Sequence record: OP917825
Length of the DNA stretch: 38,876 bases
Reading direction: 5' to 3' (one strand)
DNA from: Shigella phage CT02
Shown here: positions 1 to 38,876 of the stretch, piece after piece
How the letters are laid out: each line of letters begins with the position of its first letter
Position numbering within the stretch: position 1 is the first letter of the stretch
Program-made: the position numbers and the translations under genes
Notes under the pieces: generated by a model
What the model saw: the letters and a program-made list of their open reading frames with translations, nothing else
The model's database searches: none
Told to the model about the DNA's origin: nothing

Positions 1-429
1 GCAGCAACCTTCTTCTTGACTATGTGGGGTGGAATTCAGTGCTGGAAAACAGGATATGACGGTCAAAATCAAAACTTCGAGTTCACAAGGAACCCCGTGT
101 CCGATATCCGCCTCAAGAACATCACAGGTAAGGTAGACGGGGCAAAATGTCTCAATAGCATTGAGAGCATGAACTTCGTTGAGTTCACCTTTAAGCGCGA
201 TGCTAACAAGAAGGTTCGCCGTGGTGTTATTGCACAGGAAGTACAGAAGATTGACCCACAATACACTAGCCTGTCTGTCATGGAGGCCACCAACGAGACC
301 CCTCGTATGGAGACCTTACAGTTAGACCTCACGCCCATGACTCTGGATGCCCTAGCAGCAATCAAAGAGTTGTCGAGTCAGGTCAAGGAACTAAAGGCTG
401 AACTTAAACAACTCAAGGAAGCTAAATAA
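1..429 (+). CDS. Tail fiber (gp17-like), C-terminal fragment; reading frame is open at window start. Contains an intramolecular-chaperone / peptidase S74-type self-cleaving domain from about nt 100
   Basis: Frame 1 is open from nt 1 to the stop at 427-429. Motif NPVSDIRLKNI (S74-type Ser-Lys cleavage motif) followed by a strongly helical C-terminus (ALAAIKELSSQVKELKAELKQLKEAK). Sits immediately upstream of holin gene 17.5, as gene 17 does in T7-like genomes. Confidence 0.7.
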   Translation, partial: AATFFLTMWGGIQCWKTGYDGQNQNFEFTRNPVSDIRLKNITGKVDGAKCLNSIESMNFVEFTFKRDANKKVRRGVIAQEVQKIDPQYTSLSVMEATNETPRMETLQLDLTPMTLDALAAIKELSSQVKELKAELKQLKEAK

Positions 430-469
430 CAAAGAGGCCACGGACGGCCTCGATAATAAGGAGGGCACA

Positions 470-673
470 ATGTTGTCATTGGACTTTAATAATGAGTTAG
501 TCAAGGCCGCGCCGATTGTTGGTACGGGGGTAGCTGATGGTGCCGCCCGCCTATTCTTCGGGTTGAGTCTTAATGAGTGGTTCTACGTTGCAGCTATCGC
601 CTACACAGTGGTTCAGATTGGTGCCAAGGTAGTCGATAAGATGATTGACTGGAAACGTGCAAATAAGGAGTAA
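470..673 (+). CDS. Class II holin (gp17.5)
   Basis: 67-aa ORF with RBS AAGGAGG upstream; near-identical from memory to T7 gp17.5 (MLSLDFNNEL...); hydrophobic core. Confidence 0.85.
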   Translation: MLSLDFNNELVKAAPIVGTGVADGAARLFFGLSLNEWFYVAAIAYTVVQIGAKVVDKMIDWKRANKE

Positions 674-676
674 CCT

Positions 677-943
677 ATGAGTGACAAGACTTTAATCAAG
701 CTGCTGGAGATGCTAGACACTGAGATGGCACAGCGTATGCTTGCTGACCTCCAGAGTGAGGAACGCCGAACGCCGCAGCTTTACAACGCAATCGGCAAAC
801 TGTTAGACCGCCATAAGTTCCAAATCAGTAAGCTGACCCCGGATGAGAACATCCTCGGTGGACTGGCGGCTGGTCTGGAAGACTACAACAAAGTGGTCGG
901 CCCTAATGGTCTGACTGACGATGAGACCATCACGCTACAGTAA
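677..943 (+). CDS. Terminase small subunit (gp18)
   Basis: 88-aa ORF; strong recalled similarity to T7 gp18 (MSDKTLIKLLEMLDTEMAQRML...); RBS AAGGAG. Confidence 0.85.
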   Translation: MSDKTLIKLLEMLDTEMAQRMLADLQSEERRTPQLYNAIGKLLDRHKFQISKLTPDENILGGLAAGLEDYNKVVGPNGLTDDETITLQ

Positions 944-949
944 GTGACA

Positions 950-988
950 TACTCAAGGTTCTCCACGCGGGGAGCCTTTATGGATGTT
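950..988 (+). promoter_or_regulatory. RNase III-type processing hairpin (R18.5-like)
   Basis: Member of a 6-copy family with conserved flanks ACTCAAGG...CCTTTATGRAT around an imperfect GC-rich stem. Confidence 0.4.
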
Positions 989-1029
989 ATTTGGTGCATC
1001 TATGTGAAATCTGAAAATTGATGGGAGGT

Positions 1030-1485
1030 GTTATGCTAAAACTTTTACGCAGCGCACTCCCTTGGGTACTCGCCGGGACACTCTTTATGGGTGGCTGGCA
1101 CTTAGGGTCAACCCATGAGAGAGCGAACTGGAAGGAGGTAATCCAAAATGAATACATTGCGAAAACAAAAGCAACCGCAGCAACTCAGGCAGAGGTCAGT
1201 CGGGTATCCCGTGAGTACCAAGAAGAGATTGCAGCCATTGAAGGCAGCACTGATAGGATGCTTAATGACCTGCGTAGTAATAATAAGCGGCTGTCAGTCC
1301 GCATCAAAACCCTTACCGGACTACCAGAAGATAACGGTAGATTCGAGTTTAATGGTCGAGCCGAACTACACGAGTCAGATGCTAAGCGTATTATCGGAAT
1401 AACCCAAGCTGCTGATGCTCACGTAAGAGCGCTCCAGCGTACTATTAAGGAGATGCAGAATGAGCGACACCCAAGCAAACCGTAA
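1030..1485 (+). CDS. i-spanin, Rz-like (gp18.5)
   Basis: ORF 1018..1485; preferred start ATG 1030 directly after RBS GGAGGTG (1021-1027); N-terminal TM segment; resembles T7 gp18.5. Confidence 0.75.
1148..1402 (+). CDS. o-spanin, Rz1-like lipoprotein (gp18.7), embedded in gene 18.5 in the +1 frame
   Basis: 84-aa ORF fully inside 18.5; lipobox-like IISGC; RBS AAGGAGG upstream; resembles T7 gp18.7. Confidence 0.7.
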   Translation: MNTLRKQKQPQQLRQRSVGYPVSTKKRLQPLKAALIGCLMTCVVIISGCQSASKPLPDYQKITVDSSLMVEPNYTSQMLSVLSE

Positions 1486-3223
1486 TGCGCTAATCATTGC
1501 GCAGCTTAAGGGTGACTTCGTGGCCTTCCTGTTTGTATTGTGGAAGGCTTTGGCTCTCCCGCCGCCGACTAAGTGTCAGATTGATATGGCCCGGTGTCTG
1601 GCTAACGGAGACAACAAGAAGTTTATCCTACAGGCTTTCCGTGGTATCGGTAAGTCATTCATCACCTGTGCGTTCGTTGTGTGGACGTTATGGCGTGACC
1701 CTCAGTTGAAGATACTGATCGTCTCTGCATCCAAAGAACGTGCGGACGCTAACTCCATCTTCATCAAGAACATCATTGACCTGCTGCCCTTCTTGGCTGA
1801 GCTAAAGCCTCGCCCCGGTCAGCGCGACTCTGTGATTAGTTTCGATGTTGGCCCTGCCAAGCCTGACCACTCTCCGTCTGTGAAGTCGGTGGGTATCACT
1901 GGTCAGTTGACTGGTAGCCGTGCTGATATCATCATAGCGGATGACGTTGAGATTCCGTCTAACTCCGCAACTCAAGGTGCCCGTGAGAAGCTGTGGACTC
2001 TGGTGCAGGAATTTGCTGCGCTTCTGAAACCACTGCCGACTTCTCGCGTTATCTACCTTGGCACGCCTCAAACCGAAATGACCTTGTACAAGGAACTCGA
2101 AGATAACCGTGGGTACACCACAATCATCTGGCCTGCGCTCTATCCACGTAGCCGTGAGGAAGACTTGTACTATGGCGACCGTCTGGCCCCGATGCTCCGC
2201 GAAGAGTTCAACGATGGGTTCGAGATGCTCCAAGGTCAACCGACTGACCCCGTGCGCTTCGATATGGAAGACCTGCGTGAGCGTGAGTTGGAATACGGTA
2301 AGGCTGGCTTCACTTTGCAGTTCATGCTAAACCCGAACCTGAGTGATGCCGAGAAGTACCCCTTACGCCTCCGTGACGCTATCGTGTGCGGTCTGGACTT
2401 CGAGAAAGCCCCAATGCATTACCAGTGGCTTCCGAACCGTCAGAATCGCAATGAAGAGCTTCCTAACGTGGGACTTAAGGGTGATGATATTCATAGCTAT
2501 CATTCGTGCAGCCAGAACACTGGACAGTACCAGCAACGCATCCTCGTGATTGACCCTAGTGGTCGAGGTAAGGATGAGACTGGTTACGCAGTGTTGTTCA
2601 CCCTGAATGGCTACATCTATCTGATGGAAGCTGGCGGGTTCCGCGATGGTTATTCCGATAAGACCCTTGAGTCCCTCGCTAAGAAAGCGAAGCAGTGGAA
2701 GGTTCAGACAGTGGTCTTCGAGAGTAACTTCGGGGATGGTATGTTTGGTAAGGTATTCAGCCCTGTGCTCCTGAAACACCATGCAGCGCAACTTGAAGAG
2801 ATTCGTGCTCGTGGTATGAAGGAACTACGCATTTGTGATACGCTGGAGCCTGTACTCTCTACGCACCGCCTTGTGATTCGTGACGAGGTGATTCGTGAGG
2901 ACTACCAGACTGCCCGTGACGCTGATGGCAAGCATGACGTTCGCTATTCACTGTTCTACCAGTTGACCCGTATGGCTCGTGAGAAGGGCGCTGTGGCCCA
3001 TGACGACCGACTTGATGCATTAGCATTGGGTGTAGAGTTCTTACGCTCTACGATGGAACTGGACGCCGTGAAGGTGGAAGCTGAGGTGCTTGAGGCGTTC
3101 TTAGAGGAACACATGGAGCACCCAATCCATTCGGCTGGTCATGTAGTTACCTCTATGGTTGACGGTATGGAACTCTATTGGGAGGATGACGATGTGAATA
3201 GCAACAGGTTCATTGACTGGTAG
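1460..3223 (+). CDS. Terminase large subunit (gp19)
   Basis: 587-aa ORF; length and sequence consistent with T7/T3 gp19; RBS AAGGAG. Confidence 0.9.
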
Positions 3224-3303
3224 TTATGCATATTGAGTGCATAAGGAATCATTGAGACCACGGATGGTCACTTTAAGAAACTCCTTAAGAATCAATGAGT
3301 TTG

Positions 3304-3326
3304 CATTAACCCTCACTAAAGGGAGA
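3304..3326 (+). promoter_or_regulatory. T3-class phage RNAP promoter (phiOR position)
   Basis: CATTAACCCTCACTAAAGGGAGA matches the T3 promoter consensus; lies between genes 19 and 19.5. Confidence 0.7.
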
Positions 3327-3467
3327 GAGGGGACTTAAAGCTACTATATAGGTTAGTCATTCAGATTATGCAATGACCCTTTATGCACTTTAAGTCTACC
3401 TCTATGATTGGTGATATTATCATTGTATAATCACCCTACCTTAGAGCAACTGAAAGGAGGTGGCTCA

Positions 3468-3617
3468 ATGTTACGCTTGCTGATTGCCCTGCTGCGTCAT
3501 AGAGTCACTTGGCGATTTCTTCTGGTACTTACTGCTACCCTTGGGTACGCAGGTCTTACTGACCACCTCGGTCAACTGGAAGTGGCCTTTTGCTCTATAC
3601 TCTCTTGTGGGGATTAA
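3468..3617 (+). CDS. gp19.5-like small protein
   Basis: Internal ATG of ORF 3408..3617 preceded by RBS GGAGG; product MLRLLIALLRHRVTWRFL... resembles T7 gp19.5 (49 aa). Confidence 0.6.
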   Translation: MLRLLIALLRHRVTWRFLLVLTATLGYAGLTDHLGQLEVAFCSILSCGD

Positions 3618-3874
3618 ATTATTGTTGATGACCGACAAGCGGCTCTGAGGGATTCGTAGGTATAGTTTCACTACACCAACTCATCCCTGTAGAGTCAACC
3701 CTAAAGGTTATACCTAAAGATGCCCTGTAGTTCGTAATGGTCTTACAGGGTCTTCTGGTGTCTCCTAGATATCCCTTCGGGATGCGCCTGTGGTCTCACC
3801 TATGGTGTGGCCTTACCTAAAGTGGTTGCCTAAAGAGACCCTTTAAGAATTTACCACAAAAATCTGAATGGGTA

Positions 3875-4105
3875 TCTCACAGTTCAAGAACCCAAAGTAC
3901 CCCCATAGCCCTCCTAAAGCCACCTAAAGCCAGCCCTACCCCTCTGGTTTAACCTTCGGTTAACCTTGGGTATCTCCTCAAGTGGCCTATAGGATAGCCT
4001 AGAGTGTTGCCTAAAGTCAATACCTAAAGAGGTGGATGGCTTAAAGAGGCCTTAAAGAGTGTCCTAGTGTACCAGTTCGATAGTACATCTCTATGTGTCC
4101 CTATC
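3875..4105 (+). other. Inferred genome left end and terminal repeat (concatemer junction); exact repeat length not determinable from a single copy
   Basis: TCTCACAGTTCAAGAACCCAAAGTACCCCCATAG at 3875 resembles the T7/T3 genome left-end sequence; followed by CCTAAAG repeats and the phiOL promoter, as at the T7 left end. Confidence 0.4.
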
Positions 4106-4116
4106 TGTTAGTCATT

Positions 4117-4199
4117 CCTAAAGTAAACCTAAAGCCACTACCTAAAGACCAGACCTAAAGCCACCACCTAAAGACCAGACCTAAAGCCACCACCTAAAG
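4117..4199 (+). repeat. CCTAAAG heptamer array including a perfect 26-bp tandem duplication (4141..4166 and 4167..4192)
   Basis: Direct reading: CCTAAAGACCAGACCTAAAGCCACCA occurs twice in tandem; further CCTAAAG copies at 3700-3720, 3826-3845, 3905-3930, 4005-4060. Confidence 0.8.
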
Positions 4200-4287
4200 A
4201 GTGGAGCTATCTTAAAGACAACCAGACCGATAGACCCACTGTTAACCTGTAGTCTGTCCTGTAGTTTCCTATAACATCCAACGTTGT

Positions 4288-4310
4288 CTATTACCCTCAC
4301 TAAAGGGAAT
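4288..4310 (+). promoter_or_regulatory. T3-class phage RNAP promoter (phiOL position)
   Basis: TATTACCCTCACTAAAGGGAAT, a one-base-shorter variant of the consensus, upstream of the early region. Confidence 0.55.
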
Positions 4311-4363
4311 GAGGGATACTTAAAGAGGGAATAAAAGATTTAATAAAAGATTTAAATTAATGG

Positions 4364-4393
4364 TTGACTTTGAGTAACCCTTAAGGCTATTAT
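4364..4393 (+). promoter_or_regulatory. Sigma70 early promoter (A1-like)
   Basis: -35 TTGACT (4364-4369), 18-bp spacer, -10 TATTAT (4388-4393); position matches T7 A1. Confidence 0.55.
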
Positions 4394-4492
4394 TCATCTC
4401 GTCAACGGGACAACGGCCTTAAAGCCACTCCCTGAGATACCGGAGTCAACCGGATAAGTAGACAGCCTGATAAGTCATACGAAAAACAGGCA

Positions 4493-4522
4493 TTGACAAC
4501 ATGAAGTAACATGCAGTAAGAT
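4493..4522 (+). promoter_or_regulatory. Sigma70 early promoter (A2-like)
   Basis: -35 TTGACA, 18-bp spacer ACATGAAGTAACATGCAG, -10 TAAGAT; near-identical to recalled T7 A2. Confidence 0.7.
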
Positions 4523-4600
4523 GCACAGCGTCAACCGGACGGATACGGTGTCTTCTAGGTGACTTAAGCGCACCACGGCACATAAAGCGAGACAAAATGG

Positions 4601-4629
4601 TTGACAACATGAAGTAAGCACGGTACGAT
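4601..4629 (+). promoter_or_regulatory. Sigma70 early promoter (A3-like)
   Basis: -35 TTGACA, 17-bp spacer, -10 TACGAT; near-identical to recalled T7 A3. Confidence 0.7.
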
Positions 4630-4841
4630 GTGCCACATGAAAGACACCGAGTGTCGTAGGTGTAAAAACGCGACATAGTGGATAGATGGCGAAAGCACAA
4701 GCGACCACGATAATAAAGAGCTTGTCGCACTTATAACGCAAGTGACGGCTAACACTGAAATAGCCTCGGCTCGACGAAACTGTAGCCTAAAGTTCTTTAA
4801 CAATCTGGATAATAGCTCTTGAGTGTACCGTATAAGCGAAT

Positions 4842-4877
4842 AACTCAAGGTCGCACTGAAAGCGTGGCCTTTATGAT
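4842..4877 (+). promoter_or_regulatory. RNase III-type processing hairpin (R0.3-like)
   Basis: AACTCAAGGTCGCACTGAAAGCGTGGCCTTTATGAT; conserved flank family, upstream of gene 0.3. Confidence 0.55.
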
Positions 4878-4913
4878 ATTCACTTAACACGAACTAACAT
4901 GAGGTAATACCAA

Positions 4914-5372
4914 ATGATTTTCACTAAAGAGCCTGTCAACGTCTTCTATGTACTGGTGTCAGCATTCCGTTCTAACCTTGATGATGAGGTGAACATGAGC
5001 CGCCACCGCCACATGGTGAGCGAATTACGTGCCGCACCGGGTATCTACGGCGAGCTTGAGTCTACCGATTTGACCGGGTGCTATCGTGAGAGTATCGCAC
5101 TGGCTCCAACCGAGGAAAAGACCATGCGTGTACTCTGCAAGAACAAAGAGCAGGCACTACAGGTAGCTCGCTTAGCTTGCAATGAGTATGAGCAAGATTG
5201 CGTACTGGTATACAAATCACAGACTCACACAGCGGGATTGGTGTACGCTAAAGGTATCGACGGGTATAAGGCTGAACGTCTGCCGGGTAGCTTCCAAGAG
5301 GTTCCCAAAAGCGCACCGCTTCAAGGCTGCTTCACGATTGATGAGTTCGGACGCCGCTGGCAGGTGGCCTAA
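4914..5372 (+). CDS. S-adenosylmethionine-degrading enzyme (T3 gp0.3-type SAMase), anti-restriction
   Basis: 152-aa ORF; sequence and length match recalled T3 gp0.3; RBS GAGGT; first gene after the early promoters. Confidence 0.85.
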   Translation: MIFTKEPVNVFYVLVSAFRSNLDDEVNMSRHRHMVSELRAAPGIYGELESTDLTGCYRESIALAPTEEKTMRVLCKNKEQALQVARLACNEYEQDCVLVYKSQTHTAGLVYAKGIDGYKAERLPGSFQEVPKSAPLQGCFTIDEFGRRWQVA

Positions 5373-5373
5373 T

Positions 5374-5529
5374 ATGAATCGCTATTACATCAACGTACCG
5401 GGCTGGGGCGGGTCTCTGACCTGCTACGGATACAACGAACGGGACGCACGGAAACGCTTTAGAGAACAACACGGCTTCGGAAGGCTTCCTAATGGGACGC
5501 GCCTATGGCTGGACGCCCGTGATTGGTAA
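5374..5529 (+). CDS. Small early protein, unknown function (51 aa)
   Basis: Internal ATG of ORF 5182..5529 placed right after the 0.3 stop; the longer version would overlap 0.3 out of frame. Weak RBS. Confidence 0.4.
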   Translation: MNRYYINVPGWGGSLTCYGYNERDARKRFREQHGFGRLPNGTRLWLDARDW

Positions 5530-5534
5530 GTGTT

Positions 5535-5572
5535 AAACTCAAGGTCGCACCGAGTGTGTGGCCTTTATGATT
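5535..5572 (+). promoter_or_regulatory. RNase III-type processing hairpin
   Basis: AACTCAAGGTCGCACCGAGTGTGTGGCCTTTATGAT; conserved flank family. Confidence 0.55.
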
Positions 5573-5593
5573 ATCACTTATAGGACTAACACC

Positions 5594-5794
5594 ATGAGTA
5601 AACTACTGGCAACATCTAAAATAGAAGGCCAATGCACTGTAACACTGCGTGAGTATTACCACGGGTCAATGGGAAGCACCTACGTTGTGCGATACGGTAA
5701 ACAGGTCACACATTGGGTAAACCCGATTTTAGCACAAGAGGATTATCAAGCCTGTGTGATACACCAAGCAACATGTGCGGGCTGGAATGATTGA
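5594..5794 (+). CDS. Small early protein, unknown function (66 aa)
   Basis: ATG 5594 is the first start downstream of the RNase III hairpin; the ORF-track start 5558 lies inside the hairpin. Confidence 0.45.
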   Translation: MSKLLATSKIEGQCTVTLREYYHGSMGSTYVVRYGKQVTHWVNPILAQEDYQACVIHQATCAGWND

Positions 5795-5813
5795 CATTAC
5801 AGGAGGATTGGCA

Positions 5814-5972
5814 ATGGTTATCTTTATCGCTGTCGCACTCTTTGCGGTCGCTGGCTGGTACTCTGAGTCACGCAAGGCCGCTCGCTATCATCACAAGATG
5901 GTTAAACTCATGGAACACTTGGACGCAGAAGGGCGAGGCCGCGAGGCTATCGAGCTGGTGAAACACGCATGA
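5814..5972 (+). CDS. Small early membrane protein, unknown function (52 aa)
   Basis: ATG 5814 preceded by RBS AGGAGG (5801-5806); N-terminal hydrophobic helix VIFIAVALFAVAGW. Confidence 0.45.
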   Translation: MVIFIAVALFAVAGWYSESRKAARYHHKMVKLMEHLDAEGRGREAIELVKHA

Positions 5973-6166
5973 TGATTCTCTTTATCGCACTGGTCTATCT
6001 GTGCATCGCAATGTACTTTATGCGAGACTTTAAGCGCGGTCTGGCAGTACACAAGGCAACGCTGAGTTACTTTAAGTGGGGATTCATCCCACGGTTTACG
6101 GTTCGTGAACGTAACGGACGCTTTAAGGCCAATAAGGTTGGTATCTTCTACATCGCAACTCACTGA
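5969..6166 (+). CDS. Small early membrane protein, unknown function (65 aa)
   Basis: ATGATG start overlaps the preceding stop; N-terminal hydrophobic helix ILFIALVYLCIAMYF. Confidence 0.45.
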   Translation: MMILFIALVYLCIAMYFMRDFKRGLAVHKATLSYFKWGFIPRFTVRERNGRFKANKVGIFYIATH

Positions 6167-6187
6167 TTAACTTAAGGACACACTGAA

Positions 6188-7297
6188 ATGACTTTCACCG
6201 AAGCACAAGCCGCACTCGAAGCTATCCGCAACCTGCCGATTGAGCGCCTGAACGAACGCCAGCCCATGCTGGTGGCTCTTGCGGCTGCTATCGTGAACGA
6301 TGAGACTCAAGACGGCGAACTGACGCAGGCCAAGGGCAATTGGGGTCTGGAGTCTATGGACTACTGGCAGACACTGGCTGAGCGTATGCGTGATGTTGGA
6401 TTTGTACGCTTGGGTAACGGTCACTTTAGCGCAGCATATGAGCACGCATTGTTACCGGGCAAGGTCATCAAGGTAGGCTTTAAGAAAGAGGACTCAGGCG
6501 CAGCCTATGCAGCCTTCTGCCGTATGAACCAAGGCCGGGAAGGTATCCCTACGGTGTACGACATTCAGCGTCATGCTGGTTGTTACACGGTGGTTCTTGA
6601 TTATCTGAACCCGCTTAACGACTGGTGCTACGGTGAGAGTGACAAGGTGCGTCACCACTTCAAAGCCGCACGGGAAATCATTGAGGAGGATTGCTTCGAT
6701 ACCGCCGAAGAGTACCCAATAAGTGACGGGTTCATTGAGACCTGCAAGGATATCCGCAAGTTCTTCTTAGGCATCGCATCGTTCGATTGTCACAGCGGTA
6801 ACATGATGAAAGACCAGATGGGACGCCTGATTATCACAGACCCGGTATCATTCAGCGCAGACGACAAGTTAAAGCCGGGTGAGTTCCACTGTGACCCGGA
6901 TGAACTCATCGCTGAGATTGAGGCGCTGAGAGCGCAGGAAGCGATTGACCGCTGTAAGGCACGCAAGGCACGCCGTGACCCTAAAGGAGACTTTCAGGTA
7001 GCACGAAAGGCCCGTGCCAAATGGCGCAGAAAGGCCTCTAAGCGTGAAAAGCGCAACGCTAAGGTACTCGCTAAGATGCGCATGGATGCCAACGAGCAAC
7101 GCAGGGCCGAGCCTAGGGCACGTATGTTGTGGGGGGATAAGCACTGGCGCAACGCTTGGGTGCAGCACATGAATGTTGACTTCGCACGGCTCGAACTGTT
7201 AGCAGCCGCACAGATGGCACAGATAGACCACAAGGCTATCGTATGGGGCAAGCCGTTACACATAGACGCATACCTTGACAAGAGACTGCAAGGCTGA
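6188..7297 (+). CDS. Ser/Thr protein kinase with host-shutoff domain (gp0.7)
   Basis: 369-aa ORF; conserved block GNGHFSAAY...KVIKVGFKKEDSGAAYAAFCRM...QRHAGCYTVVLD matches recalled T7 gp0.7; basic Arg/Lys-rich C-terminus. Confidence 0.9.
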   Translation: MTFTEAQAALEAIRNLPIERLNERQPMLVALAAAIVNDETQDGELTQAKGNWGLESMDYWQTLAERMRDVGFVRLGNGHFSAAYEHALLPGKVIKVGFKKEDSGAAYAAFCRMNQGREGIPTVYDIQRHAGCYTVVLDYLNPLNDWCYGESDKVRHHFKAAREIIEEDCFDTAEEYPISDGFIETCKDIRKFFLGIASFDCHSGNMMKDQMGRLIITDPVSFSADDKLKPGEFHCDPDELIAEIEALRAQEAIDRCKARKARRDPKGDFQVARKARAKWRRKASKREKRNAKVLAKMRMDANEQRRAEPRARMLWGDKHWRNAWVQHMNVDFARLELLAAAQMAQIDHKAIVWGKPLHIDAYLDKRLQG

Positions 7298-7367
7298 TAG
7301 AGTCTTTTCTTACAGGTCATCATGAGGTGGCCTGAATAGGAACGATTTATCCATAGTGAGGCAAGCA

Positions 7368-10022
7368 ATGAACATCATCGAAACTATCGAAAAGAATGAC
7401 TTCTCTGAAATCGAACTGGCTGCTATCCCGTTCAACACGCTGGCAGACCACTACGGCAGCGCACTGGCTCGTGAACAACTGGCTTTAGAGCACGAGTCTT
7501 ATGAGTTAGGTGAGCGCCGCTTCCTCAAGATGCTGGAGCGTCAAGCGAAAGCTGGTGAGATTGCAGACAACGCAGCCGCTAAGCCGTTACTCGCTACGCT
7601 TCTCCCTAAGTTAACCGCACGTATCGTAGAGTGGCTCGAAGAGTACGCCTCGAAGAAAGGCCGCAAGCCTAGCGCATACGCACCGCTCCAGTTACTCAAG
7701 CCGGAAGCCTCCGCGTTTATCACCCTGAAAGTTATCCTTGCGTCACTGACCAGCACGAACATGACAACCATTCAGGCCGCTGCTGGTATGCTGGGGAAGG
7801 CCATTGAGGATGAGGCACGTTTCGGGCGCATCCGTGACCTCGAAGCGAAGCACTTCAAGAAGCACGTTGAGGAGCAGATTAACAAGCGCCACGGGCAAGT
7901 CTACAAGAAAGCCTTTATGCAGGTGGTCGAGGCTGATATGATTGGTCGAGGTCTGCTTGGTGGCGAGGCGTGGTCTAGCTGGGATAAAGAAACCACGATG
8001 CACGTAGGGATTCGCCTGATTGAAATGCTGATTGAATCCACGGGTCTGGTGGAACTACAGCGACACAATGCAGGTAACGCAGGCTCTGACCATGAGGCAC
8101 TGCAACTGGCCCAAGAGTACGTCGATGTATTAGCGAAGCGTGCAGGCGCTCTGGCGGGTATCTCTCCGATGTTCCAGCCGTGTGTCGTACCGCCGAAACC
8201 TTGGGTAGCAATCACCGGGGGCGGCTATTGGGCTAACGGTCGCAGACCTTTGGCACTCGTTCGCACTCACTCTAAGAAGGGCTTGATGCGCTACGAAGAC
8301 GTTTACATGCCAGAAGTCTACAAGGCTGTGAACCTCGCGCAAAACACCGCATGGAAAATCAACAAGAAAGTTCTTGCGGTTGTCAATGAGATTGTGAACT
8401 GGAAGAACTGCCCGGTCGCAGACATTCCATCTCTGGAGCGCAAAGAGTTACCACCTAAGCCGGACGACATTGACACCAACGAGGCAGCACTCAAGGAGTG
8501 GAAGAAAGCCGCCGCTGGTATCTACCGCTTGGACAAGGCACGAGTGTCTCGCCGTATCAGCTTAGAGTTCATGCTGGAGCAGGCCAACAAGTTCGCAAGC
8601 AAGAAAGCAATCTGGTTCCCTTACAACATGGACTGGCGCGGTCGTGTGTACGCTGTGCCGATGTTCAACCCGCAAGGCAACGACATGACGAAAGGTCTGC
8701 TGACCCTCGCTAAAGGAAAACCAATCGGTGAGGAAGGTTTCTACTGGCTGAAAATCCACGGTGCGAACTGTGCGGGTGTCGATAAGGTTCCTTTCCCTGA
8801 GCGCATCGCGTTCATTGAGAAGCACGTAGACGACATTCTGGCTTGCGCTAAAGACCCTATCAATAACACTTGGTGGGCCGAGCAGGATTCACCCTTCTGT
8901 TTCCTCGCGTTCTGCTTCGAGTATGCAGGCGTTGCGCACCACGGTATGAGCTACAATTGCTCTCTGCCGCTGGCGTTCGACGGGTCTTGCTCCGGTATCC
9001 AGCACTTCTCCGCGATGCTCCGCGATGAGGTAGGCGGTCGCGCGGTTAACCTACTGCCAAGCGAAACCGTGCAGGACATTTACGGCATCGTTGCACAGAA
9101 AGTAAACGAGATTCTCAAACAGGATGCAATCAACGGCACACCTAACGAGATGATTACCGTGACCGATAAGGACACCGGGGAAATCTCTGAGAAGCTCAAG
9201 CTGGGAACCTCAACGCTGGCGCAACAGTGGCTGGCATACGGTGTCACCCGTAGCGTAACTAAACGTTCGGTCATGACGCTGGCTTACGGTTCTAAGGAGT
9301 TCGGCTTTCGTCAACAGGTACTGGACGACACCATTCAGCCTGCGATTGACAGCGGTAAGGGCTTGATGTTCACCCAACCTAACCAAGCGGCTGGCTATAT
9401 GGCTAAGCTGATTTGGGACGCGGTGAGCGTGACCGTAGTCGCAGCGGTTGAGGCGATGAACTGGCTCAAGTCTGCCGCTAAGCTGCTGGCTGCTGAGGTC
9501 AAGGACAAGAAAACCAAGGATATTCTGCGCCACCGTTGCGCGGTTCACTGGACTACGCCGGACGGCTTCCCGGTCTGGCAGGAATACCGCAAGCCACTCC
9601 AGAAGCGTCTCGATATGATTTTCTTAGGGCAATTCCGTCTGCAACCGACGATTAATACCCTCAAGGATTCAGGCATTGACGCACACAAGCAGGAGTCTGG
9701 CATCGCTCCTAACTTTGTTCACTCACAGGATGGTAGCCACCTCCGCATGACAGTCGTTTATGCTCACGAGAAGTATGGCATTGAGTCCTTTGCGCTCATT
9801 CATGACAGCTTTGGGACTATCCCGGCAGACGCTGGTAAGCTCTTTAAGGCTGTGCGTGAAACGATGGTTCTCACCTACGAGAACAACGATGTGCTGGCAG
9901 ACTTCTATGACCAGTTTGCAGACCAGCTACACGAGACCCAACTGGACAAGATGCCTCCGCTTCCGAAGAAAGGAAATCTGAACCTGCAAGACATTCTCAA
10001 GTCTGACTTTGCCTTTGCATAA
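7368..10022 (+). CDS. Single-subunit DNA-dependent RNA polymerase (gene 1), T3 type
   Basis: ORF 7356..10022; start ATG 7368 (MNIIETIEKNDF...) after RBS GAGG; 884 aa; near-identical to recalled T3 RNAP, and the genome's promoters carry the T3 consensus. Confidence 0.95.
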   Translation: MNIIETIEKNDFSEIELAAIPFNTLADHYGSALAREQLALEHESYELGERRFLKMLERQAKAGEIADNAAAKPLLATLLPKLTARIVEWLEEYASKKGRKPSAYAPLQLLKPEASAFITLKVILASLTSTNMTTIQAAAGMLGKAIEDEARFGRIRDLEAKHFKKHVEEQINKRHGQVYKKAFMQVVEADMIGRGLLGGEAWSSWDKETTMHVGIRLIEMLIESTGLVELQRHNAGNAGSDHEALQLAQEYVDVLAKRAGALAGISPMFQPCVVPPKPWVAITGGGYWANGRRPLALVRTHSKKGLMRYEDVYMPEVYKAVNLAQNTAWKINKKVLAVVNEIVNWKNCPVADIPSLERKELPPKPDDIDTNEAALKEWKKAAAGIYRLDKARVSRRISLEFMLEQANKFASKKAIWFPYNMDWRGRVYAVPMFNPQGNDMTKGLLTLAKGKPIGEEGFYWLKIHGANCAGVDKVPFPERIAFIEKHVDDILACAKDPINNTWWAEQDSPFCFLAFCFEYAGVAHHGMSYNCSLPLAFDGSCSGIQHFSAMLRDEVGGRAVNLLPSETVQDIYGIVAQKVNEILKQDAINGTPNEMITVTDKDTGEISEKLKLGTSTLAQQWLAYGVTRSVTKRSVMTLAYGSKEFGFRQQVLDDTIQPAIDSGKGLMFTQPNQAAGYMAKLIWDAVSVTVVAAVEAMNWLKSAAKLLAAEVKDKKTKDILRHRCAVHWTTPDGFPVWQEYRKPLQKRLDMIFLGQFRLQPTINTLKDSGIDAHKQESGIAPNFVHSQDGSHLRMTVVYAHEKYGIESFALIHDSFGTIPADAGKLFKAVRETMVLTYENNDVLADFYDQFADQLHETQLDKMPPLPKKGNLNLQDILKSDFAFA

Positions 10023-10033
10023 CAAGCACTTAG

Positions 10034-10056
10034 CATTAACCCTCACTAACGGGAGA
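10034..10056 (+). promoter_or_regulatory. T3-class phage RNAP promoter (phi1.05)
   Basis: CATTAACCCTCACTAACGGGAGA; transcript start is followed by a perfect hairpin GGGAGAC-TACTTAAG-GTCTCCC (10051-10072). Confidence 0.7.
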
Positions 10057-10108
10057 CTACTTAAGGTCTCCCACTTTAAGACACTTTAGGTACTAAGAGA
10101 TTAAATTT

Positions 10109-10381
10109 ATGATTAACATTAAGACTTTCTTTAAGAACATCTTTAAGTTAAACCGCTTGACTTCCGTTAAGTTCTACGCTTGGATGCCCGGTAGTGATGA
10201 CCTCCGCAAGACTGAATTTAAGTTAGGCTTAGGGCCGTGCGGTAAGGTGGTCACGAAGTTGGAATGTTACTCAACGGCCTCCGGGATGGTCATCTTCCAG
10301 ACTACTGAGGACAACGAAACGAAATCCTTCTACTACCCGAAAGGTTCAACGTGTGGTCGTATCGAACGGACATGTAGTTAA
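10109..10381 (+). CDS. Hypothetical protein (1.05 position), 90 aa
   Basis: ORF bracketed by two phage promoters; AT-rich relative to neighbours; weak RBS; stop overlaps the next promoter. Confidence 0.45.
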   Translation: MINIKTFFKNIFKLNRLTSVKFYAWMPGSDDLRKTEFKLGLGPCGKVVTKLECYSTASGMVIFQTTEDNETKSFYYPKGSTCGRIERTCS

Positions 10382-10398
10382 CCCTCACTAACGGGAGA
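10376..10398 (+). promoter_or_regulatory. T3-class phage RNAP promoter (phi1.1)
   Basis: AGTTAACCCTCACTAACGGGAGA. Confidence 0.7.
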
Positions 10399-10402
10399 GT
10401 TA

Positions 10403-10437
10403 AACTTAAGGTCATCACCAGCGGTGGCCTTTGTGAT
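10403..10437 (+). promoter_or_regulatory. RNase III-type processing hairpin (R1.1-like)
   Basis: AACTTAAGGTCATCACCAGCGGTGGCCTTTGTGAT; conserved flank family. Confidence 0.5.
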
Positions 10438-10473
10438 TAACTTTCAATACACATCAACACGAGGTAAGATACT

Positions 10474-10614
10474 ATGCGTACCAACTTTGAGAAATTTACC
10501 AAGCGCGATTCAGTGGTCAATGAGCATGGCGAACAGTGGCAAGAGCGCCGTGACCGCATGAAGAAACGCCACAAGCAACAGCGCGGTAACTCACAGAAAC
10601 GGGAGTGGAACTAA
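10474..10614 (+). CDS. gp1.1-like small basic protein (46 aa)
   Basis: ATG 10474 after RBS GAGGT; product MRTNFEKFTKR... resembles T7 gp1.1; not in the ORF track because it is under 60 aa; stop overlaps the 1.2 start (TAATG). Confidence 0.55.
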   Translation: MRTNFEKFTKRDSVVNEHGEQWQERRDRMKKRHKQQRGNSQKREWN

Positions 10615-10889
10615 TGATGGGACGTCTCTATAGCGGCAACCTGAACGATTACAAAGATGCGGTAGCGCGTCTACAGGAAGACCATGACGTGACCGTGAAG
10701 ATGGAGTCATTCAGCTATGAAAACCCAGCGAAGATGTGCAGGTCATCCGGTGAGGTTCTCCGTGTGTTCACACGCTCCGGGCATCTGGTGGCATCCAGAA
10801 CCTTCGAGCACAGCGACAGCGATGTACAAATCAACGCGCAGACTGCATGGCTCCGCAAGGTTCACAGCGATTTGAAACACTGGAAGTAA
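10614..10889 (+). CDS. gp1.2-like protein (host dGTPase inhibitor family)
   Basis: ORF 10605..10889; preferred start ATG 10614 (MMGRLYSGNL...) overlapping the 1.1 stop; C-terminus ...DLKHWK resembles T7 gp1.2. Confidence 0.65.
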   Translation: MMGRLYSGNLNDYKDAVARLQEDHDVTVKMESFSYENPAKMCRSSGEVLRVFTRSGHLVASRTFEHSDSDVQINAQTAWLRKVHSDLKHWK

Positions 10890-10909
10890 TAACCCTCACT
10901 AACAGGAGA
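10887..10909 (+). promoter_or_regulatory. T3-class phage RNAP promoter (phi1.3)
   Basis: AATAACCCTCACTAACAGGAGAA; its +1 region supplies the AGGAG RBS of the next ORF. Confidence 0.7.
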
Positions 10910-10915
10910 AACGAA

Positions 10916-11332
10916 ATGAGAAACATCGAACGGTTCAACGCAAAGACTGAACCTTGCGGTGACTGTCTACGTTGGACTGGTCGAATCCAGCCTAACGGTT
11001 ACGGACAGTTTCGCCTCGAAGGTAAAACACAATACGCACATCGAGCAGCTTACAAGCTGTTTATCGGTGAACTGGACAATAAAGATACAGTCCTTCACTC
11101 GTGCGACAACAGGTGGTGTGTGAACCCTGAGCATTTGACCAAGGGAACGCAGGCCGATAACCTGAAAGACATGGCGATAAAGGGTAGACACCACGCCATT
11201 AAGATTCCGAACGATGCCATTGAGGGCATCCGCAAAGACCCTCGCTCTTCCACTGCGATAGCGGCTGAGTGGGGAGTCCACCCAACAACCATCCAGAAGA
11301 TTAAGCGAAATATCAACAGGAGATTCGTATGA
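10916..11332 (+). CDS. HNH endonuclease (homing-endonuclease-like), 138 aa
   Basis: Motif HSCDNRWCVNPEHLTKGTQADN (HNH with conserved His/Asn) plus upstream CGDC; start ATG 10916 after AGGAG; ORF-track start 10847 overlaps gene 1.2. Confidence 0.75.
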   Translation: MRNIERFNAKTEPCGDCLRWTGRIQPNGYGQFRLEGKTQYAHRAAYKLFIGELDNKDTVLHSCDNRWCVNPEHLTKGTQADNLKDMAIKGRHHAIKIPNDAIEGIRKDPRSSTAIAAEWGVHPTTIQKIKRNINRRFV

Positions 11333-12345
11333 ACATTTTCAAGACCGCGCCATATAAAGCTGTATCCTTTGTCGAGTCTGCCGTGCGTAAAGCTCTGGAG
11401 ACTTCCGGCTACCTGATAGCTGATTGTAAATATGACGGTGTTCGTGGAAACATTGTGGTTGACAACGTGGCGGAAGCAGCGTGGCTGTCTCGCGTCTCCA
11501 AGTTCATCCCGGCGCTGGAACACCTGAACGGTTTCGATAAGCGCTGGCAGCAACTACTGAACGATGACCGCTGCATCTTCCCGGACGGCTTCATGCTGGA
11601 TGGTGAACTGATGGTCAAAGGCGTAGACTTCAACACAGGGTCTGGCCTGCTGCGTACCAAGTGGCTCAAGAAGAACAACTTCATGTTTGACCGTGGTGGT
11701 GTTGAGCCGCTGAAAGGTTCCAAAGTAGCATTTGAGTTAGACCCCAAGCGCCTGAGCGTGCGCCTGTATGCTGTCATGCCGATTCACATTGCGGAGTCTG
11801 GCGAGGACTACGATGTACAGAACCTGCTGATGCCGTATCATGTGGAAGCCATGCGCTCTCTTCTGGTTGAATACTTCCCGGAAATCGAGTGGCTTATCGC
11901 TGAGACCTACGAGGTCTACGATATGGATTCGCTGACTGAACTGTACGAAGAGAAGCGTGCCGAAGGTCACGAGGGTCTCATTGTGAAAGACCCACAAGGT
12001 ATCTACAAGCGAGGCAAGAAGTCTGGCTGGTGGAAGCTCAAGCCTGAGTGTGAAGCCGACGGTATCATTCAGGGTGTCAATTGGGGAACCGAAGGTTTAG
12101 CCAACGAGGGTAAAGTGATAGGCTTTAGTGTGCTTCTTGAGACTGGTCGTTTAGTAGACGCCAACAACATCTCTCGCGCACTGATGGACGAGTTCACAGC
12201 CAACGTTAAAGCCCACGGTGAAGACTTCTACAACGGGTGGGCCTGTCAGGTCAACTATATGGAAGAGACCCCGGACGGCTCCCTGCGTCACCCTAGCTTC
12301 GAGAAGTTCCGAGGCACTGAGGACAACCCTCGAGAGAAAATGTAA
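11329..12345 (+). CDS. ATP-dependent DNA ligase (gene 1.3)
   Basis: 338-aa ORF; adenylation motif KYDGVRG; extensive similarity to recalled T7 ligase; start overlaps the HNH stop (ATGA). Confidence 0.9.
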   Translation: MNIFKTAPYKAVSFVESAVRKALETSGYLIADCKYDGVRGNIVVDNVAEAAWLSRVSKFIPALEHLNGFDKRWQQLLNDDRCIFPDGFMLDGELMVKGVDFNTGSGLLRTKWLKKNNFMFDRGGVEPLKGSKVAFELDPKRLSVRLYAVMPIHIAESGEDYDVQNLLMPYHVEAMRSLLVEYFPEIEWLIAETYEVYDMDSLTELYEEKRAEGHEGLIVKDPQGIYKRGKKSGWWKLKPECEADGIIQGVNWGTEGLANEGKVIGFSVLLETGRLVDANNISRALMDEFTANVKAHGEDFYNGWACQVNYMEETPDGSLRHPSFEKFRGTEDNPREKM

Positions 12346-12393
12346 CCAACTCACTGGCTCACCTTAACGGGTGGGCCTTTCTTCGTTCAGAGG

Positions 12394-12416
12394 TATTAAC
12401 CCTCACTAACAGGAGA
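12394..12416 (+). promoter_or_regulatory. T3-class phage RNAP promoter
   Basis: GTATTAACCCTCACTAACAGGAGA. Confidence 0.7.
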
Positions 12417-12424
12417 CACACACC

Positions 12425-12502
12425 ATGTGGCTTATCCTATTCGCTATCGTCGCAACTCTGGGATTAATGGTTGCCGACGACAACATTTGGCCTGATTGTT
12501 AA
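12425..12502 (+). CDS. Possible 25-aa hydrophobic peptide (1.4/1.5 position)
   Basis: ATG 12425 directly after the promoter/AGGAG; product MWLILFAIVATLGLMVADDNIWPDC; too short for the ORF track. Confidence 0.3.
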   Translation: MWLILFAIVATLGLMVADDNIWPDC

Positions 12503-12514
12503 GGAGACAACATC

Positions 12515-12772
12515 ATGCGTTTACACTTCAACAAATCAAATGGTATCTTTTCGGTTCGCCGTGAAGACCGCTCTACGGCAGTGGCCTCTGAGCGCAACGC
12601 CAAGCTGCCGCTGATTGGTTTGGTCGTCCCATTGTCGCCTCGTGTTCACCTACTGATCACTCGTGGAGAGTTCATTAAGGCGATGAACAAAGAGCGCCCG
12701 CATCTGGAAGCCGTGGTCACTTACTGGCCTCGCATCCGTCTGTTCGTTAAGTGGATTAAGGAGGTACTATAA
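12515..12772 (+). CDS. gp1.6-like protein
   Basis: 85-aa ORF with RBS AAGGAGA; C-terminus GEFIKAMN...HLEAVV.YWP...WIKEVL resembles T7 gp1.6. Confidence 0.55.
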   Translation: MRLHFNKSNGIFSVRREDRSTAVASERNAKLPLIGLVVPLSPRVHLLITRGEFIKAMNKERPHLEAVVTYWPRIRLFVKWIKEVL

Positions 12773-13344
12773 TGTTGCAACATCATTGGAACAAACCAGA
12801 CTTAGAGGCTCGCTTCCCGGTTAACTCTGCTGTTCGTTATTCGGGCGATAACCCAGTTCTCAAGGGTCTGACCGGAACAGTGCAGGGTTACTCTCACACT
12901 GGTCGAGTGAAGGTTCGCTTCGGTGTTCGTGAGGCGGAGGTACACCCCTCCGTACTAATCCCGCTACCGAAAGTAGGCCCGAACGTGGAAGCACCGAAGT
13001 CAGCAGTCAAGTCTGACGTGACCAACCCTAATATCAGCCTTCACACATCGAACTGTAAGATTTGGAATGGCGCTAATCGGTGTACCTGTGAGCCAGCCAG
13101 CGACGACGGTGTTAAGCAGCCAAGGCACTACCAGCTGTTCGATAACGTGGAAGCCATTGAGGTTATCGCCCGGTCAATGACAGTCGAGGCGTTCCGTGGG
13201 TACTGCTTAGGGAACATCCTTAAGTATCGCCTGCGTGCTGGCAAGAAATCCGAACTGGCAACTATGGAGAAAGACCTCAATAAAGCTGCATTCTATCAGG
13301 AACTCTTTGACAAACACCGGGGGCTGTGTTATGACGCTTCGTGA
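12772..13344 (+). CDS. gp1.7-like protein (nucleotide kinase family)
   Basis: 190-aa ORF at the 1.7 position; start overlaps the 1.6 stop; identification by synteny and size. Confidence 0.55.
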
Positions 13345-13477
13345 ATGCTGCGATTGGTGTGCCGCTAAGTGGAACCAAGCTATCGAGGCTGGTGACAAGG
13401 CGGCTGCTGACGCTTACCAACAACTGTACGCGCTGTGGGAGCGGCGCTTTAAGGAGGCTCAAAGTGGAGCAACGTGA
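13331..13477 (+). CDS. gp1.8-like small protein (48 aa)
   Basis: Internal ATG 13331 of ORF 13235..13477; 48 aa equals the T7 gp1.8 length; overlaps the 1.7 end. Confidence 0.45.
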
Positions 13478-13628
13478 ACAGAAATACCTTCTGACGCTGG
13501 AGGGTAACACCGAGTCCTTTGAGGTTCCGGTATTCGCCCGGTCTCTCGAAGAGGCAACACTACAGGCTGAACATTATGAGGACGCAGGGTTCGTAGTGAC
13601 TCGCATCCGTCCAGAAGTGAAAGCCTAA
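13464..13628 (+). CDS. Host RNA polymerase inhibitor (gp2-like), probable GTG start
   Basis: RBS AAGGAGG (13451-13457) then GTG 13464; product ...[34 protein letters not shown] resembles T7 gp2; the longer ATG version (13341) would lie entirely within 1.8. Confidence 0.55.
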
Positions 13629-13648
13629 TTACCCTCACTAAAGGGAAC
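13626..13648 (+). promoter_or_regulatory. T3-class phage RNAP promoter (phi2.5)
   Basis: TAATTACCCTCACTAAAGGGAAC. Confidence 0.65.
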
Positions 13649-13680
13649 AACCCAATCATTAACCACAAAGGAGAAACATT

Positions 13681-14379
13681 ATGGCTGGTTTCAAGAAGAA
13701 AATCTACACCTCTGGTCTTGGTACTGCTGAGCCTTATGCTTACCTGAGTAAGCCGGATTACGGCAACGAAGAGCGTGGCTTCGGCAACCCTCGTGGTATC
13801 TATAAGGTAGACCTGACTCTTTCCAATAAAGACCCGCGCTGTCAGGCAATGGTCGATGAAATCGTGAAGACTCACGAAGAGGCTTATGCTGCTGCCGTGG
13901 AAGAGTTCGAAGCTAACCCGCCTCAGGCACAGCGTGGTAAGAAACCGCTGAAACCTTACGAGGGCGACATGCCGTTCTTCGATAACGGTGACGGTACGAC
14001 TACCTTCAAGTTCAAATGCTATGCGTCTTTCCAAGACAAGAAGACCAAAGAGACCAAACACATTAATCTGGTCGTTGTCGATAGCAAGGGCAAGAAGATT
14101 CAGGACGTTCCGATTATCGGCGGCGGCTCTAAGCTGAAAGTGAAATACTCTCTGGTGCCTTACAAGTGGAACACCGCTGTGGGCGCAAGCGTCAAGCTGC
14201 AACTGGAGTCCGTGATGCTGGTCGAACTGGCTACCTTCGGTGGTGGTGGTGACGATGAGTGGGCCGATGAAGTCGAAGATGGTGGTTACACTGCGAGTGA
14301 ATCCCGTCAGTCCCGCGATGAGCAGGAGTGGCAGGAAGACGAGCACGAAGAAACCCCGGATGATGACGAGGATTTTTAA
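13681..14379 (+). CDS. Single-stranded DNA-binding protein (gp2.5)
   Basis: 232-aa ORF, same length as T7 gp2.5; acidic C-terminal tail ending DDDEDF; RBS AAGGAGA. Confidence 0.9.
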   Translation: MAGFKKKIYTSGLGTAEPYAYLSKPDYGNEERGFGNPRGIYKVDLTLSNKDPRCQAMVDEIVKTHEEAYAAAVEEFEANPPQAQRGKKPLKPYEGDMPFFDNGDGTTTFKFKCYASFQDKKTKETKHINLVVVDSKGKKIQDVPIIGGGSKLKVKYSLVPYKWNTAVGASVKLQLESVMLVELATFGGGGDDEWADEVEDGGYTASESRQSRDEQEWQEDEHEETPDDDEDF

Positions 14380-14856
14380 ATGGAACTTAAAGAGAAACTA
14401 AAGGCTTACAGCGAAGTTTCTCATAACGGGTGCTGGGAGTGGCAACGCTACCGGATGCCCTGTGGTTACGGTAGGATTAGACACGGAGGCCGCATGGAAC
14501 TAACGCATCGTCTATCCTACCTAGCATTCAACGGGGATATACCTGAGGGTCTTGTTGTTCGCCATAAGTGTGACAACAAATGCTGCGTTAACCCTGAGCA
14601 CCTTACGCTAGGTACTCAAAAGGACAACGTTAAGGATGCAATAGACCGTGGTCAATTCGTCTACAGGGAGAACCCGAAAGGTGCAAAGCACCACATGGCT
14701 AAACTTAATGAGAAACAGGTTATGGAGGTTTACAACTCGACACAGACCCAAAGCAGCCTAGCAGAGACCTATGGTGTATCTCGACAATTAATCAGCGCGA
14801 TTAAGAGAGGTAAACTATGGCAGCACGTTACGCAGCACGTGGAGTTAAACGAGTAG
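14380..14856 (+). CDS. HNH endonuclease (homing-endonuclease-like), 158 aa; paralog of 10916..11332
   Basis: Motif HKCDNKCCVNPEHLTLGTQKDN; shares the YG.R..G....HR..Y and CDN..CVNPEHLT.GTQ.DN blocks with the first HNH ORF. Confidence 0.75.
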   Translation: MELKEKLKAYSEVSHNGCWEWQRYRMPCGYGRIRHGGRMELTHRLSYLAFNGDIPEGLVVRHKCDNKCCVNPEHLTLGTQKDNVKDAIDRGQFVYRENPKGAKHHMAKLNEKQVMEVYNSTQTQSSLAETYGVSRQLISAIKRGKLWQHVTQHVELNE

Positions 14857-15272
14857 GATCATATAGAAGCGGCTTAGAGCAGAAGAACATGGAGATGCTG
14901 GAACGTAAGGGAATCAAGGGACAGTATGAGATGTGGTCTATTCCCTATGTTATCCCTGCATCGAACCACAAGTACACACCAGACATAATCCTACCCAACG
15001 GAATCATTATTGAGACCAAGGGTCTATGGGACAGTGAAGACCGTAAGAAACACTTACTGATTCGTGAGCAGATGCCTGAGTTGGATATTCGTTTGGTATT
15101 CTCTTCGAGCCGCTCTAAGTTATACAAAGGGTCTCCAACCAGTTACGGTGAGTGGGCCGAAAAGCATGGTATTCTATTTGCTGACAAGCTGATTCCTGTG
15201 GAGTGGCTTAAAGAACCTAAGAAGGAGATACCGTGGGATAAACTAATTGCAAAGAAAGGAGTTAAGAAATAA
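14817..15272 (+). CDS. Endonuclease I, Holliday-junction resolvase (gene 3)
   Basis: 151-aa ORF; VPYVIPASNH.YTPD...ETKGLW...DRKKHLLIREQ.PELDIR.VFSSSR.KLYKGSPTSYGE matches recalled T7 gp3; RBS AGAGAGG. Confidence 0.9.
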   Translation: MAARYAARGVKRVGSYRSGLEQKNMEMLERKGIKGQYEMWSIPYVIPASNHKYTPDIILPNGIIIETKGLWDSEDRKKHLLIREQMPELDIRLVFSSSRSKLYKGSPTSYGEWAEKHGILFADKLIPVEWLKEPKKEIPWDKLIAKKGVKK

Positions 15273-15727
15273 TGGCCAAGGTACAATTCAAAACGCGCGC
15301 TTCTACGGAAGCAATCTTTGTTCACTGTAGTGCAACCAAGCCAAGCCAGAACATTGGCGTTCGTGAGATTCGTCAGTGGCACAAAGAGCAGGGCTGGTTA
15401 GACGTAGGATATCACTTCATCATCAAGCGTGATGGCACTGTGGAAGCAGGCCGCGATGAACTGGCTGTAGGTTCTCACGTGAAAGGTTACAACCACAACT
15501 CCGTAGGCGTATGCCTCGTGGGTGGGATTGATGATAAAGGCAAGTTCGACGCCAACTTTACACCTGCGCAAATGCAAGCGCTACGTAGTCTGCTGGTCAC
15601 GCTGCTGGCGAAGTATGAGGGTTCAGTCCTTCGTGCTCACCATGACGTTGCACCCAAAGCCTGCCCGTCCTTCGACTTGAAGCGCTGGTGGGAGAAGAAC
15701 GAACTGGTTACATCTGACCGAGGGTGA
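15272..15727 (+). CDS. Lysozyme / N-acetylmuramoyl-L-alanine amidase (gene 3.5)
   Basis: 151-aa ORF; strong similarity to recalled T7 lysozyme (MA.VQFK.R.STEAIFVHCSAT...). Confidence 0.9.
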   Translation: MAKVQFKTRASTEAIFVHCSATKPSQNIGVREIRQWHKEQGWLDVGYHFIIKRDGTVEAGRDELAVGSHVKGYNHNSVGVCLVGGIDDKGKFDANFTPAQMQALRSLLVTLLAKYEGSVLRAHHDVAPKACPSFDLKRWWEKNELVTSDRG

Positions 15728-15731
15728 TACC

Positions 15732-15839
15732 ATGAGGATGATTTGTATTCGCTGTGATAAGCCGTTGAAGAGTCGTGTACCGTCACGTCAGTGTCAGTGC
15801 AAAGACCCAATCAAGGCGGAGGAACACACCGAGGAATAA
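15732..15839 (+). CDS. Possible 35-aa Cys-rich (zinc-ribbon-like) peptide
   Basis: ATG 15732 after RBS GAGGGTG; product MRMICIRCDKPLKSRVPSRQCQCKDPIKAEEHTEE with CxxC...CxC; too short for the ORF track. Confidence 0.35.
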   Translation: MRMICIRCDKPLKSRVPSRQCQCKDPIKAEEHTEE

Positions 15840-15860
15840 TTAACACTCACTAAAGGGAGA
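15838..15860 (+). promoter_or_regulatory. T3-class phage RNAP promoter, variant (upstream of gene 4)
   Basis: AATTAACACTCACTAAAGGGAGA: one C to A substitution relative to the consensus. Confidence 0.55.
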
Positions 15861-15891
15861 CTTAACGGTTTCCCTTTGTTCGCACTATTGA

Positions 15892-17654
<1,763 letters not shown>

Positions 17655-17656
<2 letters not shown>

Positions 17657-17677
17657 TTAACCCTCACTAACGGGAAC
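17655..17677 (+). promoter_or_regulatory. T3-class phage RNAP promoter (phi4.3)
   Basis: AATTAACCCTCACTAACGGGAAC. Confidence 0.7.
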
Positions 17678-17705
17678 AACCATTAAACCATAGGAGACAC
17701 ACACC

Positions 17706-17918
17706 ATGTTTAAATTCATTAACACTTTAGGCAAGCTGGTAGTAAAACTGTATTTCATCGAAGCCAAGAAGCTGGACAAGCAAGCCAAAGCTGATTCACA
17801 GCGAGCCATTGAGTTGGCGAAACAGTCCCGCGAGAAATCCGATGCGGCTGTTAGTGGCATCCACAAGTCGGCAGCGATTGCAGCCAAAGCACAGTCCATG
17901 AGCAAATTCTTTGAGTAA
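17706..17918 (+). CDS. gp4.3-like small protein
   Basis: 70-aa ORF with RBS TAGGAGA; synteny. Confidence 0.55.
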   Translation: MFKFINTLGKLVVKLYFIEAKKLDKQAKADSQRAIELAKQSREKSDAAVSGIHKSAAIAAKAQSMSKFFE

Positions 17919-17930
17919 GGAGCGAACACT

Positions 17931-18215
17931 ATGAGCAAGTCAATCACTCACGCAAACACCATCCGTCTGCCAGACACCGCCGACCAGTTCTCCCGCCGAG
18001 TACACATCAATGTGCGTGGCGAGAAGGTAACGATGGTCTACCACTGGAAAGACCACAAGTCTCCGAAAGCACACACTCAACGAATGACATTGGATGACAA
18101 GCAGGTCGGTCGCTTGATGGGTGCCCTGACTATGGCTGCTGACAAGGTGGTCGGTGACAACCGTGAGCGTCTGGTAGAGTTCGGCGCTGGTATGCAAGAG
18201 ATTATCGAGAAGTGA
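17931..18215 (+). CDS. gp4.5-like small protein
   Basis: 94-aa ORF with RBS AAGGAG; synteny. Confidence 0.55.
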   Translation: MSKSITHANTIRLPDTADQFSRRVHINVRGEKVTMVYHWKDHKSPKAHTQRMTLDDKQVGRLMGALTMAADKVVGDNRERLVEFGAGMQEIIEK

Positions 18216-18217
18216 TA

Positions 18218-18250
18218 AACTCAAGGTCGCCCAAGGGTGGCCTTTATGAT
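18218..18250 (+). promoter_or_regulatory. RNase III-type processing hairpin upstream of gene 5
   Basis: AACTCAAGGTCGCCCAAGGGTGGCCTTTATGAT; conserved flank family. Confidence 0.55.
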
Positions 18251-18282
18251 TATCATTTAATGAGAAACTATAGGAGGGCATT

Positions 18283-20397
18283 ATGCTCGTAAGTGACATT
18301 GAGGCCAACAACCTCTTAGAGAAAGTCACCAAGTTTCACTGTGGCGTTATCTATGACTACCGCGATGGTGAGTATCATAGTTATCGTCCGGGCGACTTCG
18401 GGGCGTATCTGGATGCGCTGGAAGCCGAGGTGAAGCGAGGTGGGCTTATTGTTTTCCATAACGGTCACAAGTATGACGTTCCGGCTTTAGAGAAACTCGC
18501 AAAGCTGCAACTCAATCGTGACTTCAAGTTACCCCGTGAGAATTGTATCGACACATTGGTGCTCTCGCGTTTACTTCATGCTAACCTTAAAGACACAGAC
18601 ATGGGGCTTCTTCGTTCCGGGAAACTACCCGGTCGTCGCTTCGGGTCTCACGCTCTTGAGGCATGGGGTTATCGCTTGGGCGAGATGAAAGGTGAATACA
18701 AGGACGACTTTAAGGCTATGCTGGAAGAGCAGGGCGAAGAATATGTTGAGGGTGCTGAGTGGGTTTCGTTCAACGAGCCGATGATGGCGTATAACGTTCA
18801 AGACGTTGTGGTCACTGTCAAGCTCTTAGAGAAATTCCTTACAGACCTCCACTACTTCCCTGCTGGTATGGACTTCACGAAGTACGATGCGGATTTATTC
18901 TGGCGTGAAGCTGGAGAGTCTGTGGATATTGAACATCGTGCAGCGTGGCTGTTAGCGAAGCAGGAGCGTAACGGCTTCCCGTTCAACACCAAGGCCATTG
19001 AGGAACTTTATGTAGAACTGGCAGCGAAACGCGCCGAACTTCTGCGAAAGTTAACCGAAACGTTTGGCTCGTGGTATCAACCTAAAGGTGGTAAGGAACT
19101 CTTCAAGCACCCACGGACAGGTAAGCCGCTGCCGAGTTATCCTCGCGTGGTCTATCCGAAACAGGGTGGCGTGTACAAGAAGCCTCGTAATAAGGCACAG
19201 CGCGAAGGTCTTGAACCTTGCGACTTGGACACGAGGGATTACATGGAGGGTGCTCCGTACACTCCGGTCGAGTTCGTTACGTTCAAGCCAAGTAGTCGTG
19301 ACCACATTCAGAAGAAACTACAGGAGGCCGGATGGGTTCCTGAGAAGTTCACCGAGAAGGGTGCGCCTGTGGTGGACGATGAGGTCTTGGAGCATGTACG
19401 AGTGGATGACCCTGAGAAGCAGGCGTGCATTGACTTGATTAAAGAGTACCTGATGATTCAGAAGCGAATCGGTCAGGCGGCAGAGGGTGACAAAGCGTGG
19501 TTACGTTATGTTCAAGATGATGGTAAGATTCATGGAGCCGTTAACCCTAACGGTGCAGTTACTGGTCGTGCTACTCATAGTTTCCCAAACCTTGCACAAA
19601 TACCCGGTGTTCGTTCTCCTTACGGGGAGCAGTGTCGTAGTGCTTTTGGTGCCGAACATCATTTGGATGGGATTACTGGTAAGCCGTGGGTGCAAGCGGG
19701 GATAGACGCCAGTGGCTTAGAGTTGCGCTGTCTGGCACACTTCATGGCTCGCTTCGACAACGGAGAGTATGCGAATGAGATTCTCAACGGTGACATTCAC
19801 ACCAAGAACCAGAACGCTGCGGAACTCCCAACGCGCGACAACGCCAAGACCTTCATTTACGGGTTCCTTTACGGAGCCGGAGATGAGAAGATTGGTCAGA
19901 TTGTTGGGGCAGGGAAGGAGCGCGGGAAGGAACTCAAGAAGAAATTCTTAGAGAACACCCCGGCGATTGCAGCGCTACGAGAAGCTATCCAACAGTCTCT
20001 CGTTAAGTCTTCCGCTTGGATTGGTGGTGAGCAGAAAGTCCAGTGGAAACGCCGTTGGATTAAGGGTCTGGATGGTCGCAAGGTTCACGTCAGGTCTCCA
20101 CACGCAGCGCTCAACACATTGTTGCAGTCTGCTGGCGCTCTGATTTGTAAGCTGTGGATTATCAAGACCGAAGAGATGCTCATTGAGAAAGGCTTGAAGC
20201 ATGGCTGGGATGGTGACTTTGCGTACATGGCTTGGGTTCACGATGAGATTCAGGTGGCCTGCCGTACAGAGCACATCGCTCAGATTGTTATTGACACCGC
20301 GCAGGAAGCTATGCGTTGGGTCGGAGAGCATTGGGCTTTCCGTTGTCGTTTAGATACCGAGGGTAAGATGGGGCCGAATTGGGCTGTCTGCCACTAA
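18283..20397 (+). CDS. DNA polymerase (gene 5), family A with 3'-5' exonuclease
   Basis: 704-aa ORF, same length as T7 gp5; N-terminal MLVSDIEANNL... exonuclease motif; RBS TAGGAGG. Confidence 0.95.
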   Translation: MLVSDIEANNLLEKVTKFHCGVIYDYRDGEYHSYRPGDFGAYLDALEAEVKRGGLIVFHNGHKYDVPALEKLAKLQLNRDFKLPRENCIDTLVLSRLLHANLKDTDMGLLRSGKLPGRRFGSHALEAWGYRLGEMKGEYKDDFKAMLEEQGEEYVEGAEWVSFNEPMMAYNVQDVVVTVKLLEKFLTDLHYFPAGMDFTKYDADLFWREAGESVDIEHRAAWLLAKQERNGFPFNTKAIEELYVELAAKRAELLRKLTETFGSWYQPKGGKELFKHPRTGKPLPSYPRVVYPKQGGVYKKPRNKAQREGLEPCDLDTRDYMEGAPYTPVEFVTFKPSSRDHIQKKLQEAGWVPEKFTEKGAPVVDDEVLEHVRVDDPEKQACIDLIKEYLMIQKRIGQAAEGDKAWLRYVQDDGKIHGAVNPNGAVTGRATHSFPNLAQIPGVRSPYGEQCRSAFGAEHHLDGITGKPWVQAGIDASGLELRCLAHFMARFDNGEYANEILNGDIHTKNQNAAELPTRDNAKTFIYGFLYGAGDEKIGQIVGAGKERGKELKKKFLENTPAIAALREAIQQSLVKSSAWIGGEQKVQWKRRWIKGLDGRKVHVRSPHAALNTLLQSAGALICKLWIIKTEEMLIEKGLKHGWDGDFAYMAWVHDEIQVACRTEHIAQIVIDTAQEAMRWVGEHWAFRCRLDTEGKMGPNWAVCH

Positions 20398-20416
20398 TTC
20401 TATAGGAGAAATTATT

Positions 20417-20716
20417 ATGGCTATGACCAAGAAATTTAAAGTGTCATTCGACGTTACCGCTAAGATGGCATCTGACGTTCAGGCAATCTTGGAGAAAGAC
20501 ATTCTGCACCTGTGTAAGCAGGTTGGCTCAGGCGCTATTGTCCCCACTGGTAAACAGAAAGAGATGATTGTCCAGTTCCTGACGTATGGCATGGAGGGAC
20601 TGATGGCCTTCCTTGTGCGAACGTCTTTCCGTGAGGCAATCAAAGATATGCACGAAGAGTATGCCGATAAGGATAGCTTCAAGCTGTCTCCCGCTACTGT
20701 ACGGGAGGTGTTCTAA
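20417..20716 (+). CDS. gp5.5-like protein
   Basis: 99-aa ORF (T7 gp5.5 is 99 aa); RBS TAGGAGA; synteny. Confidence 0.6.
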   Translation: MAMTKKFKVSFDVTAKMASDVQAILEKDILHLCKQVGSGAIVPTGKQKEMIVQFLTYGMEGLMAFLVRTSFREAIKDMHEEYADKDSFKLSPATVREVF

Positions 20717-20925
20717 TGAGTGAATACCTGAAAGTGCTTGCAGCTATCAAAGGCTGCCCTAAGTCCTTTCAGTCGAACTATGTGCGAAACAATGCGGCTC
20801 TCGTAGCTGAGGCCGCTTCTCGTGGACACATTAGCTGTTTGACTGTGGGCGGTCGCAATGGTGGAGCATGGGAGGTCACAGCCTCTGGTGTGCGCTTCCT
20901 GAAACGAATGGGAGGTTGCGTATGA
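20716..20925 (+). CDS. gp5.7-like protein
   Basis: 69-aa ORF; TAATG-coupled to 5.5; synteny. Confidence 0.55.
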   Translation: MSEYLKVLAAIKGCPKSFQSNYVRNNAALVAEAASRGHISCLTVGGRNGGAWEVTASGVRFLKRMGGCV

Positions 20926-21104
20926 TTATGCCTAAAAGTGACACCGTAACGATGACCCGTGATGCGTGGAACGATGTTAGCGCGTACATTGATAAGCTGG
21001 AGAAAGACCTAGAGTTCCTGAATGCGCTTAAGGCGTGTGGTGTGGATAATTGGGACGGATACTCTGATGCAGTCGAAATGGTTTACGGGGAGGATGACGA
21101 ATGA
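20922..21104 (+). CDS. gp5.9-like protein (RecBCD-inhibitor family), acidic
   Basis: Internal ATG 20922 of ORF 20868..21104 after RBS GGAGG; ATGA-coupled to the 5.7 stop; acidic product like T7 gp5.9. Confidence 0.5.
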   Translation: MIMPKSDTVTMTRDAWNDVSAYIDKLEKDLEFLNALKACGVDNWDGYSDAVEMVYGEDDE

Positions 21105-22012
21105 GCCTAATCACATTGAAAGACTTCGCGGAGATGCGTGAAGGTAAGCCTATTGAGAAGGGAGTGCTGGTCATGGATGGTGACTGGTTGGTATATCAGT
21201 CAATGGCTGCTGCCGAAGTTGAGACCGATTGGGGAGACGACATTTGGACTCTTGAGTGTGACCACGCCAAGGCACGGAGCATTCTCGATTCTGCAATCGA
21301 ATCGTACCGAACCCGTAAGAAGGCTTGGAGTGACGCTATGGTTGTTCTGGCGTTTACCGATGATGTGAACTGGCGTAAGGTACTGGTTGATGAGACCTAT
21401 AAGGAGAACCGCAAGGCGACCCGTAAGCCTGTGGGCTACCGTGACTTCCTGTCTAAGCTGTGGGAGCGCGATGAGTTCATTCACATCAAAGAGGACATGC
21501 TGGAAGGCGATGACGTTATGGGCATCATTGGGTCTGGTCACGAGGTCTTCGGCTTCAAGAAGGCTGTGTTGGTCTCCTGTGACAAGGACTTCAAGACTAT
21601 CCCGGACGTTGACTTCCTGTGGTGTACCACTGGTAACATCTTGACGCAGACCAAAGAGACCGCTGATTGGTGGCATCTCTTCCAGACCATCAAGGGTGAT
21701 ATGACCGATGGATACTCTGGGATTCCCGGCTGGGGTGATACGGCAGAAGCCTTCCTGAATGACCCGTTCATTGTGGAGCCTGTAGAGTCCGTGTTGAAGT
21801 CTGGTAAGAACAAGGGGCAGACAGTAACCAAGTGGGTGAAGCGTGCTCCTGATGCGACTGAGACGCTGTGGGACTGCATTAAATCCATTGGTGCCAAAGC
21901 TGGGATGACCGAGCAGGAAATCATCAAGCAAGGCCAGATGGCTCGCATTCTTCGCTTCGAGGAATACAATTACATTGACAAGGAGATTTACTTATGGACG
22001 CCGCGAAGCTGA
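21101..22012 (+). CDS. 5'-3' exonuclease (gene 6)
   Basis: 303-aa ORF; synteny and size match T3/T7 gp6; RBS GGGGAGGA. Confidence 0.9.
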
Positions 22013-22107
22013 TTACTATCGCTGTGCTGGTAGGTATGCTGGCGCGAGGTCTCTGGATGTTAGCTCTCATAGTCCGAGACGTGAAGCGAGACTCCGAGAT
22101 TAAGTGA
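21994..22107 (+). CDS. gp6.3-like peptide (37 aa)
   Basis: ATG 21994 after RBS AGGAG, overlapping the gene 6 end; 37 aa equals the T7 gp6.3 length; hydrophobic. Confidence 0.45.
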
Positions 22108-22109
22108 TA

Positions 22110-22166
22110 AACTCAAGGCTCTCTACAATTAACCCTCACTAAAGGGAAGAGGGAGCCTTTATGATT
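22110..22166 (+). promoter_or_regulatory. RNase III-type hairpin enclosing a phage promoter
   Basis: AACTCAAGGCTCTC ... GAGGGAGCCTTTATGAT arms flank the promoter at 22127..22149. Confidence 0.5.
22127..22149 (+). promoter_or_regulatory. T3-class phage RNAP promoter (phi6.5)
   Basis: AATTAACCCTCACTAAAGGGAAG. Confidence 0.7.
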
Positions 22167-22200
22167 ATTACTTTAAGACTTAACCTTAAGAGGTGAAATT

Positions 22201-22446
22201 ATGTTACAACCAATTAATCATGTTTTAACTCATCCCGATGATATTCCTAGTATGCCTCGTGCAGCTAAAGAGTATCTACAGGTGCGCTTCAATCAGGCTT
22301 ATGTGATGGAGTCTGGGGAGTACCGTGCGCTACGCGCTGCTGGATACTCTGAGTCTTTCATTGCGGGTGTGTTGCATGGTCTGTACCTTGCCTCTCGAAC
22401 ACTTGATGAGATTGAGGTGCGTAAAGAGCAACTGAGACAGGAGTAA
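22201..22446 (+). CDS. gp6.5-like protein
   Basis: 81-aa ORF with RBS AAGAGGTG; synteny. Confidence 0.55.
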   Translation: MLQPINHVLTHPDDIPSMPRAAKEYLQVRFNQAYVMESGEYRALRAAGYSESFIAGVLHGLYLASRTLDEIEVRKEQLRQE

Positions 22447-22450
22447 TTAT

Positions 22451-22702
22451 ATGTGCTGGAAACCGAAGGTGAAAGTCCCTAAGATGGACACTAACCAGAT
22501 TCGCGCTGCCGAACCAGCACCTTTGACTGAACCACCGAAATCTGTGGTATGGGGAGGAGATGACGATGAGGACACCAGCGTGTCTTCCTCTGAGGTTCCA
22601 ACCACACAGAGCAGCGGTAAAAGCAGTCTTAAGGTAAAGCTGGATGACAGCGCAGCCAAGAACAAGAGTAAATCCTCCATTCGCTCCAAAGCGTTTGGGT
22701 AA
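22451..22702 (+). CDS. gp6.7-like virion protein
   Basis: 83-aa ORF with RBS AGGAG; synteny. Confidence 0.55.
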   Translation: MCWKPKVKVPKMDTNQIRAAEPAPLTEPPKSVVWGGDDDEDTSVSSSEVPTTQSSGKSSLKVKLDDSAAKNKSKSSIRSKAFG

Positions 22703-22728
22703 CTGTGGCATAACATAGGGGACACATT

Positions 22729-23043
22729 ATGGGATTCTTCAAGAAAATCAAGAAAGCTGTTAAGAAAGTAGTTAAGGAAGTTGGCAAACCGATCGAGAAG
22801 GCCGGTAAGGAAGTCGGTAAAGCCGTTGGAGGCACGCTGGGTGCAGGTAAGCAGGAGATTATCCAACAAGAGGCTCCTGCACCAGTAGTCGCTGCACCGC
22901 CACCAGCACAGGTTGTAGATGTACCGGAACAGGATAAGGCTGAGGGTGAGGCGCAAACCGAAAGCGCACGTAAGAAAGCACGCTCTGGCGGTAAGAAGGC
23001 ACTTAGCGTAGCTCGCAGTTCCGGCGGTGGAATCAATATCTGA
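22729..23043 (+). CDS. gp7.3-like tail-associated / host-range protein
   Basis: 104-aa Lys- and Ala-rich ORF (MGFFKKIKKAVKK...); synteny. Confidence 0.6.
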   Translation: MGFFKKIKKAVKKVVKEVGKPIEKAGKEVGKAVGGTLGAGKQEIIQQEAPAPVVAAPPPAQVVDVPEQDKAEGEAQTESARKKARSGGKKALSVARSSGGGINI

Positions 23044-23053
23044 GGAGGACTGA

Positions 23054-24661
23054 ATGGCTGATTCTAAACGTACAGGATTGGGCGAAGACGGTGCTAAAGC
23101 TACCTATGACCGCCTAACGAACGACCGTAGAGCCTATGAGACTCGTGCGGAAAACTGTGCGCAATACACCATTCCGTCCTTGTTCCCGAAGGAGTCCGAT
23201 AACGAATCTACCGACTACACGACTCCGTGGCAGGCTGTAGGTGCGCGTGGTCTTAACAATCTGGCCTCTAAGTTAATGCTTGCGTTATTCCCGATGCAGT
23301 CGTGGATGAAGCTGACCATTAGCGAATATGAGGCGAAGCAGCTTGTTGGAGACCCTGCTGGACTCGCTAAGGTGGACGAAGGTCTGTCTATGGTTGAGCG
23401 TATTATCATGAATTATATCGAATCCAACAGTTACCGTGTAACACTCTTTGAGTGCCTCAAGCAGTTGATCGTGGCAGGTAACGCACTGCTTTACTTACCG
23501 GAACCCGAAGGCAGCTACAATCCGATGAAGCTGTACCGATTGTCTTCTTATGTTGTCCAAAGAGACGCATACGGCAATGTGTTACAGATTGTCACTCGTG
23601 ACCAGATAGCCTTTGGTGCTCTCCCGGAAGACGTTCGGTCTGCGGTAGAGAAAGCTGGTGGTGAGAAGAAGATGGACGAAATGGTCGATGTGTACACCCA
23701 TGTGTATCTCGATGAAGAGTCCGGCGATTACCTCAAGTACGAGGAAGTAGAGGACGTTGAGATTGATGGCTCCGATGCCACCTATCCGACTGACGCTATG
23801 CCCTACATTCCGGTTCGCATGGTTCGCATTGATGGCGAGTCTTACGGTCGCTCCTACTGTGAAGAATACTTAGGTGACTTAAGGTCTCTTGAGAATCTCC
23901 AAGAGGCTATCGTTAAGATGAGCATGATTAGCGCTAAGGTCATCGGTCTGGTTAACCCGGCTGGCATTACGCAGCCCCGTAGATTAACCAAAGCTCAGAC
24001 TGGTGACTTCGTTCCCGGTCGTCGAGAAGACATTGACTTCCTTCAACTGGAGAAGCAAGCTGACTTTACCGTAGCGAAAGCTGTGAGTGACCAGATAGAA
24101 GCACGCTTATCGTATGCCTTTATGTTGAACTCTGCGGTACAGCGCACAGGTGAACGTGTGACCGCCGAAGAGATTCGATACGTTGCGTCAGAACTGGAAG
24201 ATACGCTTGGTGGTGTCTATTCGATTCTGTCTCAAGAACTGCAATTGCCTCTGGTTCGTGTGCTCTTGAAGCAACTCCAAGCAACCTCGCAGATTCCTGA
24301 GCTACCGAAAGAAGCCGTTGAGCCTACTATCAGTACAGGTCTGGAAGCAATCGGGCGCGGTCAAGACCTCGATAAGCTGGAGCGCTGTATCTCCGCTTGG
24401 GCTGCTCTGGCTCCTATGCAGGGAGACCCGGACATTAACCTTGCTGTCATTAAGCTGCGCATTGCTAACGCCATTGGAATTGATACTTCTGGTATCCTAC
24501 TGACGGACGAGCAGAAGCAAGCACTGATGATGCAGGATGCGGCCCAAACAGGTATCGATAACGCTGCCGCCACTGGTGGGGCTGGTGTGGGTGCTCTAGC
24601 GACCTCAAGTCCAGAAGCTATGCAGGGTGCAGCGGCGCAGGCTGGCCTAGACGCCACCTAA
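23054..24661 (+). CDS. Portal (head-tail connector) protein (gene 8)
   Basis: 535-aa ORF; RBS GAGGAGG; synteny and size. Confidence 0.95.
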   Translation: MADSKRTGLGEDGAKATYDRLTNDRRAYETRAENCAQYTIPSLFPKESDNESTDYTTPWQAVGARGLNNLASKLMLALFPMQSWMKLTISEYEAKQLVGDPAGLAKVDEGLSMVERIIMNYIESNSYRVTLFECLKQLIVAGNALLYLPEPEGSYNPMKLYRLSSYVVQRDAYGNVLQIVTRDQIAFGALPEDVRSAVEKAGGEKKMDEMVDVYTHVYLDEESGDYLKYEEVEDVEIDGSDATYPTDAMPYIPVRMVRIDGESYGRSYCEEYLGDLRSLENLQEAIVKMSMISAKVIGLVNPAGITQPRRLTKAQTGDFVPGRREDIDFLQLEKQADFTVAKAVSDQIEARLSYAFMLNSAVQRTGERVTAEEIRYVASELEDTLGGVYSILSQELQLPLVRVLLKQLQATSQIPELPKEAVEPTISTGLEAIGRGQDLDKLERCISAWAALAPMQGDPDINLAVIKLRIANAIGIDTSGILLTDEQKQALMMQDAAQTGIDNAAATGGAGVGALATSSPEAMQGAAAQAGLDAT

Positions 24662-24681
24662 TAACCCTCACTAAAGGGAGA
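24659..24681 (+). promoter_or_regulatory. T3-class phage RNAP promoter (phi9)
   Basis: TAATAACCCTCACTAAAGGGAGA overlapping the gene 8 stop. Confidence 0.7.
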
Positions 24682-24762
24682 CCTCATCTTTGAAGTGAGC
24701 GATGACTAAAGGTTGGAGTCCTTTGGTTTCCCTTTATATTTAACAACTTAGGAGATTTAACA

Positions 24763-25695
24763 ATGGCTGAATCTAATGCAGACGTTTATGCGTCCTTCGG
24801 TGTGAACAACGCGGTAATGACCGGAAGTACACCTACTGAACACGAACAGAATATGCTGAGTCTCGATGTTGCTGCCCGTGATGGCGATGATGCAATCGTA
24901 CTTAGCGAGGAACCGAGTTCCCATAACGATGACCCTTATGCGGCTGGTGTAGACCCGTTCGCTGATGGTGAAGACGATGAGGGCCGCATTCAGGTTCGTA
25001 TCAGTGAAGATGGTAATGAAGCCGAGTTCGACACTGGTAGCGATAATGCTGAGGTGGAGACCGAAGGTGAAGCCGATGAGTTCGAGCCGCTGGGCGACAC
25101 TCCAGAAGAACTGAGCCAAGTGACTGAACAATTAGGTCAGCACGAAGAAGGCTTTCAGGCGATGGTCGAGCAGGCAGTTGAGCGCGGACTGAGCGCAGAC
25201 TCTGTGACTCGCATCTACGAAGAGTACGAAGCTGATGGTATCTCTGAGAAATCCTACTCGGAACTCGAAGCTGCTGGCTATAGTCGTGCCTTTGTGGACT
25301 CCTACATCTCCGGTCAGGAAGCCCTTGTAGACCAGTACGTCAATCAGGTAGTCGCCTTTGCTGGTGGTAAGGAGCGCTTTAGCGCAATCCATACGCACCT
25401 TGAAGCAACAAACCCGGCTGCGGCTGAGTCCCTTGAGACTGCCATGATGAACCGAGACTTGGCGACTGTCAAAGCAATTATCAATCTGGCTGGTGAGAGT
25501 TACACGAAGAAATTCGGTAAGCCCGCCAACCGTAGTGTTACCAAGCGTGCTACTCCGGTTAAACCTGTAGCTCGCCAGAAAGAGGGCTTTACGAATCAGG
25601 CTGAGATGATTAAAGCTATGAGTGACCCGCGTTACCGTAGCGATGCTGCCTACCGTCAAATGGTAGAACAGAAGGTTATCGACTCCAGTTTCTAA
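24763..25695 (+). CDS. Capsid assembly (scaffolding) protein (gene 9)
   Basis: 310-aa highly acidic ORF; RBS TAGGAGA; synteny. Confidence 0.85.
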   Translation: MAESNADVYASFGVNNAVMTGSTPTEHEQNMLSLDVAARDGDDAIVLSEEPSSHNDDPYAAGVDPFADGEDDEGRIQVRISEDGNEAEFDTGSDNAEVETEGEADEFEPLGDTPEELSQVTEQLGQHEEGFQAMVEQAVERGLSADSVTRIYEEYEADGISEKSYSELEAAGYSRAFVDSYISGQEALVDQYVNQVVAFAGGKERFSAIHTHLEATNPAAAESLETAMMNRDLATVKAIINLAGESYTKKFGKPANRSVTKRATPVKPVARQKEGFTNQAEMIKAMSDPRYRSDAAYRQMVEQKVIDSSF

Positions 25696-25716
25696 TTAAC
25701 CCTCACTAAAGGGAGA
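25694..25716 (+). promoter_or_regulatory. T3-class phage RNAP promoter (phi10), exact consensus
   Basis: AATTAACCCTCACTAAAGGGAGA. Confidence 0.8.
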
Positions 25717-25851
25717 GACCATAGATGACTACAATGGTTGAATCACCTGAGCACAGAACTTTGTGGTCGCTCCCGTAGGTGAAACATTGAGAACCAACTC
25801 GATTCAAGTAGTAACCAAACTTTTCTTTAAATTAACATAAGGAGATTCAAC

Positions 25852-26892
25852 ATGGCTAACAATCAAGGCGGACAGCAAATTGGTACTAATCAGGGTAAGG
25901 GTCAGTCCGCAGCGGACAAATTGGCGCTGTTCCTGAAAGTGTTCGGCGGTGAAGTCCTGACGGCTTTCGCTCGCACCTCCGTGACCATGCCTCGTCACAT
26001 GCTGCGCTCTATTGCTTCTGGTAAGTCCGCACAGTTCCCTGTGATTGGTCGCACCAAAGCTGCTTACCTGAAACCGGGTGAGAACCTCGATGACAAACGT
26101 AAGGATATCAAACACACCGAGAAGGTAATCCACATTGATGGCCTGCTGACTGCGGACGTTCTGATTTACGACATTGAGGACGCGATGAACCACTACGACG
26201 TTCGCGCTGAGTACACCGCACAGTTGGGTGAATCTCTGGCGATGGCGGCTGACGGTGCTGTACTGGCTGAACTGGCTGGTCTGGTTAACCTGCCTGACGC
26301 ATCCAATGAGAACATCGAGGGTCTCGGTAAGCCTACCGTACTGACTCTGGTTAAGCCGAAAGCTGGCGACCTGACTGACCCGGTTGAGCTGGGTAAAGCA
26401 ATTATTGCTCAGTTAACTATCGCGCGTGCGGCGCTGACCAAGAACTACGTTCCGGCTGCTGACCGTACTTTCTACACCACTCCTGATAACTACTCCGCGA
26501 TTCTGGCTGCTCTGATGCCGAACGCTGCAAACTATCAGGCACTGCTTGACCCTGAGCGTGGTACTATCCGTAACGTGATGGGCTTCGAAGTGGTTGAGGT
26601 TCCGCACCTGACCGCTGGTGGCGCTGGTGATACCCGTGAGGATGCCCCGGCTGACCAGAAGCACGCTTTCCCAGCGACTTCCAGCACTACCGTTAAGGTT
26701 GCTCTGGATAACGTTGTGGGCCTGTTCCAGCACCGCTCTGCGGTTGGTACGGTCAAGCTGAAAGACTTGGCTCTGGAGCGCGCTCGTCGTGCGAACTATC
26801 AGGCTGACCAGATTATCGCTAAGTACGCGATGGGTCACGGCGGTCTGCGTCCAGAAGCTGCTGGTGCAATCGTGATGCCTGCTGCAAAGTAA
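25852..26892 (+). CDS. Major capsid protein 10A
   Basis: 346-aa ORF; RBS AAGGAGA; followed by the Tphi-like terminator. Confidence 0.95.
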   Translation: MANNQGGQQIGTNQGKGQSAADKLALFLKVFGGEVLTAFARTSVTMPRHMLRSIASGKSAQFPVIGRTKAAYLKPGENLDDKRKDIKHTEKVIHIDGLLTADVLIYDIEDAMNHYDVRAEYTAQLGESLAMAADGAVLAELAGLVNLPDASNENIEGLGKPTVLTLVKPKAGDLTDPVELGKAIIAQLTIARAALTKNYVPAADRTFYTTPDNYSAILAALMPNAANYQALLDPERGTIRNVMGFEVVEVPHLTAGGAGDTREDAPADQKHAFPATSSTTVKVALDNVVGLFQHRSAVGTVKLKDLALERARRANYQADQIIAKYAMGHGGLRPEAAGAIVMPAAK

Positions 26893-26999
26893 TCAGCGGT
26901 GCGGACGAAGTGGCAAGCTCTAACGATGAGTTAACGCCTGCACAGAAAGCCGCTATCACGAGGGCGCGTAACAAGGCTCTCAAAGAGGCCACTGAGTAA
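26892..26999 (+). CDS. Putative -1 frameshift extension giving minor capsid protein 10B
   Basis: Open -1 frame continues 35 codons past the 10A stop (VISGADEVASSNDELTPAQKAAITRARNKALKEATE); 10A ends A AAG UAA, a possible shifty stop. Confidence 0.4.
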   Translation: MSGADEVASSNDELTPAQKAAITRARNKALKEATE

Positions 27000-27008
27000 A
27001 CCTAGCAA

Positions 27009-27048
27009 ACCCCTTGGGTTCCCTCTTTGGGAGTCTGAGGGGTTTTTT
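27009..27048 (+). terminator. Tphi-like transcription terminator for phage RNAP
   Basis: AACCCCTTGGGTTCCCTCTTTGGGAGTCTGAGGGGTTTTTTG: GC-rich hairpin plus T-run, resembling recalled T7 Tphi. Confidence 0.7.
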
Positions 27049-27049
27049 G

Positions 27050-27072
27050 CTTTAACCCTCACTAACAGGAGG
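27050..27072 (+). promoter_or_regulatory. T3-class phage RNAP promoter (phi11)
   Basis: CTTTAACCCTCACTAACAGGAGG. Confidence 0.65.
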
Positions 27073-27079
27073 TAACATC

Positions 27080-27670
27080 ATGCGCTCTTATGAGATGAAC
27101 ATTGAGACCGCAGAAGAGCTATCAGCCGTCAACGACATTCTGGCTTCCATCGGTGAGCCACCAGTATCGACCCTTGAGGGTGATGCAAACGCTGATGTTG
27201 CAAACGCTCGACGTGTGCTCAACAAGATTAACCGACAGATTCAGTCACGAGGATGGACATTCAATATTGAGGAAGGTGTGACTCTTCTACCGGATGCGTT
27301 CTCTGGCATGATTCCATTTAGCTCTGACTATCTGTCCGTAATGGCAACCAGCGGTCAGACCCAATATGTCAACCGTGGTGGCTATCTCTATGACCGCTCT
27401 GCGAAGACTGACCGATTTCCTTCTGGTGTTCAGGTCAACCTGATTCGTCTGAGAGAGTTCGATGAGATGCCTGAGTGCTTCCGTAACTACATCGTCACCA
27501 AGGCATCACGCCAGTTTAACAACCGCTTCTTCGGTGCGCCGGAGGTAGACGGAGTGTTGCAGGAAGAGGAACAGGAAGCGTGGCGTGCGTGCTTCGAGTA
27601 CGAGCTAGACTACGGTAACTACAACATGCTTGAGGGCGATTCATTCACCTCTGGTCTACTTAACCGCTAA
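27080..27670 (+). CDS. Tail tubular protein A (gene 11)
   Basis: 196-aa ORF (T7 gp11 is 196 aa); RBS AGGAGG. Confidence 0.9.
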
Positions 27671-27685
27671 TCATAAGGAGGCTCT

Positions 27686-30091
27686 ATGGCTCTCATTAGC
27701 CAATCAATCAAAAACCTCAAGGGTGGTATCAGCCAACAGCCAGATATTCTCCGGTTCGCTGAACAAGGTAGCGTACAGATTAACGGTTGGTCTTCTGAGT
27801 CCGAGGGTCTCCAGAAGCGCCCACCGATGATTCACCTTAAGACCCTTGGCGCTGCTGGGTATGTGGGTGCGCAACCTTACGTTCACCTCATCAACCGTGA
27901 TGAGTTCGAGCAGTATTTTGTTGTGTTCACTGGTGAAGACATTAAGGTATTCGACCTCGACGGTAAGGAGTACCAAGTGCGTGGAGACCGCTCTTATGTG
28001 CGCACAGCTAACCCACGGGAAGACCTTCGGATGGTCACTGTGGCTGATTATACCTTTGTGACTAACCGCAAGGTGGTTGTGCAGAGTAACGACCAATCGG
28101 TCAACCTTCCGGGCTTTAAAGACCAAGGCGATGCACTGATTAATGTTCGTGGTGGGCAATATGGGCGTAGACTCTCAATCGAGTTCAACGGTGCTGAGCG
28201 TGCTGCTGTTCAACTACCAGACGGCTCACAACCAGCACACGTAAATGAGGTTGACGGTCAGGCCATCGCTGAGAAGCTGGCGGCTCAGTTGCGAAATAAC
28301 CTAGGGAACCCGAGCAACGCACAAGACCCGAATAAGTGGCGCTTCAACGTTGGCCCCGGATTCATCCATATCCTTGCGCCAAATAACGATAACGTTTGGG
28401 GACTACAGACTAAGGATGGTTACGCAGACCAGCTAATCAACCCTGTAACCCATTACACTCAGTCGTTCCAGAAGTTGCCTATTAACGCTCCAGATGGGTA
28501 CATTGTGAAGATTGTAGGTGACACCTCCAAGACTGCCGACCAGTATTACGTTAGGTTCGACCTCAACCGTAAGGTATGGGTAGAAACGATTGGCTGGAAC
28601 ACAAGGACTCACCTGCACTACCACACGATGCCTTGGGCGTTGGTACGGGCTTCTGACGGGAACTTTGACTTCAAGTACCTTGAGTGGGGTGCTCGTACTG
28701 TGGGCGATGATACAACCAACCCATACCCATCGTTTACCGGACAGACAATCAACGATATTTTCTTCTTCCGTAACCGTTTGGGGTTCCTTAGTGGGGAGAA
28801 CATCATCTTGTCTCGCACCTCGAAATACTTCAACTTCTTCCCGGCATCCGTGTCAAACTACTCCGACGATGACCCAATCGACGTTGCCGTTAGTCACAAC
28901 CGGGTGTCAACCTTGAAGTATGCCGTTCCGTTCTCCGAAGAGTTACTCCTATGGTCTGACCAAGCGCAGTTCGTTCTGACAGCCTCTGGTATCCTTTCGA
29001 GTCGCTCCGTAGAGTTGAACCTTACGACTCAGTTCGACGTGCAAGATAGGGCACGCCCACATGGTGTAGGACGTAATGTATACTTTGCGTCACCTCGCGC
29101 TTCCTTCACATCCATTAACCGCTACTATGCGGTACAGGATGTAAGCTCTGTGAAGAACGCAGAGGACATGACGGCTCACGTTCCGAACTACATACCGAAT
29201 GGAGTATTCAGTATATCGGGGACAACCGCTGAGAACTTCGCGGCTATCCTTACGAGCGGGGCACCTAACCGAGTGTATATCTACAAGTTCCTCTACATTG
29301 ACGAGGAAATCAGGCAGCAGTCGTGGTCTCATTGGGACTTTGGGGACAACGTTACGGTGTTCGCAGCACAGGTCATAAACTCAACAATGACAGTATTGAT
29401 GAGCAATGAACATGCTGTGTGGATGGGACGCTTACACTTCACGAAGAACTCCATAGACCTTCCGGGAGAGCCTTACAGATTATACATCGACGCTAAGAGG
29501 AAATACACCATCCCTGCCGGGACGTATAATGATGATACCTACCAGACGTCCATAAGCCTCGCAACGATTTACGGGATGAACTTCACTAAGGGTAGAGTGT
29601 CTGTGGTCTTCCCTGATGGAAAGATTATAGAGGTAGACCAGCCAATCAACGGTTGGAGCAGTGACCCGGTGTTACGACTTGATGGGAACCAAGAGGGACA
29701 AGTAGTCTACATTGGGTTCAACATCCCGTTCACTTATACGTTCTCGAAGTTCCTCATCAAGAAGACTGCTGAGGACGGCTCGACGGCTACCGAGGATATT
29801 GGTCGCTTACAGCTTCGGCGTGCGTGGGTAAACTATGAGGACTCTGGAGCGTTCACCATCCGTGTGAACAACCTGTCCCGTGAGTTCATCTACACAATGG
29901 CTGGTGCACGATTGGGGTCTGACAACCTCCGCGTTGGAGGCTCAAACATTGGTACAGGGCAATACCGCTTCCCGGTGGTTGGCAATGCTCAGACGAACAT
30001 AGTAACTATCGAGTCAGACGCATCAACCCCATTGAACATCATTGGGTGCGGCTGGGAGGGGAACTACCTTCGTCGTTCTTCTGGCATTTAA
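27686..30091 (+). CDS. Tail tubular protein B (gene 12)
   Basis: 801-aa ORF; RBS AAGGAGG; synteny. Confidence 0.9.
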   Translation: MALISQSIKNLKGGISQQPDILRFAEQGSVQINGWSSESEGLQKRPPMIHLKTLGAAGYVGAQPYVHLINRDEFEQYFVVFTGEDIKVFDLDGKEYQVRGDRSYVRTANPREDLRMVTVADYTFVTNRKVVVQSNDQSVNLPGFKDQGDALINVRGGQYGRRLSIEFNGAERAAVQLPDGSQPAHVNEVDGQAIAEKLAAQLRNNLGNPSNAQDPNKWRFNVGPGFIHILAPNNDNVWGLQTKDGYADQLINPVTHYTQSFQKLPINAPDGYIVKIVGDTSKTADQYYVRFDLNRKVWVETIGWNTRTHLHYHTMPWALVRASDGNFDFKYLEWGARTVGDDTTNPYPSFTGQTINDIFFFRNRLGFLSGENIILSRTSKYFNFFPASVSNYSDDDPIDVAVSHNRVSTLKYAVPFSEELLLWSDQAQFVLTASGILSSRSVELNLTTQFDVQDRARPHGVGRNVYFASPRASFTSINRYYAVQDVSSVKNAEDMTAHVPNYIPNGVFSISGTTAENFAAILTSGAPNRVYIYKFLYIDEEIRQQSWSHWDFGDNVTVFAAQVINSTMTVLMSNEHAVWMGRLHFTKNSIDLPGEPYRLYIDAKRKYTIPAGTYNDDTYQTSISLATIYGMNFTKGRVSVVFPDGKIIEVDQPINGWSSDPVLRLDGNQEGQVVYIGFNIPFTYTFSKFLIKKTAEDGSTATEDIGRLQLRRAWVNYEDSGAFTIRVNNLSREFIYTMAGARLGSDNLRVGGSNIGTGQYRFPVVGNAQTNIVTIESDASTPLNIIGCGWEGNYLRRSSGI

Positions 30092-30110
30092 CTTAACGTC
30101 TCCCTGTGGT

Positions 30111-30133
30111 GAATTAACCCTCACTAAAGGGAG
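30111..30133 (+). promoter_or_regulatory. T3-class phage RNAP promoter (phi13), exact consensus
   Basis: AATTAACCCTCACTAAAGGGAGA. Confidence 0.8.
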
Positions 30134-30167
30134 ACACTAATAGATACGAGGGGGGGGTTAAAGCAGT

Positions 30168-30578
30168 ATGTATATTACAAAGTGTTTACAAGACCACGCT
30201 GACAACTTTCAGCCGTCCATAGAGGACATTCTGGAAGCTGAGGCATTGGGTGTTGAACCTAAAGTAATTCCTGATGAGAACACTGTGGCAATGCTTAGCG
30301 ATAACGCTGTGTTGGCAATTGGTGGCAATCAGGGAGACCGAGTGTGGTTCCTTACCTCTAAGTACGTCCCACTGTTTAACTTAAAGGAACGCTTAGAGTT
30401 TCGTAGACTTATCATTGAATATCGTGATATGATGCTAAGCCAGTACGAGTCCATTTGGAACTTCGTTTGGGTTGGCAATAAGTCACACATTCGTTTCCTA
30501 AAGACCATAGGTGCGGTATTCCATAATGAGTTTATCGCTGATGGTCAATTCCAATTATTCACTATCAGTAGGAGGTAA
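30168..30578 (+). CDS. Internal virion protein gp13
   Basis: 136-aa ORF; synteny. Confidence 0.7.
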   Translation: MYITKCLQDHADNFQPSIEDILEAEALGVEPKVIPDENTVAMLSDNAVLAIGGNQGDRVWFLTSKYVPLFNLKERLEFRRLIIEYRDMMLSQYESIWNFVWVGNKSHIRFLKTIGAVFHNEFIADGQFQLFTISRR

Positions 30579-30580
30579 CT

Positions 30581-31174
30581 ATGTGCTGGATGGCAGCGAT
30601 TCCTATTGCCATGATGGGTGCCCAAGCTCTAAGTAGCCAGAACAGTGCTGACAAGGCGCGAGTGGCACAGACCGAAGCTGGACGCCGACAGGCAATTGAG
30701 ATGGTAAAAGAGATGAATATCCAAAATGCCAACGCCTCGCTGGAACAACGGGACGCCCTTGAAGCTGCATCCTCTGAGTTGACTACACGTAACATGCAGA
30801 AGGTACAGGCTATGGGAACCATCCGTGCAGCTATTGGCGAGGGTATGCTCGAAGGTGAGTCCATGAAGCGCATCAAGCGTATCGAAGAGGGCAACTACAT
30901 TCGGGAGGCAAACAGTGTCACCGAGAATTACCGCAGAGACTACGCGAGTATCTTTGCGCAACAGTTGGGACGCACTCAGTCCACAGCTAGTCAAGCCGAT
31001 GCAATGTACAAGAGCGAGGCCAAAGGTAAGTCTGGTCTGATGCGTGTACTAGACCCTCTGTCCATTATGGGTCAGGAAGCTGCAAGTCAATATGCGGCTG
31101 GTGGATTTGACAAGAAAGGTGGAAACCAAGCAGCACCTATCAGTGCCGCCAAAGGAACCAAGACCGGGAGGTAA
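30581..31174 (+). CDS. Internal virion (ejection) protein gp14
   Basis: 197-aa ORF with N-terminal hydrophobic segment; RBS AGGAGG. Confidence 0.8.
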   Translation: MCWMAAIPIAMMGAQALSSQNSADKARVAQTEAGRRQAIEMVKEMNIQNANASLEQRDALEAASSELTTRNMQKVQAMGTIRAAIGEGMLEGESMKRIKRIEEGNYIREANSVTENYRRDYASIFAQQLGRTQSTASQADAMYKSEAKGKSGLMRVLDPLSIMGQEAASQYAAGGFDKKGGNQAAPISAAKGTKTGR

Positions 31175-31176
31175 TA

Positions 31177-33420
31177 ATGGCTAGTAAACTAAATAGTGTT
31201 TTAGGCAACATGGCGACTCCCGGTATGGAACGACTCCGGGGCGTCAAAGGTATGGACTACCGGGCAGCAACCATTCAGGCTGAACAACCGAGAGCGAGTC
31301 TTCTGGACTCCATTAGTCGATTCGCTAAGGCTGGTGCAGATATGTACATGGCGAAAGACGAACGTGATAAGCAACGAGCCGATGAGCGCTCCAACGAGAT
31401 TATCCGTAAGCTGACCCCTGAGCAGCGCCGACAGGCTATCCAGAATGGTACTCTACTATATCAGGATGACCCATACGCAATGCAGGCCTTGAAGTTCAAG
31501 ACAGGACGTAACGCTGCGTTCCTTGTGGACGATGAGGTTCAACAGGGAATCAAAGAGGGGCGCTTCCGTACCCGTGAAGAGTTGGAGCAGTATCGACACT
31601 CACGACTACAGGAACAGTCGAAGTCGTTCGCTGAGCAGTTCGGCATCAATGAGATGGACGAGGAGTACCAGAAGGGTTTCAATGCGAACATCACCGAGCG
31701 TAACATTGCTCTGTATGGGGCACATGATACCTTCCTGAGTGACCAAGCGCAGAAGGGTGCAATCCTGAACTCGAAGGTTGAACTCAATGGTGTCCTGTCT
31801 GACCCTGACCTACTGTCTCGTCCTGAGTCCGGTGAGTTCTTCCAGAACTACATCGACAACTCCTTGGTGACAGGGATGACTGACAATCAGGCTCAACAGG
31901 TTATCTCTTCGTCCCTGAATGACGTGCTACAGCGTCCGGGTGGTGCCGCCTTCTTGCAGAACATTGAGAACCGCAAGGTGACTCTTAATGGCGCTACGAC
32001 TACCTATCGTGAACTGATGGGTGATGAGCAGTGGCAGGCAATGATGATTAAGGCACAGCACACTCAATTCCAGAACAACGCGAAGTTAACAGAGAAGTTC
32101 CGACTGGATATTAACTCAGCGCTTAACCAAGCGGACACTGGTAAAGGTTGGGAGACTCTTCAAGGTATCAAGGCCGAACTCGATAAGATTCAGCCGGGTG
32201 AAGAGATGACTCCTGAGCGCGAGTGGTTGATTTCCGCACAGGAACAGATGCGCACCCGCTTCAAGCAGGAACAAGCTGAGACAGCCAAGCTGATGGACAA
32301 GCAACAGAAGACCCTGAATAAATCTTTGGTCATCGACAAGCAGTTCCAGAAGCGCCTCAACGGTGAATACGTCTCGACCAACTATAAGGACATGCCGACC
32401 AACGAGAACACTGGTGAGTTTACACATAGCGATATGGTCAACTACGCGAACCAAAAGTTAGCGGAAATCGAAGCGATGGACTTAACGCCAGAACAGAAAG
32501 ACAAACTGAAATTGGACTACCTACGGGCAGACTCCAAGGAGGGTGCTTTCCGTGCAGCGTTTGGTGAGATGATTACTGATGCTGGAAACGAGTGGCAGGC
32601 TGCGGTTATTAACGGTAAGATGCCTGAGAGCACACCAGCGATGGATAACCTTCGTCGCATCCGCAACACTGACCCTGACCTGATTGCCTCTCTGTATCCT
32701 GACAAGGCCGAGTTGTTCCTGACGATGGACATGTTGGATAACCAAGGTATCGACACGCAGGTTCTTATCGACGCTGATAAGGCCCGCGCACAGAAAACCA
32801 AGGAGATGCAGTTTGAGGATGACCGAGCGTGGGCTGCTATGATGAACGATTCAACGAATCCTCAAATCAAGTACATGCCTTCGAGTGTCCAAGGGTATGC
32901 CCGGAAGATTTATGATTCCGTGAAGTACCGGACAGGGAACCCTGACATGGCAACCGAACAGGTCGCAAAGTTCCTCTCCGATTCGACGACCACGTTCTCC
33001 AGTAGCGATGTTGAGGGTGATACCTATGGTGTCCTACCGAAGAACATCCTGACTGTTTCGGATGACCCTAAGTCGTGGGAGCAAGGGAAGAACATTCTGG
33101 ACGAAGCCATTAAGGGAATCACAGCGGCGAACCCTTGGATTACCAACAAGCAACTGTCGGTGTACCAGCAAGGTGATTCAATCTACCTGATGGACACAAC
33201 CGGACAGGTTCGCATTCGGTATGACCAAGAGTTGCTCAAGCGTGAGTATCAGCGCACCGCACAGATGCAAGCTGAGGCAGTACGAGAGAAAGCCCTCAAA
33301 GAGGCCAACAAGCGTGCCCCAATCAGCCGTGTACCACAGGCGCGTGAAGAAGCGCGTAAACGTGTCCAAGAGAAACGGAAGAAGACTCCGAAGTACATCT
33401 ATGGACGTAAAGAAGACTAA
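31177..33420 (+). CDS. Internal virion (ejection) protein gp15
   Basis: 747-aa ORF (same length as T7 gp15); RBS GGGAGG. Confidence 0.85.
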   Translation: MASKLNSVLGNMATPGMERLRGVKGMDYRAATIQAEQPRASLLDSISRFAKAGADMYMAKDERDKQRADERSNEIIRKLTPEQRRQAIQNGTLLYQDDPYAMQALKFKTGRNAAFLVDDEVQQGIKEGRFRTREELEQYRHSRLQEQSKSFAEQFGINEMDEEYQKGFNANITERNIALYGAHDTFLSDQAQKGAILNSKVELNGVLSDPDLLSRPESGEFFQNYIDNSLVTGMTDNQAQQVISSSLNDVLQRPGGAAFLQNIENRKVTLNGATTTYRELMGDEQWQAMMIKAQHTQFQNNAKLTEKFRLDINSALNQADTGKGWETLQGIKAELDKIQPGEEMTPEREWLISAQEQMRTRFKQEQAETAKLMDKQQKTLNKSLVIDKQFQKRLNGEYVSTNYKDMPTNENTGEFTHSDMVNYANQKLAEIEAMDLTPEQKDKLKLDYLRADSKEGAFRAAFGEMITDAGNEWQAAVINGKMPESTPAMDNLRRIRNTDPDLIASLYPDKAELFLTMDMLDNQGIDTQVLIDADKARAQKTKEMQFEDDRAWAAMMNDSTNPQIKYMPSSVQGYARKIYDSVKYRTGNPDMATEQVAKFLSDSTTTFSSSDVEGDTYGVLPKNILTVSDDPKSWEQGKNILDEAIKGITAANPWITNKQLSVYQQGDSIYLMDTTGQVRIRYDQELLKREYQRTAQMQAEAVREKALKEANKRAPISRVPQAREEARKRVQEKRKKTPKYIYGRKED

Positions 33421-33438
33421 CAGTGATAAGGAGGCTCC

Positions 33439-36400
33439 ATGAGCTACGATAAGAACAAACCTAGCGAGTTCGACGGGTTATTTCAAAAAGCGGCAGACAA
33501 ACATGGGGTCTCCTATGACCTGCTTCGTAAATTGGCATTCAACGAATCCAGCTTCAATCCAAAGGCCAAATCTCCAACTGGCCCGAAGGGTCTCATGCAG
33601 TTCACCAAGGGTACAGCCACTGCGCTGGGACTCAAGGTCACTGATGCAGACGATGATGACCGTTACAACCCGGAGTTGGCTGTGGATGCAGCCGCTCGTC
33701 ACCTGAGTGACCTCATTCGTAAATACGATGGGGATGAGCTTAAGGCAGCCCTAGCGTACAACCAAGGCGAGGGCAGAAATGGTGCCCCTCAGATGCAGGC
33801 CTACGACAAAGGCGATTGGGCTTCAATCTCTGAGGAAGGTCGTAACTATATGCGTAACCTGATGGACGTAGCTAACAGTCCTCGCAAGGGGGACTTGGAG
33901 GCGTTCGGCGGCATCACCCCAAAGGCTAAGGGCATTCCATCGGGGGATGCATTTGCGGGAATCGGGAAGAAGCAGACGGTAGGAACTGACCTGCCGGAGT
34001 CAACTGGATTCAAAGTGGAAGGTAAAGAGCAGAAAGCACCTAACGTGCCATATGCTAAGGACTTTTGGGAAAAGACTGGAACAACACTGGACGAGTTTAA
34101 TTCTCGTTCAGCCTTCTTCGGAATCGGAGATGCCACAAGTGCAGAACTTCACAACTCCGTATTGGGTGTGGCTTTTCGTGCCGCTCGTAGTGATGACGGT
34201 TTTGATTTATTCAAGGACACCATTACGCCGACTCGCTGGAACAGCCATACGTGGACTCCAGAAGAGTTAGAGCGTATCCGTAAGGAAGTGAAGAACCCCG
34301 CGTACATCCACGTAGTCACTGGAGGCTCTCCTGAGAATCTGGACGCCCTCATTAAGATGGCGAATGACAACTACGAGATGGACGCGCGGTCTGCCGATGC
34401 TGGTGTTGGTGCCAAACTTACTGCTGGTATCGTCGGTGCTGGTGTAGACCCGCTTAGTTACGTACCGCTAGTAGGCGTAGCCGGGAAGGGTCTCAAGGTG
34501 GTTAACAAGGCTTTCATTGTTGGTACTCAAAGTGCTGGCCTCGCTGTTGCCTCTGAGGGTATCCGTACATCAATCGCTGGTGGAGAAGCCCACTATGCTG
34601 ATGCTGCTTTAGGTGGTCTCATGTTCGGTGCTGGTATGAGCGCAATCAGTGACGCTATCGCCGCTGGTGTTCGCCGTTCCCGTGGTACTGAGGTTGTTAA
34701 TGACTTCGCTCCTATGGCACACCGCTTGGAAGCCCGTGAGACCGCTATGAACTCTGGTGGTGAAGACCTGACCCGTATGCCTAGCGAGAACCGTGTGTTC
34801 GACCGTGAGCACGCTGGCGTTGAGTATTCACCTCTGGAGACAGAGCCGGGTGCCGTTGTGTTGCCTCAAGGTCAAATCCTTAGCGACACCAACCCGCTGA
34901 ACCCTCAGACTCTTAGCGAGTTCGAGGCGGTCAACCCTGAGCGTGCCGCTCGTGGTATCTCTTTGAGTGGTTTCACTGAGATTGGCTTGAAGACTCTCCG
35001 CTCTGAGAACCCGACTGTTCGCTCCATTGCGAGTGACCTTGTGCGTTCTCCAACAGGGATGGAATCAGGCTCTAATGGTAAGTTCGGTGCGACAGCTTCT
35101 GACATTAAGGAGCGACTCCACGCGAACAATCAGCGCACCTACAATCAGCTTTATGATGCTGTGCGTACTGCAATGAAAGACCCTGAGTTCTCCACAGGTG
35201 GTGCCACAATGAGCCGTAAGGAAATCCGACAGGAAATCTACAAGCGTGCAGCCTTGGCGATTGAGCGACCTGAGCTTCAAGCAAACCTGACAAAGGGTGA
35301 GCGGAACGTGATGAACATCCTCAAGCAGCACTTTGACCTCAAACGTGAAATCATGGAGAACCCGTCAATCTTCGGCAACACCAAGGCGGTCAGTATCTTC
35401 CCCGGCTCACGCCACAAGGGAACCTACGTGCCAAACGTGTACGACCGCGCTATCAAGATTGAGATGGTTAAACGCTACGGTAATGATGGCTTACAGCGAG
35501 CAATCGCGGAGTCGTGGTTGACGTCTTATCGTGCTCGTCCAGAAGTCAAGGCGAGGGTCGATGAGTACCTGATGGAACTTAACGGTCTCAAATCCGTGCA
35601 GGAAGTTACGCCTGAGATGGTGCAGAAGCACGCGATGGATAAGGCGTATGGTATTTCACACACTGACCAGTTCTCTGCCTCCTCTGTCATTGATGATAAA
35701 CTTGAGGGTCTGACGGGTATCGAGAACAACAACTTCTTGGAAGCCCGTAACATGTTCGACAGTGACATGGCGGTGACTCTCCCTGATGGTAACACGTTCT
35801 CTGTGAATGACCTGCGTACCTATGACATGGCTGACATTCTGCCTGCATATGACCGCCGAGTTGATGGGGATGTTGCAATCATGGGTGGTTCCGGTAAGAC
35901 TACCAAAGACCTGAAAGATGAAATCATGGCGCTGGATAAGCAGGCTGAGGGTAACGGCACACTGAAAGGTGAAGTGGAAGCCCTCAAGGACACCGTGAAG
36001 ATTCTGACTGGTCGTGCTCGTAGGAACCCGGAAGGCGCTTGGGGCATAGCCCTACGCTCCGTCAATGACCTTACGTTCTTCGCTAAGAACGCCTACATGG
36101 GTGCGCAGAACCTTACTGAAATCGCTGGTATGCTGGCTAAAGGTAACGTCTCTGCGATAACTCATGGCATCCCTGTGATTAACGATTGGGTCAACCGTGG
36201 TAAACCGCTTCGTGCCTCTGAGATTAAGGAGATACACGGGATGGTGTTCGGTAAGGAACTAGACCAACTAATCCGTCCGGGACGTGAAGACCACGTGCGC
36301 CGACTCCGGGAGTCTACGGACACCAGCGCTGCGGTTGCCAATGTGGTCGGTACGATTCGTTTCGGTACTCAAGAGTTGGCTGCACGCTCCCCTTGGACAA

Positions 36401-37401
36401 TGCTCCTGAACGGAACATCAAACTACATTCTTGATGCTGCCCGTCAGGGTGTGCTTGGGGATGTGGCTGGAGCGGCCCTTGCTGGGAAAGCCTCTAAGTT
36501 CGGTAAGGCAAACTACCTTAAGTCTGCCTCTATCAGCCCTGAGCAGTGGAATGGAATCAAGCAGTTGTTCAGAGACCATGCGACTCGTGGAGAAGACGGT
36601 AAGTTCACCATTCGTGACAAACAGGCTTTCGCTAACGACCCACGTTCAATGGACTTGTGGCGACTGGCTGACAAGGTGGCGGATGAGACTATACTGCGCC
36701 CTCACAAGGTTTCCTCACAGGACGCCAAAGCGTTCGGTGCAGGGGTTAAGATGGTGATGCAGTTTAAGAACTTCGTCATCAAGTCCCTTAACTCCCGGTT
36801 CGTCCGTAGCTTCTATGAGGCAACGAAGAACAACCGTGCGTTAGACCAAGCGTTGACTCATATCATCTCTTTGGGTCTAGCTGGTGGTTACTACGTTGGG
36901 CAGGCGCACCTTAAGGCTGCAAGTCTACAGGAGCACAAACGTAAGGAGTACCTTAAGAACGCGCTTGACCCTAAGATGATTGCTCATGCGTCAATCTCTC
37001 GTAGTTCACACTTAGGATCACCATTGAGTATCTACGACATGTTCGCTGGGATGGTTGGTAGCGATACCTATAAGTACACCCGCTCTACTGTACTCCCTAA
37101 AGAGTCCGAGAAGCGCGACCCTAACAAGGCAGTGACAGGTAGACAGGTGGCTTCAACCATCGCAGGTGCAATTGGTGAGCAGGTTCCGGGTTTAGGTTTT
37201 GTGGGTTCTGTGGGCGCAACAGCAATTAACGCCGCTTCCCTACTGTCTTCTCCAAACAAGGCTACCGCTCTGGAGTTCCGTACAGGACTCTTCAACACCT
37301 CTCGTGAGTTGATTCCTAATGACCCGCTATCGCAGCAACTCATTATGAAAATCTACGAGGCCAACGGTATCCGTATAAAGGAGACGCCTAAGAAACAATA
37401 A
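33439..37401 (+). CDS. Internal virion protein gp16 with N-terminal lytic transglycosylase domain
   Basis: 1320-aa ORF; N-terminal SLT-like motif (LMQFTKGTA..., AYNQGEG); RBS AAGGAGG. Confidence 0.9.
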   Translation: MSYDKNKPSEFDGLFQKAADKHGVSYDLLRKLAFNESSFNPKAKSPTGPKGLMQFTKGTATALGLKVTDADDDDRYNPELAVDAAARHLSDLIRKYDGDELKAALAYNQGEGRNGAPQMQAYDKGDWASISEEGRNYMRNLMDVANSPRKGDLEAFGGITPKAKGIPSGDAFAGIGKKQTVGTDLPESTGFKVEGKEQKAPNVPYAKDFWEKTGTTLDEFNSRSAFFGIGDATSAELHNSVLGVAFRAARSDDGFDLFKDTITPTRWNSHTWTPEELERIRKEVKNPAYIHVVTGGSPENLDALIKMANDNYEMDARSADAGVGAKLTAGIVGAGVDPLSYVPLVGVAGKGLKVVNKAFIVGTQSAGLAVASEGIRTSIAGGEAHYADAALGGLMFGAGMSAISDAIAAGVRRSRGTEVVNDFAPMAHRLEARETAMNSGGEDLTRMPSENRVFDREHAGVEYSPLETEPGAVVLPQGQILSDTNPLNPQTLSEFEAVNPERAARGISLSGFTEIGLKTLRSENPTVRSIASDLVRSPTGMESGSNGKFGATASDIKERLHANNQRTYNQLYDAVRTAMKDPEFSTGGATMSRKEIRQEIYKRAALAIERPELQANLTKGERNVMNILKQHFDLKREIMENPSIFGNTKAVSIFPGSRHKGTYVPNVYDRAIKIEMVKRYGNDGLQRAIAESWLTSYRARPEVKARVDEYLMELNGLKSVQEVTPEMVQKHAMDKAYGISHTDQFSASSVIDDKLEGLTGIENNNFLEARNMFDSDMAVTLPDGNTFSVNDLRTYDMADILPAYDRRVDGDVAIMGGSGKTTKDLKDEIMALDKQAEGNGTLKGEVEALKDTVKILTGRARRNPEGAWGIALRSVNDLTFFAKNAYMGAQNLTEIAGMLAKGNVSAITHGIPVINDWVNRGKPLRASEIKEIHGMVFGKELDQLIRPGREDHVRRLRESTDTSAAVANVVGTIRFGTQELAARSPWTMLLNGTSNYILDAARQGVLGDVAGAALAGKASKFGKANYLKSASISPEQWNGIKQLFRDHATRGEDGKFTIRDKQAFANDPRSMDLWRLADKVADETILRPHKVSSQDAKAFGAGVKMVMQFKNFVIKSLNSRFVRSFYEATKNNRALDQALTHIISLGLAGGYYVGQAHLKAASLQEHKRKEYLKNALDPKMIAHASISRSSHLGSPLSIYDMFAGMVGSDTYKYTRSTVLPKESEKRDPNKAVTGRQVASTIAGAIGEQVPGLGFVGSVGATAINAASLLSSPNKATALEFRTGLFNTSRELIPNDPLSQQLIMKIYEANGIRIKETPKKQ

Positions 37402-37419
37402 ACCCTCACTAAAGGGAGA
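37397..37419 (+). promoter_or_regulatory. T3-class phage RNAP promoter (phi17)
   Basis: AATAAACCCTCACTAAAGGGAGA overlapping the gene 16 stop. Confidence 0.7.
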
Positions 37420-37462
37420 GAGGTCACATTCTGGCCTCTTCTCTCTTAATGCTAATTTACAA

Positions 37463-38876
37463 AGGAGGTCACATGGCTACAACTATTAAGACCGTGATGA
37501 CTTACCCGCTGGATGGCTCCACTACGGACTTCAATATTCCGTTTGAGTATCTGGCTCGTAAGTTCGTCCGAGTGACACTTATCGGCGTTGACCGAAAGGA
37601 ACTCACCTTGAATCAAGACTATCGTTTTGCAACTAAGACCACAATCTCCACAACGAGAGCACTGGGGCCAGCGGACGGTTATAACATGATTGAAATCCGT
37701 CGATTCACCTCCGCTACCGATAGGCTGGTTGACTTCACCGATGGTTCAATCCTACGAGCATACGACTTGAACATCTCACAGGTGCAGACGCTACACGTTG
37801 CAGAAGAGGCTCGTGACTTAACGGCTGATACCATTGGTGTGAACAACGATGGCAACCTTGATGCTCGTGGTCGTCGTATCATAAACGTAGCTGATGGTGT
37901 TGACCTCGGTGATGTTATCACTTTAGGTCAAGTCACTCGGTGGAACGAATCGGCACTGACCTCAAAGAACGCCGCAAAAGTCTCTGAGACCAACGCAAGG
38001 GCTTCCGAGAACAATGCGAAAACCTCTGAGACCAACGCAAAGAACTCTGAGAACCTAGCGCACGATTGGGCTCAGAAGGCCGAGGACGCTCCGGTGGCTG
38101 GATCTGAGTATTCCGCTTATCATTATTCCCGTAAGGCATCAACTAGTTCTACTGCGGCTGCTTCGAGTGCTGCTGCAAGTCTGGCCTCTCAGAACGCTGC
38201 GAAGGTCTCCGAGGATAAAGCCAAGGTCTCAGAGCAAAACGCTAAGGCTTCTGAGGTTTCCGCTAAGGCTGATGCTGAGCGAGCAGAACGTGAGGCTGAT
38301 AAGCTGGGTAACATGAACAACCTAGCAGCAAACATTGAGAGCGCGTCCGTTGACCCAAACGTTGTAATCTTCAAGGGTCGAGTGGTGTCTCGTGGTGATA
38401 TAATGGCTGCGACAAACCTACGCGGAGAACCCGCTGGTGGTACATGGTGGGGTACTCAAAGCCTAGTGTCTGTCGTGGAGGTTAACGGTAGGAAGCGTAT
38501 GCAGACACAACTGTATGCTGAGGGAACCGCTGGTGTAGATGACCGTAAGACTACGATAGCGTCCTATGAGTATGATTCCAATGAGAGAATTACTCGCTCA
38601 TCATATGTACACCTAATGCACAACACCTCTCGATGGTGGTCTAGGCAACACGGTGCTCTCGGTTATCAGACTGGATGGGACGACCCTACAAATAGCCGAC
38701 AGGCTCCCTATTGGGTAGACGATGTGGTAAATAATAACGATGGATGGGTTCCTGCGCTGTCTGTTCACTCAAGCTCAACTGGAGGATACCCTATCAGGGC
38801 TACTCAGGGTATCATTTCGCGTGGCCCTAACACTTGGCCAGACTTTGGTGTTCGCTTGTGTGGCGATAGGGGTAAG
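37463..38876 (+). CDS. Tail fiber (gene 17), N-terminal part; runs off the window end
   Basis: ATG 37463 after RBS AAGGAGG; first ~150 aa resemble the recalled T3/T7 gp17 tail-attachment domain (NIPFEYLARKFV.VTLIGVDRK...RLVDFTDGSILRAYDLN); no stop before the window end. Confidence 0.9.
37965..38290 (+). repeat. Imperfect tandem repeats encoding the coiled-coil heptad shaft of the fiber
   Basis: TCTGAGACCAACGCAA at 37983 and 38025 (42-bp spacing); encoded repeats AKVSETNARASENNAKTSETNAKNSEN and AKVSEDKAKVSEQNAKASEVSAKA. Confidence 0.6.

Follow-up and report, generated by a model that had tools for sequence, protein, structure and literature searches.

The window analysed here, 38,876 nucleotides of Shigella phage CT02 (sequence record OP917825), is the circularly permuted genome of a T3-like podophage, and its sequence begins and ends within gene 17, which encodes the tail fibre. 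Positions 1-429 are the 3' end of this gene, a point that was absent from the original prediction, which had been made from the sequence alone. Translation of frame 1 yielded 142 aa without stops (positions 1-426), followed by the TAA stop codon of gene 17 (427-429, + strand). The 5' part of the gene, codons 1-468, occupies positions 37473-38876 on the + strand; it starts with the ATG at 37473 and continues in frame at position 1, across the window junction, so that 468 plus 142 codons encode a protein of 610 aa. The join across the junction is real, because the joined protein was identical (100% identity, 100% length) to the deposited 'non-contractile tail fiber protein [Shigella phage CT02]' at NCBI, tblastn placed its residues 1-596 in one alignment on gp17 of Shigella phage ESh3, and gp17 clusters at 88%, 88% and 81% identity (P0002-P0004) were present on other contigs. 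The window corresponds to a complete T3-like genome of ~38.9 kb. The true genome ends and the terminal repeat must be placed in the ORF-poor stretch past the large terminase gene (3300-4900), and not at the window ends. A literature search found no publications on phage CT02.

Gene 16 is the upstream neighbour of gene 17, and the genes on its 3' side encode the holin, the small terminase, Rz/Rz1 and the large terminase. Just downstream of gene 17, many T3-like phages, phiYeO3-12 among them, share 97% identity with the backbone; over 24 kb, its identity to phages of the Teetrevirus type, isolated on Klebsiella, Serratia and Yersinia, was 95-97%. The next gene, gene 17.5 (class II holin; 470-673, + strand), was assigned from the ORF list and from its 97% identity to annotated T3-like holin/terminase regions. 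As this gene adjoins gene 17, the ORF list contained no separate fibre-chaperone gene between fibre and holin, which fits a chaperone supplied in cis. A GC-rich hairpin (434-451, + strand; dG -14.1 kcal/mol, z -2.75) with the sequence GAGGCC-ACGGAC-GGCCTC begins 5 nt 3' of the gene 17 stop codon, outside the region encoding the C-terminal domain discussed below and with no U-run on the + strand. It sits where DNA identity to other T3-like phages picks up again (435-457). No Rfam matches were obtained for the whole window, and in a scan of positions 1-1500 for sigma-70 promoters and terminators the number of sites was not above that in shuffled sequence. Further downstream, an 84-aa ORF (1148-1402) with a lipoprotein-like signal (…ISGCQS…) was noted in another frame inside the Rz-like gene (1018-1485); an Rz1 gene embedded in Rz is the usual spanin arrangement in T7-like phages.

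The protein is gp17 by position and N-terminus. Its gene lies between gene 16 and the holin gene 17.5, and its first 155 residues (37473-37937, + strand) form the Phage_T7_tail adaptor that docks the fibre on the tail (Pfam PF03906, E 1.1e-59), with 73-82% identity in Foldseek to the solved T7 gp17 N-termini 8dsp, 7ey9 and 7boz. The adaptor is followed by an alpha-helical shaft with an alanine/serine-rich repeat (aa ~151-287; 37923-38333, + strand), modelled by AlphaFold2 as helices at residues 151-205 and 218-287, although with low pLDDT in a monomer model. At the protein level, the shaft is common to T3-like relatives up to about aa 309-316. The distal receptor-binding region comes next. Its first part (aa 320-468; 38430-38876, + strand) is predicted to be all-beta and was delimited by BLASTP matches to the LTF of Salmonella phage Sw2 and by PHROGs matches; its last 33 residues (aa 469-501; 1-99, + strand) contain AlphaFold2 strands at fragment residues 3-6, 11-17 and 23-29, the fragment being the 142 residues encoded at the start of the window. 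Directly behind this predicted beta-structure, at the extreme C-terminus, lies the predicted intramolecular chaperone or peptidase S74 domain (aa 502-610 of 610; 100-426, + strand), which was delimited by its profile match, by the AlphaFold2 model and by Foldseek.

The gp17 proteins of T7 and T3 have the same N-terminal adaptor, the same shaft and the same gene order 16-17-17.5 as CT02, but their tips consist of gp37_trimer and gp37_C domains without S74, and they fold without a cleaved chaperone. A Pfam scan showed that both gp37 domains are absent from CT02 gp17. The CT02 protein is thus a gp17 with a different tip, and the statement in the original prediction that T3/T7 gp17 does not carry the C-terminal module was correct.

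The fragment matched the Pfam Peptidase_S74 profile (PF13884) with 48.9 bits (E 7.8e-13), compared with a gathering cut-off of 22 bits, over fragment residues 34-87, that is, protein residues 502-555 (core at 100-261). The full protein scored 44.4 bits, and the deposited CT02 fibre protein already has a precomputed PF13884 assignment. The profile search that had been proposed as a check was therefore positive, and the claim of an S74-type domain at the fibre C-terminus was borne out. The motif NPVSDIRLKNI is encoded at 91-123. The helical tail ALAAIKELSSQVKELKAELKQLKEAK, encoded at 349-426, does follow the motif as had been described, but the distance given (about 100 residues) was loose: the quoted tail begins 83 residues past the motif serine, and the predicted helix begins 76 residues past it. 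The size of the removable piece, given as the last ~110 residues, was accurate, as the segment S502-K610 comprises 109 aa with a calculated mass of 12.27 kDa. From the same calculation, the 67.0-kDa gp17 precursor would be divided into a 54.8-kDa mature fibre and the 12.27-kDa fragment.

PHROG tail-fibre families matched the fragment, down to E 1.5e-34. Its sequence matches in the PDB were an L-shaped fibre of the DT57C/T5 type (8hqz_d, E 6.8e-6), the distal fibre of phage S16 (6f45) and MYRF (7dc3). When 1.84 billion representatives were scanned exhaustively with HMMER, 774 relatives were retrieved at E<=1e-3, and among the best 150 of these 774 the match ended at most 25 aa from the C-terminus in 139. 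The motif itself is short, and this shortness is all that speaks for a chance resemblance within an unrelated fibre tip. Such a coincidence has a negligible probability and was refuted by the profile score, by the 774 representatives and by the fold match described below, which was restricted to chaperone domains.

The predicted catalytic residues were located by an alignment of the fragment with gp17 of ESh3, NJ2, JSS1 and phiYeO3-12, T5 pb1 and K1F gp17. In the stretch S502-D-I-R-L-K507, the predicted nucleophile and scissile residue Ser502 (codon tcc, 100-102, + strand) aligned with T5 pb1 S1264 and K1F S911, and the predicted general base Lys507 (codon aag, 115-117, + strand) aligned with T5 K1269 and K1F K916, column for column and with the same S-x4-K spacing. 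The T5 and K1F positions were obtained by residue count in the respective records, and S911/K916 is presumably the numbering of the K1F catalytic pair. Only four columns were invariant in this seven-sequence alignment, namely Ser34, Lys39, Gly75 and Gln79 in fragment numbering. The Ser, Asp and Lys of S-D-x-x-x-K were invariant in 43 gp17 relatives. Across 151 relatives (50%-identity representatives), the Ser was kept in 143, the Asp in 148 and the Lys in 149. The Ser-Lys site that had been likened to those of the endosialidase and of the T5 L-shaped fibre was thus confirmed, with regard both to its alignment and to its conservation.

In T5 pb1, the bond between Thr1263 and Ser1264 is cut, and Lys1269 activates Ser1264 (PMC4690869). 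This T5 structure paper cites the cleavage of the K1F endosialidase and states that the same mechanism was proposed for it (PMC4690869). From the position of the T5 Thr1263-Ser1264 bond we infer that the scissile bond of CT02 gp17 would be Val501-Ser502.

The 142-residue fragment was modelled with AlphaFold2 as a monomer, using 43 aligned relatives. The model reached a mean pLDDT of 86.6, and most of the chaperone domain exceeded 90. Three strands precede the Ser; they are followed, in this order, by a short helix, a helix/strand body, a beta-hairpin and a terminal helix of 32 residues. The predicted hairpin, or 'tentacle', spans fragment residues 89-108 (265-324, + strand), with strands at 89-94 and 103-108. 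The C-terminal amphipathic helix spans fragment residues 110-141 (328-423, + strand), has pLDDT values above 90 and carries TIVLK/LALLL at its heptad a/d positions; it is predicted to form a central trimeric coiled coil. In T5 pb1, residues 1371-1394 form a triple coiled coil, and hairpin 'tentacles' embrace the preceding domain (PMC4690869). The T5 chaperone domain and the CT02 model are alike in the order of their elements, with a hairpin body, then a tentacle hairpin and then a terminal helix, for which the coiled coil is a prediction in CT02. Foldseek against the PDB returned 7dc3 (MYRF ICA; E 1.4e-6, TM 0.62), 3gud (GA-1 neck-appendage chaperone) and 3gw6 (K1F chaperone), each with a probability of 1.0, and beyond these nothing better than E 0.18. 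The predicted fold therefore matched only solved intramolecular-chaperone domains, and the kinship with such domains that had been proposed from the letters alone also held at the level of the model.

Three relatives of the domain differ from CT02 gp17 in distinct ways. The K1F endosialidase is the gp17 of a T7-like phage and the founding member of the S74 family (PDB 3GW6), and like CT02 gp17 it combines a Phage_T7_tail N-terminus with a C-terminal Peptidase_S74 domain. It differs in its large endosialidase catalytic body, in the greater length of its chaperone domain (154 aa) and of the hairpins, and in sequence (17% identity); no enzymatic domain was detected in CT02 gp17 by the Pfam scan. 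The fibres of T5-like phages contain the closest chaperone sequences outside podophages, with 43-47% identity to CT02, but these L-shaped fibres serve as side fibres in siphophages, are 1000-1400 aa long and attach differently at the N-terminus, and T5 pb1 itself is only 18% identical. The best structural match, the ICA domain of the eukaryotic transcription factor MYRF, uses the same Ser-Lys dyad logic (PMC3742443). MYRF is a eukaryotic membrane protein whose cleavage frees a transcription factor, in contrast to the fibre maturation of the phages.

Another close relative is gp17 of the T3-like Yersinia phage phiYeO3-12 (Teetrevirus, 645 aa), which has the same gene position and N-terminus as CT02 gp17. 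The first 160 aa of the two proteins are nearly identical, identity is 54% over aa 1-404, and no BLASTP alignment was obtained past aa ~404. The phiYeO3-12 protein, which recognises the Yersinia O:3 O-antigen, also ends in a Peptidase_S74 domain (47.4 bits), but its distal part and chaperone are of a different lineage, with 28% identity over the last ~150 aa. Pyra et al. (2020) placed its S74 domain at aa 539-645 and reported a 58-kDa product together with a ~11-kDa fragment (PMC7582827). Filik et al. (2022) showed that recombinant phiYeO3-12 gp17 self-cleaves, with products of 57.423 and 12.242 kDa by mass spectrometry (PMC8739404). The identity of only 28% in the chaperone region weighs against this cleaved T3-like relative as a precedent for CT02.

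A Peptidase_S74 domain is not unusual on fibres of this type, and the implication that the module sets the CT02 fibre apart was not supported: it is present in phiYeO3-12, in K1F and, by precomputed PF13884 annotation, in at least 63 of the 120 gp17-like protein clusters nearest to the CT02 protein. This count is a lower bound, because two 555-aa gp17 relatives (P0032 and P0039), listed with the T7-tail domain only, scored 24.9 and 24.1 bits for Peptidase_S74 on direct scan, above the cut-off. The gp17 proteins of ESh3 (Shigella), NJ2 (Enterobacter) and JSS1, JSS2 and vB_CECAV_058 (Salmonella) have the same three-part architecture as CT02 gp17, with Phage_T7_tail and S74, in 609-623 aa; their overall identity to CT02 is 45-63%, and their receptor-binding regions and hosts differ. 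Among phages of the BASEL collection, a Teseptimavirus fibre has been described with a C-terminal intramolecular chaperone domain (PMC11990801). In the RBPseg atlas, S74 is a common C-terminal domain that is missing from the cryo-EM density of mature fibres (PMC12143355).

One element of the T5 site could not be placed in CT02. This is an arginine from an adjacent chain, which in K1F and T5 makes cleavage dependent on the correct folding of the trimer. In T5 pb1, the oxyanion hole is formed by Arg1250 of a neighbouring chain together with Asp1239 and Thr1263, and it senses correct folding (PMC4690869). In the sequence alignment, no arginine counterpart of T5 R1250 (-14 from the Ser) was evident in CT02, the aligned residue being Cys or Lys, and of 143 relatives only 2 had Arg at -14. 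Basic residues are often found at -4 in the relatives, and Arg occupies this position in both CT02 gp17 and phiYeO3-12 gp17. The failure to place the arginine sensor by alignment is no argument against cleavage. That the K1F/T5 'folding sensor' is not evidently conserved might nevertheless be taken to mean that the S74-like domain stays uncleaved, or is cleaved and remains attached, and would then permanently cap the mature fibre at its distal end. The ~11-12 kDa fragment was still present beside the fibre when phiYeO3-12 gp17 was purified. Against such a cap, phiYeO3-12 gp17 self-cleaves although it too lacks Arg at -14 and has Arg at -4, like CT02 gp17. The Ser, Asp and Lys of S-D-x-x-x-K are strictly kept in the subfamily of CT02 gp17, a pattern that would be expected only under selection for catalysis. 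In cryo-EM of an S74-bearing fibre from a BASEL phage, density for this domain was absent (PMC12143355). A permanent cap is accordingly regarded as improbable, and cleavage of the fibre in phage CT02 is very likely by analogy with its relatives.

The CT02 fibre has the S74 domain, with its conserved Ser/Lys pair and its predicted chaperone fold, at the extreme C-terminus of the protein. By analogy with cleaved fibres, we infer a chaperone role, a cut at the bond named above and a release from the virion; with high probability, aa 502-610 of CT02 gp17 would act as a self-cleaving intramolecular chaperone that releases itself after folding of the trimer. On the model of the K1F endosialidase and T5 pb1, the C-terminal domains would bring three nascent gp17 chains into register, and their terminal helices would associate in a three-stranded coiled coil. 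By gripping the distal beta-structure that precedes them, the beta-hairpins would act as a template for the folding of the trimeric receptor-binding tip. After correct folding of the trimer, Lys507 would activate Ser502, and Val501-Ser502 would be cut in each chain. The 12.3-kDa chaperone would then leave, and the 54.8-kDa subunit (residues 1-501) would stay on the virion.

Comparison with T3-like relatives showed that the CT02 fibre is a chimera, as judged from sequence, of a T3-type N-terminus and shaft joined to a distal cassette comprising receptor-binding region and chaperone. DNA identity to the T3-like relatives ends near window position 38095 (about aa 207), protein similarity ends at about aa 309-316, and DNA identity resumes at 435-457, just past the stop codon. 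The residues beyond the shaft (aa 320-606) matched the LTF of Salmonella phage Sw2 (aa 708-996) in one collinear block (BLASTP; 39% identity, E 4e-60), and the families phrog_5481, phrog_1980 and phrog_6921 also matched the distal receptor-binding region. By these sequence comparisons, the cassette of ~290 residues is common to CT02 gp17 and the L-shaped fibres of T5-like phages and is grafted onto the T3-type N-terminus and shaft. Many T5-like phages have fibres with 43-47% identity to the fragment, compared with only 28% for the phiYeO3-12 chaperone. Judging from these identities and the collinear Sw2 block, the chaperone appears to travel with its receptor-binding region, the two passing as one cassette between gp17 of podophages and the side fibres of siphophages. 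T3-like phages have at least two lineages of the chaperone.

A chimera of this kind could in principle be an assembly artefact, in which a T3-like genome was misjoined to a T5-like fragment. The break in the window's sequence does fall inside gene 17, and DNA similarity to T3-like phages is lost from about 38095 to about 435. The reading frame is nevertheless continuous, and the joined protein aligned end to end with ESh3 gp17. The cassette (aa 320-606) is a single block of homology with Sw2. As the junction (aa 468/469) falls within it, the junction coincides with neither homology breakpoint. The clusters P0002-P0004 exist at 88%, 88% and 81% identity, and the 609-623-aa architecture is found on many independent 37-42 kb contigs as well as in the isolated phages ESh3, NJ2, JSS1 and JSS2. 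Misassembly as the origin of the chimera is very improbable and was rejected on account of this recurrence in independent contigs and isolates.

The receptor-binding part of the cassette was examined in a full-length monomer model, in which aa 320-501 were predicted, at moderate confidence, to be all-beta, with pLDDT values of about 70-87. No solved relative of aa 320-501 was found in a PDB sequence search with aa 301-610, which hit chaperone regions only, and no Foldseek match in the PDB was obtained for aa 320-500 in this model. The Foldseek negative on the receptor-binding region is weak, as the full-length model was poor overall (mean pLDDT 62.6). Relatedness of aa 320-501 to the solved receptor-binding domain of T5 pb1 (aa 970-1263) was likewise not detected by PDB sequence search or Foldseek. 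It is conceivable, although rather unlikely, that the chaperone subfamily of some T3-like gp17 proteins and T5-like fibres, with no Arg at -14 and often a basic residue at -4, couples cleavage to trimer folding in a manner unlike K1F and T5, and that aa 320-501 represent a structurally uncharacterised fold which moves between podophages and siphophages with its own chaperone.

Ever since K1F, it has been known that fibres of T7-like phages can carry self-cleaving S74 chaperones, and for phiYeO3-12 this has been demonstrated biochemically. The S74 module on the CT02 fibre is already known in kind, as follows from the PF13884 assignment of the deposited protein and from the literature precedents, and it is ordinary, because the module is common and has already been shown to self-cleave in related phage fibres. 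Its value is limited to annotation and engineering, and current understanding is unchanged. For annotation, residue 501 is the expected last residue of the mature CT02 fibre. For engineering, residues 502-610 have to be retained in cis if recombinant receptor-binding constructs and fibre swaps are to fold, and the later loss of these residues is to be expected. The cassette, as an apparent unit of exchange, would be useful for retargeting T3/T7-type phages.

A further joint was noted in the comparison with Salmonella phage JSS1. The last 27 residues of CT02 gp17 are identical to those of JSS1 gp17, the rest of the distal module being only ~50% identical, and the DNA block from position 317 through the holin gene (window 317-654) is 83% identical to JSS1. 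This pattern points to a recombination joint within the region that encodes the chaperone domain.

Follow-up and report, generated by a model that had tools for sequence, protein, structure and literature searches.

Embedded spanin genes of Shigella phage CT02 and the private loss of the single i-spanin cysteine

Two overlapping genes of Shigella phage CT02 (record OP917825), at 1033..1485 and 1148..1402, are very probably the genes for an embedded two-component spanin in a T3/phiYeO3-12-like phage, orthologous to T7 18.5 and 18.7; judging from sequence, we put the probability of this reading at about 0.95. All positions are those of the window, the whole analysed stretch of 38,876 nucleotides. 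The function of the pair in CT02 rests on homology, and the pair itself is known biology, a known kind of feature in an already sequenced phage; we agree on this point with the preliminary description of the locus. Kongari et al. (2018, PMC6139136) name lambda and T7 as the embedded +1-frame spanin systems that have been tested by experiment. What is particular to CT02 is one private base, which removes the cysteine of the putative inner-membrane subunit. The features discussed below are collected in Table 1.

Table 1. Positions of the putative spanin genes, their signals, their neighbours and the endolysin gene in the window
Feature	Position	Strand	Basis and remarks
Class II holin, gene 17.5 homologue	470..673	+	Pfam Phage_holin_2_2 E=1.9e-35; PHROG 920
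Small terminase	677..943		
Hairpin 5' of spanin genes	938..996	+	-27.1 kcal/mol, z=-4.8, 0/200 shuffles as stable
i-spanin Shine-Dalgarno GGGAGGT	1023..1029	+	Read in sequence; serves ATG 1033
i-spanin gene, T7 gp18.5 homologue	1033..1485	+	150 aa; ORF list, PHROG 1327, alignment
Predicted i-spanin N-terminal membrane anchor, residues 7-25	1051..1107	+	19 uncharged residues after K3, R6
Internal Shine-Dalgarno AAGGAGGT for o-spanin	1132..1139	+	8 nt 5' of ATG 1148
o-spanin gene, T7 gp18.7 homologue	1148..1402	+	84 aa; Pfam, PHROG, alignment
Lipobox I-S-G-C, o-spanin residues 46-49	1283..1294	+	PROSITE-type pattern match, residues 39-49
i-spanin codon 104 TTC (Phe)	1342..1344	+	TGC (Cys) in phiYeO3-12-type relatives, their only cysteine
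Large terminase, gene 19	1460..3223	+	ORF list
Overlap of i-spanin 3' end and gene 19 start	1460..1485	+	26 nt; ORF list
Endolysin, gene 3.5 homologue, N-acetylmuramoyl-L-alanine amidase	15272..15727	+	Pfam Amidase_2 E=1.1e-16

Identity of the two genes and of their products

The outer (i-spanin) gene ends with the TAA at 1483-1485. The inner (o-spanin) gene runs from ATG 1148 to the TAA at 1400-1402 and thus lies wholly within it, in the +1 frame ((1148-1033) mod 3 = 1). This nested arrangement had been proposed in the preliminary description, and it is borne out by the open reading frames, by a separate Shine-Dalgarno sequence for the inner gene and by conservation. The same description placed the locus at 1030-1485. 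Its end holds, whereas its start is 3 nt off: position 1030 reads GTT, which is no start codon, and comparison with T7, T3 and phiYeO3-12 places the start of the i-spanin gene at the conserved ATG 1033.

Profile searches and direct alignments agree with the earlier assignment of the pair to the T7 18.5/18.7 type. The i-spanin matched PHROG 1327 (Rz-like spanin) over residues 1-146 (E=3.3e-61), and it is 55% identical to T7 gp18.5 and 98% identical to phiYeO3-12 gp18.5. Its score with the Pfam Phage_lysis model (Rz, PF03245) was 22.4 bits (E=1.5e-4), under the gathering cut-off of 25.4; the protein therefore falls outside strict lambda Rz Pfam membership and within the T7-type family. The o-spanin matched PHROG 4306 (Rz-like spanin) over its full length (E=1e-39) and the Pfam model O_Spanin_T7 (PF17531; cut-off 25 bits) with 76.1 bits (E=2.1e-21). 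The latter alignment takes in profile positions 1-58 of 59 and, on the protein, residues 25-83 only. Identity of the o-spanin is 51% to T7 gp18.7 and 96% to phiYeO3-12 gp18.7, and a tblastn search with it returned matches in 1154 phage records. No NCBIfam model matched either protein, and a PDB sequence search with the i-spanin gave no meaningful solved relative (best match E=0.045, unrelated).

The N-terminal anchor predicted for the i-spanin is only moderately hydrophobic, its Kyte-Doolittle 19-mer maximum of 1.28 staying under the usual 1.6; within it, PWVLAG..LF..GWHLG is invariant in comparison with T7, T3 and phiYeO3-12. An AF2 model computed from the single sequence (mean pLDDT 60) placed helices at residues 5-18, 27-48, 52-95 and 114-145, with residues 96-113 as a disordered linker, the first helix having a pLDDT below 50. 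We used this low-confidence model for the layout of secondary structure only. The predicted layout is compatible with the periplasmic helix-linker-helix of lambda Rz, although it is no proof of it.

In the o-spanin, Cys49 is the predicted site of lipidation and of signal peptidase II cleavage, which would leave a mature lipoprotein of 36 residues. It is preceded by an n-region of 32 residues, nine of them basic and none acidic, and by an h-region of 16 uncharged residues, where the Kyte-Doolittle maximum over 11-mers reaches 2.86. In Lol sorting of E. coli, Asp at position +2 after the lipidated cysteine is the signal for retention in the inner membrane. The residues at +2 and +3 of the o-spanin are Gln-Ser, and since Gln rather than Asp follows the cysteine, sorting to the outer membrane is predicted. 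Cys49 falls outside the PROSITE rule that the cysteine be located at positions 15-35; this is due to the long n-region, a property common to T7 gp18.7, which has the same long basic n-region and a lipobox cysteine near residue 49. Two checks had been proposed in the preliminary description, prediction of a signal peptidase II site and alignment to T7 gp18.7. The first, carried out by pattern and inspection, yielded the ISGC lipobox with the basic n-region, uncharged h-region and Gln at +2 just described, and the second showed ISGC to be invariant in a four-way alignment of the o-spanins of CT02, T7, T3 and phiYeO3-12. As stand-alone evidence the lipobox pattern was rejected: in its bare PROSITE-style form it also occurs in eight other six-frame open reading frames of at least 60 residues across the whole genome window. 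Because the pattern is this unspecific, we put the weight on homology and on the invariance of ISGC. Another candidate lipobox, LIGC at residues 35-38, was also rejected (five uncharged residues before Cys38, which is Leu in T7 and T3).

Of the known systems, phiYeO3-12 and further members of Teetrevirus, among them LL2 and Pantoea phage F1M1C, come closest: they share with CT02 the lengths of both proteins (150 and 84 residues), the 115-nt offset between their starts, both Shine-Dalgarno sequences, ISGC, the R18.5 hairpin and the 26 nt by which gene 19 is overlapped. The phiYeO3-12 record annotates 18.7 as 'lambda Rz1 homologue', and in phage LL2 an i-spanin, an o-spanin and RBS features have been curated at the offsets seen in CT02. 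T7 and T3 have the same embedded +1 architecture, 115-nt offset and gene neighbourhood. Invariant segments shared with them are the PWVLAG..GWHLG anchor, EGSTDR, DLRS.NKRL and RAEL..DAKRI in the i-spanin, and ALIG..C..ISGC and VD.SLM.EPN in the o-spanin. The CT02 i-spanin extends seven residues beyond the C-terminus of its T7 counterpart; its gene runs into gene 19, where T7 leaves 21 nt between the two. The signal peptide of lambda Rz1 is short and conventional, with the lipobox cysteine at position 20, and the mature part is proline-rich. Lambda Rz/Rz1 follows the same logic as the CT02 pair, with a lipoprotein gene embedded in the +1 frame of a gene for a type II inner-membrane protein, and both Rz and Rz1 are needed for the final step of lysis (PMC6139136). 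The sequence similarity between lambda Rz and the CT02 i-spanin is marginal, as the match below the cut-off of the Rz model indicates.

Loss of the single cysteine

A G→T change at base 1343, private to CT02, is read in both frames. It substitutes Phe for Cys at i-spanin residue 104 (C104F) and, being the first position of o-spanin codon 66, Ser for the Ala of phiYeO3-12-type relatives (A66S). This one base accounts for both differences from the phiYeO3-12 type; the CT02 o-spanin further differs from that of phiYeO3-12 in having K54 for R54 and Y20 for C20. The CT02 i-spanin contains no cysteine, and the mature o-spanin has none besides the lipidated Cys49, so that the pair as a whole is without a periplasmic cysteine. 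T7 and T3 likewise carry Phe and Ser in these two alignment columns.

Without exception, the 22 other distinct i-spanin gene sequences taken from the fetched loci encode a periplasmic cysteine. These comprise 15 sequences from T7-, T3- and phiYeO3-12-like contigs and seven from further phages (Teseptimavirus, Przondovirus, Minipunavirus, Kayfunavirus, Ghunavirus, Pifdecavirus and an unclassified Pantoea phage), and the comparison spans eight genera and one unclassified Autographiviridae phage. In the 90% identity cluster, 14 further members were found to have the cysteine too, and codon 104 is TGC in one metagenome contig. Wherever the full protein could be read, the other i-spanins have exactly one cysteine. 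In the linker, the T7/T3 clade has it in column 102, the phiYeO3-12 clade in column 104; phage Maksa, with a cysteine at residue 34, is an exception to the linker position.

Searches for the CT02 variant in other data sets gave a consistent picture. The 61 nt around base 1343 had an exact match in none of 81 related phage records, and the T variant was absent from IMG/VR and from JGI metagenome contigs, where the G variant was present in five contigs and in one, respectively. In a collection of 15 billion proteins, the exact i-spanin protein occurs on one contig only, as WAO25440.1, 'endopeptidase Rz [Shigella phage CT02]'. In 1631 aligned columns, CT02 has 13 private bases, two of which (1125 and 1343) lie in the spanin gene. 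Base 1125 is the third position of i-spanin codon 31, 5' of the inner gene, and its change is apparently synonymous. This pattern looks like ordinary divergence rather than poor sequence quality, a consensus error being still possible.

At least one periplasmic cysteine is present in 507 of 528 two-component spanin pairs (approximately 96%), and intermolecular disulfides have been proposed as a universal spanin feature (Kongari et al., PMC6139136). Lambda has three such disulfides (at Rz C99, Rz C152 and Rz1 C29), T7-type pairs have one cysteine and CT02 has none; the lambda spanin needs at least one intermolecular disulfide (PMC6139136). With no periplasmic cysteine in CT02, one in every relative checked and one in about 96% of pairs overall, the CT02 allele may be impaired. 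The pair would then be a spanin pair by descent whose allele has been weakened or killed by C104F and tolerated, since spanins are dispensable for plaques in the laboratory. We regard this as a serious alternative, albeit an unlikely one. C104F takes away the one cysteine that could form the proposed covalent homodimer link; the change of column between the two clades suggests selection for a linker cysteine itself and not for a fixed position; and the rarity of the CT02 variant in the records and collections searched points the same way. T7 stays viable when 18.5 and 18.7 are deleted or disrupted (PMC9825161), so a viable phage is no proof of a working spanin. On the other hand, approximately 4% of spanin pairs are without a periplasmic cysteine, none of these having been experimentally tested, and lambda Rz C99, which has a comparable mid-protein position, is reported to be dispensable (PMC6139136). 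Both CT02 products are also family-typical except for the lost cysteine, Phe and Ser being what T7 and T3 have in these columns, and the lipobox, like both open reading frames and both Shine-Dalgarno sequences, is intact. Our literature search for experiments on the cysteines of T7 gp18.5, and hence on whether T7-type spanins need one, found none.

Translation starts and dual coding

Whether the two genes begin elsewhere than at ATG 1033 and ATG 1148 bears on the length of the i-spanin and on the signal sequence of the o-spanin. The longest mechanical i-spanin reading frame opens at TTG 1018, and an in-frame ATG is also found at 1021; proteins of 154-155 residues would result, and a 154-residue i-spanin is indeed called in some records, for example that of Klebsiella phage VSG32. 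These upstream codons are limited to the phiYeO3-12-like clade and lack a Shine-Dalgarno sequence, and upstream of the conserved start no in-frame ATG exists in the T7/T3 clade. In contrast, ATG 1033 and its upstream GGGAGG are conserved in all sequences, GGGAGG (or AGGAGG) standing ahead of the equivalent ATG in 17 of the 17 distinct relatives listed. For the o-spanin, an internal start such as GTG 1211 (codon 22) would place the lipobox cysteine at position 28, with a conventional 28-residue signal peptide, and would fit both the unusual distance of Cys49 from the N-terminus and the confinement of the PF17531 match to the later part of the protein. GTG 1211, however, lacks a Shine-Dalgarno sequence at proper spacing, GAGG occurring no nearer than 15 nt upstream, and is not conserved, and the Met18 of the T7 type is Val (GTC) in the CT02 type. 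By comparison, AGGAGGT precedes the inner ATG in both the T7/T3 and phiYeO3-12 clades, at an offset of 115 nt between the two gene starts (112 in one sequence). In CT02 the internal Shine-Dalgarno sequence AAGGAGGT is encoded within the i-spanin codons for W-K-E-V, and the i-spanin amino acids encoded at the internal AGGAGGT-ATG differ between the two clades. We therefore consider other boundaries for either gene quite improbable. Starts at 1018, 1021 and 1030 for the i-spanin and at 1157, 1211, 1229, 1238 and 1265 for the o-spanin were rejected, as each is without a Shine-Dalgarno sequence or not conserved.

An open +1 frame of this length is rarely produced by the coding content of the outer gene itself. 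A +1-frame ATG reading frame of at least 84 codons was found in 0.20% of 5000 synonymous recodings of the i-spanin gene, drawn on the codon usage of the CT02 window, and in 0.36% of 5000 codon shuffles; the mean longest +1 frame was 16 and 25 codons, respectively. Among the 22 other distinct gene sequences, all have an open embedded +1 frame with a lipobox-type motif, which is ISGC, SAGC or MYGC in the seven further phages. The SLMV.PN motif of the o-spanin is kept in the 15 T7-, T3- and phiYeO3-12-like sequences as well as in these seven.

Nucleotide diversity was compared inside and outside the overlap using 16 distinct sequences (CT02, T7, T3, phiYeO3-12, LL2, F1M1C and IMG/VR contigs). At the third position of the i-spanin frame it is 0.345 outside the overlap and 0.211 inside (Mann-Whitney p=0.0002, for alignment columns that are not independent, because the 16 sequences form two clades), whereas positions 1 and 2 show no significant difference. 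Since the wobble position of the i-spanin is the second codon position of the o-spanin, reduced third-position diversity is what is expected in the overlap. On this evidence from sequence variation, both overlapping frames are under purifying selection. That the inner frame is open by chance, or is an untranslated relic, and that the phage relies on the outer gene alone, might be suggested by the many GenBank records that annotate the outer gene only and by the eight spurious frames that share the bare lipobox pattern, but it is exceedingly improbable given the rarity of such a frame in randomised genes (0.2-0.4%), the strong Pfam and PHROG matches, the conserved Shine-Dalgarno sequence and ATG, a frame kept open with ISGC or a near variant and SLMV.PN across eight genera and an unclassified phage, the suppressed wobble variation, and the citation of T7 as an experimentally tested embedded system (PMC6139136).

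Lysis context, annotation and significance

The order of genes around the pair (holin, small terminase, hairpin, spanin pair, large terminase) is identical to that in T7 and T3. The hairpin is the homologue of the RNase III site R18.5, annotated as a stem_loop feature in phiYeO3-12 and T3, and the overlap between the i-spanin gene and gene 19 is likewise annotated in phiYeO3-12, LL2 and F1M1C. The genome contains 15 T3-type promoters, all on the + strand, which mark it as T3-like; the phage is a Teetrevirus. Its record is a permuted genome, and the nearest promoter upstream of the spanin genes is located at 37401, across the record break.

Sequence signals suggest that one late mRNA region would yield both spanins, each through its own Shine-Dalgarno sequence and ATG. 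By analogy with T7 and lambda, the product of the outer gene would be an inner-membrane protein of type II whose periplasmic domain would be largely helical (helix, linker, helix). The inner gene would give a prolipoprotein; after lipidation at Cys49 and cleavage by signal peptidase II, Lol would carry it to the outer membrane. Both proteins would bind each other through their C-termini and build a complex that reaches across the periplasm. On the same analogy, the holin (470..673) would first open the inner membrane and the amidase endolysin (15272..15727) would next degrade the peptidoglycan mesh; the spanin complexes, thereby freed, would disrupt the outer membrane, probably through fusion with the inner membrane, and complete lysis. 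The pair thus represents the textbook last step of Gram-negative lysis, and the mechanism gains nothing new from it.

The main value of the result lies in annotation, the o-spanin gene being real yet mostly unlisted. The preliminary description had remarked that automated callers usually miss the inner gene, and our counts agree: two features are listed at the spanin locus in about 6 of 28 annotated records from a spread sample of the wider family, and the inner gene is listed in 12 of 30 close relatives, as judged from a query lying in both genes. The CT02 source record evidently annotates the outer gene only, as do most of the related records checked. The exact o-spanin sequence was absent from the 15-billion-protein collection, and a literature search for Shigella phage CT02 found nothing. 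Since deletion or recoding of 18.5 also alters 18.7, genomes of phages intended for therapy or engineering should list the inner gene.

The private loss of the cysteine is the only point of research value, and it offers a cheap and well-controlled test of the need for a disulfide-linked dimer. If it is real and the pair still brings about normal lysis, the cysteine-free CT02 pair would be a natural counter-example to a universal need for covalent homodimers, a proposition that we put forward tentatively and with the odds somewhat against it. Should it be true, the CT02 allele would stand one mutation away from a cysteine-containing allele, and an F104C revertant would serve as its isogenic control.

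The spanin pair and its representation in databases

A private G→T at base 1343 (codon 1342-1344) produces C104F in the i-spanin, the product of the outer gene, and at the same time replaces Ala66 by Ser in the o-spanin encoded within it. Cys104 had been the sole cysteine of the i-spanin, and the CT02 spanin pair is now without a periplasmic cysteine, unlike every relative checked, each of which retains one. The T variant was absent from all other public sequences searched.

NCBIfam release 20 contains no model matching either T7-type spanin (1033-1485 and 1148-1402), a gap that may help to explain why annotations so frequently omit the inner gene. An i-spanin near-identical to that of CT02 is present in RefSeq under Staphylococcus epidermidis (WP_227954163.1, on a 38.6-kb contig). 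This entry almost certainly reflects contamination of a Gram-positive assembly by the genome of a T3-like coliphage.

Transcription, probable RNA processing and T3-like gene content

The interval from the small terminase gene to the i-spanin gene contains a very stable hairpin that is homologous to R18.5, the annotated RNase III site of T3 and phiYeO3-12; processing of the spanin and terminase mRNA at this hairpin is therefore probable. Searching for AACCCTCACTAAAGGGAGA with three or fewer mismatches identified fifteen T3-RNA-polymerase-type promoters in the window, all of them on the plus strand, against a chance expectation of 0.02. The presence of an S-adenosylmethionine lyase of the T3 gene 0.3 type, an anti-restriction protein, confirms that the early region of CT02 is T3-like, not T7-like. 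An HNH_3 endonuclease ORF, located between a presumed gene 2.5 homologue and the endonuclease I gene, the start of which it overlaps, is probably a homing endonuclease insertion.

Features identified in the CT02 window, with the supporting values
Feature	Position	Strand	Support
Hairpin homologous to R18.5	938-996		-27.1 kcal/mol, z=-4.8
T3-type promoters	3308, 4292, 10038, 10380, 10891, 12398, 13630, 15842, 17659, 22131, 24663, 25698, 27054, 30116, 37401	+	
S-adenosylmethionine lyase	4914-5372		E=8e-41
Presumed gene 2.5 homologue, 232-aa ORF	13681..14379		size and position only
HNH_3 endonuclease ORF, 158 aa	14380-14856		E=4e-15
Endonuclease I	14817..15272		
Peptidase_S74 intramolecular-chaperone domain, tail-fibre C-terminal end	1-455 (ORF 16..429)		E=7e-13

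Genome ends and the tail-fibre C-terminus

All 38,876 bp of the CT02 genome are contained in the window, which is written in a permuted order so that 38876 and 1 are adjacent in the phage but separated by the record break. The tail-fibre gene, which starts near 37474, appears to run past the window end at 38876, and its C-terminal part seems to resume across the record break, in 1..429. The interval 3300-4900, which separates gene 19.5 from the gene 0.3 region, is where the real termini of the genome are to be expected.

The segment encoding the Peptidase_S74 end of the tail fibre has no counterpart in the DNA matches of most close relatives, which start only at about 435-457; Pantoea phage F1M1C is the only close relative with a match reaching beyond this boundary. 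Because this end is not common to most close relatives, the sequence comparison suggests that the C-terminal stretch of the tail fibre is an exchanged host-range module.

Follow-up and report, generated by a model that had tools for sequence, protein, structure and literature searches.

In the T3-like Shigella phage CT02, four genuine class I genes that code for proteins lie between the gene for the SAM-degrading enzyme and that for the protein kinase, and all are orthologues of catalogued, uncharacterised, phage-only families. The last of them, the T3-type gene 0.6 (ORF4), has nearly the rank of a core gene: it is the constant element of the region and changes more slowly than the adjoining kinase gene, whereas ORF1, ORF2, ORF3 and gene 0.65 are cassettes, present in some phages and absent from others. 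The best explanation as a whole, namely that these are genuine class I genes and that ORF4 disturbs a machine of the cell envelope, likeliest the MreB/elongasome system, is plausible, although we would give it somewhat less than an even chance of being correct. In the window, by which we mean the whole analysed stretch of 38,876 nucleotides (sequence record OP917825), the cluster covers positions 5374-6166 and consists, as the sequence-only reading had claimed, of four ORFs of 51, 66, 52 and 65 aa between the SAM-degrading enzyme and the kinase; all four are on the + strand. The features of the region are the following:

4364-4393, 4493-4522 and 4601-4629, + strand: three sigma-70-type early promoter matches, each with 10/12 consensus matches
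4914..5372, + strand: gene 0.3, T3-type SAM-degrading enzyme (SAMase), 152 aa, left flank of the cluster
5374..5529, + strand: ORF1, 51 aa, basic, soluble, phrog_13225, strand-strand-helix-strand fold
5528..5579, + strand: RNase III-type processing hairpin, RNA fold of -18.3 kcal/mol, z = -2.6
5594..5794, + strand: ORF2 = gene 0.45, 66 aa, soluble, near-neutral, phrog_6500
5814..5972, + strand: ORF3, 52 aa, N-terminal TM helix, phrog_25811, in the slot of T7 gene 0.5
5969..6166, + strand: ORF4 = T3-type gene 0.6, 65 aa, N-terminal TM helix, phrog_2385
6167..6187, + strand: short spacer in place of gene 0.65, as seen when the window is aligned with T3, Poynor and phiSG-JL2
6188..7297, + strand: gene 0.7 protein kinase, 369 aa, right flank of the cluster

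Could some or all of these ORFs be open frames that exist by chance, in a spacer that is non-coding and yields no protein? The ORFs are indeed very short, some published annotations of relatives, such as that of phiSG-JL2, leave ORF1 and ORF3 out, and ORF3 has the thinnest gene evidence of the four, as its close relatives are nearly identical, most of them >90%. Nevertheless, this possibility is extremely improbable. Of the 793 nt, about 90% codes for protein, always on the same strand, and a well-spaced Shine-Dalgarno sequence lies ahead of each of the four ORFs (AGGTGG for ORF1, TAGGA for ORF2, AGGAGG for ORF3). Starts and stops are closely coupled, with the ATG of ORF1 1 nt after the SAMase stop and the ORF3 stop overlapping the ORF4 start (ATGA), by which ORF3 and ORF4 are predicted to be translationally coupled. 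Every ORF matches a PHROG family, with E-values from 4.5e-25 to 4.7e-45 (4.7e-45 for ORF2, 4e-30 for ORF4). ORF1, ORF2 and ORF4 are under clear purifying selection and keep their protein sequence despite saturated synonymous change: dN/dS ranges from 0.04 to 0.24 for ORF2 and from 0.08 to 0.19 for ORF4, where distant pairs are saturated at their synonymous sites, ORF1 retains 42-59% amino-acid identity in unrelated phage families at saturated synonymous sites, and the invariant residues of ORF4 are encoded by 2-4 different synonymous codons among 66 distinct sequences. The AF2 folds are confident for ORF1 (strand-strand-helix-strand, pLDDT 91) and for ORF2 (four beta strands and a C-terminal helix, pLDDT 89). 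As to ORF3, phage JacobBurckhardt, which belongs to another genus, carries a 45%-identical homologue between T7-type 0.4 and 0.6A that has kept the TM helix and the motif LDAEGRG.EA.E..KH. Minus-strand ORFs at 5891-6163 (90 aa) and 5332-5472 were set aside; the + strand frames are the ones under purifying selection, and the annotated early-region genes of T3, T7, phiSG-JL2 and Poynor lie without exception on the + strand.

The placement in class I, the part transcribed by the host RNA polymerase, agrees with the three upstream sigma-70 sites, which for the window are known as consensus matches only and which correspond in position to the promoters A1-A3 annotated in T3 and phiSG-JL2, and with the RNase III-type hairpins that flank the mRNAs. 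The hairpin at 5528-5579 nearly repeats that of R0.3 at 4833-4886, and the annotations of phiSG-JL2 and T3 have an RNase III site at the homologous position, named R0.45 and R0.5, respectively; an Rfam search of positions 4300-7500, this hairpin included, found no RNA family. The early transcript is predicted to be split by these hairpins, such that a first mRNA would carry gene 0.3 with ORF1, and the next one ORF2, ORF3 and ORF4 together with the kinase. Both flanks are very close to those of known phages, as the SAMase is 89-97% and the gp0.7 kinase 89-96% identical to the corresponding proteins of T3, phiSG-JL2 and Poynor. One difference concerns the right end of the cluster: T3 gene 0.6 is followed by an overlapping gene 0.65 (annotated in phiSG-JL2 as a 0.6B frameshift product), which is carried by T3, phiSG-JL2 and Poynor, and about 150 bp of which are absent from the alignment in CT02. 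Citrobacter phage SH2 has the same layout at the gene 0.65 spacer (PMC4925675).

It had been stated from the letters of the DNA that none of the four resembles a protein that can be named, and this is wrong. ORF4 is the T3 gene 0.6 protein (NP_523298; 91% identical over the full 65 aa, E = 2.7e-45 in BLASTP), which shares with it the N-terminal TM helix, the C-terminal motif and the position upstream of the kinase. ORF2 is the same gene as gp0.45 of phiSG-JL2 (100% identical) and phiYeO3-12 (95.5%), where it likewise follows the RNase III site. Clear homology to T3 proteins of the 0.4-0.65 range with known roles had been named as what would refute the reading; this applies only by half, as the homology exists, but the homologues come without known roles. 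That all four are devoid of a characterised homologue was borne out by sequence and profile searches of Pfam, NCBIfam, PADLOC and the PDB with the ORFs and their family alignments, which gave no significant match; weak matches to DUF7316 and Root_cap (E > 0.01) were dismissed. For gp0.45, gp0.65, T3 gp0.6 and phage CT02, a literature search for experimental work yielded only genome-description papers. The cluster is therefore an ordinary piece of the host-takeover region, albeit one that still awaits an explanation. Small clusters of uncharacterised class I genes are normal for T7-like phages, all four genes have already been deposited in GenBank as hypothetical proteins of CT02 and its relatives, and the names 0.45 and 0.6 have been in use since the phiYeO3-12 and T3 genome papers, so that the observation as such adds little.

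What distinguishes ORF4 from its neighbors is its distribution. Among phage records, the kinase was found in 846, ORF4 in 596, ORF2 in 160, ORF1 in 88 and ORF3 in 41, and ORF4 thus accompanies the kinase in about 70% of the kinase-bearing T7-like phage records (596 of about 846). In a comparison of 71 loci, ORF4 lies between the anti-restriction gene (SAMase or ocr, where detected) and the kinase, being upstream of the kinase in every compared locus that has one, while the other ORFs vary; one locus (L069), for example, has the order ocr, 0.4, 0.5, ORF4-type gene, kinase. In loci of the Przondovirus type, ORF4 is 64-71% identical, as compared to 45-52% for the kinase and 37-38% for the SAMase. 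The protein is very basic (pI 10.5, net charge +8.7), with a TM helix at residues 2-18 (hydropathy 2.58) followed by RDFKRG, a cytoplasmic domain that is inferred to be beta-rich, and a C-terminal region PRFTVR..NGRFKANKVGIFY(I/V)ATH (PRFTVR..NGRFKANKVGIFYxATH) that is near-invariant in 61 family members. The notion that this motif might be a portable module was abandoned, as the matches to the C-terminus alone in loci L070, L071 and L063 stem from the entire gene, in copies that carry a frameshift or are truncated. A HMMER search of 1.84 billion proteins recovered only 11 representatives of the ORF4 family, all of 32-93 aa.

At the position of ORF4, T7 has another small class I protein, Gp0.6A. 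Each of the two genes immediately precedes that of the kinase, and in 90 loci, which were gathered by querying with these same proteins so that the counts may be biased, 72 contain only ORF4, 18 only T7 0.6A and none both; a locus with both would have surfaced from either query. T7 Gp0.6A (53 aa, pI 10.4) and ORF4 (65 aa, pI 10.5) are both small and very basic, but T7 Gp0.6A has no TM helix, and the two are not homologous by any comparison made: hhalign with alignments of 61 and 11 sequences gave a probability of 0.9% over 11 columns, by which a homology of T3-type 0.6 to T7 Gp0.6A was rejected, and BLASTP gave only E = 0.029 over 20 aa. A C-terminal resemblance, NK[IV]G..Y..TH, was discarded as well, as it is weak and is not kept among the T7-type relatives, of which many have an earlier end. 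Since homology is absent and T7 Gp0.6A lacks the TM helix, the analogy is one of genomic position and mutual exclusivity alone. T7 Gp0.6 inhibits MreB (bioRxiv 10.64898/2026.09.14.751387; PMC6965359), to which it binds, causing rounded or lemon-shaped cells (bioRxiv 10.64898/2026.09.14.751387). The T3 "0.6" has its number in common with the characterised T7 Gp0.6 but is no homologue of it, so that MreB inhibition must not be transferred by name, and allelic cassettes of one slot need not have a common function.

With low confidence, we nevertheless propose that ORF4 may be a membrane-anchored analogue of T7 Gp0.6A that acts on the cell envelope or the cytoskeleton. Each of the four small proteins probably works alone and, while the host is being taken over, binds one of its components stoichiometrically. 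In case of ORF4, the TM helix would insert with the N-terminus outside, and the +9-charged, beta-rich cytoplasmic domain would thereby be held against the inner face of the membrane, where it could bind and disturb a conserved envelope-associated host machine of the Enterobacterales. The MreB/elongasome system would be the likeliest target, because ORF4 and the MreB inhibitor T7 Gp0.6A share the slot and never co-occur. Slot 0.3 offers a similar case with ocr and SAMase, two anti-restriction genes that are likewise not homologous. ORF3 would probably be active at the same membrane as ORF4, and ORF1 and ORF2 may represent soluble inhibitor-type domains. As a strict positional alternative to T7 Gp0.6A that is more conserved than kinase and SAMase and present in about 70% of the records, T3-type 0.6 is the best single candidate in the cluster for experiments.

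What alternatives exist for such an action on the cytoskeleton? ORF3 and ORF4 are the two of the four ORFs for which hydropathy indicates one N-terminal TM helix, in agreement with the sequence-only reading, which had counted two such proteins; ORF1 and ORF2 have none. Both could therefore in principle serve at the inner membrane in superinfection exclusion or modulate the phage's own DNA-entry channel. By their sequences, they would be single-pass membrane proteins that are made in translational coupling during the first minutes of infection, and there is precedent for small early membrane proteins in this role, with Imm and Sp of T4 as classical examples of exclusion factors. The high conservation of ORF4 could then reflect contact with conserved phage ejection proteins instead of a host protein. 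However, no homology to a known exclusion protein was found, and only 5 loci have ORF3 together with ORF4, as opposed to 67 with ORF4 only. ORF3 is thus absent from most ORF4-carrying phages, and the two therefore do not form an obligate pair. Moreover, T7-type phages replace ORF4 with a soluble protein that lacks a TM helix, which is hard to square with an obligatory role at a membrane channel. We thus consider an exclusion function unlikely, and prefer for ORF4 the proposed disturbance of a host envelope machine.

ORF3 itself is a rare membrane protein in the slot of T7 gene 0.5. Its hydrophobic helix comprises residues 1-17 (Kyte-Doolittle 2.16) and is followed by a charged, helical tail of 35 residues. 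Only ORF3 is present in 8 loci, only T7 0.5 in 14, and both in none, and ORF3 can be paired with either type of 0.6, that of T3 or that of T7. T7 Gp0.5 is an uncharacterised class I membrane protein (PMC12798971) that shares with ORF3 the slot, the small size and the TM character, but it is almost wholly hydrophobic, in contrast to ORF3 with its charged tail. The best BLASTP match between the two (E = 3.1) comprises 19 hydrophobic residues, and by this comparison they have no sequence similarity.

ORF2 may be absent or differently placed. T3 has no gene 0.45, and in phage 13a the gene is placed before ocr, i.e. in first position. One or both of the soluble proteins might be nucleic-acid-binding regulators that alter host or phage gene expression, for which ORF2 would use a DNA-binding fold like that of the beta-sheet-plus-helix domains of the AP2, integrase arm-binding and WGR types, and ORF1 a basic RNA-binding fold like that of ribosomal proteins. 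The basic character of ORF1 (pI 9.8), with Arg26, Arg30 and Arg37 invariant or near-invariant in its family, would suit such a function. On the other hand, ORF2 is near-neutral (pI 6.8, net charge -0.3), which is unusual in a DNA binder, its identity to the AP2, integrase and WGR domains is 7-11%, and no sequence-profile match of ORF2 to these domain types was found, nor was there sequence-level similarity of either protein to DNA- or RNA-binding families. A regulatory role of this kind therefore appears to be quite improbable.

ORF1, a basic alpha/beta protein of 50 aa, is mobile among phage groups that are not related to each other: outside the T7-like phages, its homologues occur in the Vequintavirinae, which are large myoviruses, and in one Pseudomonas phage of the siphovirus type. 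It might be taken for a counterpart of T7 Gp0.4, with which it shares the length of 51 aa and the position directly after gene 0.3 and ahead of an RNase III site. However, T7 Gp0.4 is acidic (pI 4.7), while ORF1 is basic and folds as strand-strand-helix-strand. T7 Gp0.4 has no BLASTP match among the four ORFs, a tblastn search of the window with T7 0.4 came out empty, and ORF1 and T7 Gp0.4 are found together in some phages. T7 Gp0.4 inhibits FtsZ and is also the trigger sensed by CapRel (PMC13423816). In structural comparisons, ORF1 bears a weak resemblance to the anti-CRISPR AcrIE2 and the RNA polymerase inhibitor Gp2 of T7, with 14-19% sequence identity in a common fold. Gp2 uses an acidic surface, to which ORF1 as a basic protein does not correspond, and ORF1 is not the Gp2 of this phage, because the true gene 2 homologue lies at 13479-13619.

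A further alternative is that one or more of the ORFs, more likely ORF1-ORF3 than ORF4, inhibit anti-phage defence by binding a defence protein or signal. The cluster is flanked by two proven counter-defence genes, SAMase and kinase (PMC11680406; PMC13645617), ORF1, ORF2 and ORF3 are patchily distributed cassettes, ORF2 is able to shift to the first position, as in phage 13a, and ORF1 has spread horizontally to Vequintavirinae and a Pseudomonas phage, like many anti-defence genes. Yet there is no sequence match to a characterised anti-defence protein or PDB entry, and the structural likeness of ORF1 to AcrIE2 is weak, concerns a common fold and is nearly equalled by the scores of T7 Gp2 and ribosomal eL20. 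ORF4 in particular is more conserved and more widely distributed than a typical arms-race gene would be. An anti-defence role is therefore possible for the patchy ORF1-ORF3 rather than for the near-universal and slow-evolving ORF4, and on the whole we regard it as doubtful, although it is the more probable of these alternatives.

If any of the four proves to target a cytoskeletal or a defence protein, it would be a new small inhibitor of relevance to many therapeutic phages of Klebsiella, E. coli, Shigella and Salmonella. In the most far-reaching case, ORF4, which among the early proteins of some 600 sequenced T7-like phages of the Enterobacterales is the most conserved one, would represent a new class of membrane-tethered inhibitors of the elongasome or another conserved inner-membrane machine, of independent origin, that replaced T7 Gp0.6 at this locus, and ORF1 would in addition be a new, horizontally mobile 50-aa inhibitor, directed at defence or at a polymerase, that is common to podoviruses, large myoviruses and a Pseudomonas phage of the siphovirus type. 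This combination is rather unlikely to be correct in full. Independent of its function, ORF1 is of interest as a mobile mini-protein common to unrelated phage families.

As for the translation starts, the 52-aa form of ORF3 is preferred over a 61-aa form from an upstream ATG at 5787, because that ATG is out of frame in a relative locus (L096). For ORF1, the Poynor annotation uses a start that results in 62 aa and overlaps the SAMase gene; this start is not needed, because distant homologues begin at the Met of the 51-aa form. Several published annotations miss ORF1.

The cluster of four small ORFs (ORF1-ORF4) between the SAM-degrading enzyme and kinase genes is already deposited, partly named, and an ordinary feature of T3-like genomes. 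At 80-99% nucleotide identity, 122 phage records match the interval 5374-6166; the top ones are the T3-like phages Poynor (Klebsiella) and phiSG-JL2 (Salmonella; classified in Teetrevirus), and an exact-sequence look-up returned all four proteins as hypothetical, ORF1, ORF3 and ORF4 under Shigella phage CT02. The sequence-only reading was accurate in coordinates, lengths, neighbours and two membrane helices, as judged by ORF calls and hydropathy, and was mistaken in finding no nameable resemblance: ORF4 is T3 gene 0.6 (91% protein identity over the full length), and ORF2 is gp0.45 (100% identical to phiSG-JL2, 95.5% to phiYeO3-12). phiSG-JL2 also carries ORF1 and ORF3, both left unannotated, and these appear as hypothetical proteins in the annotations of Poynor, E-4, SH1, SH2 and others. 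Genome papers treat the genes as hypothetical, with a transmembrane segment of 0.6 as the sole remark (PMC4283147, PMC4925675), and literature searches beyond these papers gave no function for the named genes. Overlaps between the ORFs are minimal or absent in the following layout, in which the R labels are RNase III annotations in T3 and phiSG-JL2.

Early segment of the window
4833-4886, stable hairpin before gene 0.3, corresponds to annotated RNase III site R0.3
4914-5372, + strand, T3-type SAM-degrading enzyme (SAMase) gene, upstream neighbour of ORF1
5374-5529, + strand, ORF1, 51 aa, ATG 1 nt past the SAMase stop, AGGTGG upstream
5528-5579, stable hairpin in the ORF1/ORF2 gap, corresponds to annotated RNase III site R0.45/R0.5
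5594-5794, + strand, ORF2, 66 aa, TAGGA upstream
5814-5972, + strand, ORF3, 52 aa, AGGAGG upstream
5969-6166, + strand, ORF4, 65 aa, start overlapping the ORF3 stop as ATGA
6188-7297, + strand, gp0.7 kinase gene, downstream of ORF4 and followed by the phage RNA polymerase gene
7296-7351, stable hairpin after the kinase, corresponds to annotated RNase III site R1

That ORF1-ORF4 are real protein-coding genes with the orthology described here is practically certain, and the gene calls are borne out by PHROG matches, purifying selection and distant homologues. All four ORFs hit PHROG families of unknown function (E = 4.5e-25 to 4.7e-45), and pairwise Nei-Gojobori comparisons with homologues put dN/dS at 0.04-0.24 (ORF2) and 0.08-0.19 (ORF4), with synonymous sites saturated between distant pairs. 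In the C-terminal half of ORF4, residues that are invariant across 66 distinct nucleotide sequences use 2-4 synonymous codons (for Ala54, GCC 20, GCA 20, GCT 18 and GCG 7 times), and the constraint therefore acts at the protein level rather than on an RNA or DNA element. Evidence is thinnest for ORF3, as most relatives are >90% identical; Escherichia phage JacobBurckhardt, however, has a 45% identical homologue in which both the TM helix and the tail motif LDAEGRG.EA.E..KH are retained. A longer ORF3 from the ATG at 5787 was rejected in favour of the 52-aa form because one relative does not keep the frame. The 90%-identity cluster to which ORF3 belongs (P0082, P0085, P0087) has as its representatives 557-aa JGI “hypothetical proteins” from short contigs; these are probably products of gene-calling read-through in which ORF3 is fused to downstream genes.

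How does this cluster relate to the early proteins of T7? T7 Gp0.4 inhibits FtsZ and is also sensed by a CapRel defence protein (PMC13423816), T7 Gp0.6 inhibits MreB (bioRxiv 10.64898/2026.09.14.751387; PMC6965359), and T7 Gp0.5 is uncharacterised (PMC12798971). BLASTP of ORF1-ORF4 against Gp0.4, Gp0.5 and Gp0.6 gave nothing significant, and profile-profile comparison of the T3-type and T7-type 0.6 families returned a probability of 0.9%. As far as such comparisons can tell, T3 “0.6” is not homologous to T7 Gp0.6 in spite of the common number, which is a new point. For gene order, we gathered 67 IMG/VR loci with ORF4, 18 with T7 Gp0.6A and several GenBank regions. Among 91 kinase-bearing loci, 72 have only ORF4, 18 only T7 0.6A and none both; likewise, eight have only ORF3, 14 only T7 0.5 and none both. 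ORF3 is found ahead of either 0.6 type (L086, L096, L097), and one locus (L069) has the order ocr, 0.4, 0.5, T3-type 0.6, kinase. In a set of 71 loci ORF4 lies upstream of the kinase and, wherever an anti-restriction gene (SAMase or ocr) was detected, downstream of it, while the presence of ORF1, ORF2, ORF3, gene 0.65 and a T7-0.4-like gene is variable. In a collection of 50,697 phage records, the kinase was found in 846, ORF4 in 596, ORF2 in 160, ORF1 in 88 and ORF3 in 41. ORF4 is also the slowest-evolving gene of the segment, since in Przondovirus-type loci it retains 64-71% identity to the window protein, compared with 45-52% for the kinase and 37-38% for SAMase. ORF4 is, and this is likewise new, a near-core, highly constrained and mutually exclusive alternative to T7 Gp0.6A. 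Non-homologous genes of analogous function in a single slot are proven for ocr and SAMase in this region. Some T7-like genomes have ocr and a T3-type SAMase together in the early region (L008, L081, L092), and these anti-restriction genes are therefore not strictly exclusive.

In 1.84 billion representative proteins, a full HMMER scan detected just 11 relatives of ORF4, all of 32-93 aa, and the family is therefore phage-specific and single-domain. The gp0.6A of phiSG-JL2 (L001 2105-2344) has 79 aa instead of 65, due to a 14-residue in-frame tandem duplication (FKRGLAIHKATLSY) directly past the TM helix. In several IMG/VR genomes (L070, L071, L063) the T3-type 0.6 gene is frameshifted, truncated or fused at its N-terminus, which could reflect sequencing errors or true decay.

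By hydropathy, ORF3 and ORF4 each have a single, strongly hydrophobic stretch at the N-terminus with basic residues after it, which predicts an outside N-terminus and a cytoplasmic C-terminus; no such segment is present in ORF1 (pI 9.8) or ORF2 (pI 6.8). The cluster comprises four independent early proteins from co-transcribed genes, two of them predicted inner-membrane proteins with cytoplasmic tails and two soluble mini-domains, which may act as stoichiometric binders of host components. Structure matches of ORF1 and ORF2 show, at the level of models, compact globular domains of the type that phages use as protein inhibitors, with no target assigned; nucleic-acid binding is a rival reading for these two. 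ORF4 may inhibit a conserved, envelope-associated machine while tethered to the membrane. MreB and the elongasome are the leading, though low-confidence, candidate for its target, suggested by the strict exclusivity of the slot with the MreB inhibitor T7 Gp0.6A, by the predicted +9-charged cytoplasmic domain at the membrane, where MreB works, and by the unusually strong conservation in phages of many Enterobacterales genera. Superinfection exclusion or a modulation of DNA entry would be a rival role for ORF3 and ORF4, likewise at the membrane. An anti-defence role is a rival chiefly for ORF1, ORF2 and ORF3; the strong conservation of ORF4 fits a housekeeping target better than one in an arms race.

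ORF1 has relatives of 42-59% identity in Vequintavirinae myoviruses (PBES 02, CB7, ChuuTotoro) and a Pseudomonas Casjensviridae phage, with genomes of ~150 kb and 58 kb, and the family shares the sharp motif IPG..YG.nE.DAR.R.Rd.GyG.RLP.GT. Three homologues (43-59% identical) lie within runs of small hypothetical genes:

ORF1 homologues in unrelated phages
2001-2153, Cronobacter phage PBES 02 (L072)
2001-2180, CB7 (L073)
2001-2159, Pseudomonas phage UF_RH7 (L074)

This distribution implies that the 50-aa gene has spread horizontally among unrelated phage groups, and we newly describe ORF1 as a mobile mini-protein of unrelated phage families that annotators often overlook. In the T7-like phage 13a, gene 0.45 opens the genome upstream of ocr (L100 903-1142), and this cassette is therefore mobile within the early region. 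A stretch of ~150 bp with gene 0.65, present in T3, phiSG-JL2 and Poynor, is missing from the window, where a 21-nt spacer (6167-6187) with the kinase Shine-Dalgarno sequence takes its place; T3 has here a 55-aa gene with a UUG start (L003 1614-1781), and the phiSG-JL2 annotation treats it as a 0.6B frameshift extension. The layout of the window recurs in Citrobacter phage SH2, which also lacks gene 0.65 (PMC4925675); the gene is thus dispensable. It accompanies ORF4 in 28 loci and occurs in none without it.

Three sigma-70 consensus matches (4364-4629) lie at the positions of the A1-A3 promoters in T3 and phiSG-JL2. As the hairpins match annotated RNase III sites, we infer three mRNAs, namely gene 0.3 with ORF1, ORF2-ORF3-ORF4 with 0.7, and gene 1. 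The first two hairpins are near-identical copies (84% over 56 nt), and no Rfam family covers any of the three.

A homologue of T7 gene 2, which encodes an RNA polymerase inhibitor, lies outside the segment at window 13479-13619 and is 50% identical to T7 Gp2 over 48 aa. The deposited sequence is a circular permutation of the T3 order: base 1 of T3 (left terminal repeat) aligns at window ~3875, so that window 1-3874 forms the genome's right end.

Follow-up and report, generated by a model that had tools for sequence, protein, structure and literature searches.

Genes and features of the locus

The window analysed here, that is, the whole stretch of DNA from Shigella phage CT02, is a complete and circularly permuted T3-like phage genome of 38.9 kb with an overall GC content of 50.7%. 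Directly 3' of gene 1, which encodes the single-subunit RNA polymerase and has its stop codon at 10022, lies a region with two phage promoters, an AT-rich stretch, a small gene called 1.05 and two RNA hairpins. It is followed by gene 1.1 (10474-10614, + strand, 46 aa; Pfam PF08200 Phage_1_1), the first gene of the phi1.1 unit, and by gene 1.2 (10614-10889, + strand; PF10922, phrog_2949), which encodes the dGTPase inhibitor, both of them annotated in T3. Judging from the sequence, this is very probably the phi1.05 / primary origin / gene 1.05 / phi1.1 / R1.1 region of a Teetrevirus. Further downstream, between phi1.3/R1.3 and the ligase gene (11329), we found an HNH homing-endonuclease gene (10916-11332, + strand; PF13392; phrog_59, E = 6e-32). 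No gene occupies this position in T3 or phiYeO3-12, and just 18 of 89 related records cover at least 80% of the stretch 10916-11332.

A megablast search with positions 9900-10700 matched 102 phage records. The identity is 95-99% for 91 of them, and nearly all are from Teetrevirus; T3, T7M and phiYeO3-12 are among the matches. Over the 801 bp the best phage records are 98.4% identical and phiYeO3-12 is 97.9% identical, and an alignment with T3, phiYeO3-12 and Klebsiella phage GP-5 has a mean column identity of 99% over 10015-10480. A scan of IMG/VR returned two near-identical loci only. When the locus was compared with the origin regions of T3 and T7, as the earlier note had proposed, it was found to be 98-99% identical to the annotated regions of T3 and phiYeO3-12, and both its AT-rich stretch and its R1.1 site could be aligned with those of T7.

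The homologous bases are already annotated in X05031, NC_003298 and AJ251805, and also in T7M, while the record of phiSG-JL2 has a 'putative replication origin' at the same place. The title of X05031 reads 'gene region 1-2.5 with primary origin of replication' (Schmitt et al. 1987, J Mol Biol 193:479). Because the reference phage records annotate all the elements listed above, the reading of the locus is correct but not new: every element has been annotated in T3 since 1987, and the locus is an ordinary, known feature, of which the CT02 case is a rediscovery. Searching the literature on the T3 origin, gene 1.05 or its product gp1.05, we found only genome-announcement tables. The locus illustrates that a correct functional reading can be recovered from sequence alone; otherwise it matters little.

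The two promoters and their direct repeat

Both promoters are of the T3 class and are exact pattern matches on the + strand. The first, phi1.05 (10034-10056, start site G10051), begins 12 bp after the stop codon of gene 1, points rightward between gene 1 and gene 1.1, and is annotated in NC_003298, AJ251805 and X05031; the second, phi1.1 (10376-10398, start site G10393), is annotated in T3 and phiYeO3-12. The start sites, assigned by the T3 convention, lie 342 bp apart, exactly as the earlier note had given for its pair of T3-class promoters. The sequence TAACCCTCACTAACGGGAGA occurs exactly at 10037-10056 and 10379-10398 and, when up to three mismatches are allowed, at 13 sites in the window, all of them on the + strand, against none in 100 shuffles. 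Both sites fit the 23-bp T3-class consensus AATTAACCCTCACTAAAGGGAGA (-17 to +6), with a C at -1 and minor changes at -17/-16, and they are identical to the phi1.05 and phi1.1 promoters of T3.

A repeat search showed that the promoters carry an exact 21-nt direct repeat, TTAACCCTCACTAACGGGAGA (10036-10056 and 10378-10398, + strand), with a spacing of 342 bp. The likeness extends into the transcripts: ACTTAAGGTC lies a few bases 3' of both start sites (10059-10068 and 10404-10413), at nearly equal distance, and its counterparts in T7 are CTCAAGGTC at phi1.1A and CTTAAGGTT at phi1.1B. Since both transcripts share ACTTAAGGTC near their start, the sequence suggests that the promoter pair derives from an old tandem duplication of the promoter.

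A scan of 9900-10700 for sigma-70 promoters gave one promoter-like site, not above chance, and a terminator scan of the same region gave three terminator-like stems (shuffle mean 0.7), one of which is the upper stem of R1.1. On the basis of these two scans we rejected a host-promoter or terminator reading of the hairpins described below. Two other promoters of the window deserve mention for their surroundings. The transcript of the promoter at 30115 contains eight consecutive G (GAGGGGGGGGT) ~20 nt downstream of its start (window 30129-30158), and just upstream of the phiOL-like promoter at ~4290 lies a tandem 25-nt repeat, CAGACCTAAAGCCACCACCTAAAGA, in two copies (4150-4200). The coordinates of the window are shifted circularly by ~4.4 kb against those of T3, so this tandem repeat probably lies close to where the physical genome ends meet.

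The AT-rich stretch and the annotated primary origin

The primary origin of replication annotated in T3 (rep_origin, NC_003298 5682-5758; X05031 145-221) maps by alignment to 77 bp of the CT02 genome, at 10074-10150 on the + strand. The CT02 bases are ~99% identical to the T3 rep_origin and alignable to the AT-rich element of T7; in phiYeO3-12 the rep_origin is drawn wider and corresponds to 10050-10191 of the window. The GC content is 20-25% in the 40-nt windows starting at 10073-10113 and rises to 42-57% in those starting at 10153-10363, which make up most of the rest of the ORF. The AT-rich part is thus limited to ~10052-10185, covering the 5' leader and some 14-25 codons at the start of gene 1.05, and the annotated origin overlaps the first 14 of these codons. 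The earlier note had described the whole segment between the promoters as AT-rich and had proposed it as a primary origin with an embedded gene. The proposal of an origin agrees with the annotation of T3 and phiYeO3-12, but its extent must be reduced to the 77 bp of 10074-10150; likewise the AT-richness holds for ~10052-10185, but not for the rest of the ORF, which is at ~50% GC. From this homology and annotation, an origin function in CT02 is supported.

How much of the base composition has to do with replication is less simple. All five stretches of the genome in which the GC content over 80 nt is at most 0.32 (3345-3433, 4276-4414, 10052-10185, 22138-22254 and 25780-25866) sit just downstream of phage promoters, and by position they look like phiOR, phiOL, phi1.05, phi6.5 and possibly phi10. 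This placement fits the origin reading, and in T7 several of these promoters act as secondary origins. In addition, all eight occurrences of ACTTTAAG in the window are on the + strand, as expected of a leader motif. Because many CT02 genes are preceded by an AT-rich leader with a ACTTTAAG-type motif, part of the AT-richness may serve translation. Both observations would also suit a region that is a transcription unit only, in which the word 'origin' was carried over by analogy with T7 and replication starts elsewhere. We regard this as unlikely. The AT-rich stretch is not just one low-GC leader out of five but the extreme GC minimum of the genome, the lowest-GC 80-nt window starting at 10073 with 22.5%; its homologous element in T7 sits in the primary-origin region of that phage; and it runs at least 42 nt into coding sequence, where a leader function is not needed. 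Moreover, the primary origin is named in the title of the T3 record as one of the findings of the study behind it, and a role in expression and a role as origin are compatible with each other.

The primase binding site annotated within the origin is a less favorable piece of evidence. It is the pentamer 5'-GTGTC-3' on the - strand (GACAC on the + strand) at 10080-10084, annotated in X05031 at 151-155 and recovered by our pattern scan. The T7 counterpart on this strand is reported not to be used for priming (PMC12839067), which counts against the origin reading.

Sequence conservation adds a weak trend. Among 12 relatives, 2 of the 77 sites of the origin vary. If the segment is extended back to the start site, 2 of 100 sites vary, whereas the remainder of the ORF has 18 variable sites out of 225 (Fisher p = 0.044), a difference that fits the origin reading. 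The narrower test of the origin versus the rest of the ORF in the same 12 relatives gave p = 0.12, and the comparison of third codon positions, 0 of 14 in the origin-overlapping part versus 11 of 75 in the rest, gave p = 0.20. These two narrower tests are not significant, and the extra constraint on the AT-rich part and on the codons which overlap the origin is only a weakly significant trend.

Gene 1.05 and its protein family

Between the promoters the earlier note had seen a 90-aa ORF, and this ORF is gene 1.05 (10109-10381, + strand). It starts with ATG and has a potential ribosome binding site, TAAGAG (10094-10099, + strand; X05031 165-170), and its stop codon falls inside the phi1.1 promoter. 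The protein belongs to the Pfam family PF25755 (Phage_T3_1_05), which it matches with 92.3 bits for a curated gathering threshold of 27, residues 16-88 corresponding to positions 1-72 of the 73 in the profile; it also matches phrog_6379 (E = 4.6e-36). A tblastn search with gp1.05 returned 572 phage records, of which 507 have less than 60% identity; the relatives are spread over Przondovirus, Berlinvirus, Kayfunavirus and Foetvirus and phages of Pectobacterium, Aeromonas, Pseudomonas and Ralstonia. The family consists of small proteins present in hundreds of Autographiviridae genomes, and in the loci inspected its gene lies directly after gene 1. The alignment has 15 invariant columns across five genera, and the variable columns among 12 close relatives, 11 synonymous and 9 non-synonymous, indicate purifying selection. 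The family match, the 572 records, the columns conserved across genera and this selection together show that gene 1.05 is a real gene which encodes a member of a conserved protein family. The CT02 protein is 95.6% identical to gp1.05 of T3. At codon 89 (10373-10375) CT02 has TGT (Cys) and all 11 relatives compared have TAC (Tyr); this two-base change lies 18-19 bp upstream of the phi1.1 start site.

The family exists in two architectures. In T3-type gp1.05 just ~15 residues, encoded by the AT-rich origin, precede the conserved domain. In Przondovirus, Berlinvirus, Kayfunavirus and phiSG-JL2 this domain forms the C-terminal part of a protein of 159-187 aa, which also has a region that is charged and probably helical and, except in Kayfunavirus Dev2, a hydrophobic segment at its N-terminus. 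From this comparison of sequences, T3-type gene 1.05 looks like a truncated version with a new N-terminus encoded by the origin.

A search for homologous proteins with gp1.05 returned one cluster only and, as a consequence, no deep alignment could be used for structure prediction. The single-sequence AlphaFold2 model, with a mediocre mean pLDDT of 66.9, predicts an all-beta domain of six beta strands after a disordered N-terminus. A Foldseek comparison of this weak model with BFVD retrieved only uncharacterised members of the same family (TM ~0.4) and pointed to no function.

The 5'-terminal hairpin and the R1.1 site

The phi1.05 transcript begins with a hairpin (10051-10072, + strand), which is the inverted repeat A/A' of X05031. 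Its stem pairs GGGAGAC (10051-10057) with GTCTCCC (10066-10072) and is extended by a U-G closing pair; the predicted folding energy is -14.6 kcal/mol (z = -4.2) and none of 200 shuffles folded as well, in agreement with the perfect 7-bp hairpin that the earlier note had placed at the start of the first transcript. The hairpin is invariant in 12 relatives, save a 1-nt loop insertion in one of them. An origin-specific signal was considered and rejected, as strong +1 hairpins are present at 3 of the 13 promoters of the window and T7 phi1.1B has none.

The comparison across genera is more informative. The promoter which follows gene 1 gives a transcript starting with a hairpin in four genera: the stem is GGGAGAC/GUCUCCC in Teetrevirus, GGGAGCC/GGCUUCC with a UUCG loop in a Berlinvirus, GGAACC/GGUUCC in a Przondovirus and a longer stem in a Foetvirus, so that the stems differ but covary (AGAC/GUCU, AGCC/GGCU, AACC/GGUU). 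The equivalents outside CT02 lie at ~520-540 of locus L012, ~490-520 of L006 and ~790-835 of L010. Together with the promoter, a ACTTAAAG-rich leader and a gp1.05-family gene, the hairpin forms a layout kept in Berlinvirus, Przondovirus and Foetvirus, and such a conserved layout fits an expression signal for gene 1.05. As the structure is kept across genera and is absent from T7 phi1.1B, a promoter without gene 1.05, the hairpin is most likely a 5' stabiliser of the gene 1.05 mRNA. The same two facts, the layout shared by the genera and the joint absence of gene and hairpin at phi1.1B, can be counted in favor of a locus devoted to transcription with its replication start elsewhere; as mentioned above, expression of gene 1.05 and initiation of replication are compatible, and we keep the origin reading.

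The second hairpin follows phi1.1 and was described in the earlier note as of the RNase III type; it coincides with R1.1, the RNase III processing site annotated in X05031, T3 and phiYeO3-12 (10395-10445, + strand), and it aligns with R1.1 of T7. It folds into a lower stem, an internal loop and an upper stem (-19.3 kcal/mol, z = -4.2) and would presumably be cleavable by the host RNase III. Among close relatives R1.1 has two allelic forms, GTTAAACTTAAGGTCATCACCAGCGG and GTTAGCCTCAAGGTCGTCCAAGCGGG (window 10398-10425 compared with loci L017-L022), with changes confined to the left arm and the loop and a constant right arm. An Rfam scan of 9900-10700 with E up to 1 gave no match, and no curated family covers the hairpins.

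Natural phages without the annotated origin and gene 1.05

Seven natural T3-like phages (eight records, including NC_047843, PP597382, PV804821 and OX335419) are without exactly the 342-bp unit that carries the AT-rich origin and gene 1.05 (10057-10398). They are the Leclercia phages 10164-302 and 10164RH, the Erwinia phage ZCEA1 and the Klebsiella phages mtp1, mtp14, KLB7 and KLB12. Each has a single hybrid promoter with the upstream flank of phi1.05 and the downstream flank of phi1.1, and the carriers of the deletion differ in their flanking alleles of gene 1 and gene 1.2, which fits either repeated loss or spread by recombination. Since natural relatives without exactly this unit exist, the module of origin and gene 1.05 is dispensable and not essential, and because it is dispensable, its standing as 'the' origin is uncertain. 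Dispensability agrees with the title of the 1987 paper, which speaks of a 'conditionally essential region', and with the literature on secondary origins in T7: according to PMC8373140, such origins, for example phiOR and phi6.5, act when the primary origin is deleted.

The same phages bear on two competing explanations. That the unit can be missing in nature is one more point for a locus concerned with transcription only, with the reservations already given. They could also be taken as a sign that the 342 bp form an accessory cassette which phages acquire and shed through homologous recombination between phi1.05 and phi1.1 and whose value lies in gp1.05 (e.g., a host-specific function) and not in replication. 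The exact 21-nt direct repeat at both ends, the single hybrid promoter in the eight records and the different flanking alleles all speak for such an exchange; furthermore, within Teetrevirus the body of the gene has been swapped for a version of 164-169 aa while its promoter-proximal ends were conserved. We nevertheless hold this explanation to be very improbable: the unit is retained, as such or as a variant, in ~86 of 97 related records, the existence of a T7 homologue means that the AT-rich element predates the T3/T7 split instead of being a recent insertion, and a structure prone to loss is compatible with an origin function.

A bolder proposal, which we consider possible rather than probable, retains the origin but makes it optional. 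The 'primary origin' would be facultative in nature, at least seven phages from three host genera having precisely excised the 342 bp in different flanks and replicating from other sites with a promoter and an AT-rich stretch (4276-4414, 22138-22254 and others); at the same time the +1 hairpin, with its covariation in four genera, would belong to the gene 1.05 mRNA and not to the origin function.

A proposed mechanism

The model of T7 initiation reportedly goes back to Romano 1981, Fuller and Richardson 1985, and Rabkin and Richardson 1988. By homology with this model, as cited in PMC8373140, we propose the following for CT02. The phage RNA polymerase would start at G10051 and transcribe into the easily melted AT-rich stretch (10074-10150), where the short phi1.05 transcript could serve the phage DNA polymerase as a primer for rightward DNA synthesis. 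The helicase-primase would then load on the displaced + strand and prime leftward synthesis, for which a pattern scan gives TGGTC on the + strand at 10248, 10287 and 10354 as candidate sites. According to PMC8373140, the T7 origin requires a phage promoter and works with purified phage proteins.

The phi1.05 transcript would double as mRNA for gene 1.05, a gene that shares its first 14 codons with the origin, and the +1 hairpin would most likely stabilise this mRNA. Transcription from phi1.1 would start the 1.1-1.2 unit, and R1.1 would let the host RNase III cut both the read-through and the phi1.1 transcripts.

Comparison with known systems

The closest system is T3 itself (X05031; NC_003298 5642-6053), where phi1.05, the inverted repeat A/A', the AT-rich origin, the primase pentamer, gene 1.05, phi1.1, R1.1 and gene 1.1 follow each other in the same order. 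The two regions are ~99% identical in alignment and differ by a handful of substitutions, one of which is in the loop of R1.1 (AGC in CT02, AAC in T3). The layout phi1.05 / rep_origin / 1.05 / phi1.1 / R1.1 is also that of phiYeO3-12 (AJ251805). At a larger distance, phiSG-JL2, Berlinvirus, Przondovirus, Kayfunavirus and Foetvirus share a promoter directly after gene 1, an AT-rich leader and a protein of the PF25755 type, which is 92 aa long in Foetvirus P1723 and 159-187 aa in the other four groups.

The primary origin of T7 is said to consist of phi1.1A, phi1.1B and an AT-rich region (Saito et al. 1980 and Fuller and Richardson 1985 are the names attached to it). As in CT02, the interval from gene 1 to gene 1.1 of T7 contains a pair of rightward phage promoters; R1.1 comes after one of them, and a stretch of ~22% GC with a primase-type pentamer after the other. 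The correspondence is precise: phi1.05 and the AT-rich stretch of CT02 align with phi1.1B and the AT-rich stretch of T7, including a shared ACTTTAAGAC motif and, at an equal position, the pentamer (GACAC in CT02 and GACCC in T7, i.e., GTGTC and GGGTC on the - strand), while phi1.1 and R1.1 of CT02 align with phi1.1A and R1.1 of T7. The order is however swapped, being phi1.1A, R1.1, phi1.1B, AT-rich stretch and gene 1.1 in T7, and phi1.05, AT-rich stretch, gene 1.05, phi1.1, R1.1 and gene 1.1 in CT02. T7 moreover lacks gene 1.05, its promoters are 75 bp apart instead of 342, and they are of the T7 class, whereas those of CT02 are of the T3 class.

This comparison also corrects the statement of the earlier note that the T7 origin lies between phi1.1A and phi1.1B. 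The statement is slightly off because the GC minimum of T7 (22.5%), that is, its AT-rich element, comes downstream of phi1.1B, and what lies between the two promoters is R1.1, at 40-47% GC. The unit that matters is a single promoter with an AT-rich stretch downstream of it, and not a pair of promoters bracketing an origin.

Follow-up and report, generated by a model that had tools for sequence, protein, structure and literature searches.

A probable freestanding HNH homing endonuclease gene at the start of the DNA ligase gene of Shigella phage CT02

Shigella phage CT02 has an open reading frame (ORF) between gene 1.2 and the DNA ligase gene that the reference phage T3 does not have, and the locus raises the question of what this gene encodes and why it should be found at the start of the ligase gene. 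The window referred to below is the whole 38,876-nucleotide stretch that was analyzed (sequence record OP917825), and the features of the locus are all on its plus strand. In the sequence and the ORF list, the gene has its ATG at 10916 and a stop codon that ends at 11332 (10916..11332; 138 codons plus the stop), and it encodes a 138-aa protein with an N-terminal HNH_3 (His-Me finger) nuclease and a C-terminal helix-turn-helix. The ORF list gives a longer frame (10847..11332); the start at 10916 was chosen, which is preceded by AGGAG and is equivalent to the start that GenBank annotators picked in relatives. The left neighbor is gene 1.2 (10617..10889), a homolog of the dGTPase inhibitor (Pfam T7-like_gp12, E=5e-14) that is 95-97% identical to the T3-like gp1.2 proteins and whose last codons overlap a phage promoter. 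The right neighbor is gene 1.3 (11329..12345), which encodes the ATP-dependent DNA ligase (Pfam DNA_ligase_A_M, E=2e-27; DNA_ligase_C, E=1.5e-38) and which we propose is the home gene of the element.

An earlier note on this DNA, made from the sequence alone, had described a 138-aa HNH ORF between gene 1.2 and the ligase gene that starts 7 nt past the promoter and runs into the ligase start codon with an ATGA overlap. The coordinates and the flanking Pfam matches agree with this description. The ATG does begin 7 nt after the promoter, since the six bases AACGAA lie between it and promoter position +6, and the HNH stop overlaps the ligase start at 11329..11332. The 4-nt ATGA overlap is present in all of the homologs with at least 55% identity, the sole exception being phiA020, where the HNH and ligase genes share one base.

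The assignment to the HNH family made in the same note is borne out by the protein itself. It matches Pfam HNH_3 (PF13392) over aa 40-82 with 36.2 bits (E=4.5e-9), above the curated cut-off of 24.8, and PHROG 59 ('HNH endonuclease') with E=6e-32; the match to Pfam zf-His_Me_endon (26.8) is just under its cut-off of 27. The predicted structure (pLDDT 89.5) has a beta-beta-alpha-metal fold, its best matches are I-HmuI, which is the closest, and I-PpoI, and it ends in a helix-turn-helix. A search of the PDB with the sequence gave no significant match. The nuclease core (aa 14-86; 10955..11173) contains a Cys/His cluster formed by C17, C63, C68 and H73, with C14 near, as well as A41-H42-R43, the catalytic-type H61, N70 and N82; the motif CDNRWCVNPEHL is located at aa 63-74. 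We take the roles of these residues, i.e., the Cys/His ligands and the catalytic-type H61, from the general literature on HNH/His-Me finger proteins. C17, H42, H61, C63, C68, H73 and N82 are invariant in 42 homologs, in which N70, D64 and N65 reach a conservation of at least 90%. Thus, a catalytic His, a structural Asn and a metal-ligand Asn or His, as in HNH/His-Me enzymes, are all found among the conserved residues (H61, N82 and N70). The C-terminal module, at about aa 99-130 (11210..11305), consists of three helices of the helix-turn-helix DNA-binding type. The best explanation of these features is an I-HmuI-like His-Me finger nuclease in which the C-terminal helix-turn-helix supplies the site recognition.

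Two known types of HNH genes were considered and set aside. A terminase-associated gene of the HK97 gp74 type would be expected beside the terminase or portal genes of a cos-type packaging module. The HNH gene is instead an early gene with genes 1.2 and 1.3 as its neighbors, and the terminase genes are more than 10 kb from it on the permuted map, judged by homology to T3. An intron-encoded gene of the I-HmuI or I-TslI type does not fit an intergenic ORF next to a ligase frame that is open without a break from its ATG onward; that there is no intron is judged from the alignment to T3 and from the flanking ORFs, which are intact.

The earlier note had treated the ORF as an invader of this locus, and its distribution agrees. 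The ORF is present in 14 of the 222 phage records that match the 1.2-ligase region; about 200 related records do not have it, and neither does reference T3. Several of the GenBank relatives have the gene annotated as 'HNH endonuclease' or 'endonuclease', and because of such annotations the ligase-side gene is a textbook-type element of an ordinary kind. The boundaries, mapped by gap-tolerant pairwise alignment and by anchor-based mapping, are sharp and identical in all of the carriers fetched. In 11 T3-like carriers, 419 nt separate the end of the phi1.3 promoter from the ligase ATG, compared with 74-75 nt in 11 ORF-less relatives. When the window is compared with T3 by blastn, homology ends at 10910 and restarts at 11326. 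The cassette between these points (10911..11325, about 415 nt) has no T3 counterpart and takes the place of T3 6522-6591, a leader of about 70 nt in the ORF-less phages that contains the RNase III site R1.3 and in which the R1.3 hairpin folds. The locus is thus a replacement of the R1.3 leader and not a pure insertion. One more distant pair (L049 versus L066) displays a clean insertion exactly at the ligase ATG, with 115 of 120 positions identical upstream and only 68 of 90 in the ligase 5' end. Such presence/absence polymorphism at one locus with sharp boundaries is what a homing gene would produce. In the left flank, and in the ligase gene beyond about 250 nt, divergence between carriers and ORF-less phages is about the same as within each group, so that outside a short tract the carriers are not a separate lineage.

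The gene seems to make use of signals that were already there. The 23-mer TAATAACCCTCACTAACAGGAGA (10887..10909) matches in every base the T3 RNA polymerase promoter phi1.3 as annotated in T3 (T3 6498-6520); it covers positions -17 to +6, with the predicted +1 at 10904, and is unchanged relative to the ORF-less arrangement. The window has 11 matches to T3-type promoters, with none expected by chance. The first transcribed bases of the promoter, AGGAGA (10904..10909), are at a Shine-Dalgarno distance of 6-7 nt from the HNH ATG and probably serve as its ribosome-binding site. The Teseptimavirus carriers have a like arrangement, with GGGAGA or GGAGGA, 4-7 nt and then an ATG. A second AGGAGA (11318..11323), within the last HNH codons and 5 nt upstream of the ligase ATG, is kept in all of the carriers of both genera and may be a new ribosome-binding site for the ligase, which the last HNH codons would supply. 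The layout also points to the use of phi1.3 and to translational coupling between the HNH and ligase genes. The HNH gene is within the host-RNAP early unit, which is closed by a terminator-like hairpin (12356..12377) where T3 has its early terminator TE, annotated directly after the ligase gene; the HNH gene is also downstream of phi1.05 and phi1.1. It would therefore be transcribed with the early genes by the host RNAP up to TE, and also from phi1.05, phi1.1 and phi1.3. A stable hairpin that the HNH mRNA could form at its 5' end (10926-10984, z = -2.8) was considered as a substitute RNase III site or translational attenuator and was dropped because it has no covariation support in nine diverged carriers (term +0.62; the pairs are broken in distant copies).

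The ligase 5' end displays the most informative pattern. The relevant property of the locus is that this end is highly conserved at the DNA level: the ORF-less ligase genes have TCW TTC GTA GAG TCT almost invariantly in 24 of 24 genomes (one has GTG). In the window, codons 12-15 are GTA TCC TTT GTC versus GTG TCA TTC GTA in the ORF-less genes, codon 7 is GCG versus AAC and codon 9 is TAT versus TTC. All 13 of the carriers compared have at least two changes in codons 13-15, in five haplotypes, and codon 7 is changed in 11 of the 13. Six new metagenomic carriers, used as a blind check, all obey the codon 13-15 rule. Changes of this type, which are mostly synonymous, are found in 19 of 19 carriers with this C-terminal domain and in 0 of 24 ORF-less genomes; the genomes are kin, and so these counts and the Mann-Whitney P values overstate independence. 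In a reverse search of the IMG/VR and JGI metagenomes, an HNH gene was upstream in 4 of 4 occurrences of the carrier-type motif in a ligase context. Over ligase nt 13-48 the carriers have 8-10 mismatches and the ORF-less genomes 0-5 (mean 0.8), and both the excess and the linkage fade within about 150 nt. A few ORF-less alleles deviate, namely SM9-3Y in codons 3-10, L034 with one change and L049 with two. Neither gene 1.2 nor the promoter showed any polymorphism linked to the HNH gene, a result that is uninformative and not negative, because this left flank is nearly invariant in all of the genomes.

From the codon table and the mismatch counts, we predict that ligase codons 5-17 (11341..11379 in the window, there in the carrier and presumably immune form) are the candidate homing-site region, where the enzyme would cleave or bind. 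Either immunity or a co-conversion tract would account for the footprint, and the substitutions could be hitch-hiking donor sequence instead of immunity changes. The target could equally sit in the replaced R1.3 leader, and loss of the leader alone would then protect the carriers.

The association with the ligase start extends well beyond the T3-like phages. In Teseptimavirus, Minipunavirus and metagenomic phages, homologs with 55-81% identity are likewise found directly against the start of the ligase gene. All 23 of the phage-database homologs with at least 64% identity (Teetrevirus, Teseptimavirus and Minipunavirus) adjoin the ligase gene, as do those with 55-57% identity, one of which comes from a phage that lacks gene 1.2, and nine further metagenomic HNH loci. 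A homolog with 40% identity is situated elsewhere, not at the ligase gene. Hence, among the examined homologs with at least 55% identity there is a lasting association with a conserved target gene in diverged hosts. Other enzymes occupy the site as well. A variant in Bas104, WW2 and ESh1 shares the nuclease domain and has a swapped C-terminal DNA-binding half at the identical site, and an unrelated HNH-AP2 enzyme is found at the very same phi1.3/ligase site in ChM-G5 and Sxt1 (OR545379). We tentatively suggest, as an idea that may well prove wrong, that the phi1.3/ligase-start junction of the Studiervirinae is a contested landing pad for at least three endonuclease lineages, each with its own substitutions in codons 5-17. 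The Bas104-type carriers are mixed, three retaining TTC GTA and two, both metagenomic, having TTT GTT. Since three of them keep codons 13-15, an enzyme-specific immunity signature was dropped as a finding for this type and is kept as a possibility.

Taken together, the domain identity, the intact catalytic motif, the purifying selection on the ORF (see below), the polymorphism at a fixed junction, the constant association with the ligase start and the carrier-specific substitutions in the ligase 5' end make it probable that the ORF is a freestanding (intron-less) HNH homing endonuclease gene that targets the start of the ligase gene. From these observations we infer that the enzyme cleaves DNA, where its target is, that carriers are immune and that the gene homes. 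During co-infection with an ORF-less relative, the enzyme would nick or cut within the conserved first 15-17 ligase codons, some 15-50 bp downstream of where the gene is inserted. Repair of the cut genome by recombination with the carrier would then bring in the HNH gene and a short tract of the ligase 5' end and displace the R1.3 leader of the recipient. The carrier ligase allele would escape cleavage through its cluster of mostly synonymous substitutions in the target stretch. The earlier note had spoken of a homing endonuclease in an essential locus. The homing part is supported by the profile match and the sporadic distribution, but 'essential' is too strong, because the gene 1.3 ligase of T7 is dispensable on ligase-proficient hosts.

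In a literature search we found no paper characterizing this endonuclease and no demonstration of cleavage, nicking or homing for it or its close homologs; several related systems have been described. I-HmuI of Bacillus phage SPO1 (PDB 1U3E), whose ORF is within a group I intron, has 174 aa and is a nickase with strand specificity, whereas the protein described here is freestanding, has 138 aa and has the Cys/His cluster C17, C63, C68 and H73. The T4-like phages have freestanding homing endonucleases, MobE (HNH class) and SegF and SegG (GIY-YIG class), and passages in two papers describe for them intronless homing with marker exclusion, in which the neighboring gene of the ORF-less phage is cleaved away from the insertion point and the flanking markers are co-converted (PMC2790892, PMC2988022). 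Like these genes, the CT02 gene is intergenic, beside a conserved gene and sporadic among relatives, and its short one-sided carrier-specific tract matches the T4-like model of intronless homing. It differs from them in being in an Autographiviridae phage with the ligase 5' end as its home, in replacing an RNA-processing site and in its apparent use of the first bases of a promoter as a ribosome-binding site.

Closer to CT02, HNH genes of T7-like phages have been described as homing or 'parasitic' (PMC11680406, PMC4925675, PMC8861465), and extra 'homing HNH nuclease genes' have been reported in T3 relatives (PMC11680406). They include the T3/phiYeO3-12 5.3 type, the T7 3.8 and 5.3 types and extras in Sxt1, SH1 and Hafnia phage Ca. 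These belong to the same phage subfamily and are gained and lost as sporadically as the gene described here, but their loci and lineages differ. T3 gene 5.3 is absent from the window by blastn against T3. The window contains a second HNH_3 plus helix-turn-helix gene (14380..14856, 158 aa) between genes 2.5 and 3, also absent from T3. Its product is built from the same two domains as the ligase-side protein, with an identity of 34% (E=1e-26). Presumably its target is different, because the gene is at a different locus.

The pattern of selection raises the question of who benefits. The HNH ORF is intact in 13 of 13 carriers tested, with zero stops or frameshifts, and dN/dS is 0.09-0.37 among the 13 carriers and 0.11-0.13 across a dS of about 1.8; the gene is under purifying selection. 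This selection over a deep divergence, together with stable residence at one locus in at least three genera and an expression that, judged by position, would come in the early unit before replication, could also mean that the same enzyme is kept for the benefit of the phage. It would then be an interference weapon that damages the ligase region of related phages in the same cell (marker exclusion) or an aid to recombination or amplification, and its own spread would be a by-product. Passages in PMC11620839 and PMC13096335 report beneficial roles of phage homing endonucleases. We consider this a minority explanation, with roughly the odds of a long shot: the low prevalence (about 14 of 222 T3-like records) is unlike that of a generally advantageous gene, the mechanism, cleavage of the ORF-less allele, is shared with the homing explanation, and sequence data cannot separate a benefit from selfish drive.

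The similar divergence of the HNH protein and the ligase between genera (74% and 73% aa identity, respectively) is a point against the homing explanation, as it agrees equally with long vertical residence and occasional loss. It would fit a non-mobile ancestral accessory gene that was deleted in most lineages, the pattern being the result of repeated loss and ordinary recombination, and the identical junctions in the T3-like carriers fit a single origin. We regard such a history as improbable. A homologous R1.3 leader is present in ORF-less T3-like and T7-like phages and is wholly missing in the carriers, and it would not be restored by mere deletion of the ORF; furthermore, the carriers form no clade in the flanking sequence, and plain loss does not predict the clustering of their synonymous changes at the ligase 5' end.

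Least likely is a dead or re-purposed DNA-binding protein, be it a regulator of phi1.3 and ligase expression, as the helix-turn-helix and the position of the gene directly on the promoter and in control of the ligase ribosome-binding site might suggest, or an HNH packaging cofactor as in cos phages, given that all of the HNH motif residues are intact and invariant, that the closest structural matches are active homing endonucleases and that the gene is not beside the terminase genes. The packaging substrate of T7-like phages is concatemeric DNA with direct terminal repeats, and these phages are not known to need an HNH cofactor.

A homing endonuclease gene at this locus, the explanation that we favor, would matter beyond CT02. 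When related phages share a cell, homing endonuclease genes rank among the chief causes of mosaicism and unequal marker inheritance, and the T3/T7-like phages are staple tools in phage therapy and synthetic biology. A probable attack on the ligase 5' end of ORF-less relatives is thus relevant to phage cocktails and to engineered T7-family chassis. The predicted target is only about 40 bp, and natural alleles that are presumably sensitive and presumably resistant are already at hand. If the codon patterns are true enzyme-specific immunity signatures, the locus would be a natural record of the co-evolution of target sites and endonuclease specificity, and the T7 group would have a system ready for measuring phage-phage interference, with the loss of R1.3 in the carriers as a side effect.

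The 138-codon, ATG-initiated ORF at 10916..11332 (+) has two Pfam-confirmed neighbours, gene 1.2 (10617..10889) on the left and an ATP-dependent ligase gene (11329..12345) on the right. The promoter phi1.3 (10887..10909, TAATAACCCTCACTAACAGGAGA) is identical to the annotated T3 phi1.3; in all, the window contains 11 matches to T3-type promoters, where chance would give none. The HNH start codon follows promoter position +6 after six bases, and positions +1 to +6 read AGGAGA, which is at Shine-Dalgarno distance from that ATG. A second AGGAGA (11318..11323) is in the final HNH codons, 5 nt upstream of the ligase ATG, and the HNH stop overlaps the ligase start as ATGA (11329..11332). The earlier note had described a 138-aa ORF with phi1.3 just upstream and an ATGA overlap with the ligase, and the sequence and the ORF listing bear out every detail. 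The promoters phi1.05 (10034..10056) and phi1.1 (10376..10398) are also upstream of the ORF, and a terminator-like hairpin at 12356..12377 is the counterpart of the T3 early terminator TE; the ORF thus belongs to the early unit read by the host polymerase and lies downstream of three phage-polymerase promoters as well. A stable RNA hairpin (-25.6 kcal/mol, z = -2.8) is predicted in the first HNH codons (10926..10984, +); covariation support was looked for in diverged carriers of the ORF and none was seen.

Profile, motif and predicted fold all place the encoded protein in the HNH_3 family. It matches Pfam HNH_3 with 36.2 bits (curated cut-off 24.8), so the profile match that the earlier note had called for was found, and it also matches several PHROG 'HNH endonuclease' families (best E=6e-32). 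When 42 homologs were aligned, nine residues (C17, Y29, G30, H42, H61, C63, C68, H73 and N82) did not vary and three others (N70, D64 and N65) were kept in at least 90%, which indicates that the His-Asn-Asn catalytic pattern and the Cys/His cluster are intact. The nuclease plus HTH architecture resembles that of I-HmuI; a PDB sequence search with the protein gave no significant match. The 138-codon frame is open throughout in each of the 13 carriers tested. The dN/dS ratio is 0.09-0.37 among T3-like carriers; when T3-like copies are compared with T7-like ones, at dS ~1.8, it is 0.11-0.13. The gene is thus under purifying selection and is no decaying relic. Codon 40, which adjoins the invariant A41-H42-R43 motif, is Tyr in all carriers except L010 and L055, where it is Cys in one and His in the other; both may be alleles of reduced activity.

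The genome in the window is that of a T3-like (Teetrevirus) podophage with ~95% identity to, among others, Serratia phage HMGUsm2, Enterobacter phage E-4 and Escherichia phage ECA2. Its map is a circular permutation of the T3 reference, with 435-4102 corresponding to T3 34532-38208 and 3875-4646 to T3 1-729. The matches to the T3 ends (window 1..4646) share 3875-4102, the equivalent of a single copy of the 231-bp terminal repeat. A stretch of ~620 nt in the early region (5365..5984), flanked by the 0.3-like and 0.6-like genes, has no alignment to T3 and contains small ORFs of 65-115 aa.

T3 has no gene between its genes 1.2 and 1.3, where the only annotated features are phi1.3 and R1.3, an RNase III site. 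The comparison with T3 and its relatives proposed earlier was informative: the ORF is missing in T3, it is present in 14 of the 222 phage records that match the 1.2-ligase region (a count that includes some GenBank/RefSeq duplicates), and its junctions are sharp. By nucleotide search, the ORF is in 14 records with 94.7-99% identity and, at 68-77%, in a further nine. In the 11 T3-like carriers examined, exactly 419 nt lie between the promoter end and the ligase ATG, compared with 74-75 nt in 11 ORF-less T3-like relatives, and the junction sequences are uniform within each class. Homology between the window and T3 ends at 10910 and restarts at 11326, so that ~415 nt stand in place of a leader of ~70 nt. 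In the ORF-less phages this leader folds as the 10-bp R1.3 hairpin, which is gone from the carriers. A neater example comes from a more distant pair of phages: in L066, which lacks gene 1.2 and has a 55% homolog, the insertion point of the ORF is precisely the ligase ATG of the ORF-less relative L049. The two are identical at 115 of 120 positions upstream, yet their ligase 5' ends agree at just 68 of 90.

The association with the ligase extends beyond Teetrevirus. By tblastn, 852 phage records encode an HNH_3 relative of some kind, but no more than 23 reach 64% identity; all of these adjoin a ligase gene. They are in Teetrevirus, Teseptimavirus (64795_ec1, Yanou, ESh1, Bas104 and WW2) and Minipunavirus (phiA020). 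Nine more metagenomic loci have the order gp1.2, HNH, ligase with the 4-nt overlap, and a 57% homolog (L068) also adjoins a ligase gene; a 40% homolog is at a different location, near a portal gene. The Teseptimavirus carriers retain their resident T7-type phi1.3, with the HNH ATG 4-7 nt after GGGAGA or GGAGGA. Therefore, the cassette edges in both genera are promoter +6 on the left and the ligase ATG on the right.

To the left of the cassette (gene 1.2 and promoter) there is no carrier-linked differentiation, but hardly any variation exists there in any of the genomes. The ligase 5' end shows another pattern. Divergence in ligase nt 1-50 is 0.205 between groups and 0.038 within the ORF-less genomes. 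In nt 13-48, carriers have 8-10 differences from the ORF-less consensus and ORF-less genomes a mean of 0.8, although the genomes are non-independent samples and the Mann-Whitney P values for this comparison ignore relatedness. The carrier excess has tailed off by nt ~150-190. The codons TCW TTC GTA GAG TCT are kept in all 24 ORF-less genomes of both genera, one with GTG. In each of the 13 carriers whose homolog belongs to the family at 73% identity or more, two or more changes affect ligase codons 13-15. They fall into five haplotypes (TCC TTT GTC, TCC TTT GTT, TCC TTT GTA, GCA TTC GTT and ACC TTT GTT) and are mostly synonymous, except for GCA, which turns Ser13 into Ala, and ACC, which turns it into Thr. 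Codon 7 is altered from AAC to GCG, AGC or ATC in 11 of the 13. As a blind check, the codon 13-15 rule was applied to previously unused metagenomic carriers with the window-type C-terminal part, and six of six fit. Conversely, a reverse search of IMG/VR and JGI metagenomes with the carrier-type motif AARGCNGTNTCCTTTGTNGARTC found this HNH gene directly upstream in all four ligase-context matches; the remaining two matches were unrelated chance occurrences.

The deviating ORF-less alleles are those of Serratia phage SM9-3Y (L062; codons 3-10), L034 (one change) and L049 (two). In SM9-3Y, ligase nt 9-30 (T9, T12, T21, G24 and G30) carry the variant haplotype of carriers L008 and L010, and codons 13-15 remain ORF-less type; this phage may once have been a carrier, or it may have arisen by recombination. 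Two T3-like carriers, ESh12 and mtp14 (L053 and L055), have a short T7-type tract (KKALDNAGYLI) at ligase nt ~57-95 beside the HNH gene, which looks like a mosaic from inter-genus exchange.

The simplest account is that the gene encodes a freestanding homing endonuclease that has the ligase start as its home. The earlier note had likewise pointed to a freestanding homing endonuclease, and we judge that reading to be correct. The data show the identity of the enzyme, purifying selection, the sporadic distribution, the fixed position and the carrier-specific flank; the cleavage, its exact site, immunity and homing we infer. The endonuclease would be expressed early and, in a mixed infection, would recognize the ligase gene of an ORF-less relative within its conserved first 15-17 codons and nick or cut it, after which recombinational repair would copy in the HNH gene with a short ligase tract. 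Carriers would be protected by their substitutions in these codons or, alternatively, by absence of the leader, if the site reaches into it. The main caveats are that the flank pattern could instead be donor sequence carried along by co-conversion and not selected immunity, and that the genomes compared are related to one another. Long residence of the gene with loss in some lineages is also possible, as the gene is about as diverged between the genera as the ligase is; however, loss would not restore the homologous R1.3 leader common to the T3-like and T7-like ORF-less phages. Intron-encoded and terminase-associated HNH genes were rejected as identities for this ORF, the locus being between gene 1.2 and the ligase and both flanking ORFs being intact. 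As a homing endonuclease gene, the element behaves like the freestanding T4-type phage endonucleases MobE, SegF and SegG.

Sporadic HNH 'homing' genes are a recognized feature of T7-group phages. For example, the T3 relative Sxt1 has four that are missing from T3 and T7 (PMC11680406), Citrobacter phages SH1 and SH2 differ in their HNH genes (PMC4925675) and Hafnia phage Ca has a segregating 397-bp HNH deletion (PMC8861465). GenBank relatives annotate the ORF as 'HNH endonuclease', 'endonuclease' or 'hypothetical protein', and a literature search for a paper characterizing the ligase-associated enzyme found none.

Other endonuclease genes occur in the window and its relatives. The window has a second freestanding HNH_3+HTH gene (14380..14856, +; 158 aa, HKCDNKCCVNPEHL), 34% identical to the first (E=1e-26), which starts directly after the stop of gene 2.5 (13681..14379) and overlaps gene 3 (14817..15272); it is absent from T3 (junction at T3 9586-9663). 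T3 HNH gene 5.3 (T3 15168-15473) is in turn absent from the window, its place being 20398..20401 (T3 15158-15471), and so each phage has HNH genes missing in the other. At the identical promoter/ligase junction, Klebsiella phage ChM-G5 (L056, 2022..2477) has an unrelated 151-aa HNH protein with an AP2-like C-terminal part, as do Sxt1/Sekstaphage-1 (OR545379), VSG32 and vB_Yep_9; the promoter there is TAATAACCCTCACTAAAGGGAGA, the ligase starts MMIFKTVPYK, and ligase codons 13-17 are unaltered and codons 5-10 changed. Bas104, WW2 and ESh1 (L006, L071 and L072), together with L079 and L080, have at the same site a variant of the window's ligase-associated endonuclease with a conserved nuclease half (~75% nt identity) and a replaced C-terminal DNA-binding half, and they have in common a distinct ligase N-terminus (MIINF-KTSPYKAV or KTSPHKAV). 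Annotated HNH genes are also just downstream of, or overlapping, the ligase 3' end in Patroon (L052, 3550..3849) and ViciousJeremy (L064, 3012..3485); thus, endonuclease landing sites are on both sides of the ligase.

In conclusion, this HNH gene is of a familiar kind, and what takes it somewhat beyond the ordinary is a specific, testable candidate target of ~40 bp, whose sensitive form would be the ORF-less counterpart of window 11341..11379. In addition, the cassette replaces the RNase III site R1.3 and probably reuses the initial bases of the promoter as a ribosome-binding site, and at least three endonuclease types are at the same junction in different phages.

Follow-up and report, generated by a model that had tools for sequence, protein, structure and literature searches.

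A probable free-standing HNH homing endonuclease gene between genes 2.5 and 3 of Shigella phage CT02 and its linkage to a divergent endonuclease I allele

Gene Organization and Expression Signals at the 2.5/3 Junction

The whole stretch of DNA analyzed here, 38,876 nt from Shigella phage CT02 (sequence record OP917825), is referred to as the window. Between two full-length neighbors, genes 2.5 and 3, it contains an open reading frame (ORF) for a 158-aa protein of the HNH_3 endonuclease family (Table 1). A preliminary description, made from the letters alone, had the ORF begin exactly at the gene 2.5 stop and overlap the gene 3 start by 40 nt, and both statements hold: the TAA of gene 2.5 occupies 14377-14379 with the ATG directly after it, and the overlap spans 14817..14856.

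The same description reported no strong ribosome-binding site for the ORF, and this overlooked a GAGGA motif 7 nt before the ATG. The motif sits within the tail codons of gene 2.5 (Glu-Asp), and it is given as the ribosome-binding site in the annotation of phage LL2, which carries the same gene. In relatives without the HNH gene, the same GAGGA motif lies 6 nt before the gene 3 ATG. At the Shine-Dalgarno position of gene 3, AAGAGAGGTAA is kept in the HNH lineages designated A (the window type), A2, and A3; other Shine-Dalgarno motifs are found at this place in lineage B and in T7. The HNH gene is shown to use the Shine-Dalgarno sequence that serves gene 3 in HNH-less phages, and to provide a replacement for gene 3 in its own 3' end. 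With GAGGA before the HNH gene and GAGAGGT before gene 3, both neighbors therefore stay translatable despite the insertion. This two-site arrangement is what a well-adapted free-standing endonuclease gene would be expected to show.

The window carries T3-type phage promoters. Between 12416 and 15839, no T3-type promoter match was found besides the phi2.5-type promoter upstream of gene 2.5, which reads TAATTACCCTCACTAAAGGGAAC. Since no phage promoter lies between this one and the next one downstream, the HNH gene lacks a promoter and shares its transcript with genes 2.5, 3, and 3.5. Scanning of 13500-16000 for sigma-70 promoters revealed no promoter-like sites, and in the same interval terminator-like sites occurred no more often than by chance, with no sign of an internal terminator like that of the T4 mobE gene.

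Table 1. Features of the 2.5/3 region and of the paralogous locus in the window.
Feature	Position	Strand	Basis or remark
Paralogous HNH_3 gene, 138 aa, between gene 1.2 and ligase gene 1.3	10916..11332	+	Pfam HNH_3 E 4.5e-9
phi2.5-type phage RNA polymerase promoter	13626..13648	+	Corresponds in position to phi2.5 as annotated in phiYeO3-12
Gene 2.5, ssDNA-binding protein, left flank	13681..14379	+	Pfam SBB_T7 E 5e-87
GAGGA Shine-Dalgarno for the HNH gene	14368..14372	+	7-nt spacer to ATG
HNH_3 endonuclease gene, 158 aa	14380..14856	+	ATG start; ORF list
Exchanged block, ~950 nt: HNH-A, gene 3 allele A, and start of gene 3.5	14380..15331	+	
HNH (beta-beta-alpha-metal) core, codons 41-84	14500..14631	+	Pfam match, invariant residues
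C-terminal three-helix bundle, predicted helix-turn-helix DNA-binding domain, codons 108-145	14701..14814	+	AlphaFold model
GAGAGGT Shine-Dalgarno for gene 3	14805..14811	+	In the HNH gene 3' end; 6-nt spacer
Gene 3, endonuclease I	14817..15272	+	Pfam Phage_endo_I E 7e-78
Gene 3.5, amidase/lysozyme	15272..15727	+	Product name from relatives' annotation of the matching gene
First ~60 nt of gene 3.5, imported haplotype	15272..15331	+	Right edge of the block
Next phage promoter downstream	15839..15860		T3-type promoter match

Family, Catalytic Core, and Predicted Fold of the HNH Protein

The 158-aa protein scores 55.6 bits with the Pfam family HNH_3 (PF13392), for which the gathering score is 24.8 (E 3.9e-15), a match well outside chance. 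The match covers residues 41-84 and profile positions 2-45 of 46. The HNH families of PHROG (PHROG 59/6254 HNH) match the protein with E-values down to 3e-37. In an alignment of 74 sequences, the residues C18, H62, C64, D65, C69, N71, P72, H74, L75, and N83 are invariant. H62 is aligned with H75 of the homing endonuclease I-HmuI, and N83 with its N96, in the sequence alignment; from the structure paper of I-HmuI, we take these two residues to be the catalytic His serving as the general base and a metal-binding Asn, respectively.

The AlphaFold model of the protein has a mean pLDDT of 92. An N-terminal sheet precedes the HNH core, and the core is composed of two strands (59-62 and 75-78) followed by a helix (80-89), so that the protein is predicted to adopt the beta-beta-alpha-metal fold. 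Downstream, the model includes three C-terminal helices (111-119, 124-131, and 135-142) with pLDDT above 90. Some of the database homologs are listed with Pfam domains of the helix-turn-helix type: HTH_3, Sigma70_r4, HTH_7, and HTH_23.

Among solved structures, the best match was I-HmuI from Bacillus phage SPO1 (PDB 1U3E), a nicking enzyme, both by sequence (E 0.0036, 21% identity) and by fold (Foldseek E 3e-4 over 153 columns), and the next by fold was I-PpoI. The global TM-score to I-HmuI is low (0.32) because I-HmuI was solved stretched along DNA. The two proteins share the order of their parts, an N-terminal sheet, the HNH core, and a C-terminal helix-turn-helix, as well as Asn at the last metal-binding position of the core. 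I-HmuI differs in being encoded by an intron and in the absence of the invariant Cys residues of the window family, C64 and C69 among them. Judged from these comparisons, the 158-aa protein belongs to the HNH_3 / His-Me finger endonucleases with an intact core, and it would be expected to act as a nuclease.

The copies of the HNH gene in lineage A have only 14 variable sites among six sequences, too few for an interpretable dN/dS, and relatives with 72-83% identity were compared instead. Between HNH-A and these relatives, dN/dS is 0.08-0.12, with synonymous sites near saturation. The ratio of about 0.1 indicates that the protein is maintained by purifying selection. The copy in Klebsiella phage mtp4 has the substitution E73G at a nearly invariant position, and given this substitution, some HNH-A copies may be decaying.

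A second gene of this family is located at 10916..11332. The preliminary description had noticed two blocks shared by the two ORFs; their relatedness is supported, and the likeness is stronger than described, extending over the full length to include both the HNH core and the C-terminal helices (BLASTP, 34% identity over 139 aa, E 1e-26). With a profile built from 74 homologs, these two ORFs were the only HNH_3-type ORFs recognized in the window. The gene at 10916..11332 is also sporadic in relatives, and its distribution is independent of that of the gene at 14380. The proposal that the genome carries two related candidates for selfish endonucleases at pre-existing junctions is thus borne out: both genes are sporadic, and the 2.5/3 junction is empty in relatives.

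Distribution and Empty Junctions

Many Teetrevirus phages (T3-like, Studiervirinae) are 95-97% identical to the window over 25 kb; their hosts are Klebsiella, Serratia, Yersinia, Enterobacter, Shigella, and Escherichia. The whole stretch from gene 2.5 through the HNH gene and gene 3 to gene 3.5 is present in only six of the 552 phage records matching the region. These are the records of Serratia phage HMGUsm2, Shigella phage ESh12, the Klebsiella phages mtp4 and VSG32, and, with two entries, Escherichia phage LL2. The HMGUsm2 protein is 100% identical to the window HNH protein and is annotated as "hypothetical protein", and the LL2 protein is 97.5% identical and annotated as "HNH endonuclease". 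Relatives among the matches listed with 91-92% flank identity lack ~439 nt at this position.

Compared across T7-like phages, the 2.5/3 junction is empty in T3, phiYeO3-12, phiYe-F10, and SH2, and it is filled by gene 2.8 in T7. In the four phages with an empty junction, the stop codon of gene 2.5 and the start codon of gene 3 overlap as TAATG, and the junction reads GACTTCTAATGGCTGG. An Rfam scan of the whole window yielded zero families, group I introns included; an intron-encoded origin of the HNH gene was rejected on the absence of any Rfam match in the window. The HNH gene is free-standing, located outside an intron or intein, and is sporadic with precise empty sites.

Other Occupants of the 2.5/3 Junction

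GenBank phage records and Logan contigs were surveyed for genes occupying the same slot. In T7 the occupant is gene 2.8, whose product (NP_041971, 139 aa) shows 39% identity to the window protein in an alignment of 147 positions (E 2e-33). At least two further lineages were found in Teetrevirus. Lineage B, in 13 records including SH1, 2050H2, and Poynor, is 51% identical to the window protein, and lineage C, in Leclercia phage 10164-302, Patroon, and Klebsiella phage 31, is 41-44% identical. Both share with the window gene the genus of the phage backbone, the slot, and the protein family; their members (gp17 of Citrobacter phage SH1 and gp18 of Klebsiella phage Patroon) are 151-156 aa long, and the 3' ends overlap gene 3. 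They differ from the window in the identity of the protein (41-51%) and in the presence of a third gene 3 allele. Their start contexts are also distinct: the lineage B gene starts 3 nt after a TAA, and the lineage C gene starts with a TTG overlapping a TGA. About 10 records have a B-like gene 3 allele without the lineage B HNH gene, and lineage C was found in the three that were examined.

Relatives with 72-73% identity were found in metagenomic sequences, likewise between gp2.5 and gp3. In one of these contigs (L014), gp2.5 and gp3.5 share 97-99% identity with their T7 counterparts. The position, abutting or overlapping genes 2.5 and 3, is the same in lineages A2, A3, B, and C. The HNH proteins of the slot show 38-83% identity to one another versus 34-38% to the paralog at 10916. 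When IMG/VR was scanned with the slot-family alignment, the matches listed were distant HNH_3 relatives with at most 45% identity. The 2.5/3 junction is therefore a hotspot for at least five HNH lineages.

The Exchanged Block and the Alleles of Endonuclease I

The differences between the window and its empty-site relatives extend beyond the HNH gene. Against Teetrevirus relatives, gene 2.5 shows 96-100% nucleotide identity until its last ~10 nt, and gene 3.5 shows 98-100% identity from about +60 nt onward. The final mismatch specific to lineage A is at alignment column 514, corresponding to 15331 in the window. Gene 3 in the window, designated as allele A, is only ~70% identical at the nucleotide level and 81% at the amino acid level to the allele of HNH-less relatives. 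In 50-nt bins against empty-site relatives, the identity of gene 3 lies at 52-62% through the first 150 nt and mostly at 72-90% downstream.

Within the block, the six carriers are highly similar, with 95.6-100% amino acid identity of the HNH protein and 98-99% nucleotide identity in the gene 3 part. Among 50,697 phage records, allele A is present at an identity of at least 95% only in the six HNH-A records, and the next best match is 76%. Allele A encodes a full-length endonuclease I, and it retains the residues at positions that we take to be catalytic in T7 endonuclease I. Synonymous sites between the gene 3 alleles are saturated. Because of its full length, the retention of these presumed catalytic residues, and the saturated synonymous sites, allele A is considered to be an old functional allele from a distant lineage and no damaged copy.

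The gene 3 of lineages B and C is a third allele, about 68-69% identical to allele A and ~68% to the common allele at the nucleotide level. The gene 3 of lineage C is 92-100% identical to the lineage B allele, and the HNH genes of the two lineages are just 43% identical. This combination indicates that the endonuclease gene alone was exchanged there. A strict one-to-one link between HNH lineages and gene 3 alleles was rejected, as lineage C has the gene 3 allele of lineage B. In every genome examined, the common gene 3 allele is accompanied by an empty slot, and a non-common allele by an HNH gene. In the T7-like metagenomic contig, the HNH gene and gene 3 are replaced as a unit, and the flanks are 92-100% identical to T7.

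These comparisons indicate that the HNH gene entered the Teetrevirus backbone as a block of ~950 nt together with a deeply divergent gene 3 allele. The proposal of an insertion into a pre-existing junction in the preliminary description stands in this respect; that the HNH gene was inserted by itself does not, as the block also replaces gene 3. The polymorphism of the flank is linked to the endonuclease gene, as is characteristic of homing, and allele A would presumably be resistant to cleavage.

Phage Backgrounds of the Carriers

The similarity of the backbones does not follow the presence of the HNH gene, in keeping with a spread of the gene from one background to another. Over 25 kb, the carriers LL2 and mtp4 are 95.0% and 95.3% identical to the window, respectively, and among phages without HNH-A, 2050H2 (lineage B) is 97.1% identical and phiYe-F10 (empty site) is 96.1% identical. 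In gene 2.5, carriers are not closer to the window than non-carriers. The left-flank haplotypes of the carriers differ within 20 nt of the junction, and the haplotype of the window near the junction is the type of phiYe-F10 and T3. Downstream of the block, VSG32 and LL2 each change to another gene 3.5 haplotype, and the points of change differ. All six carriers have an identical right edge of the block. One ancestral import, followed by ordinary recombination of the flanks, explains this shared edge equally as well as repeated homing does. Repeated independent homing behind all six carriers was considered and not retained, as their common right-hand edge makes it not demonstrable.

Relationship to Known Systems and Proposed Mechanism

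The T7 map has included gene 2.8 for decades. The preliminary description omitted this T7 counterpart, which the HNH ORF matches in position and in sequence. Like the window gene, gene 2.8 directly follows the stop codon of gene 2.5 and runs into the start of gene 3, and its product shows full-length homology with the HNH_3 core motifs and the C-terminal helices. It is different in several points: the protein is 19 residues shorter, without the post-core loop of ~10 residues and the 'WQH..Q' tail, the start codon is GTG, the overlap with gene 3 is 20 nt against 40 nt in the window, and the linked gene 3 allele is 67% identical to allele A at the nucleotide level. HNH homing-endonuclease genes are common in T7-like phages, and the window HNH gene is a selfish phage gene of an already catalogued kind. 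In recent T7 work, gp2.8 is treated as a homing endonuclease (bioRxiv 2025.09.07.674715), and SH1 gp17 of lineage B has been noted as a homing endonuclease missing from SH2 and phiYeO3-12 (PMC4925675).

Taken together, the gene at 14380..14856 is probably a free-standing, I-HmuI-like HNH homing-endonuclease gene of the T7 gene 2.8 class, which would spread by intronless homing with co-conversion. During co-infection with an HNH-less relative, the enzyme would nick or cut the DNA of the relative, either around the empty 2.5/3 junction or within the common allele of gene 3. The break would be repaired by recombination, with the HNH-carrying genome as the template. As the gene 3 alleles would be too different to recombine, the conversion tract would extend to the nearest strongly homologous DNA, leftward to the end of gene 2.5 and rightward to the beginning of gene 3.5. 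The HNH gene and the linked gene 3 allele, presumed to be cleavage-resistant, would be copied together because the conversion tract reaches the strongly homologous flanks. Candidates for the target of cleavage are the empty TAATG junction and, in the common allele of gene 3, the 5' 150 nt, the part in which the alleles diverge most. Cleavage, its target, the immunity of the linked allele, and transfer driven by the endonuclease are inferred.

Among systems characterized by experiment, the closest parallel is found in phage T4. MobE is encoded by a promoterless free-standing HNH gene between nrdA and nrdB; it nicks the 5' region of the downstream nrdB in T2, which lacks the endonuclease, and the flanking DNA is co-converted (PMC2790892). 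The window HNH gene is promoterless, too, and the divergence of the downstream gene 3 peaks in its 5' 150 nt. For MobE, activity and mobility were shown experimentally, whereas for the window gene they are presumed. MobE also has an internal terminator, and none stands out at the window gene. Nuclease genes are generally associated with the boundaries of genetic exchange in phages (PMC10448857).

In the literature searched, no cleavage site, nicking, super-Mendelian inheritance, or biochemistry was reported for the window protein or for T7 gp2.8. In the absence of a defence system, wild-type T7 did not outcompete a triple deletion of homing endonucleases (bioRxiv 2025.09.07.674715). This competition is weak evidence against homing because a clean deletion need not recreate the target site.

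Alternative Explanations

It is unlikely, though deserving of consideration, that the HNH gene is kept mainly for a benefit to the phage, as a weapon that cuts competitors or as an anti-defence protein binding DNA ends, with homing being secondary. The long-term purifying selection, with dN/dS of ~0.1, is more than expected of a purely parasitic, decaying gene. T7 without three homing endonucleases loses to the wild type only in the presence of GAPS4, in an assay where mutant and wild type were told apart by primers flanking gp2.8, and a catalytically dead gp3.8 still weakens the protection by GAPS4 (bioRxiv 2025.09.07.674715). However, gp3.8, and not gp2.8, was directly tested in that preprint. 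Most of the close relatives, from hosts of the same genera, lack this gene, and such a benefit is therefore dispensable. The exact empty sites with a linked divergent flank are, moreover, the classic footprint of homing. A beneficial role and homing are compatible, and neither excludes the other.

Quite improbable is a passive origin of the block, in which ordinary recombination among Studiervirinae at the conserved ends of genes 2.5 and 3.5 brought in the ~950 nt and the endonuclease is inactive or irrelevant. T7-like phages are mosaic, the edges of the block are the points where sequence homology resumes, and the right edge is common to all six carriers, all of which would fit such recombination. 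It does not account for the association seen in the genomes examined, in which the non-common gene 3 alleles are always accompanied by a slot HNH gene and the common allele is not, nor for the convergence of at least five HNH lineages on exactly the 2.5/3 junction. The invariant catalytic residues and the purifying selection on the HNH gene also argue against an irrelevant endonuclease.

The reading of the ORF as a normal core gene, conserved in T3-group phages and serving a function other than that of a nuclease, can be discarded as having a negligible probability, since the ORF is absent, with empty sites in its place, from T3, phiYeO3-12, phiYe-F10, SH2, and other close relatives among the matches listed, and the protein is a clear member of HNH_3 with the catalytic residues.

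Biological Significance

Homing of the HNH gene together with its linked allele is the preferred reading. The linkage to the replacement of gene 3 and the occupancy of the slot by multiple lineages fit known principles, and in the literature searched there was no account of either the linkage to the replacement of a whole endonuclease I gene or the occupancy of the slot by multiple lineages. The HNH gene is tied to the replacement of its whole neighbor, and the incoming allele is as far diverged as T3 and T7 are from each other.

The product of gene 3 is a Holliday-junction resolvase needed for DNA maturation. A tentative extension, less likely than not, is that the slot HNH genes and the gene 3 alleles constitute pairs of attack and immunity, in which the endonuclease cuts the common allele of relatives and the linked allele is immune. 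If this is true, the element would be a gene drive replacing a whole functional gene across the boundaries of T3-like and T7-like genera. It would also serve as a weapon of interference competition, and several HNH lineages would compete for the slot.

In near-identical and tractable phages, one and the same junction is either empty or filled by an HNH gene, with at least three lineages of such genes in Teetrevirus. The slot thereby offers a clean natural setting in which intronless homing, the immunity of target alleles, and mosaicism driven by endonucleases can be studied in the T7 group.

Paralogous HNH_3 Gene and Gene 5.3

The paralogue of the HNH_3 gene at 14380..14856 is distributed sporadically, and its distribution does not depend on that gene. 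The whole 10400-12400 stretch is present in 14 phage records, while about 350 nt are missing there in others. Phages 6998, Bumbleweed, and E-2 carry only the paralogue, and ESh12 carries both genes. A T3-type promoter match is found directly upstream of the paralogue.

Homing endonuclease gene 5.3 was reported after the DNA polymerase gene in phiYeO3-12 and SH2 (PMC4925675). At the corresponding place in the window, a 99-aa ORF directly adjoins the DNA polymerase ORF, and no ORF of at least 90 aa lies in the gap between them (20397..20417). Because of this arrangement, the window genome appears, from its ORF order, to lack gene 5.3. The Rfam scan of the window (1..38876) returned no family at the gathering score, and therefore neither group I introns nor known structured RNAs are present in it.

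Coordinates of the features in the window and in the related records
Feature	Record	Position	Remark
T3-type promoter match	window	10888..10909	3 mismatches; directly 5' of the paralogue
Paralogous HNH_3 gene	window	10916..11332
DNA polymerase ORF	window	18283..20397
99-aa ORF	window	20417..20716	directly after DNA polymerase ORF
Start of gene 3	L013 (phage T3 reference)	1087..1130
HNH and gene 3 cassette	L014 (T7-like metagenomic contig)	2181..3076	Logan contig SRR19581649_102123
Lineage C HNH gene	L099, L100, L101 (phages)	1082..1537 in each	151 aa

Individual Copies of the HNH Gene and Gene 3

Among the lineage A carriers, Klebsiella phage mtp4 has Gly at HNH codon 73 in place of the nearly invariant Glu73 of the NPEHL motif, and its copy differs from that of the window by more non-synonymous than synonymous changes. 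The mtp4 gene may be a decaying copy. In Klebsiella phage VSG32, endonuclease I is annotated from an internal start (L007 1509..1892), 72 nt downstream of the ATG that corresponds to the gene 3 start of every other phage. The internal start was probably annotated in error, owing to the overlap of gene 3 with the HNH gene.

The T3 record contains MAGAYAARCTQGRAFRSG near the start of gene 3, where close relatives have MAGAYAARGVRKVGAFRSG. As a result of two small indels, the reading frame is shifted over approximately 8 codons. This appears to be an old sequencing error or else a genuine local frameshift of T3 gene 3.

Exchange at the Junction of Genes 2.5 and 3

The junction is also occupied by a third Teetrevirus HNH lineage, designated as C, whose gene starts with TTG overlapping the TGA stop of gene 2.5. 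The adjacent gene 3 is the lineage B allele (92-100% nucleotide identity), whereas the HNH proteins of lineages C and B are only 43% identical. Lineage C appears to represent a swap of the endonuclease gene alone.

In the metagenomic contig L014, gp2.5 and gp3.5 are 97-99% identical to those of T7. The gene 2.8 position is taken by a different HNH gene, whose product shows 41% identity to gp2.8 and 72% to the window protein, and its gene 3 shows only 54-74% nucleotide identity to T7 gene 3. The combination of T7-like flanks with divergent HNH and gene 3 sequences indicates that the same exchange of the HNH/gene 3 cassette extends to the T7 genus.

Follow-up and report, generated by a model that had tools for sequence, protein, structure and literature searches.

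Exchange of fiber modules is the main route of host change in T7-like phages. In the BASEL collection, the Teseptimavirus MeretOppenheim (Bas102) carries a T7-like fiber that ends, at its C-terminus, in an intramolecular chaperone (IMC), and modules made of a T5-like receptor-binding domain and an IMC have been dispersed over phage genera through horizontal transfer (PMC11990801). The fibers of T7 and T3 themselves use the LPS core as receptor (PMC11990801). In T5 pb1, the bond at which the chaperone is cut is Thr1263-Ser1264, the serine is activated by Lys1269, and the substitution S1264A blocks cleavage; the protein competes with the phage for adsorption once it has been cleaved but not in its uncleaved form, suggesting that cleavage exposes the receptor site (PMC4690869). 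In the T5-like phages DT57C and DT571/2, a divergent region of LtfA upstream of pfam13884 sets the O-antigen specificity and its transfer switches the host (PMC4728585).

T7-like phages with IMC-bearing and T5-like tips are therefore already known, and isolates with four-module fibers are present in GenBank. Here, we report the analysis of the tail fiber gene of Shigella phage CT02 (sequence record OP917825), in which such a fiber is combined with a Teetrevirus backbone and carries a receptor-binding sequence with no more than 44% identity to any public one; both the combination and the sequence are new. The whole stretch of DNA analysed, referred to as the window, is 38,876 nucleotides long. 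We consider it highly probable that its complete gene 17 encodes a 610-residue homotrimeric fiber which has kept the adaptor of its backbone, has acquired its shaft, tip and chaperone from elsewhere and binds a glycan through a cleaved tip.

Gene continuity and genomic context

The fiber reading frame runs from the ATG at 37473 to the last letter of the window, and 37473..38876 was read from the sequence as exactly 468 codons with 0 stops. Positions 1..429, in frame 1, encode a further 142 residues followed by TAA. Joined, the two parts give a product of 610 residues with an in-frame junction between residues 468 and 469. Over its whole length, this product aligns with the fiber of ESh3 (609 aa, 63% identity) and is collinear with the fibers of NJ2 (616 aa, 51%) and of JSS1 and CECAV_058 (both 623 aa, 49%). 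In the alignments with these four fibers, as well as with T5-like LtfA proteins, there is no indel at 468/469; for example, RLCGDRGK, followed across the junction by AATFFLTMWGG, pairs gap-free with RLRGDGQFSATYFFTMGGG. An overlap between the end and the start of the window was sought at 10-199 nt and none was found. The gap-free junction alignments and the lack of an end overlap together indicate that the window contains the complete genome in circularly permuted form, with 0 sequence missing.

Positions 37473..38876 and 1..429 thus form one complete gene 17, and the alternative that each window end has a gene of its own was rejected. An earlier model-made reading of the letters alone (the sequence-only reading) had correctly taken the fragment at 1..429 for the C-terminus of the same protein. 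Its assumption that sequence was missing between the window end and the window start did not hold, and the position at which it began the feature, 37463, is that of the Shine-Dalgarno sequence AAGGAGGT and not the gene start.

The ORF upstream of the fiber gene (33439-37401) is collinear with gp16 of phiYe-F10 (gene 16, internal virion protein D). The fiber gene is therefore flanked by gene 16 and the holin gene 17.5 and has its own phage promoter, as gene 17 does in T7 and T3. The window has 13 matches of the ACCCTCACTAAAGGGAGA type, where chance would give 0. The coordinates of the features are given in Table 1.

Table 1. Features of the fiber gene of phage CT02 and its immediate surroundings, in window positions
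Feature	Position	Strand	Remarks
T3-type phage RNA polymerase promoter, phi17 position	37402..37419	+	Upstream of the fiber gene; perfect match to ACCCTCACTAAAGGGAGA
Shine-Dalgarno sequence AAGGAGGT	37463..37470	+	3 nt before the ATG; read from the sequence
Fiber aa 1-164, gp17-type N-terminal tail-attachment domain	37473..37964	+	PF03906; phiYe-F10 homology
Fiber aa 165-282, Ser/Ala/Asn-rich heptad shaft	37965..38318	+	Presumed coiled coil; ESh3/WW2-type
Fiber aa 283-468, Trp-rich receptor-binding domain (first part)	38319..38876	+	Runs to the window end
Fiber aa 469-501, receptor-binding domain (last part)	1..99	+	In frame from 38876
Fiber aa 502-610 and stop codon, Peptidase_S74 intramolecular chaperone	100..429	+	PF13884; TAA at 427-429
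Ser502, predicted scissile and catalytic residue	100-102
Lys507, predicted partner of Ser502	115-117
Hairpin, GAGGCC(A)CGGA(C)GGCCTC	434..451	.	Perfect 7-bp stem; just past the stop, within the swapped segment
Class II holin, T7 family, gene 17.5	470..673	+	PF10746, E=1.9e-35; conserved backbone

Sequence comparison places the backbone among the T3-like (Teetrevirus) podophages. Positions 13000-37400 are 96-97% identical, over 97-99% of their length, to Teetrevirus phages including phiYe-F10, HMGUsm2 and LL2. The whole genome is collinear with that of phiYe-F10, mostly at 94-97% identity, with lower values near 3900-6200 (early genes) and a few islands. The largest island covers 37964..38876 and 1..456, equivalent to fiber residues 165-610 and the 27 nt past the stop. 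Nucleotide homology to phiYe-F10 (95.7%) ends at 37963, in the codon of residue 164, and is back at position 457, 28 nt past the fiber stop, from where identity is 97%. With homology ending at 37963 and resuming at 457, all that lies beyond the tail-attachment domain has been cleanly replaced as a cassette. Very probably, then, as part of the explanation given above, the N-terminal 164 residues were inherited with the backbone and everything distal to them was acquired by recombination. A receptor-binding module swap had been proposed by the sequence-only reading, and the break in phiYe-F10 homology between 37963 and 457 agrees with this, the replacement being itself a mosaic.

Ancestry of the fiber modules

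The N-terminal module is that of a gp17-type fiber. The family PF03906 (Phage_T7_tail) matches residues 1-155 with E=1.1e-59 (201 bits, against a Pfam cut-off of 25.2), in keeping with the earlier suggestion that the first ~150 residues are gp17-like, and the domain also matches the solved T7 gp17 N-termini 7boz, 8e4g and 8dsp (E=1e-73 to 1e-85). Over residues 1-164, identity is 91% to phiYe-F10, 82% to ESh3, 78% to NJ2, 76% to CECAV_058, 74% to JSS1 and 73% to T3 gp17.

In the shaft (residues 165-282), the closest relative is ESh3 with 86% amino acid identity, followed by phiYe-F10 and NJ2 (38% each), JSS1 (30%) and CECAV_058 (29%); the DNA of this segment shares 91.2% identity with Shigella phage ESh3 and 90.4% with Yersinia phage WW2. 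The Ser/Ala/Asn-rich heptad repeats noticed in the sequence-only reading were found as two blocks with a period of seven residues. Both follow the pattern (A)K-x-S-E-x-N, the first at residues 168-195 (AKVSETN / ARASENN / AKTSETN / AKNSENL) and the second at residues 244-278 (KVSEDKA / KVSEQNA / KASEVSA / KADAERA / EREADKL). The composition of the shaft (26% Ala, 15% Ser and 10% Asn) agrees with this description. The shaft aligns weakly with those of T7 and T3, up to a conserved A(D/E)RAEREADKL motif.

Identities in the receptor-binding domain (residues 283-501) are 44% to NJ2, 38% to ESh3, 37% to CECAV_058, 36% to JSS1 and 33% to LtfA. Residues 286-501 contain 4.6% Trp, 3.7% Tyr and 11% Gly, so the distal region had rightly been called Trp/Tyr-rich as far as the tip is concerned; the last 109 residues of the protein, which that description had left unrecognised, are a Peptidase_S74 chaperone (PF13884). 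In the chaperone (residues 502-610), the order of relatives changes again, with 67% identity to both JSS1 and CECAV_058, 62% to ESh3, 41% to NJ2 and 28% to phiYe-F10. Nucleotide similarity to phage records returns at window position 156 (residue 520) at 71-73%, and the last 113 nt of the gene (317-429) are 93% identical to JSS1.

Since the best relative differs from module to module, the gene is a mosaic of four ancestries, in which no two of the distal modules (shaft, receptor-binding domain and chaperone) have their closest relative in common. The breakpoints coincide with conserved motifs, namely the end of the adaptor (~residue 164), EREADKLGNMN (residues 272-282) and the start of the chaperone.

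Relatives of the receptor-binding domain

No nucleotide match to the receptor-binding domain was found among 50,697 phage records. A tblastn search with residues 286-501 returned 151 phage records, all with less than 60% identity, including four Berlinvirus and Teseptimavirus fibers and many L-shaped fiber proteins of Demerecviridae (T5-like), with dozens of records from Epseptimavirus and Tequintavirus; the best protein identities were 42-44% (NJ2 and P0007). A HMMER scan of 1.84 billion representatives detected 28 proteins at E<=1e-3, the best being 44% (NJ2 type) and 41% (ESh3 type) identical, which corresponds to a family of about 28 clusters at 50% identity among these representatives. 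Among ~15 billion public proteins, the nearest relative of residues 283-501 is only 44% identical.

Most of the other HMMER matches have only the second half of the domain in common, with a motif directly upstream of the chaperone that reads GW..(x)..NNDGWVP..S.STGGYPIRAT.G.IS.G..WP....GD. The first half (residues 286-385) is common to only a handful of fibers. By BLASTP, residues 320-606 match residues 708-996 of LtfA from the Epseptimavirus UTK0010 (39%, E=2e-62), and residues 299-606 match LtfA from the Tequintavirus KPP2018 (38%, E=2e-59). The relationship to UTK0010 LtfA is retained when the receptor-binding domain is compared without its chaperone (35%, E=1.5e-35). Among the studied relatives, only Epseptimavirus and Tequintavirus LtfA proteins align with the receptor-binding domain; DT57C LtfA and T5 pb1 align through the chaperone only.

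Close relatives of the domain were sought in IMG/VR, JGI metagenomes and 5,426 E. coli genomes and none was found, and a motif scan of the genomes of 185,579 species gave 0 relatives. The family profile matched only T5-like contigs of 108-120 kb in IMG/VR. A protein-database search with the receptor-binding domain alone returned 0 matches, which is weak evidence for the absence of near-identical proteins. No Pfam family matches residues 286-501, and a search for a solved homolog with the family sequence profile found none.

Judged by these searches, the receptor-binding domain belongs to a small family, in which its sequence is novel, and is homologous to the tips of T5-like LtfA proteins. With at most 44% identity and no close relative in the searches, it could target a receptor or a host clade for which no T7-like or T5-like fiber has been characterised. 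We regard it as possible, but no better than a tentative reading, that residues 283-501 represent a previously unsampled specificity type and conceivably a new fold variant. If so, they would constitute a new module for host-range engineering.

Chaperone and structure prediction

The family PF13884 (Peptidase_S74, 'chaperone of endosialidase') matches residues 502-555 with E=2.1e-11 (44.4 bits, against a Pfam cut-off of 22). The chaperone domain opens with S502-D-I-R-L-K507, and in a 25-sequence family alignment this SDxxLK motif is nearly invariant, with Ser, Asp and Lys at least 90% conserved.

Structure was predicted, as a monomer, for the receptor-binding domain and chaperone of P0007, a collinear NJ2-like proxy that is 42% identical to the CT02 protein. 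The pLDDT of the P0007 model was 43 with a 5-sequence alignment and 75.5 with 25 family sequences. Compared with the PDB, only the chaperone part of the proxy gave convincing matches, to solved IMC folds, which consist of a mixed alpha/beta domain and a C-terminal helix that enters the trimeric coiled coil, and the receptor-binding part gave generic beta-sheet matches only. A fold like that of the T5 pb1 'bullet' domain (4UW7/4UW8) is conceivable for the receptor-binding part. A distal structure prediction had been recommended by the sequence-only reading as the way to find the receptor-binding fold; on the proxy it recovered the chaperone but did not yield that fold. Against predicted viral structures, alignments of the whole P0007 model extended beyond 300 columns with fibers carrying S74 from T1-like, T5-like (DT57C LtfA), T7-like (ECA2) and T4-like (gp37) phages. 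The general class is clear from the model: the tip of a fiber, folded with the help of a chaperone at its C-terminus.

Discussion

The S-x4-K spacing, which is that of T5 pb1, and the near-invariance of these residues in the family lead us to propose chaperone-assisted folding, autocleavage and glycan binding for the CT02 fiber. The N-terminal 164 residues attach the fiber to the tail (gp11/gp12) and keep it compatible with that of Teetrevirus phages, and the C-terminal chaperone would nucleate the folding of the tip as a trimer. The Ser502/Lys507 dyad is predicted to cut the Val501-Ser502 bond and to free the 109-residue chaperone, leaving a mature fiber of ~501 residues; the C-terminal 109 residues would consequently be no part of the mature tip. 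The exposed, non-enzymatic tip would then bind a surface polysaccharide of the host, most likely LPS O-antigen or core, and thereby set the host range.

The nature of the receptor is the part of this proposal that is most open to another reading, since the assignment to O-antigen or glycan extrapolates from relatives that are 33-39% identical and the fibers of T7 and T3 bind the LPS core. The architecture could be the same and the tip could recognise a protein receptor or the LPS core in place of O-antigen. The precedent of the T7 and T3 fibers (PMC11990801) speaks for this, as does the divergence of the domain, which is 33-44% identical to any relative and whose closest ones (NJ2 and ESh3) have no mapped receptor. 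The functionally studied relatives, T5-like LtfA tips and T5 pb1, nevertheless bind O-antigen (PMC4690869, PMC4728585), and we consider a core or protein receptor possible but rather unlikely.

An assembly artefact, in which two co-occurring T7-like phages were joined into a chimeric contig through their conserved N-terminal domain and downstream region, is improbable. One outer breakpoint does coincide with the edge of the N-terminal domain, which T7-like fibers conserve, and the other falls just past the fiber stop, where homology to the backbone starts again; an assembler might switch templates at such sites, and the window is a circularised assembly. Both flanks, however, are 96-97% identical to phiYe-F10, so two compensating switches would be needed, and the ORF is intact and collinear with the fibers of the isolates ESh3, NJ2, JSS1 and CECAV_058. 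Even in a chimeric contig, the fiber cassette would exist in some phage.

Slightly less probable still is an enzymatic tailspike or depolymerase similar to the K1F endosialidase, with a distal region that degrades capsule or O-antigen. S74 chaperones occur on endosialidases, including that of K1F, the NJ2 homolog is annotated as 'tail spike protein', and several PDB matches to the N-terminal domain are depolymerases, although these share the adaptor only. The ~220 residues between shaft and chaperone are too few for a beta-helix or a sialidase catalytic domain, and with 0 catalytic Pfam families, as well as 0 significant matches of the proxy P0007 model to depolymerase folds, an enzymatic role through a catalytic beta-helix, beta-propeller or sialidase domain placed between adaptor and IMC is unlikely. 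The relatives, moreover, are T5-like LtfA fiber tips, which have been described as adhesins (PMC4728585).

An ordinary, merely divergent gp17, collinear with the T3/T7 fiber over its whole length, has next to no probability: identity to T3 reaches 73% in the N-terminal domain, the shaft is still weakly aligned and its closing motif A(D/E)RAEREADKL-x-N-x-N-x-LA is common to T3 and T7, but the BLASTP match to T3 gp17 (558 aa) is limited to residues 1-310 (54% overall, ~30% in the shaft), the phmmer match to T7 gp17 is limited to residues 1-315 with the last 300 residues unaligned, and the Peptidase_S74 domain present here is lacking in both. With no T3/T7 similarity past the shaft-end motif and no S74 domain in T3 or T7, T3 gp17 and the present protein are not collinear, and the divergence from T3 gp17 that the sequence-only reading had noted is upheld by full-length alignment, in which the match ends at residue 310.

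The preferred reading is therefore still that of a backbone-derived adaptor with an acquired shaft, tip and chaperone. The gene shows module exchange at a fine scale, with four modules of four ancestries within 1.83 kb, and the motifs at the breakpoints (adaptor end, EREADKLGNMN and chaperone start) could serve as splice points for engineering. The family of the receptor-binding domain links the fibers of virulent podophages with the side fibers of T5-like phages. Current understanding is unchanged by these results, which add one more, rather divergent, example.

Comparison with known systems

The closest systems are the fibers of ESh3 (URY10735, Teseptimavirus), Enterobacter phage NJ2 (WQY99548, Berlinvirus) and the Salmonella phages JSS1 and vB_CECAV_058 (both Berlinvirus), which have an identical four-module architecture in 609-623 residues. 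Each consists of a PF03906 adaptor, a heptad shaft, an LtfA-like receptor-binding domain and an S74 chaperone, and each is collinear with the CT02 fiber over its full length. The CT02 fiber differs from them in sequence, with 49-63% identity overall, 36-44% in the receptor-binding domain and no nucleotide similarity there, and in its genomic setting, as it sits on a Teetrevirus backbone whereas the four others sit on the backbones of other genera. The fiber of Bas102 is likened to it by published description.

With T3 and T7 gp17, the protein has in common the tail-attachment domain, the gene position between genes 16 and 17.5, a promoter of its own and a shaft that ends in AERAEREADKL. Unlike in T3 and T7, the C-terminal pyramid and tip domains are replaced, and there is no similarity after residues 310-315.

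The distal ~290 residues (receptor-binding domain and S74) are homologous to T5-like LtfA of UTK0010 and KPP2018 at 38-39% identity, and the N-terminal part of UTK0010 LtfA has similar SETNAK-type repeats. In phages of the UTK0010/KPP2018 type, a 1,027-residue LtfA is followed by an LtfB-like gene; LtfA differs from the CT02 fiber in its length of ~1,027 residues, in its different N-terminus on a siphovirus tail and in the LtfB branch. DT57C LtfA (PDB 8hqz_d) matches in sequence in the chaperone only. The IMCs of T5 pb1 (4UW7/4UW8), the K1F endosialidase (3GW6) and phi29 gp12 (3GUD) resemble that of CT02 in the S74 fold and in the S-x4-K dyad.

Genome ends and segments absent from phiYe-F10

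Both termini of the linear phiYe-F10 genome, the closest backbone relative, were mapped by whole-genome nucleotide comparison to a single site at 3875-4110, where the alignment rows 457-4110 and 3875-4916 have 236 bp in common. This site is the one collapsed copy of the direct terminal repeat of about 235 bp; it therefore marks the physical ends of the genome and makes the window a circularised assembly.

The same comparison found no phiYe-F10 nucleotide match for the interval at the gene 0.3 position that carries a T3-type S-adenosylmethionine lyase, which makes this anti-restriction gene a further swapped module besides the fiber. Two ORFs with HNH_3 homing-endonuclease domains lie within islands that phiYe-F10 lacks at the nucleotide level (10911-11325 and 14380-14896), the second being located directly upstream of endonuclease I. 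Where the major capsid gene ends (10A/10B region), a short segment was likewise without a match in the whole-genome nucleotide comparison, and both of its flanks are 96% identical to phiYe-F10.

Coordinates of features discussed in this section
Feature	Window position	Details
S-adenosylmethionine lyase, T3-type, gene 0.3 position	4914-5372	PF23780, E=8e-41
ORF with HNH_3 homing-endonuclease domain	10847-11332	E=5.7e-9
ORF with HNH_3 homing-endonuclease domain	14380-14856	E=3.9e-15
Endonuclease I (gene 3)	14817-15272	
Stretch at end of major capsid gene	26874-27007	
Receptor-binding domain, second half	38625-38876 + 1-99	fiber aa 385-501
Hairpin GAGGCCACGGACGGCCTC, perfect 7-bp stem	434-451	in imported segment, 5 nt past fiber stop codon

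Receptor-binding domain and downstream hairpin

In its second half, the receptor-binding domain has a conserved set of motifs (GW, NNDGWVP, STGGYPIRAT, G-IS-G, WP and GD). The set recurs in about 25 fiber clusters that are otherwise unrelated, and in every case it adjoins the SDxxLK cleavage site on the upstream side. This half may be a subdomain for chaperone docking, or a "folding sensor", instead of the specificity determinant, in which case the variable part would be aa 286-385. With the family alignment as query, the word-indexed protein search gave zero matches; it also missed P0007 (an NJ2-like homolog of the receptor-binding domain and chaperone) and P0008, though both were recovered by exhaustive search. 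Its negatives are weak evidence.

The hairpin that follows the fiber gene has no T-run on the plus strand and may stabilise an RNA 3' end or be a site of the RNase III type.

Comparison with the phiYe-F10 fiber

The phiYe-F10 fiber CDS in GenBank (AKQ06801, 549 aa) begins at an internal start; the locus, at 4558-6561 of our phiYe-F10 sequence L003, corresponds to KT008108.1 33557-35560. The frame is open further upstream to an ATG, giving a 647-aa protein beginning MATTIKTVMTYPLDG. This extended N-terminus resembles the start of the fiber in the window, and the phiYe-F10 C-terminus is also an S74-like domain (SDRRLK).
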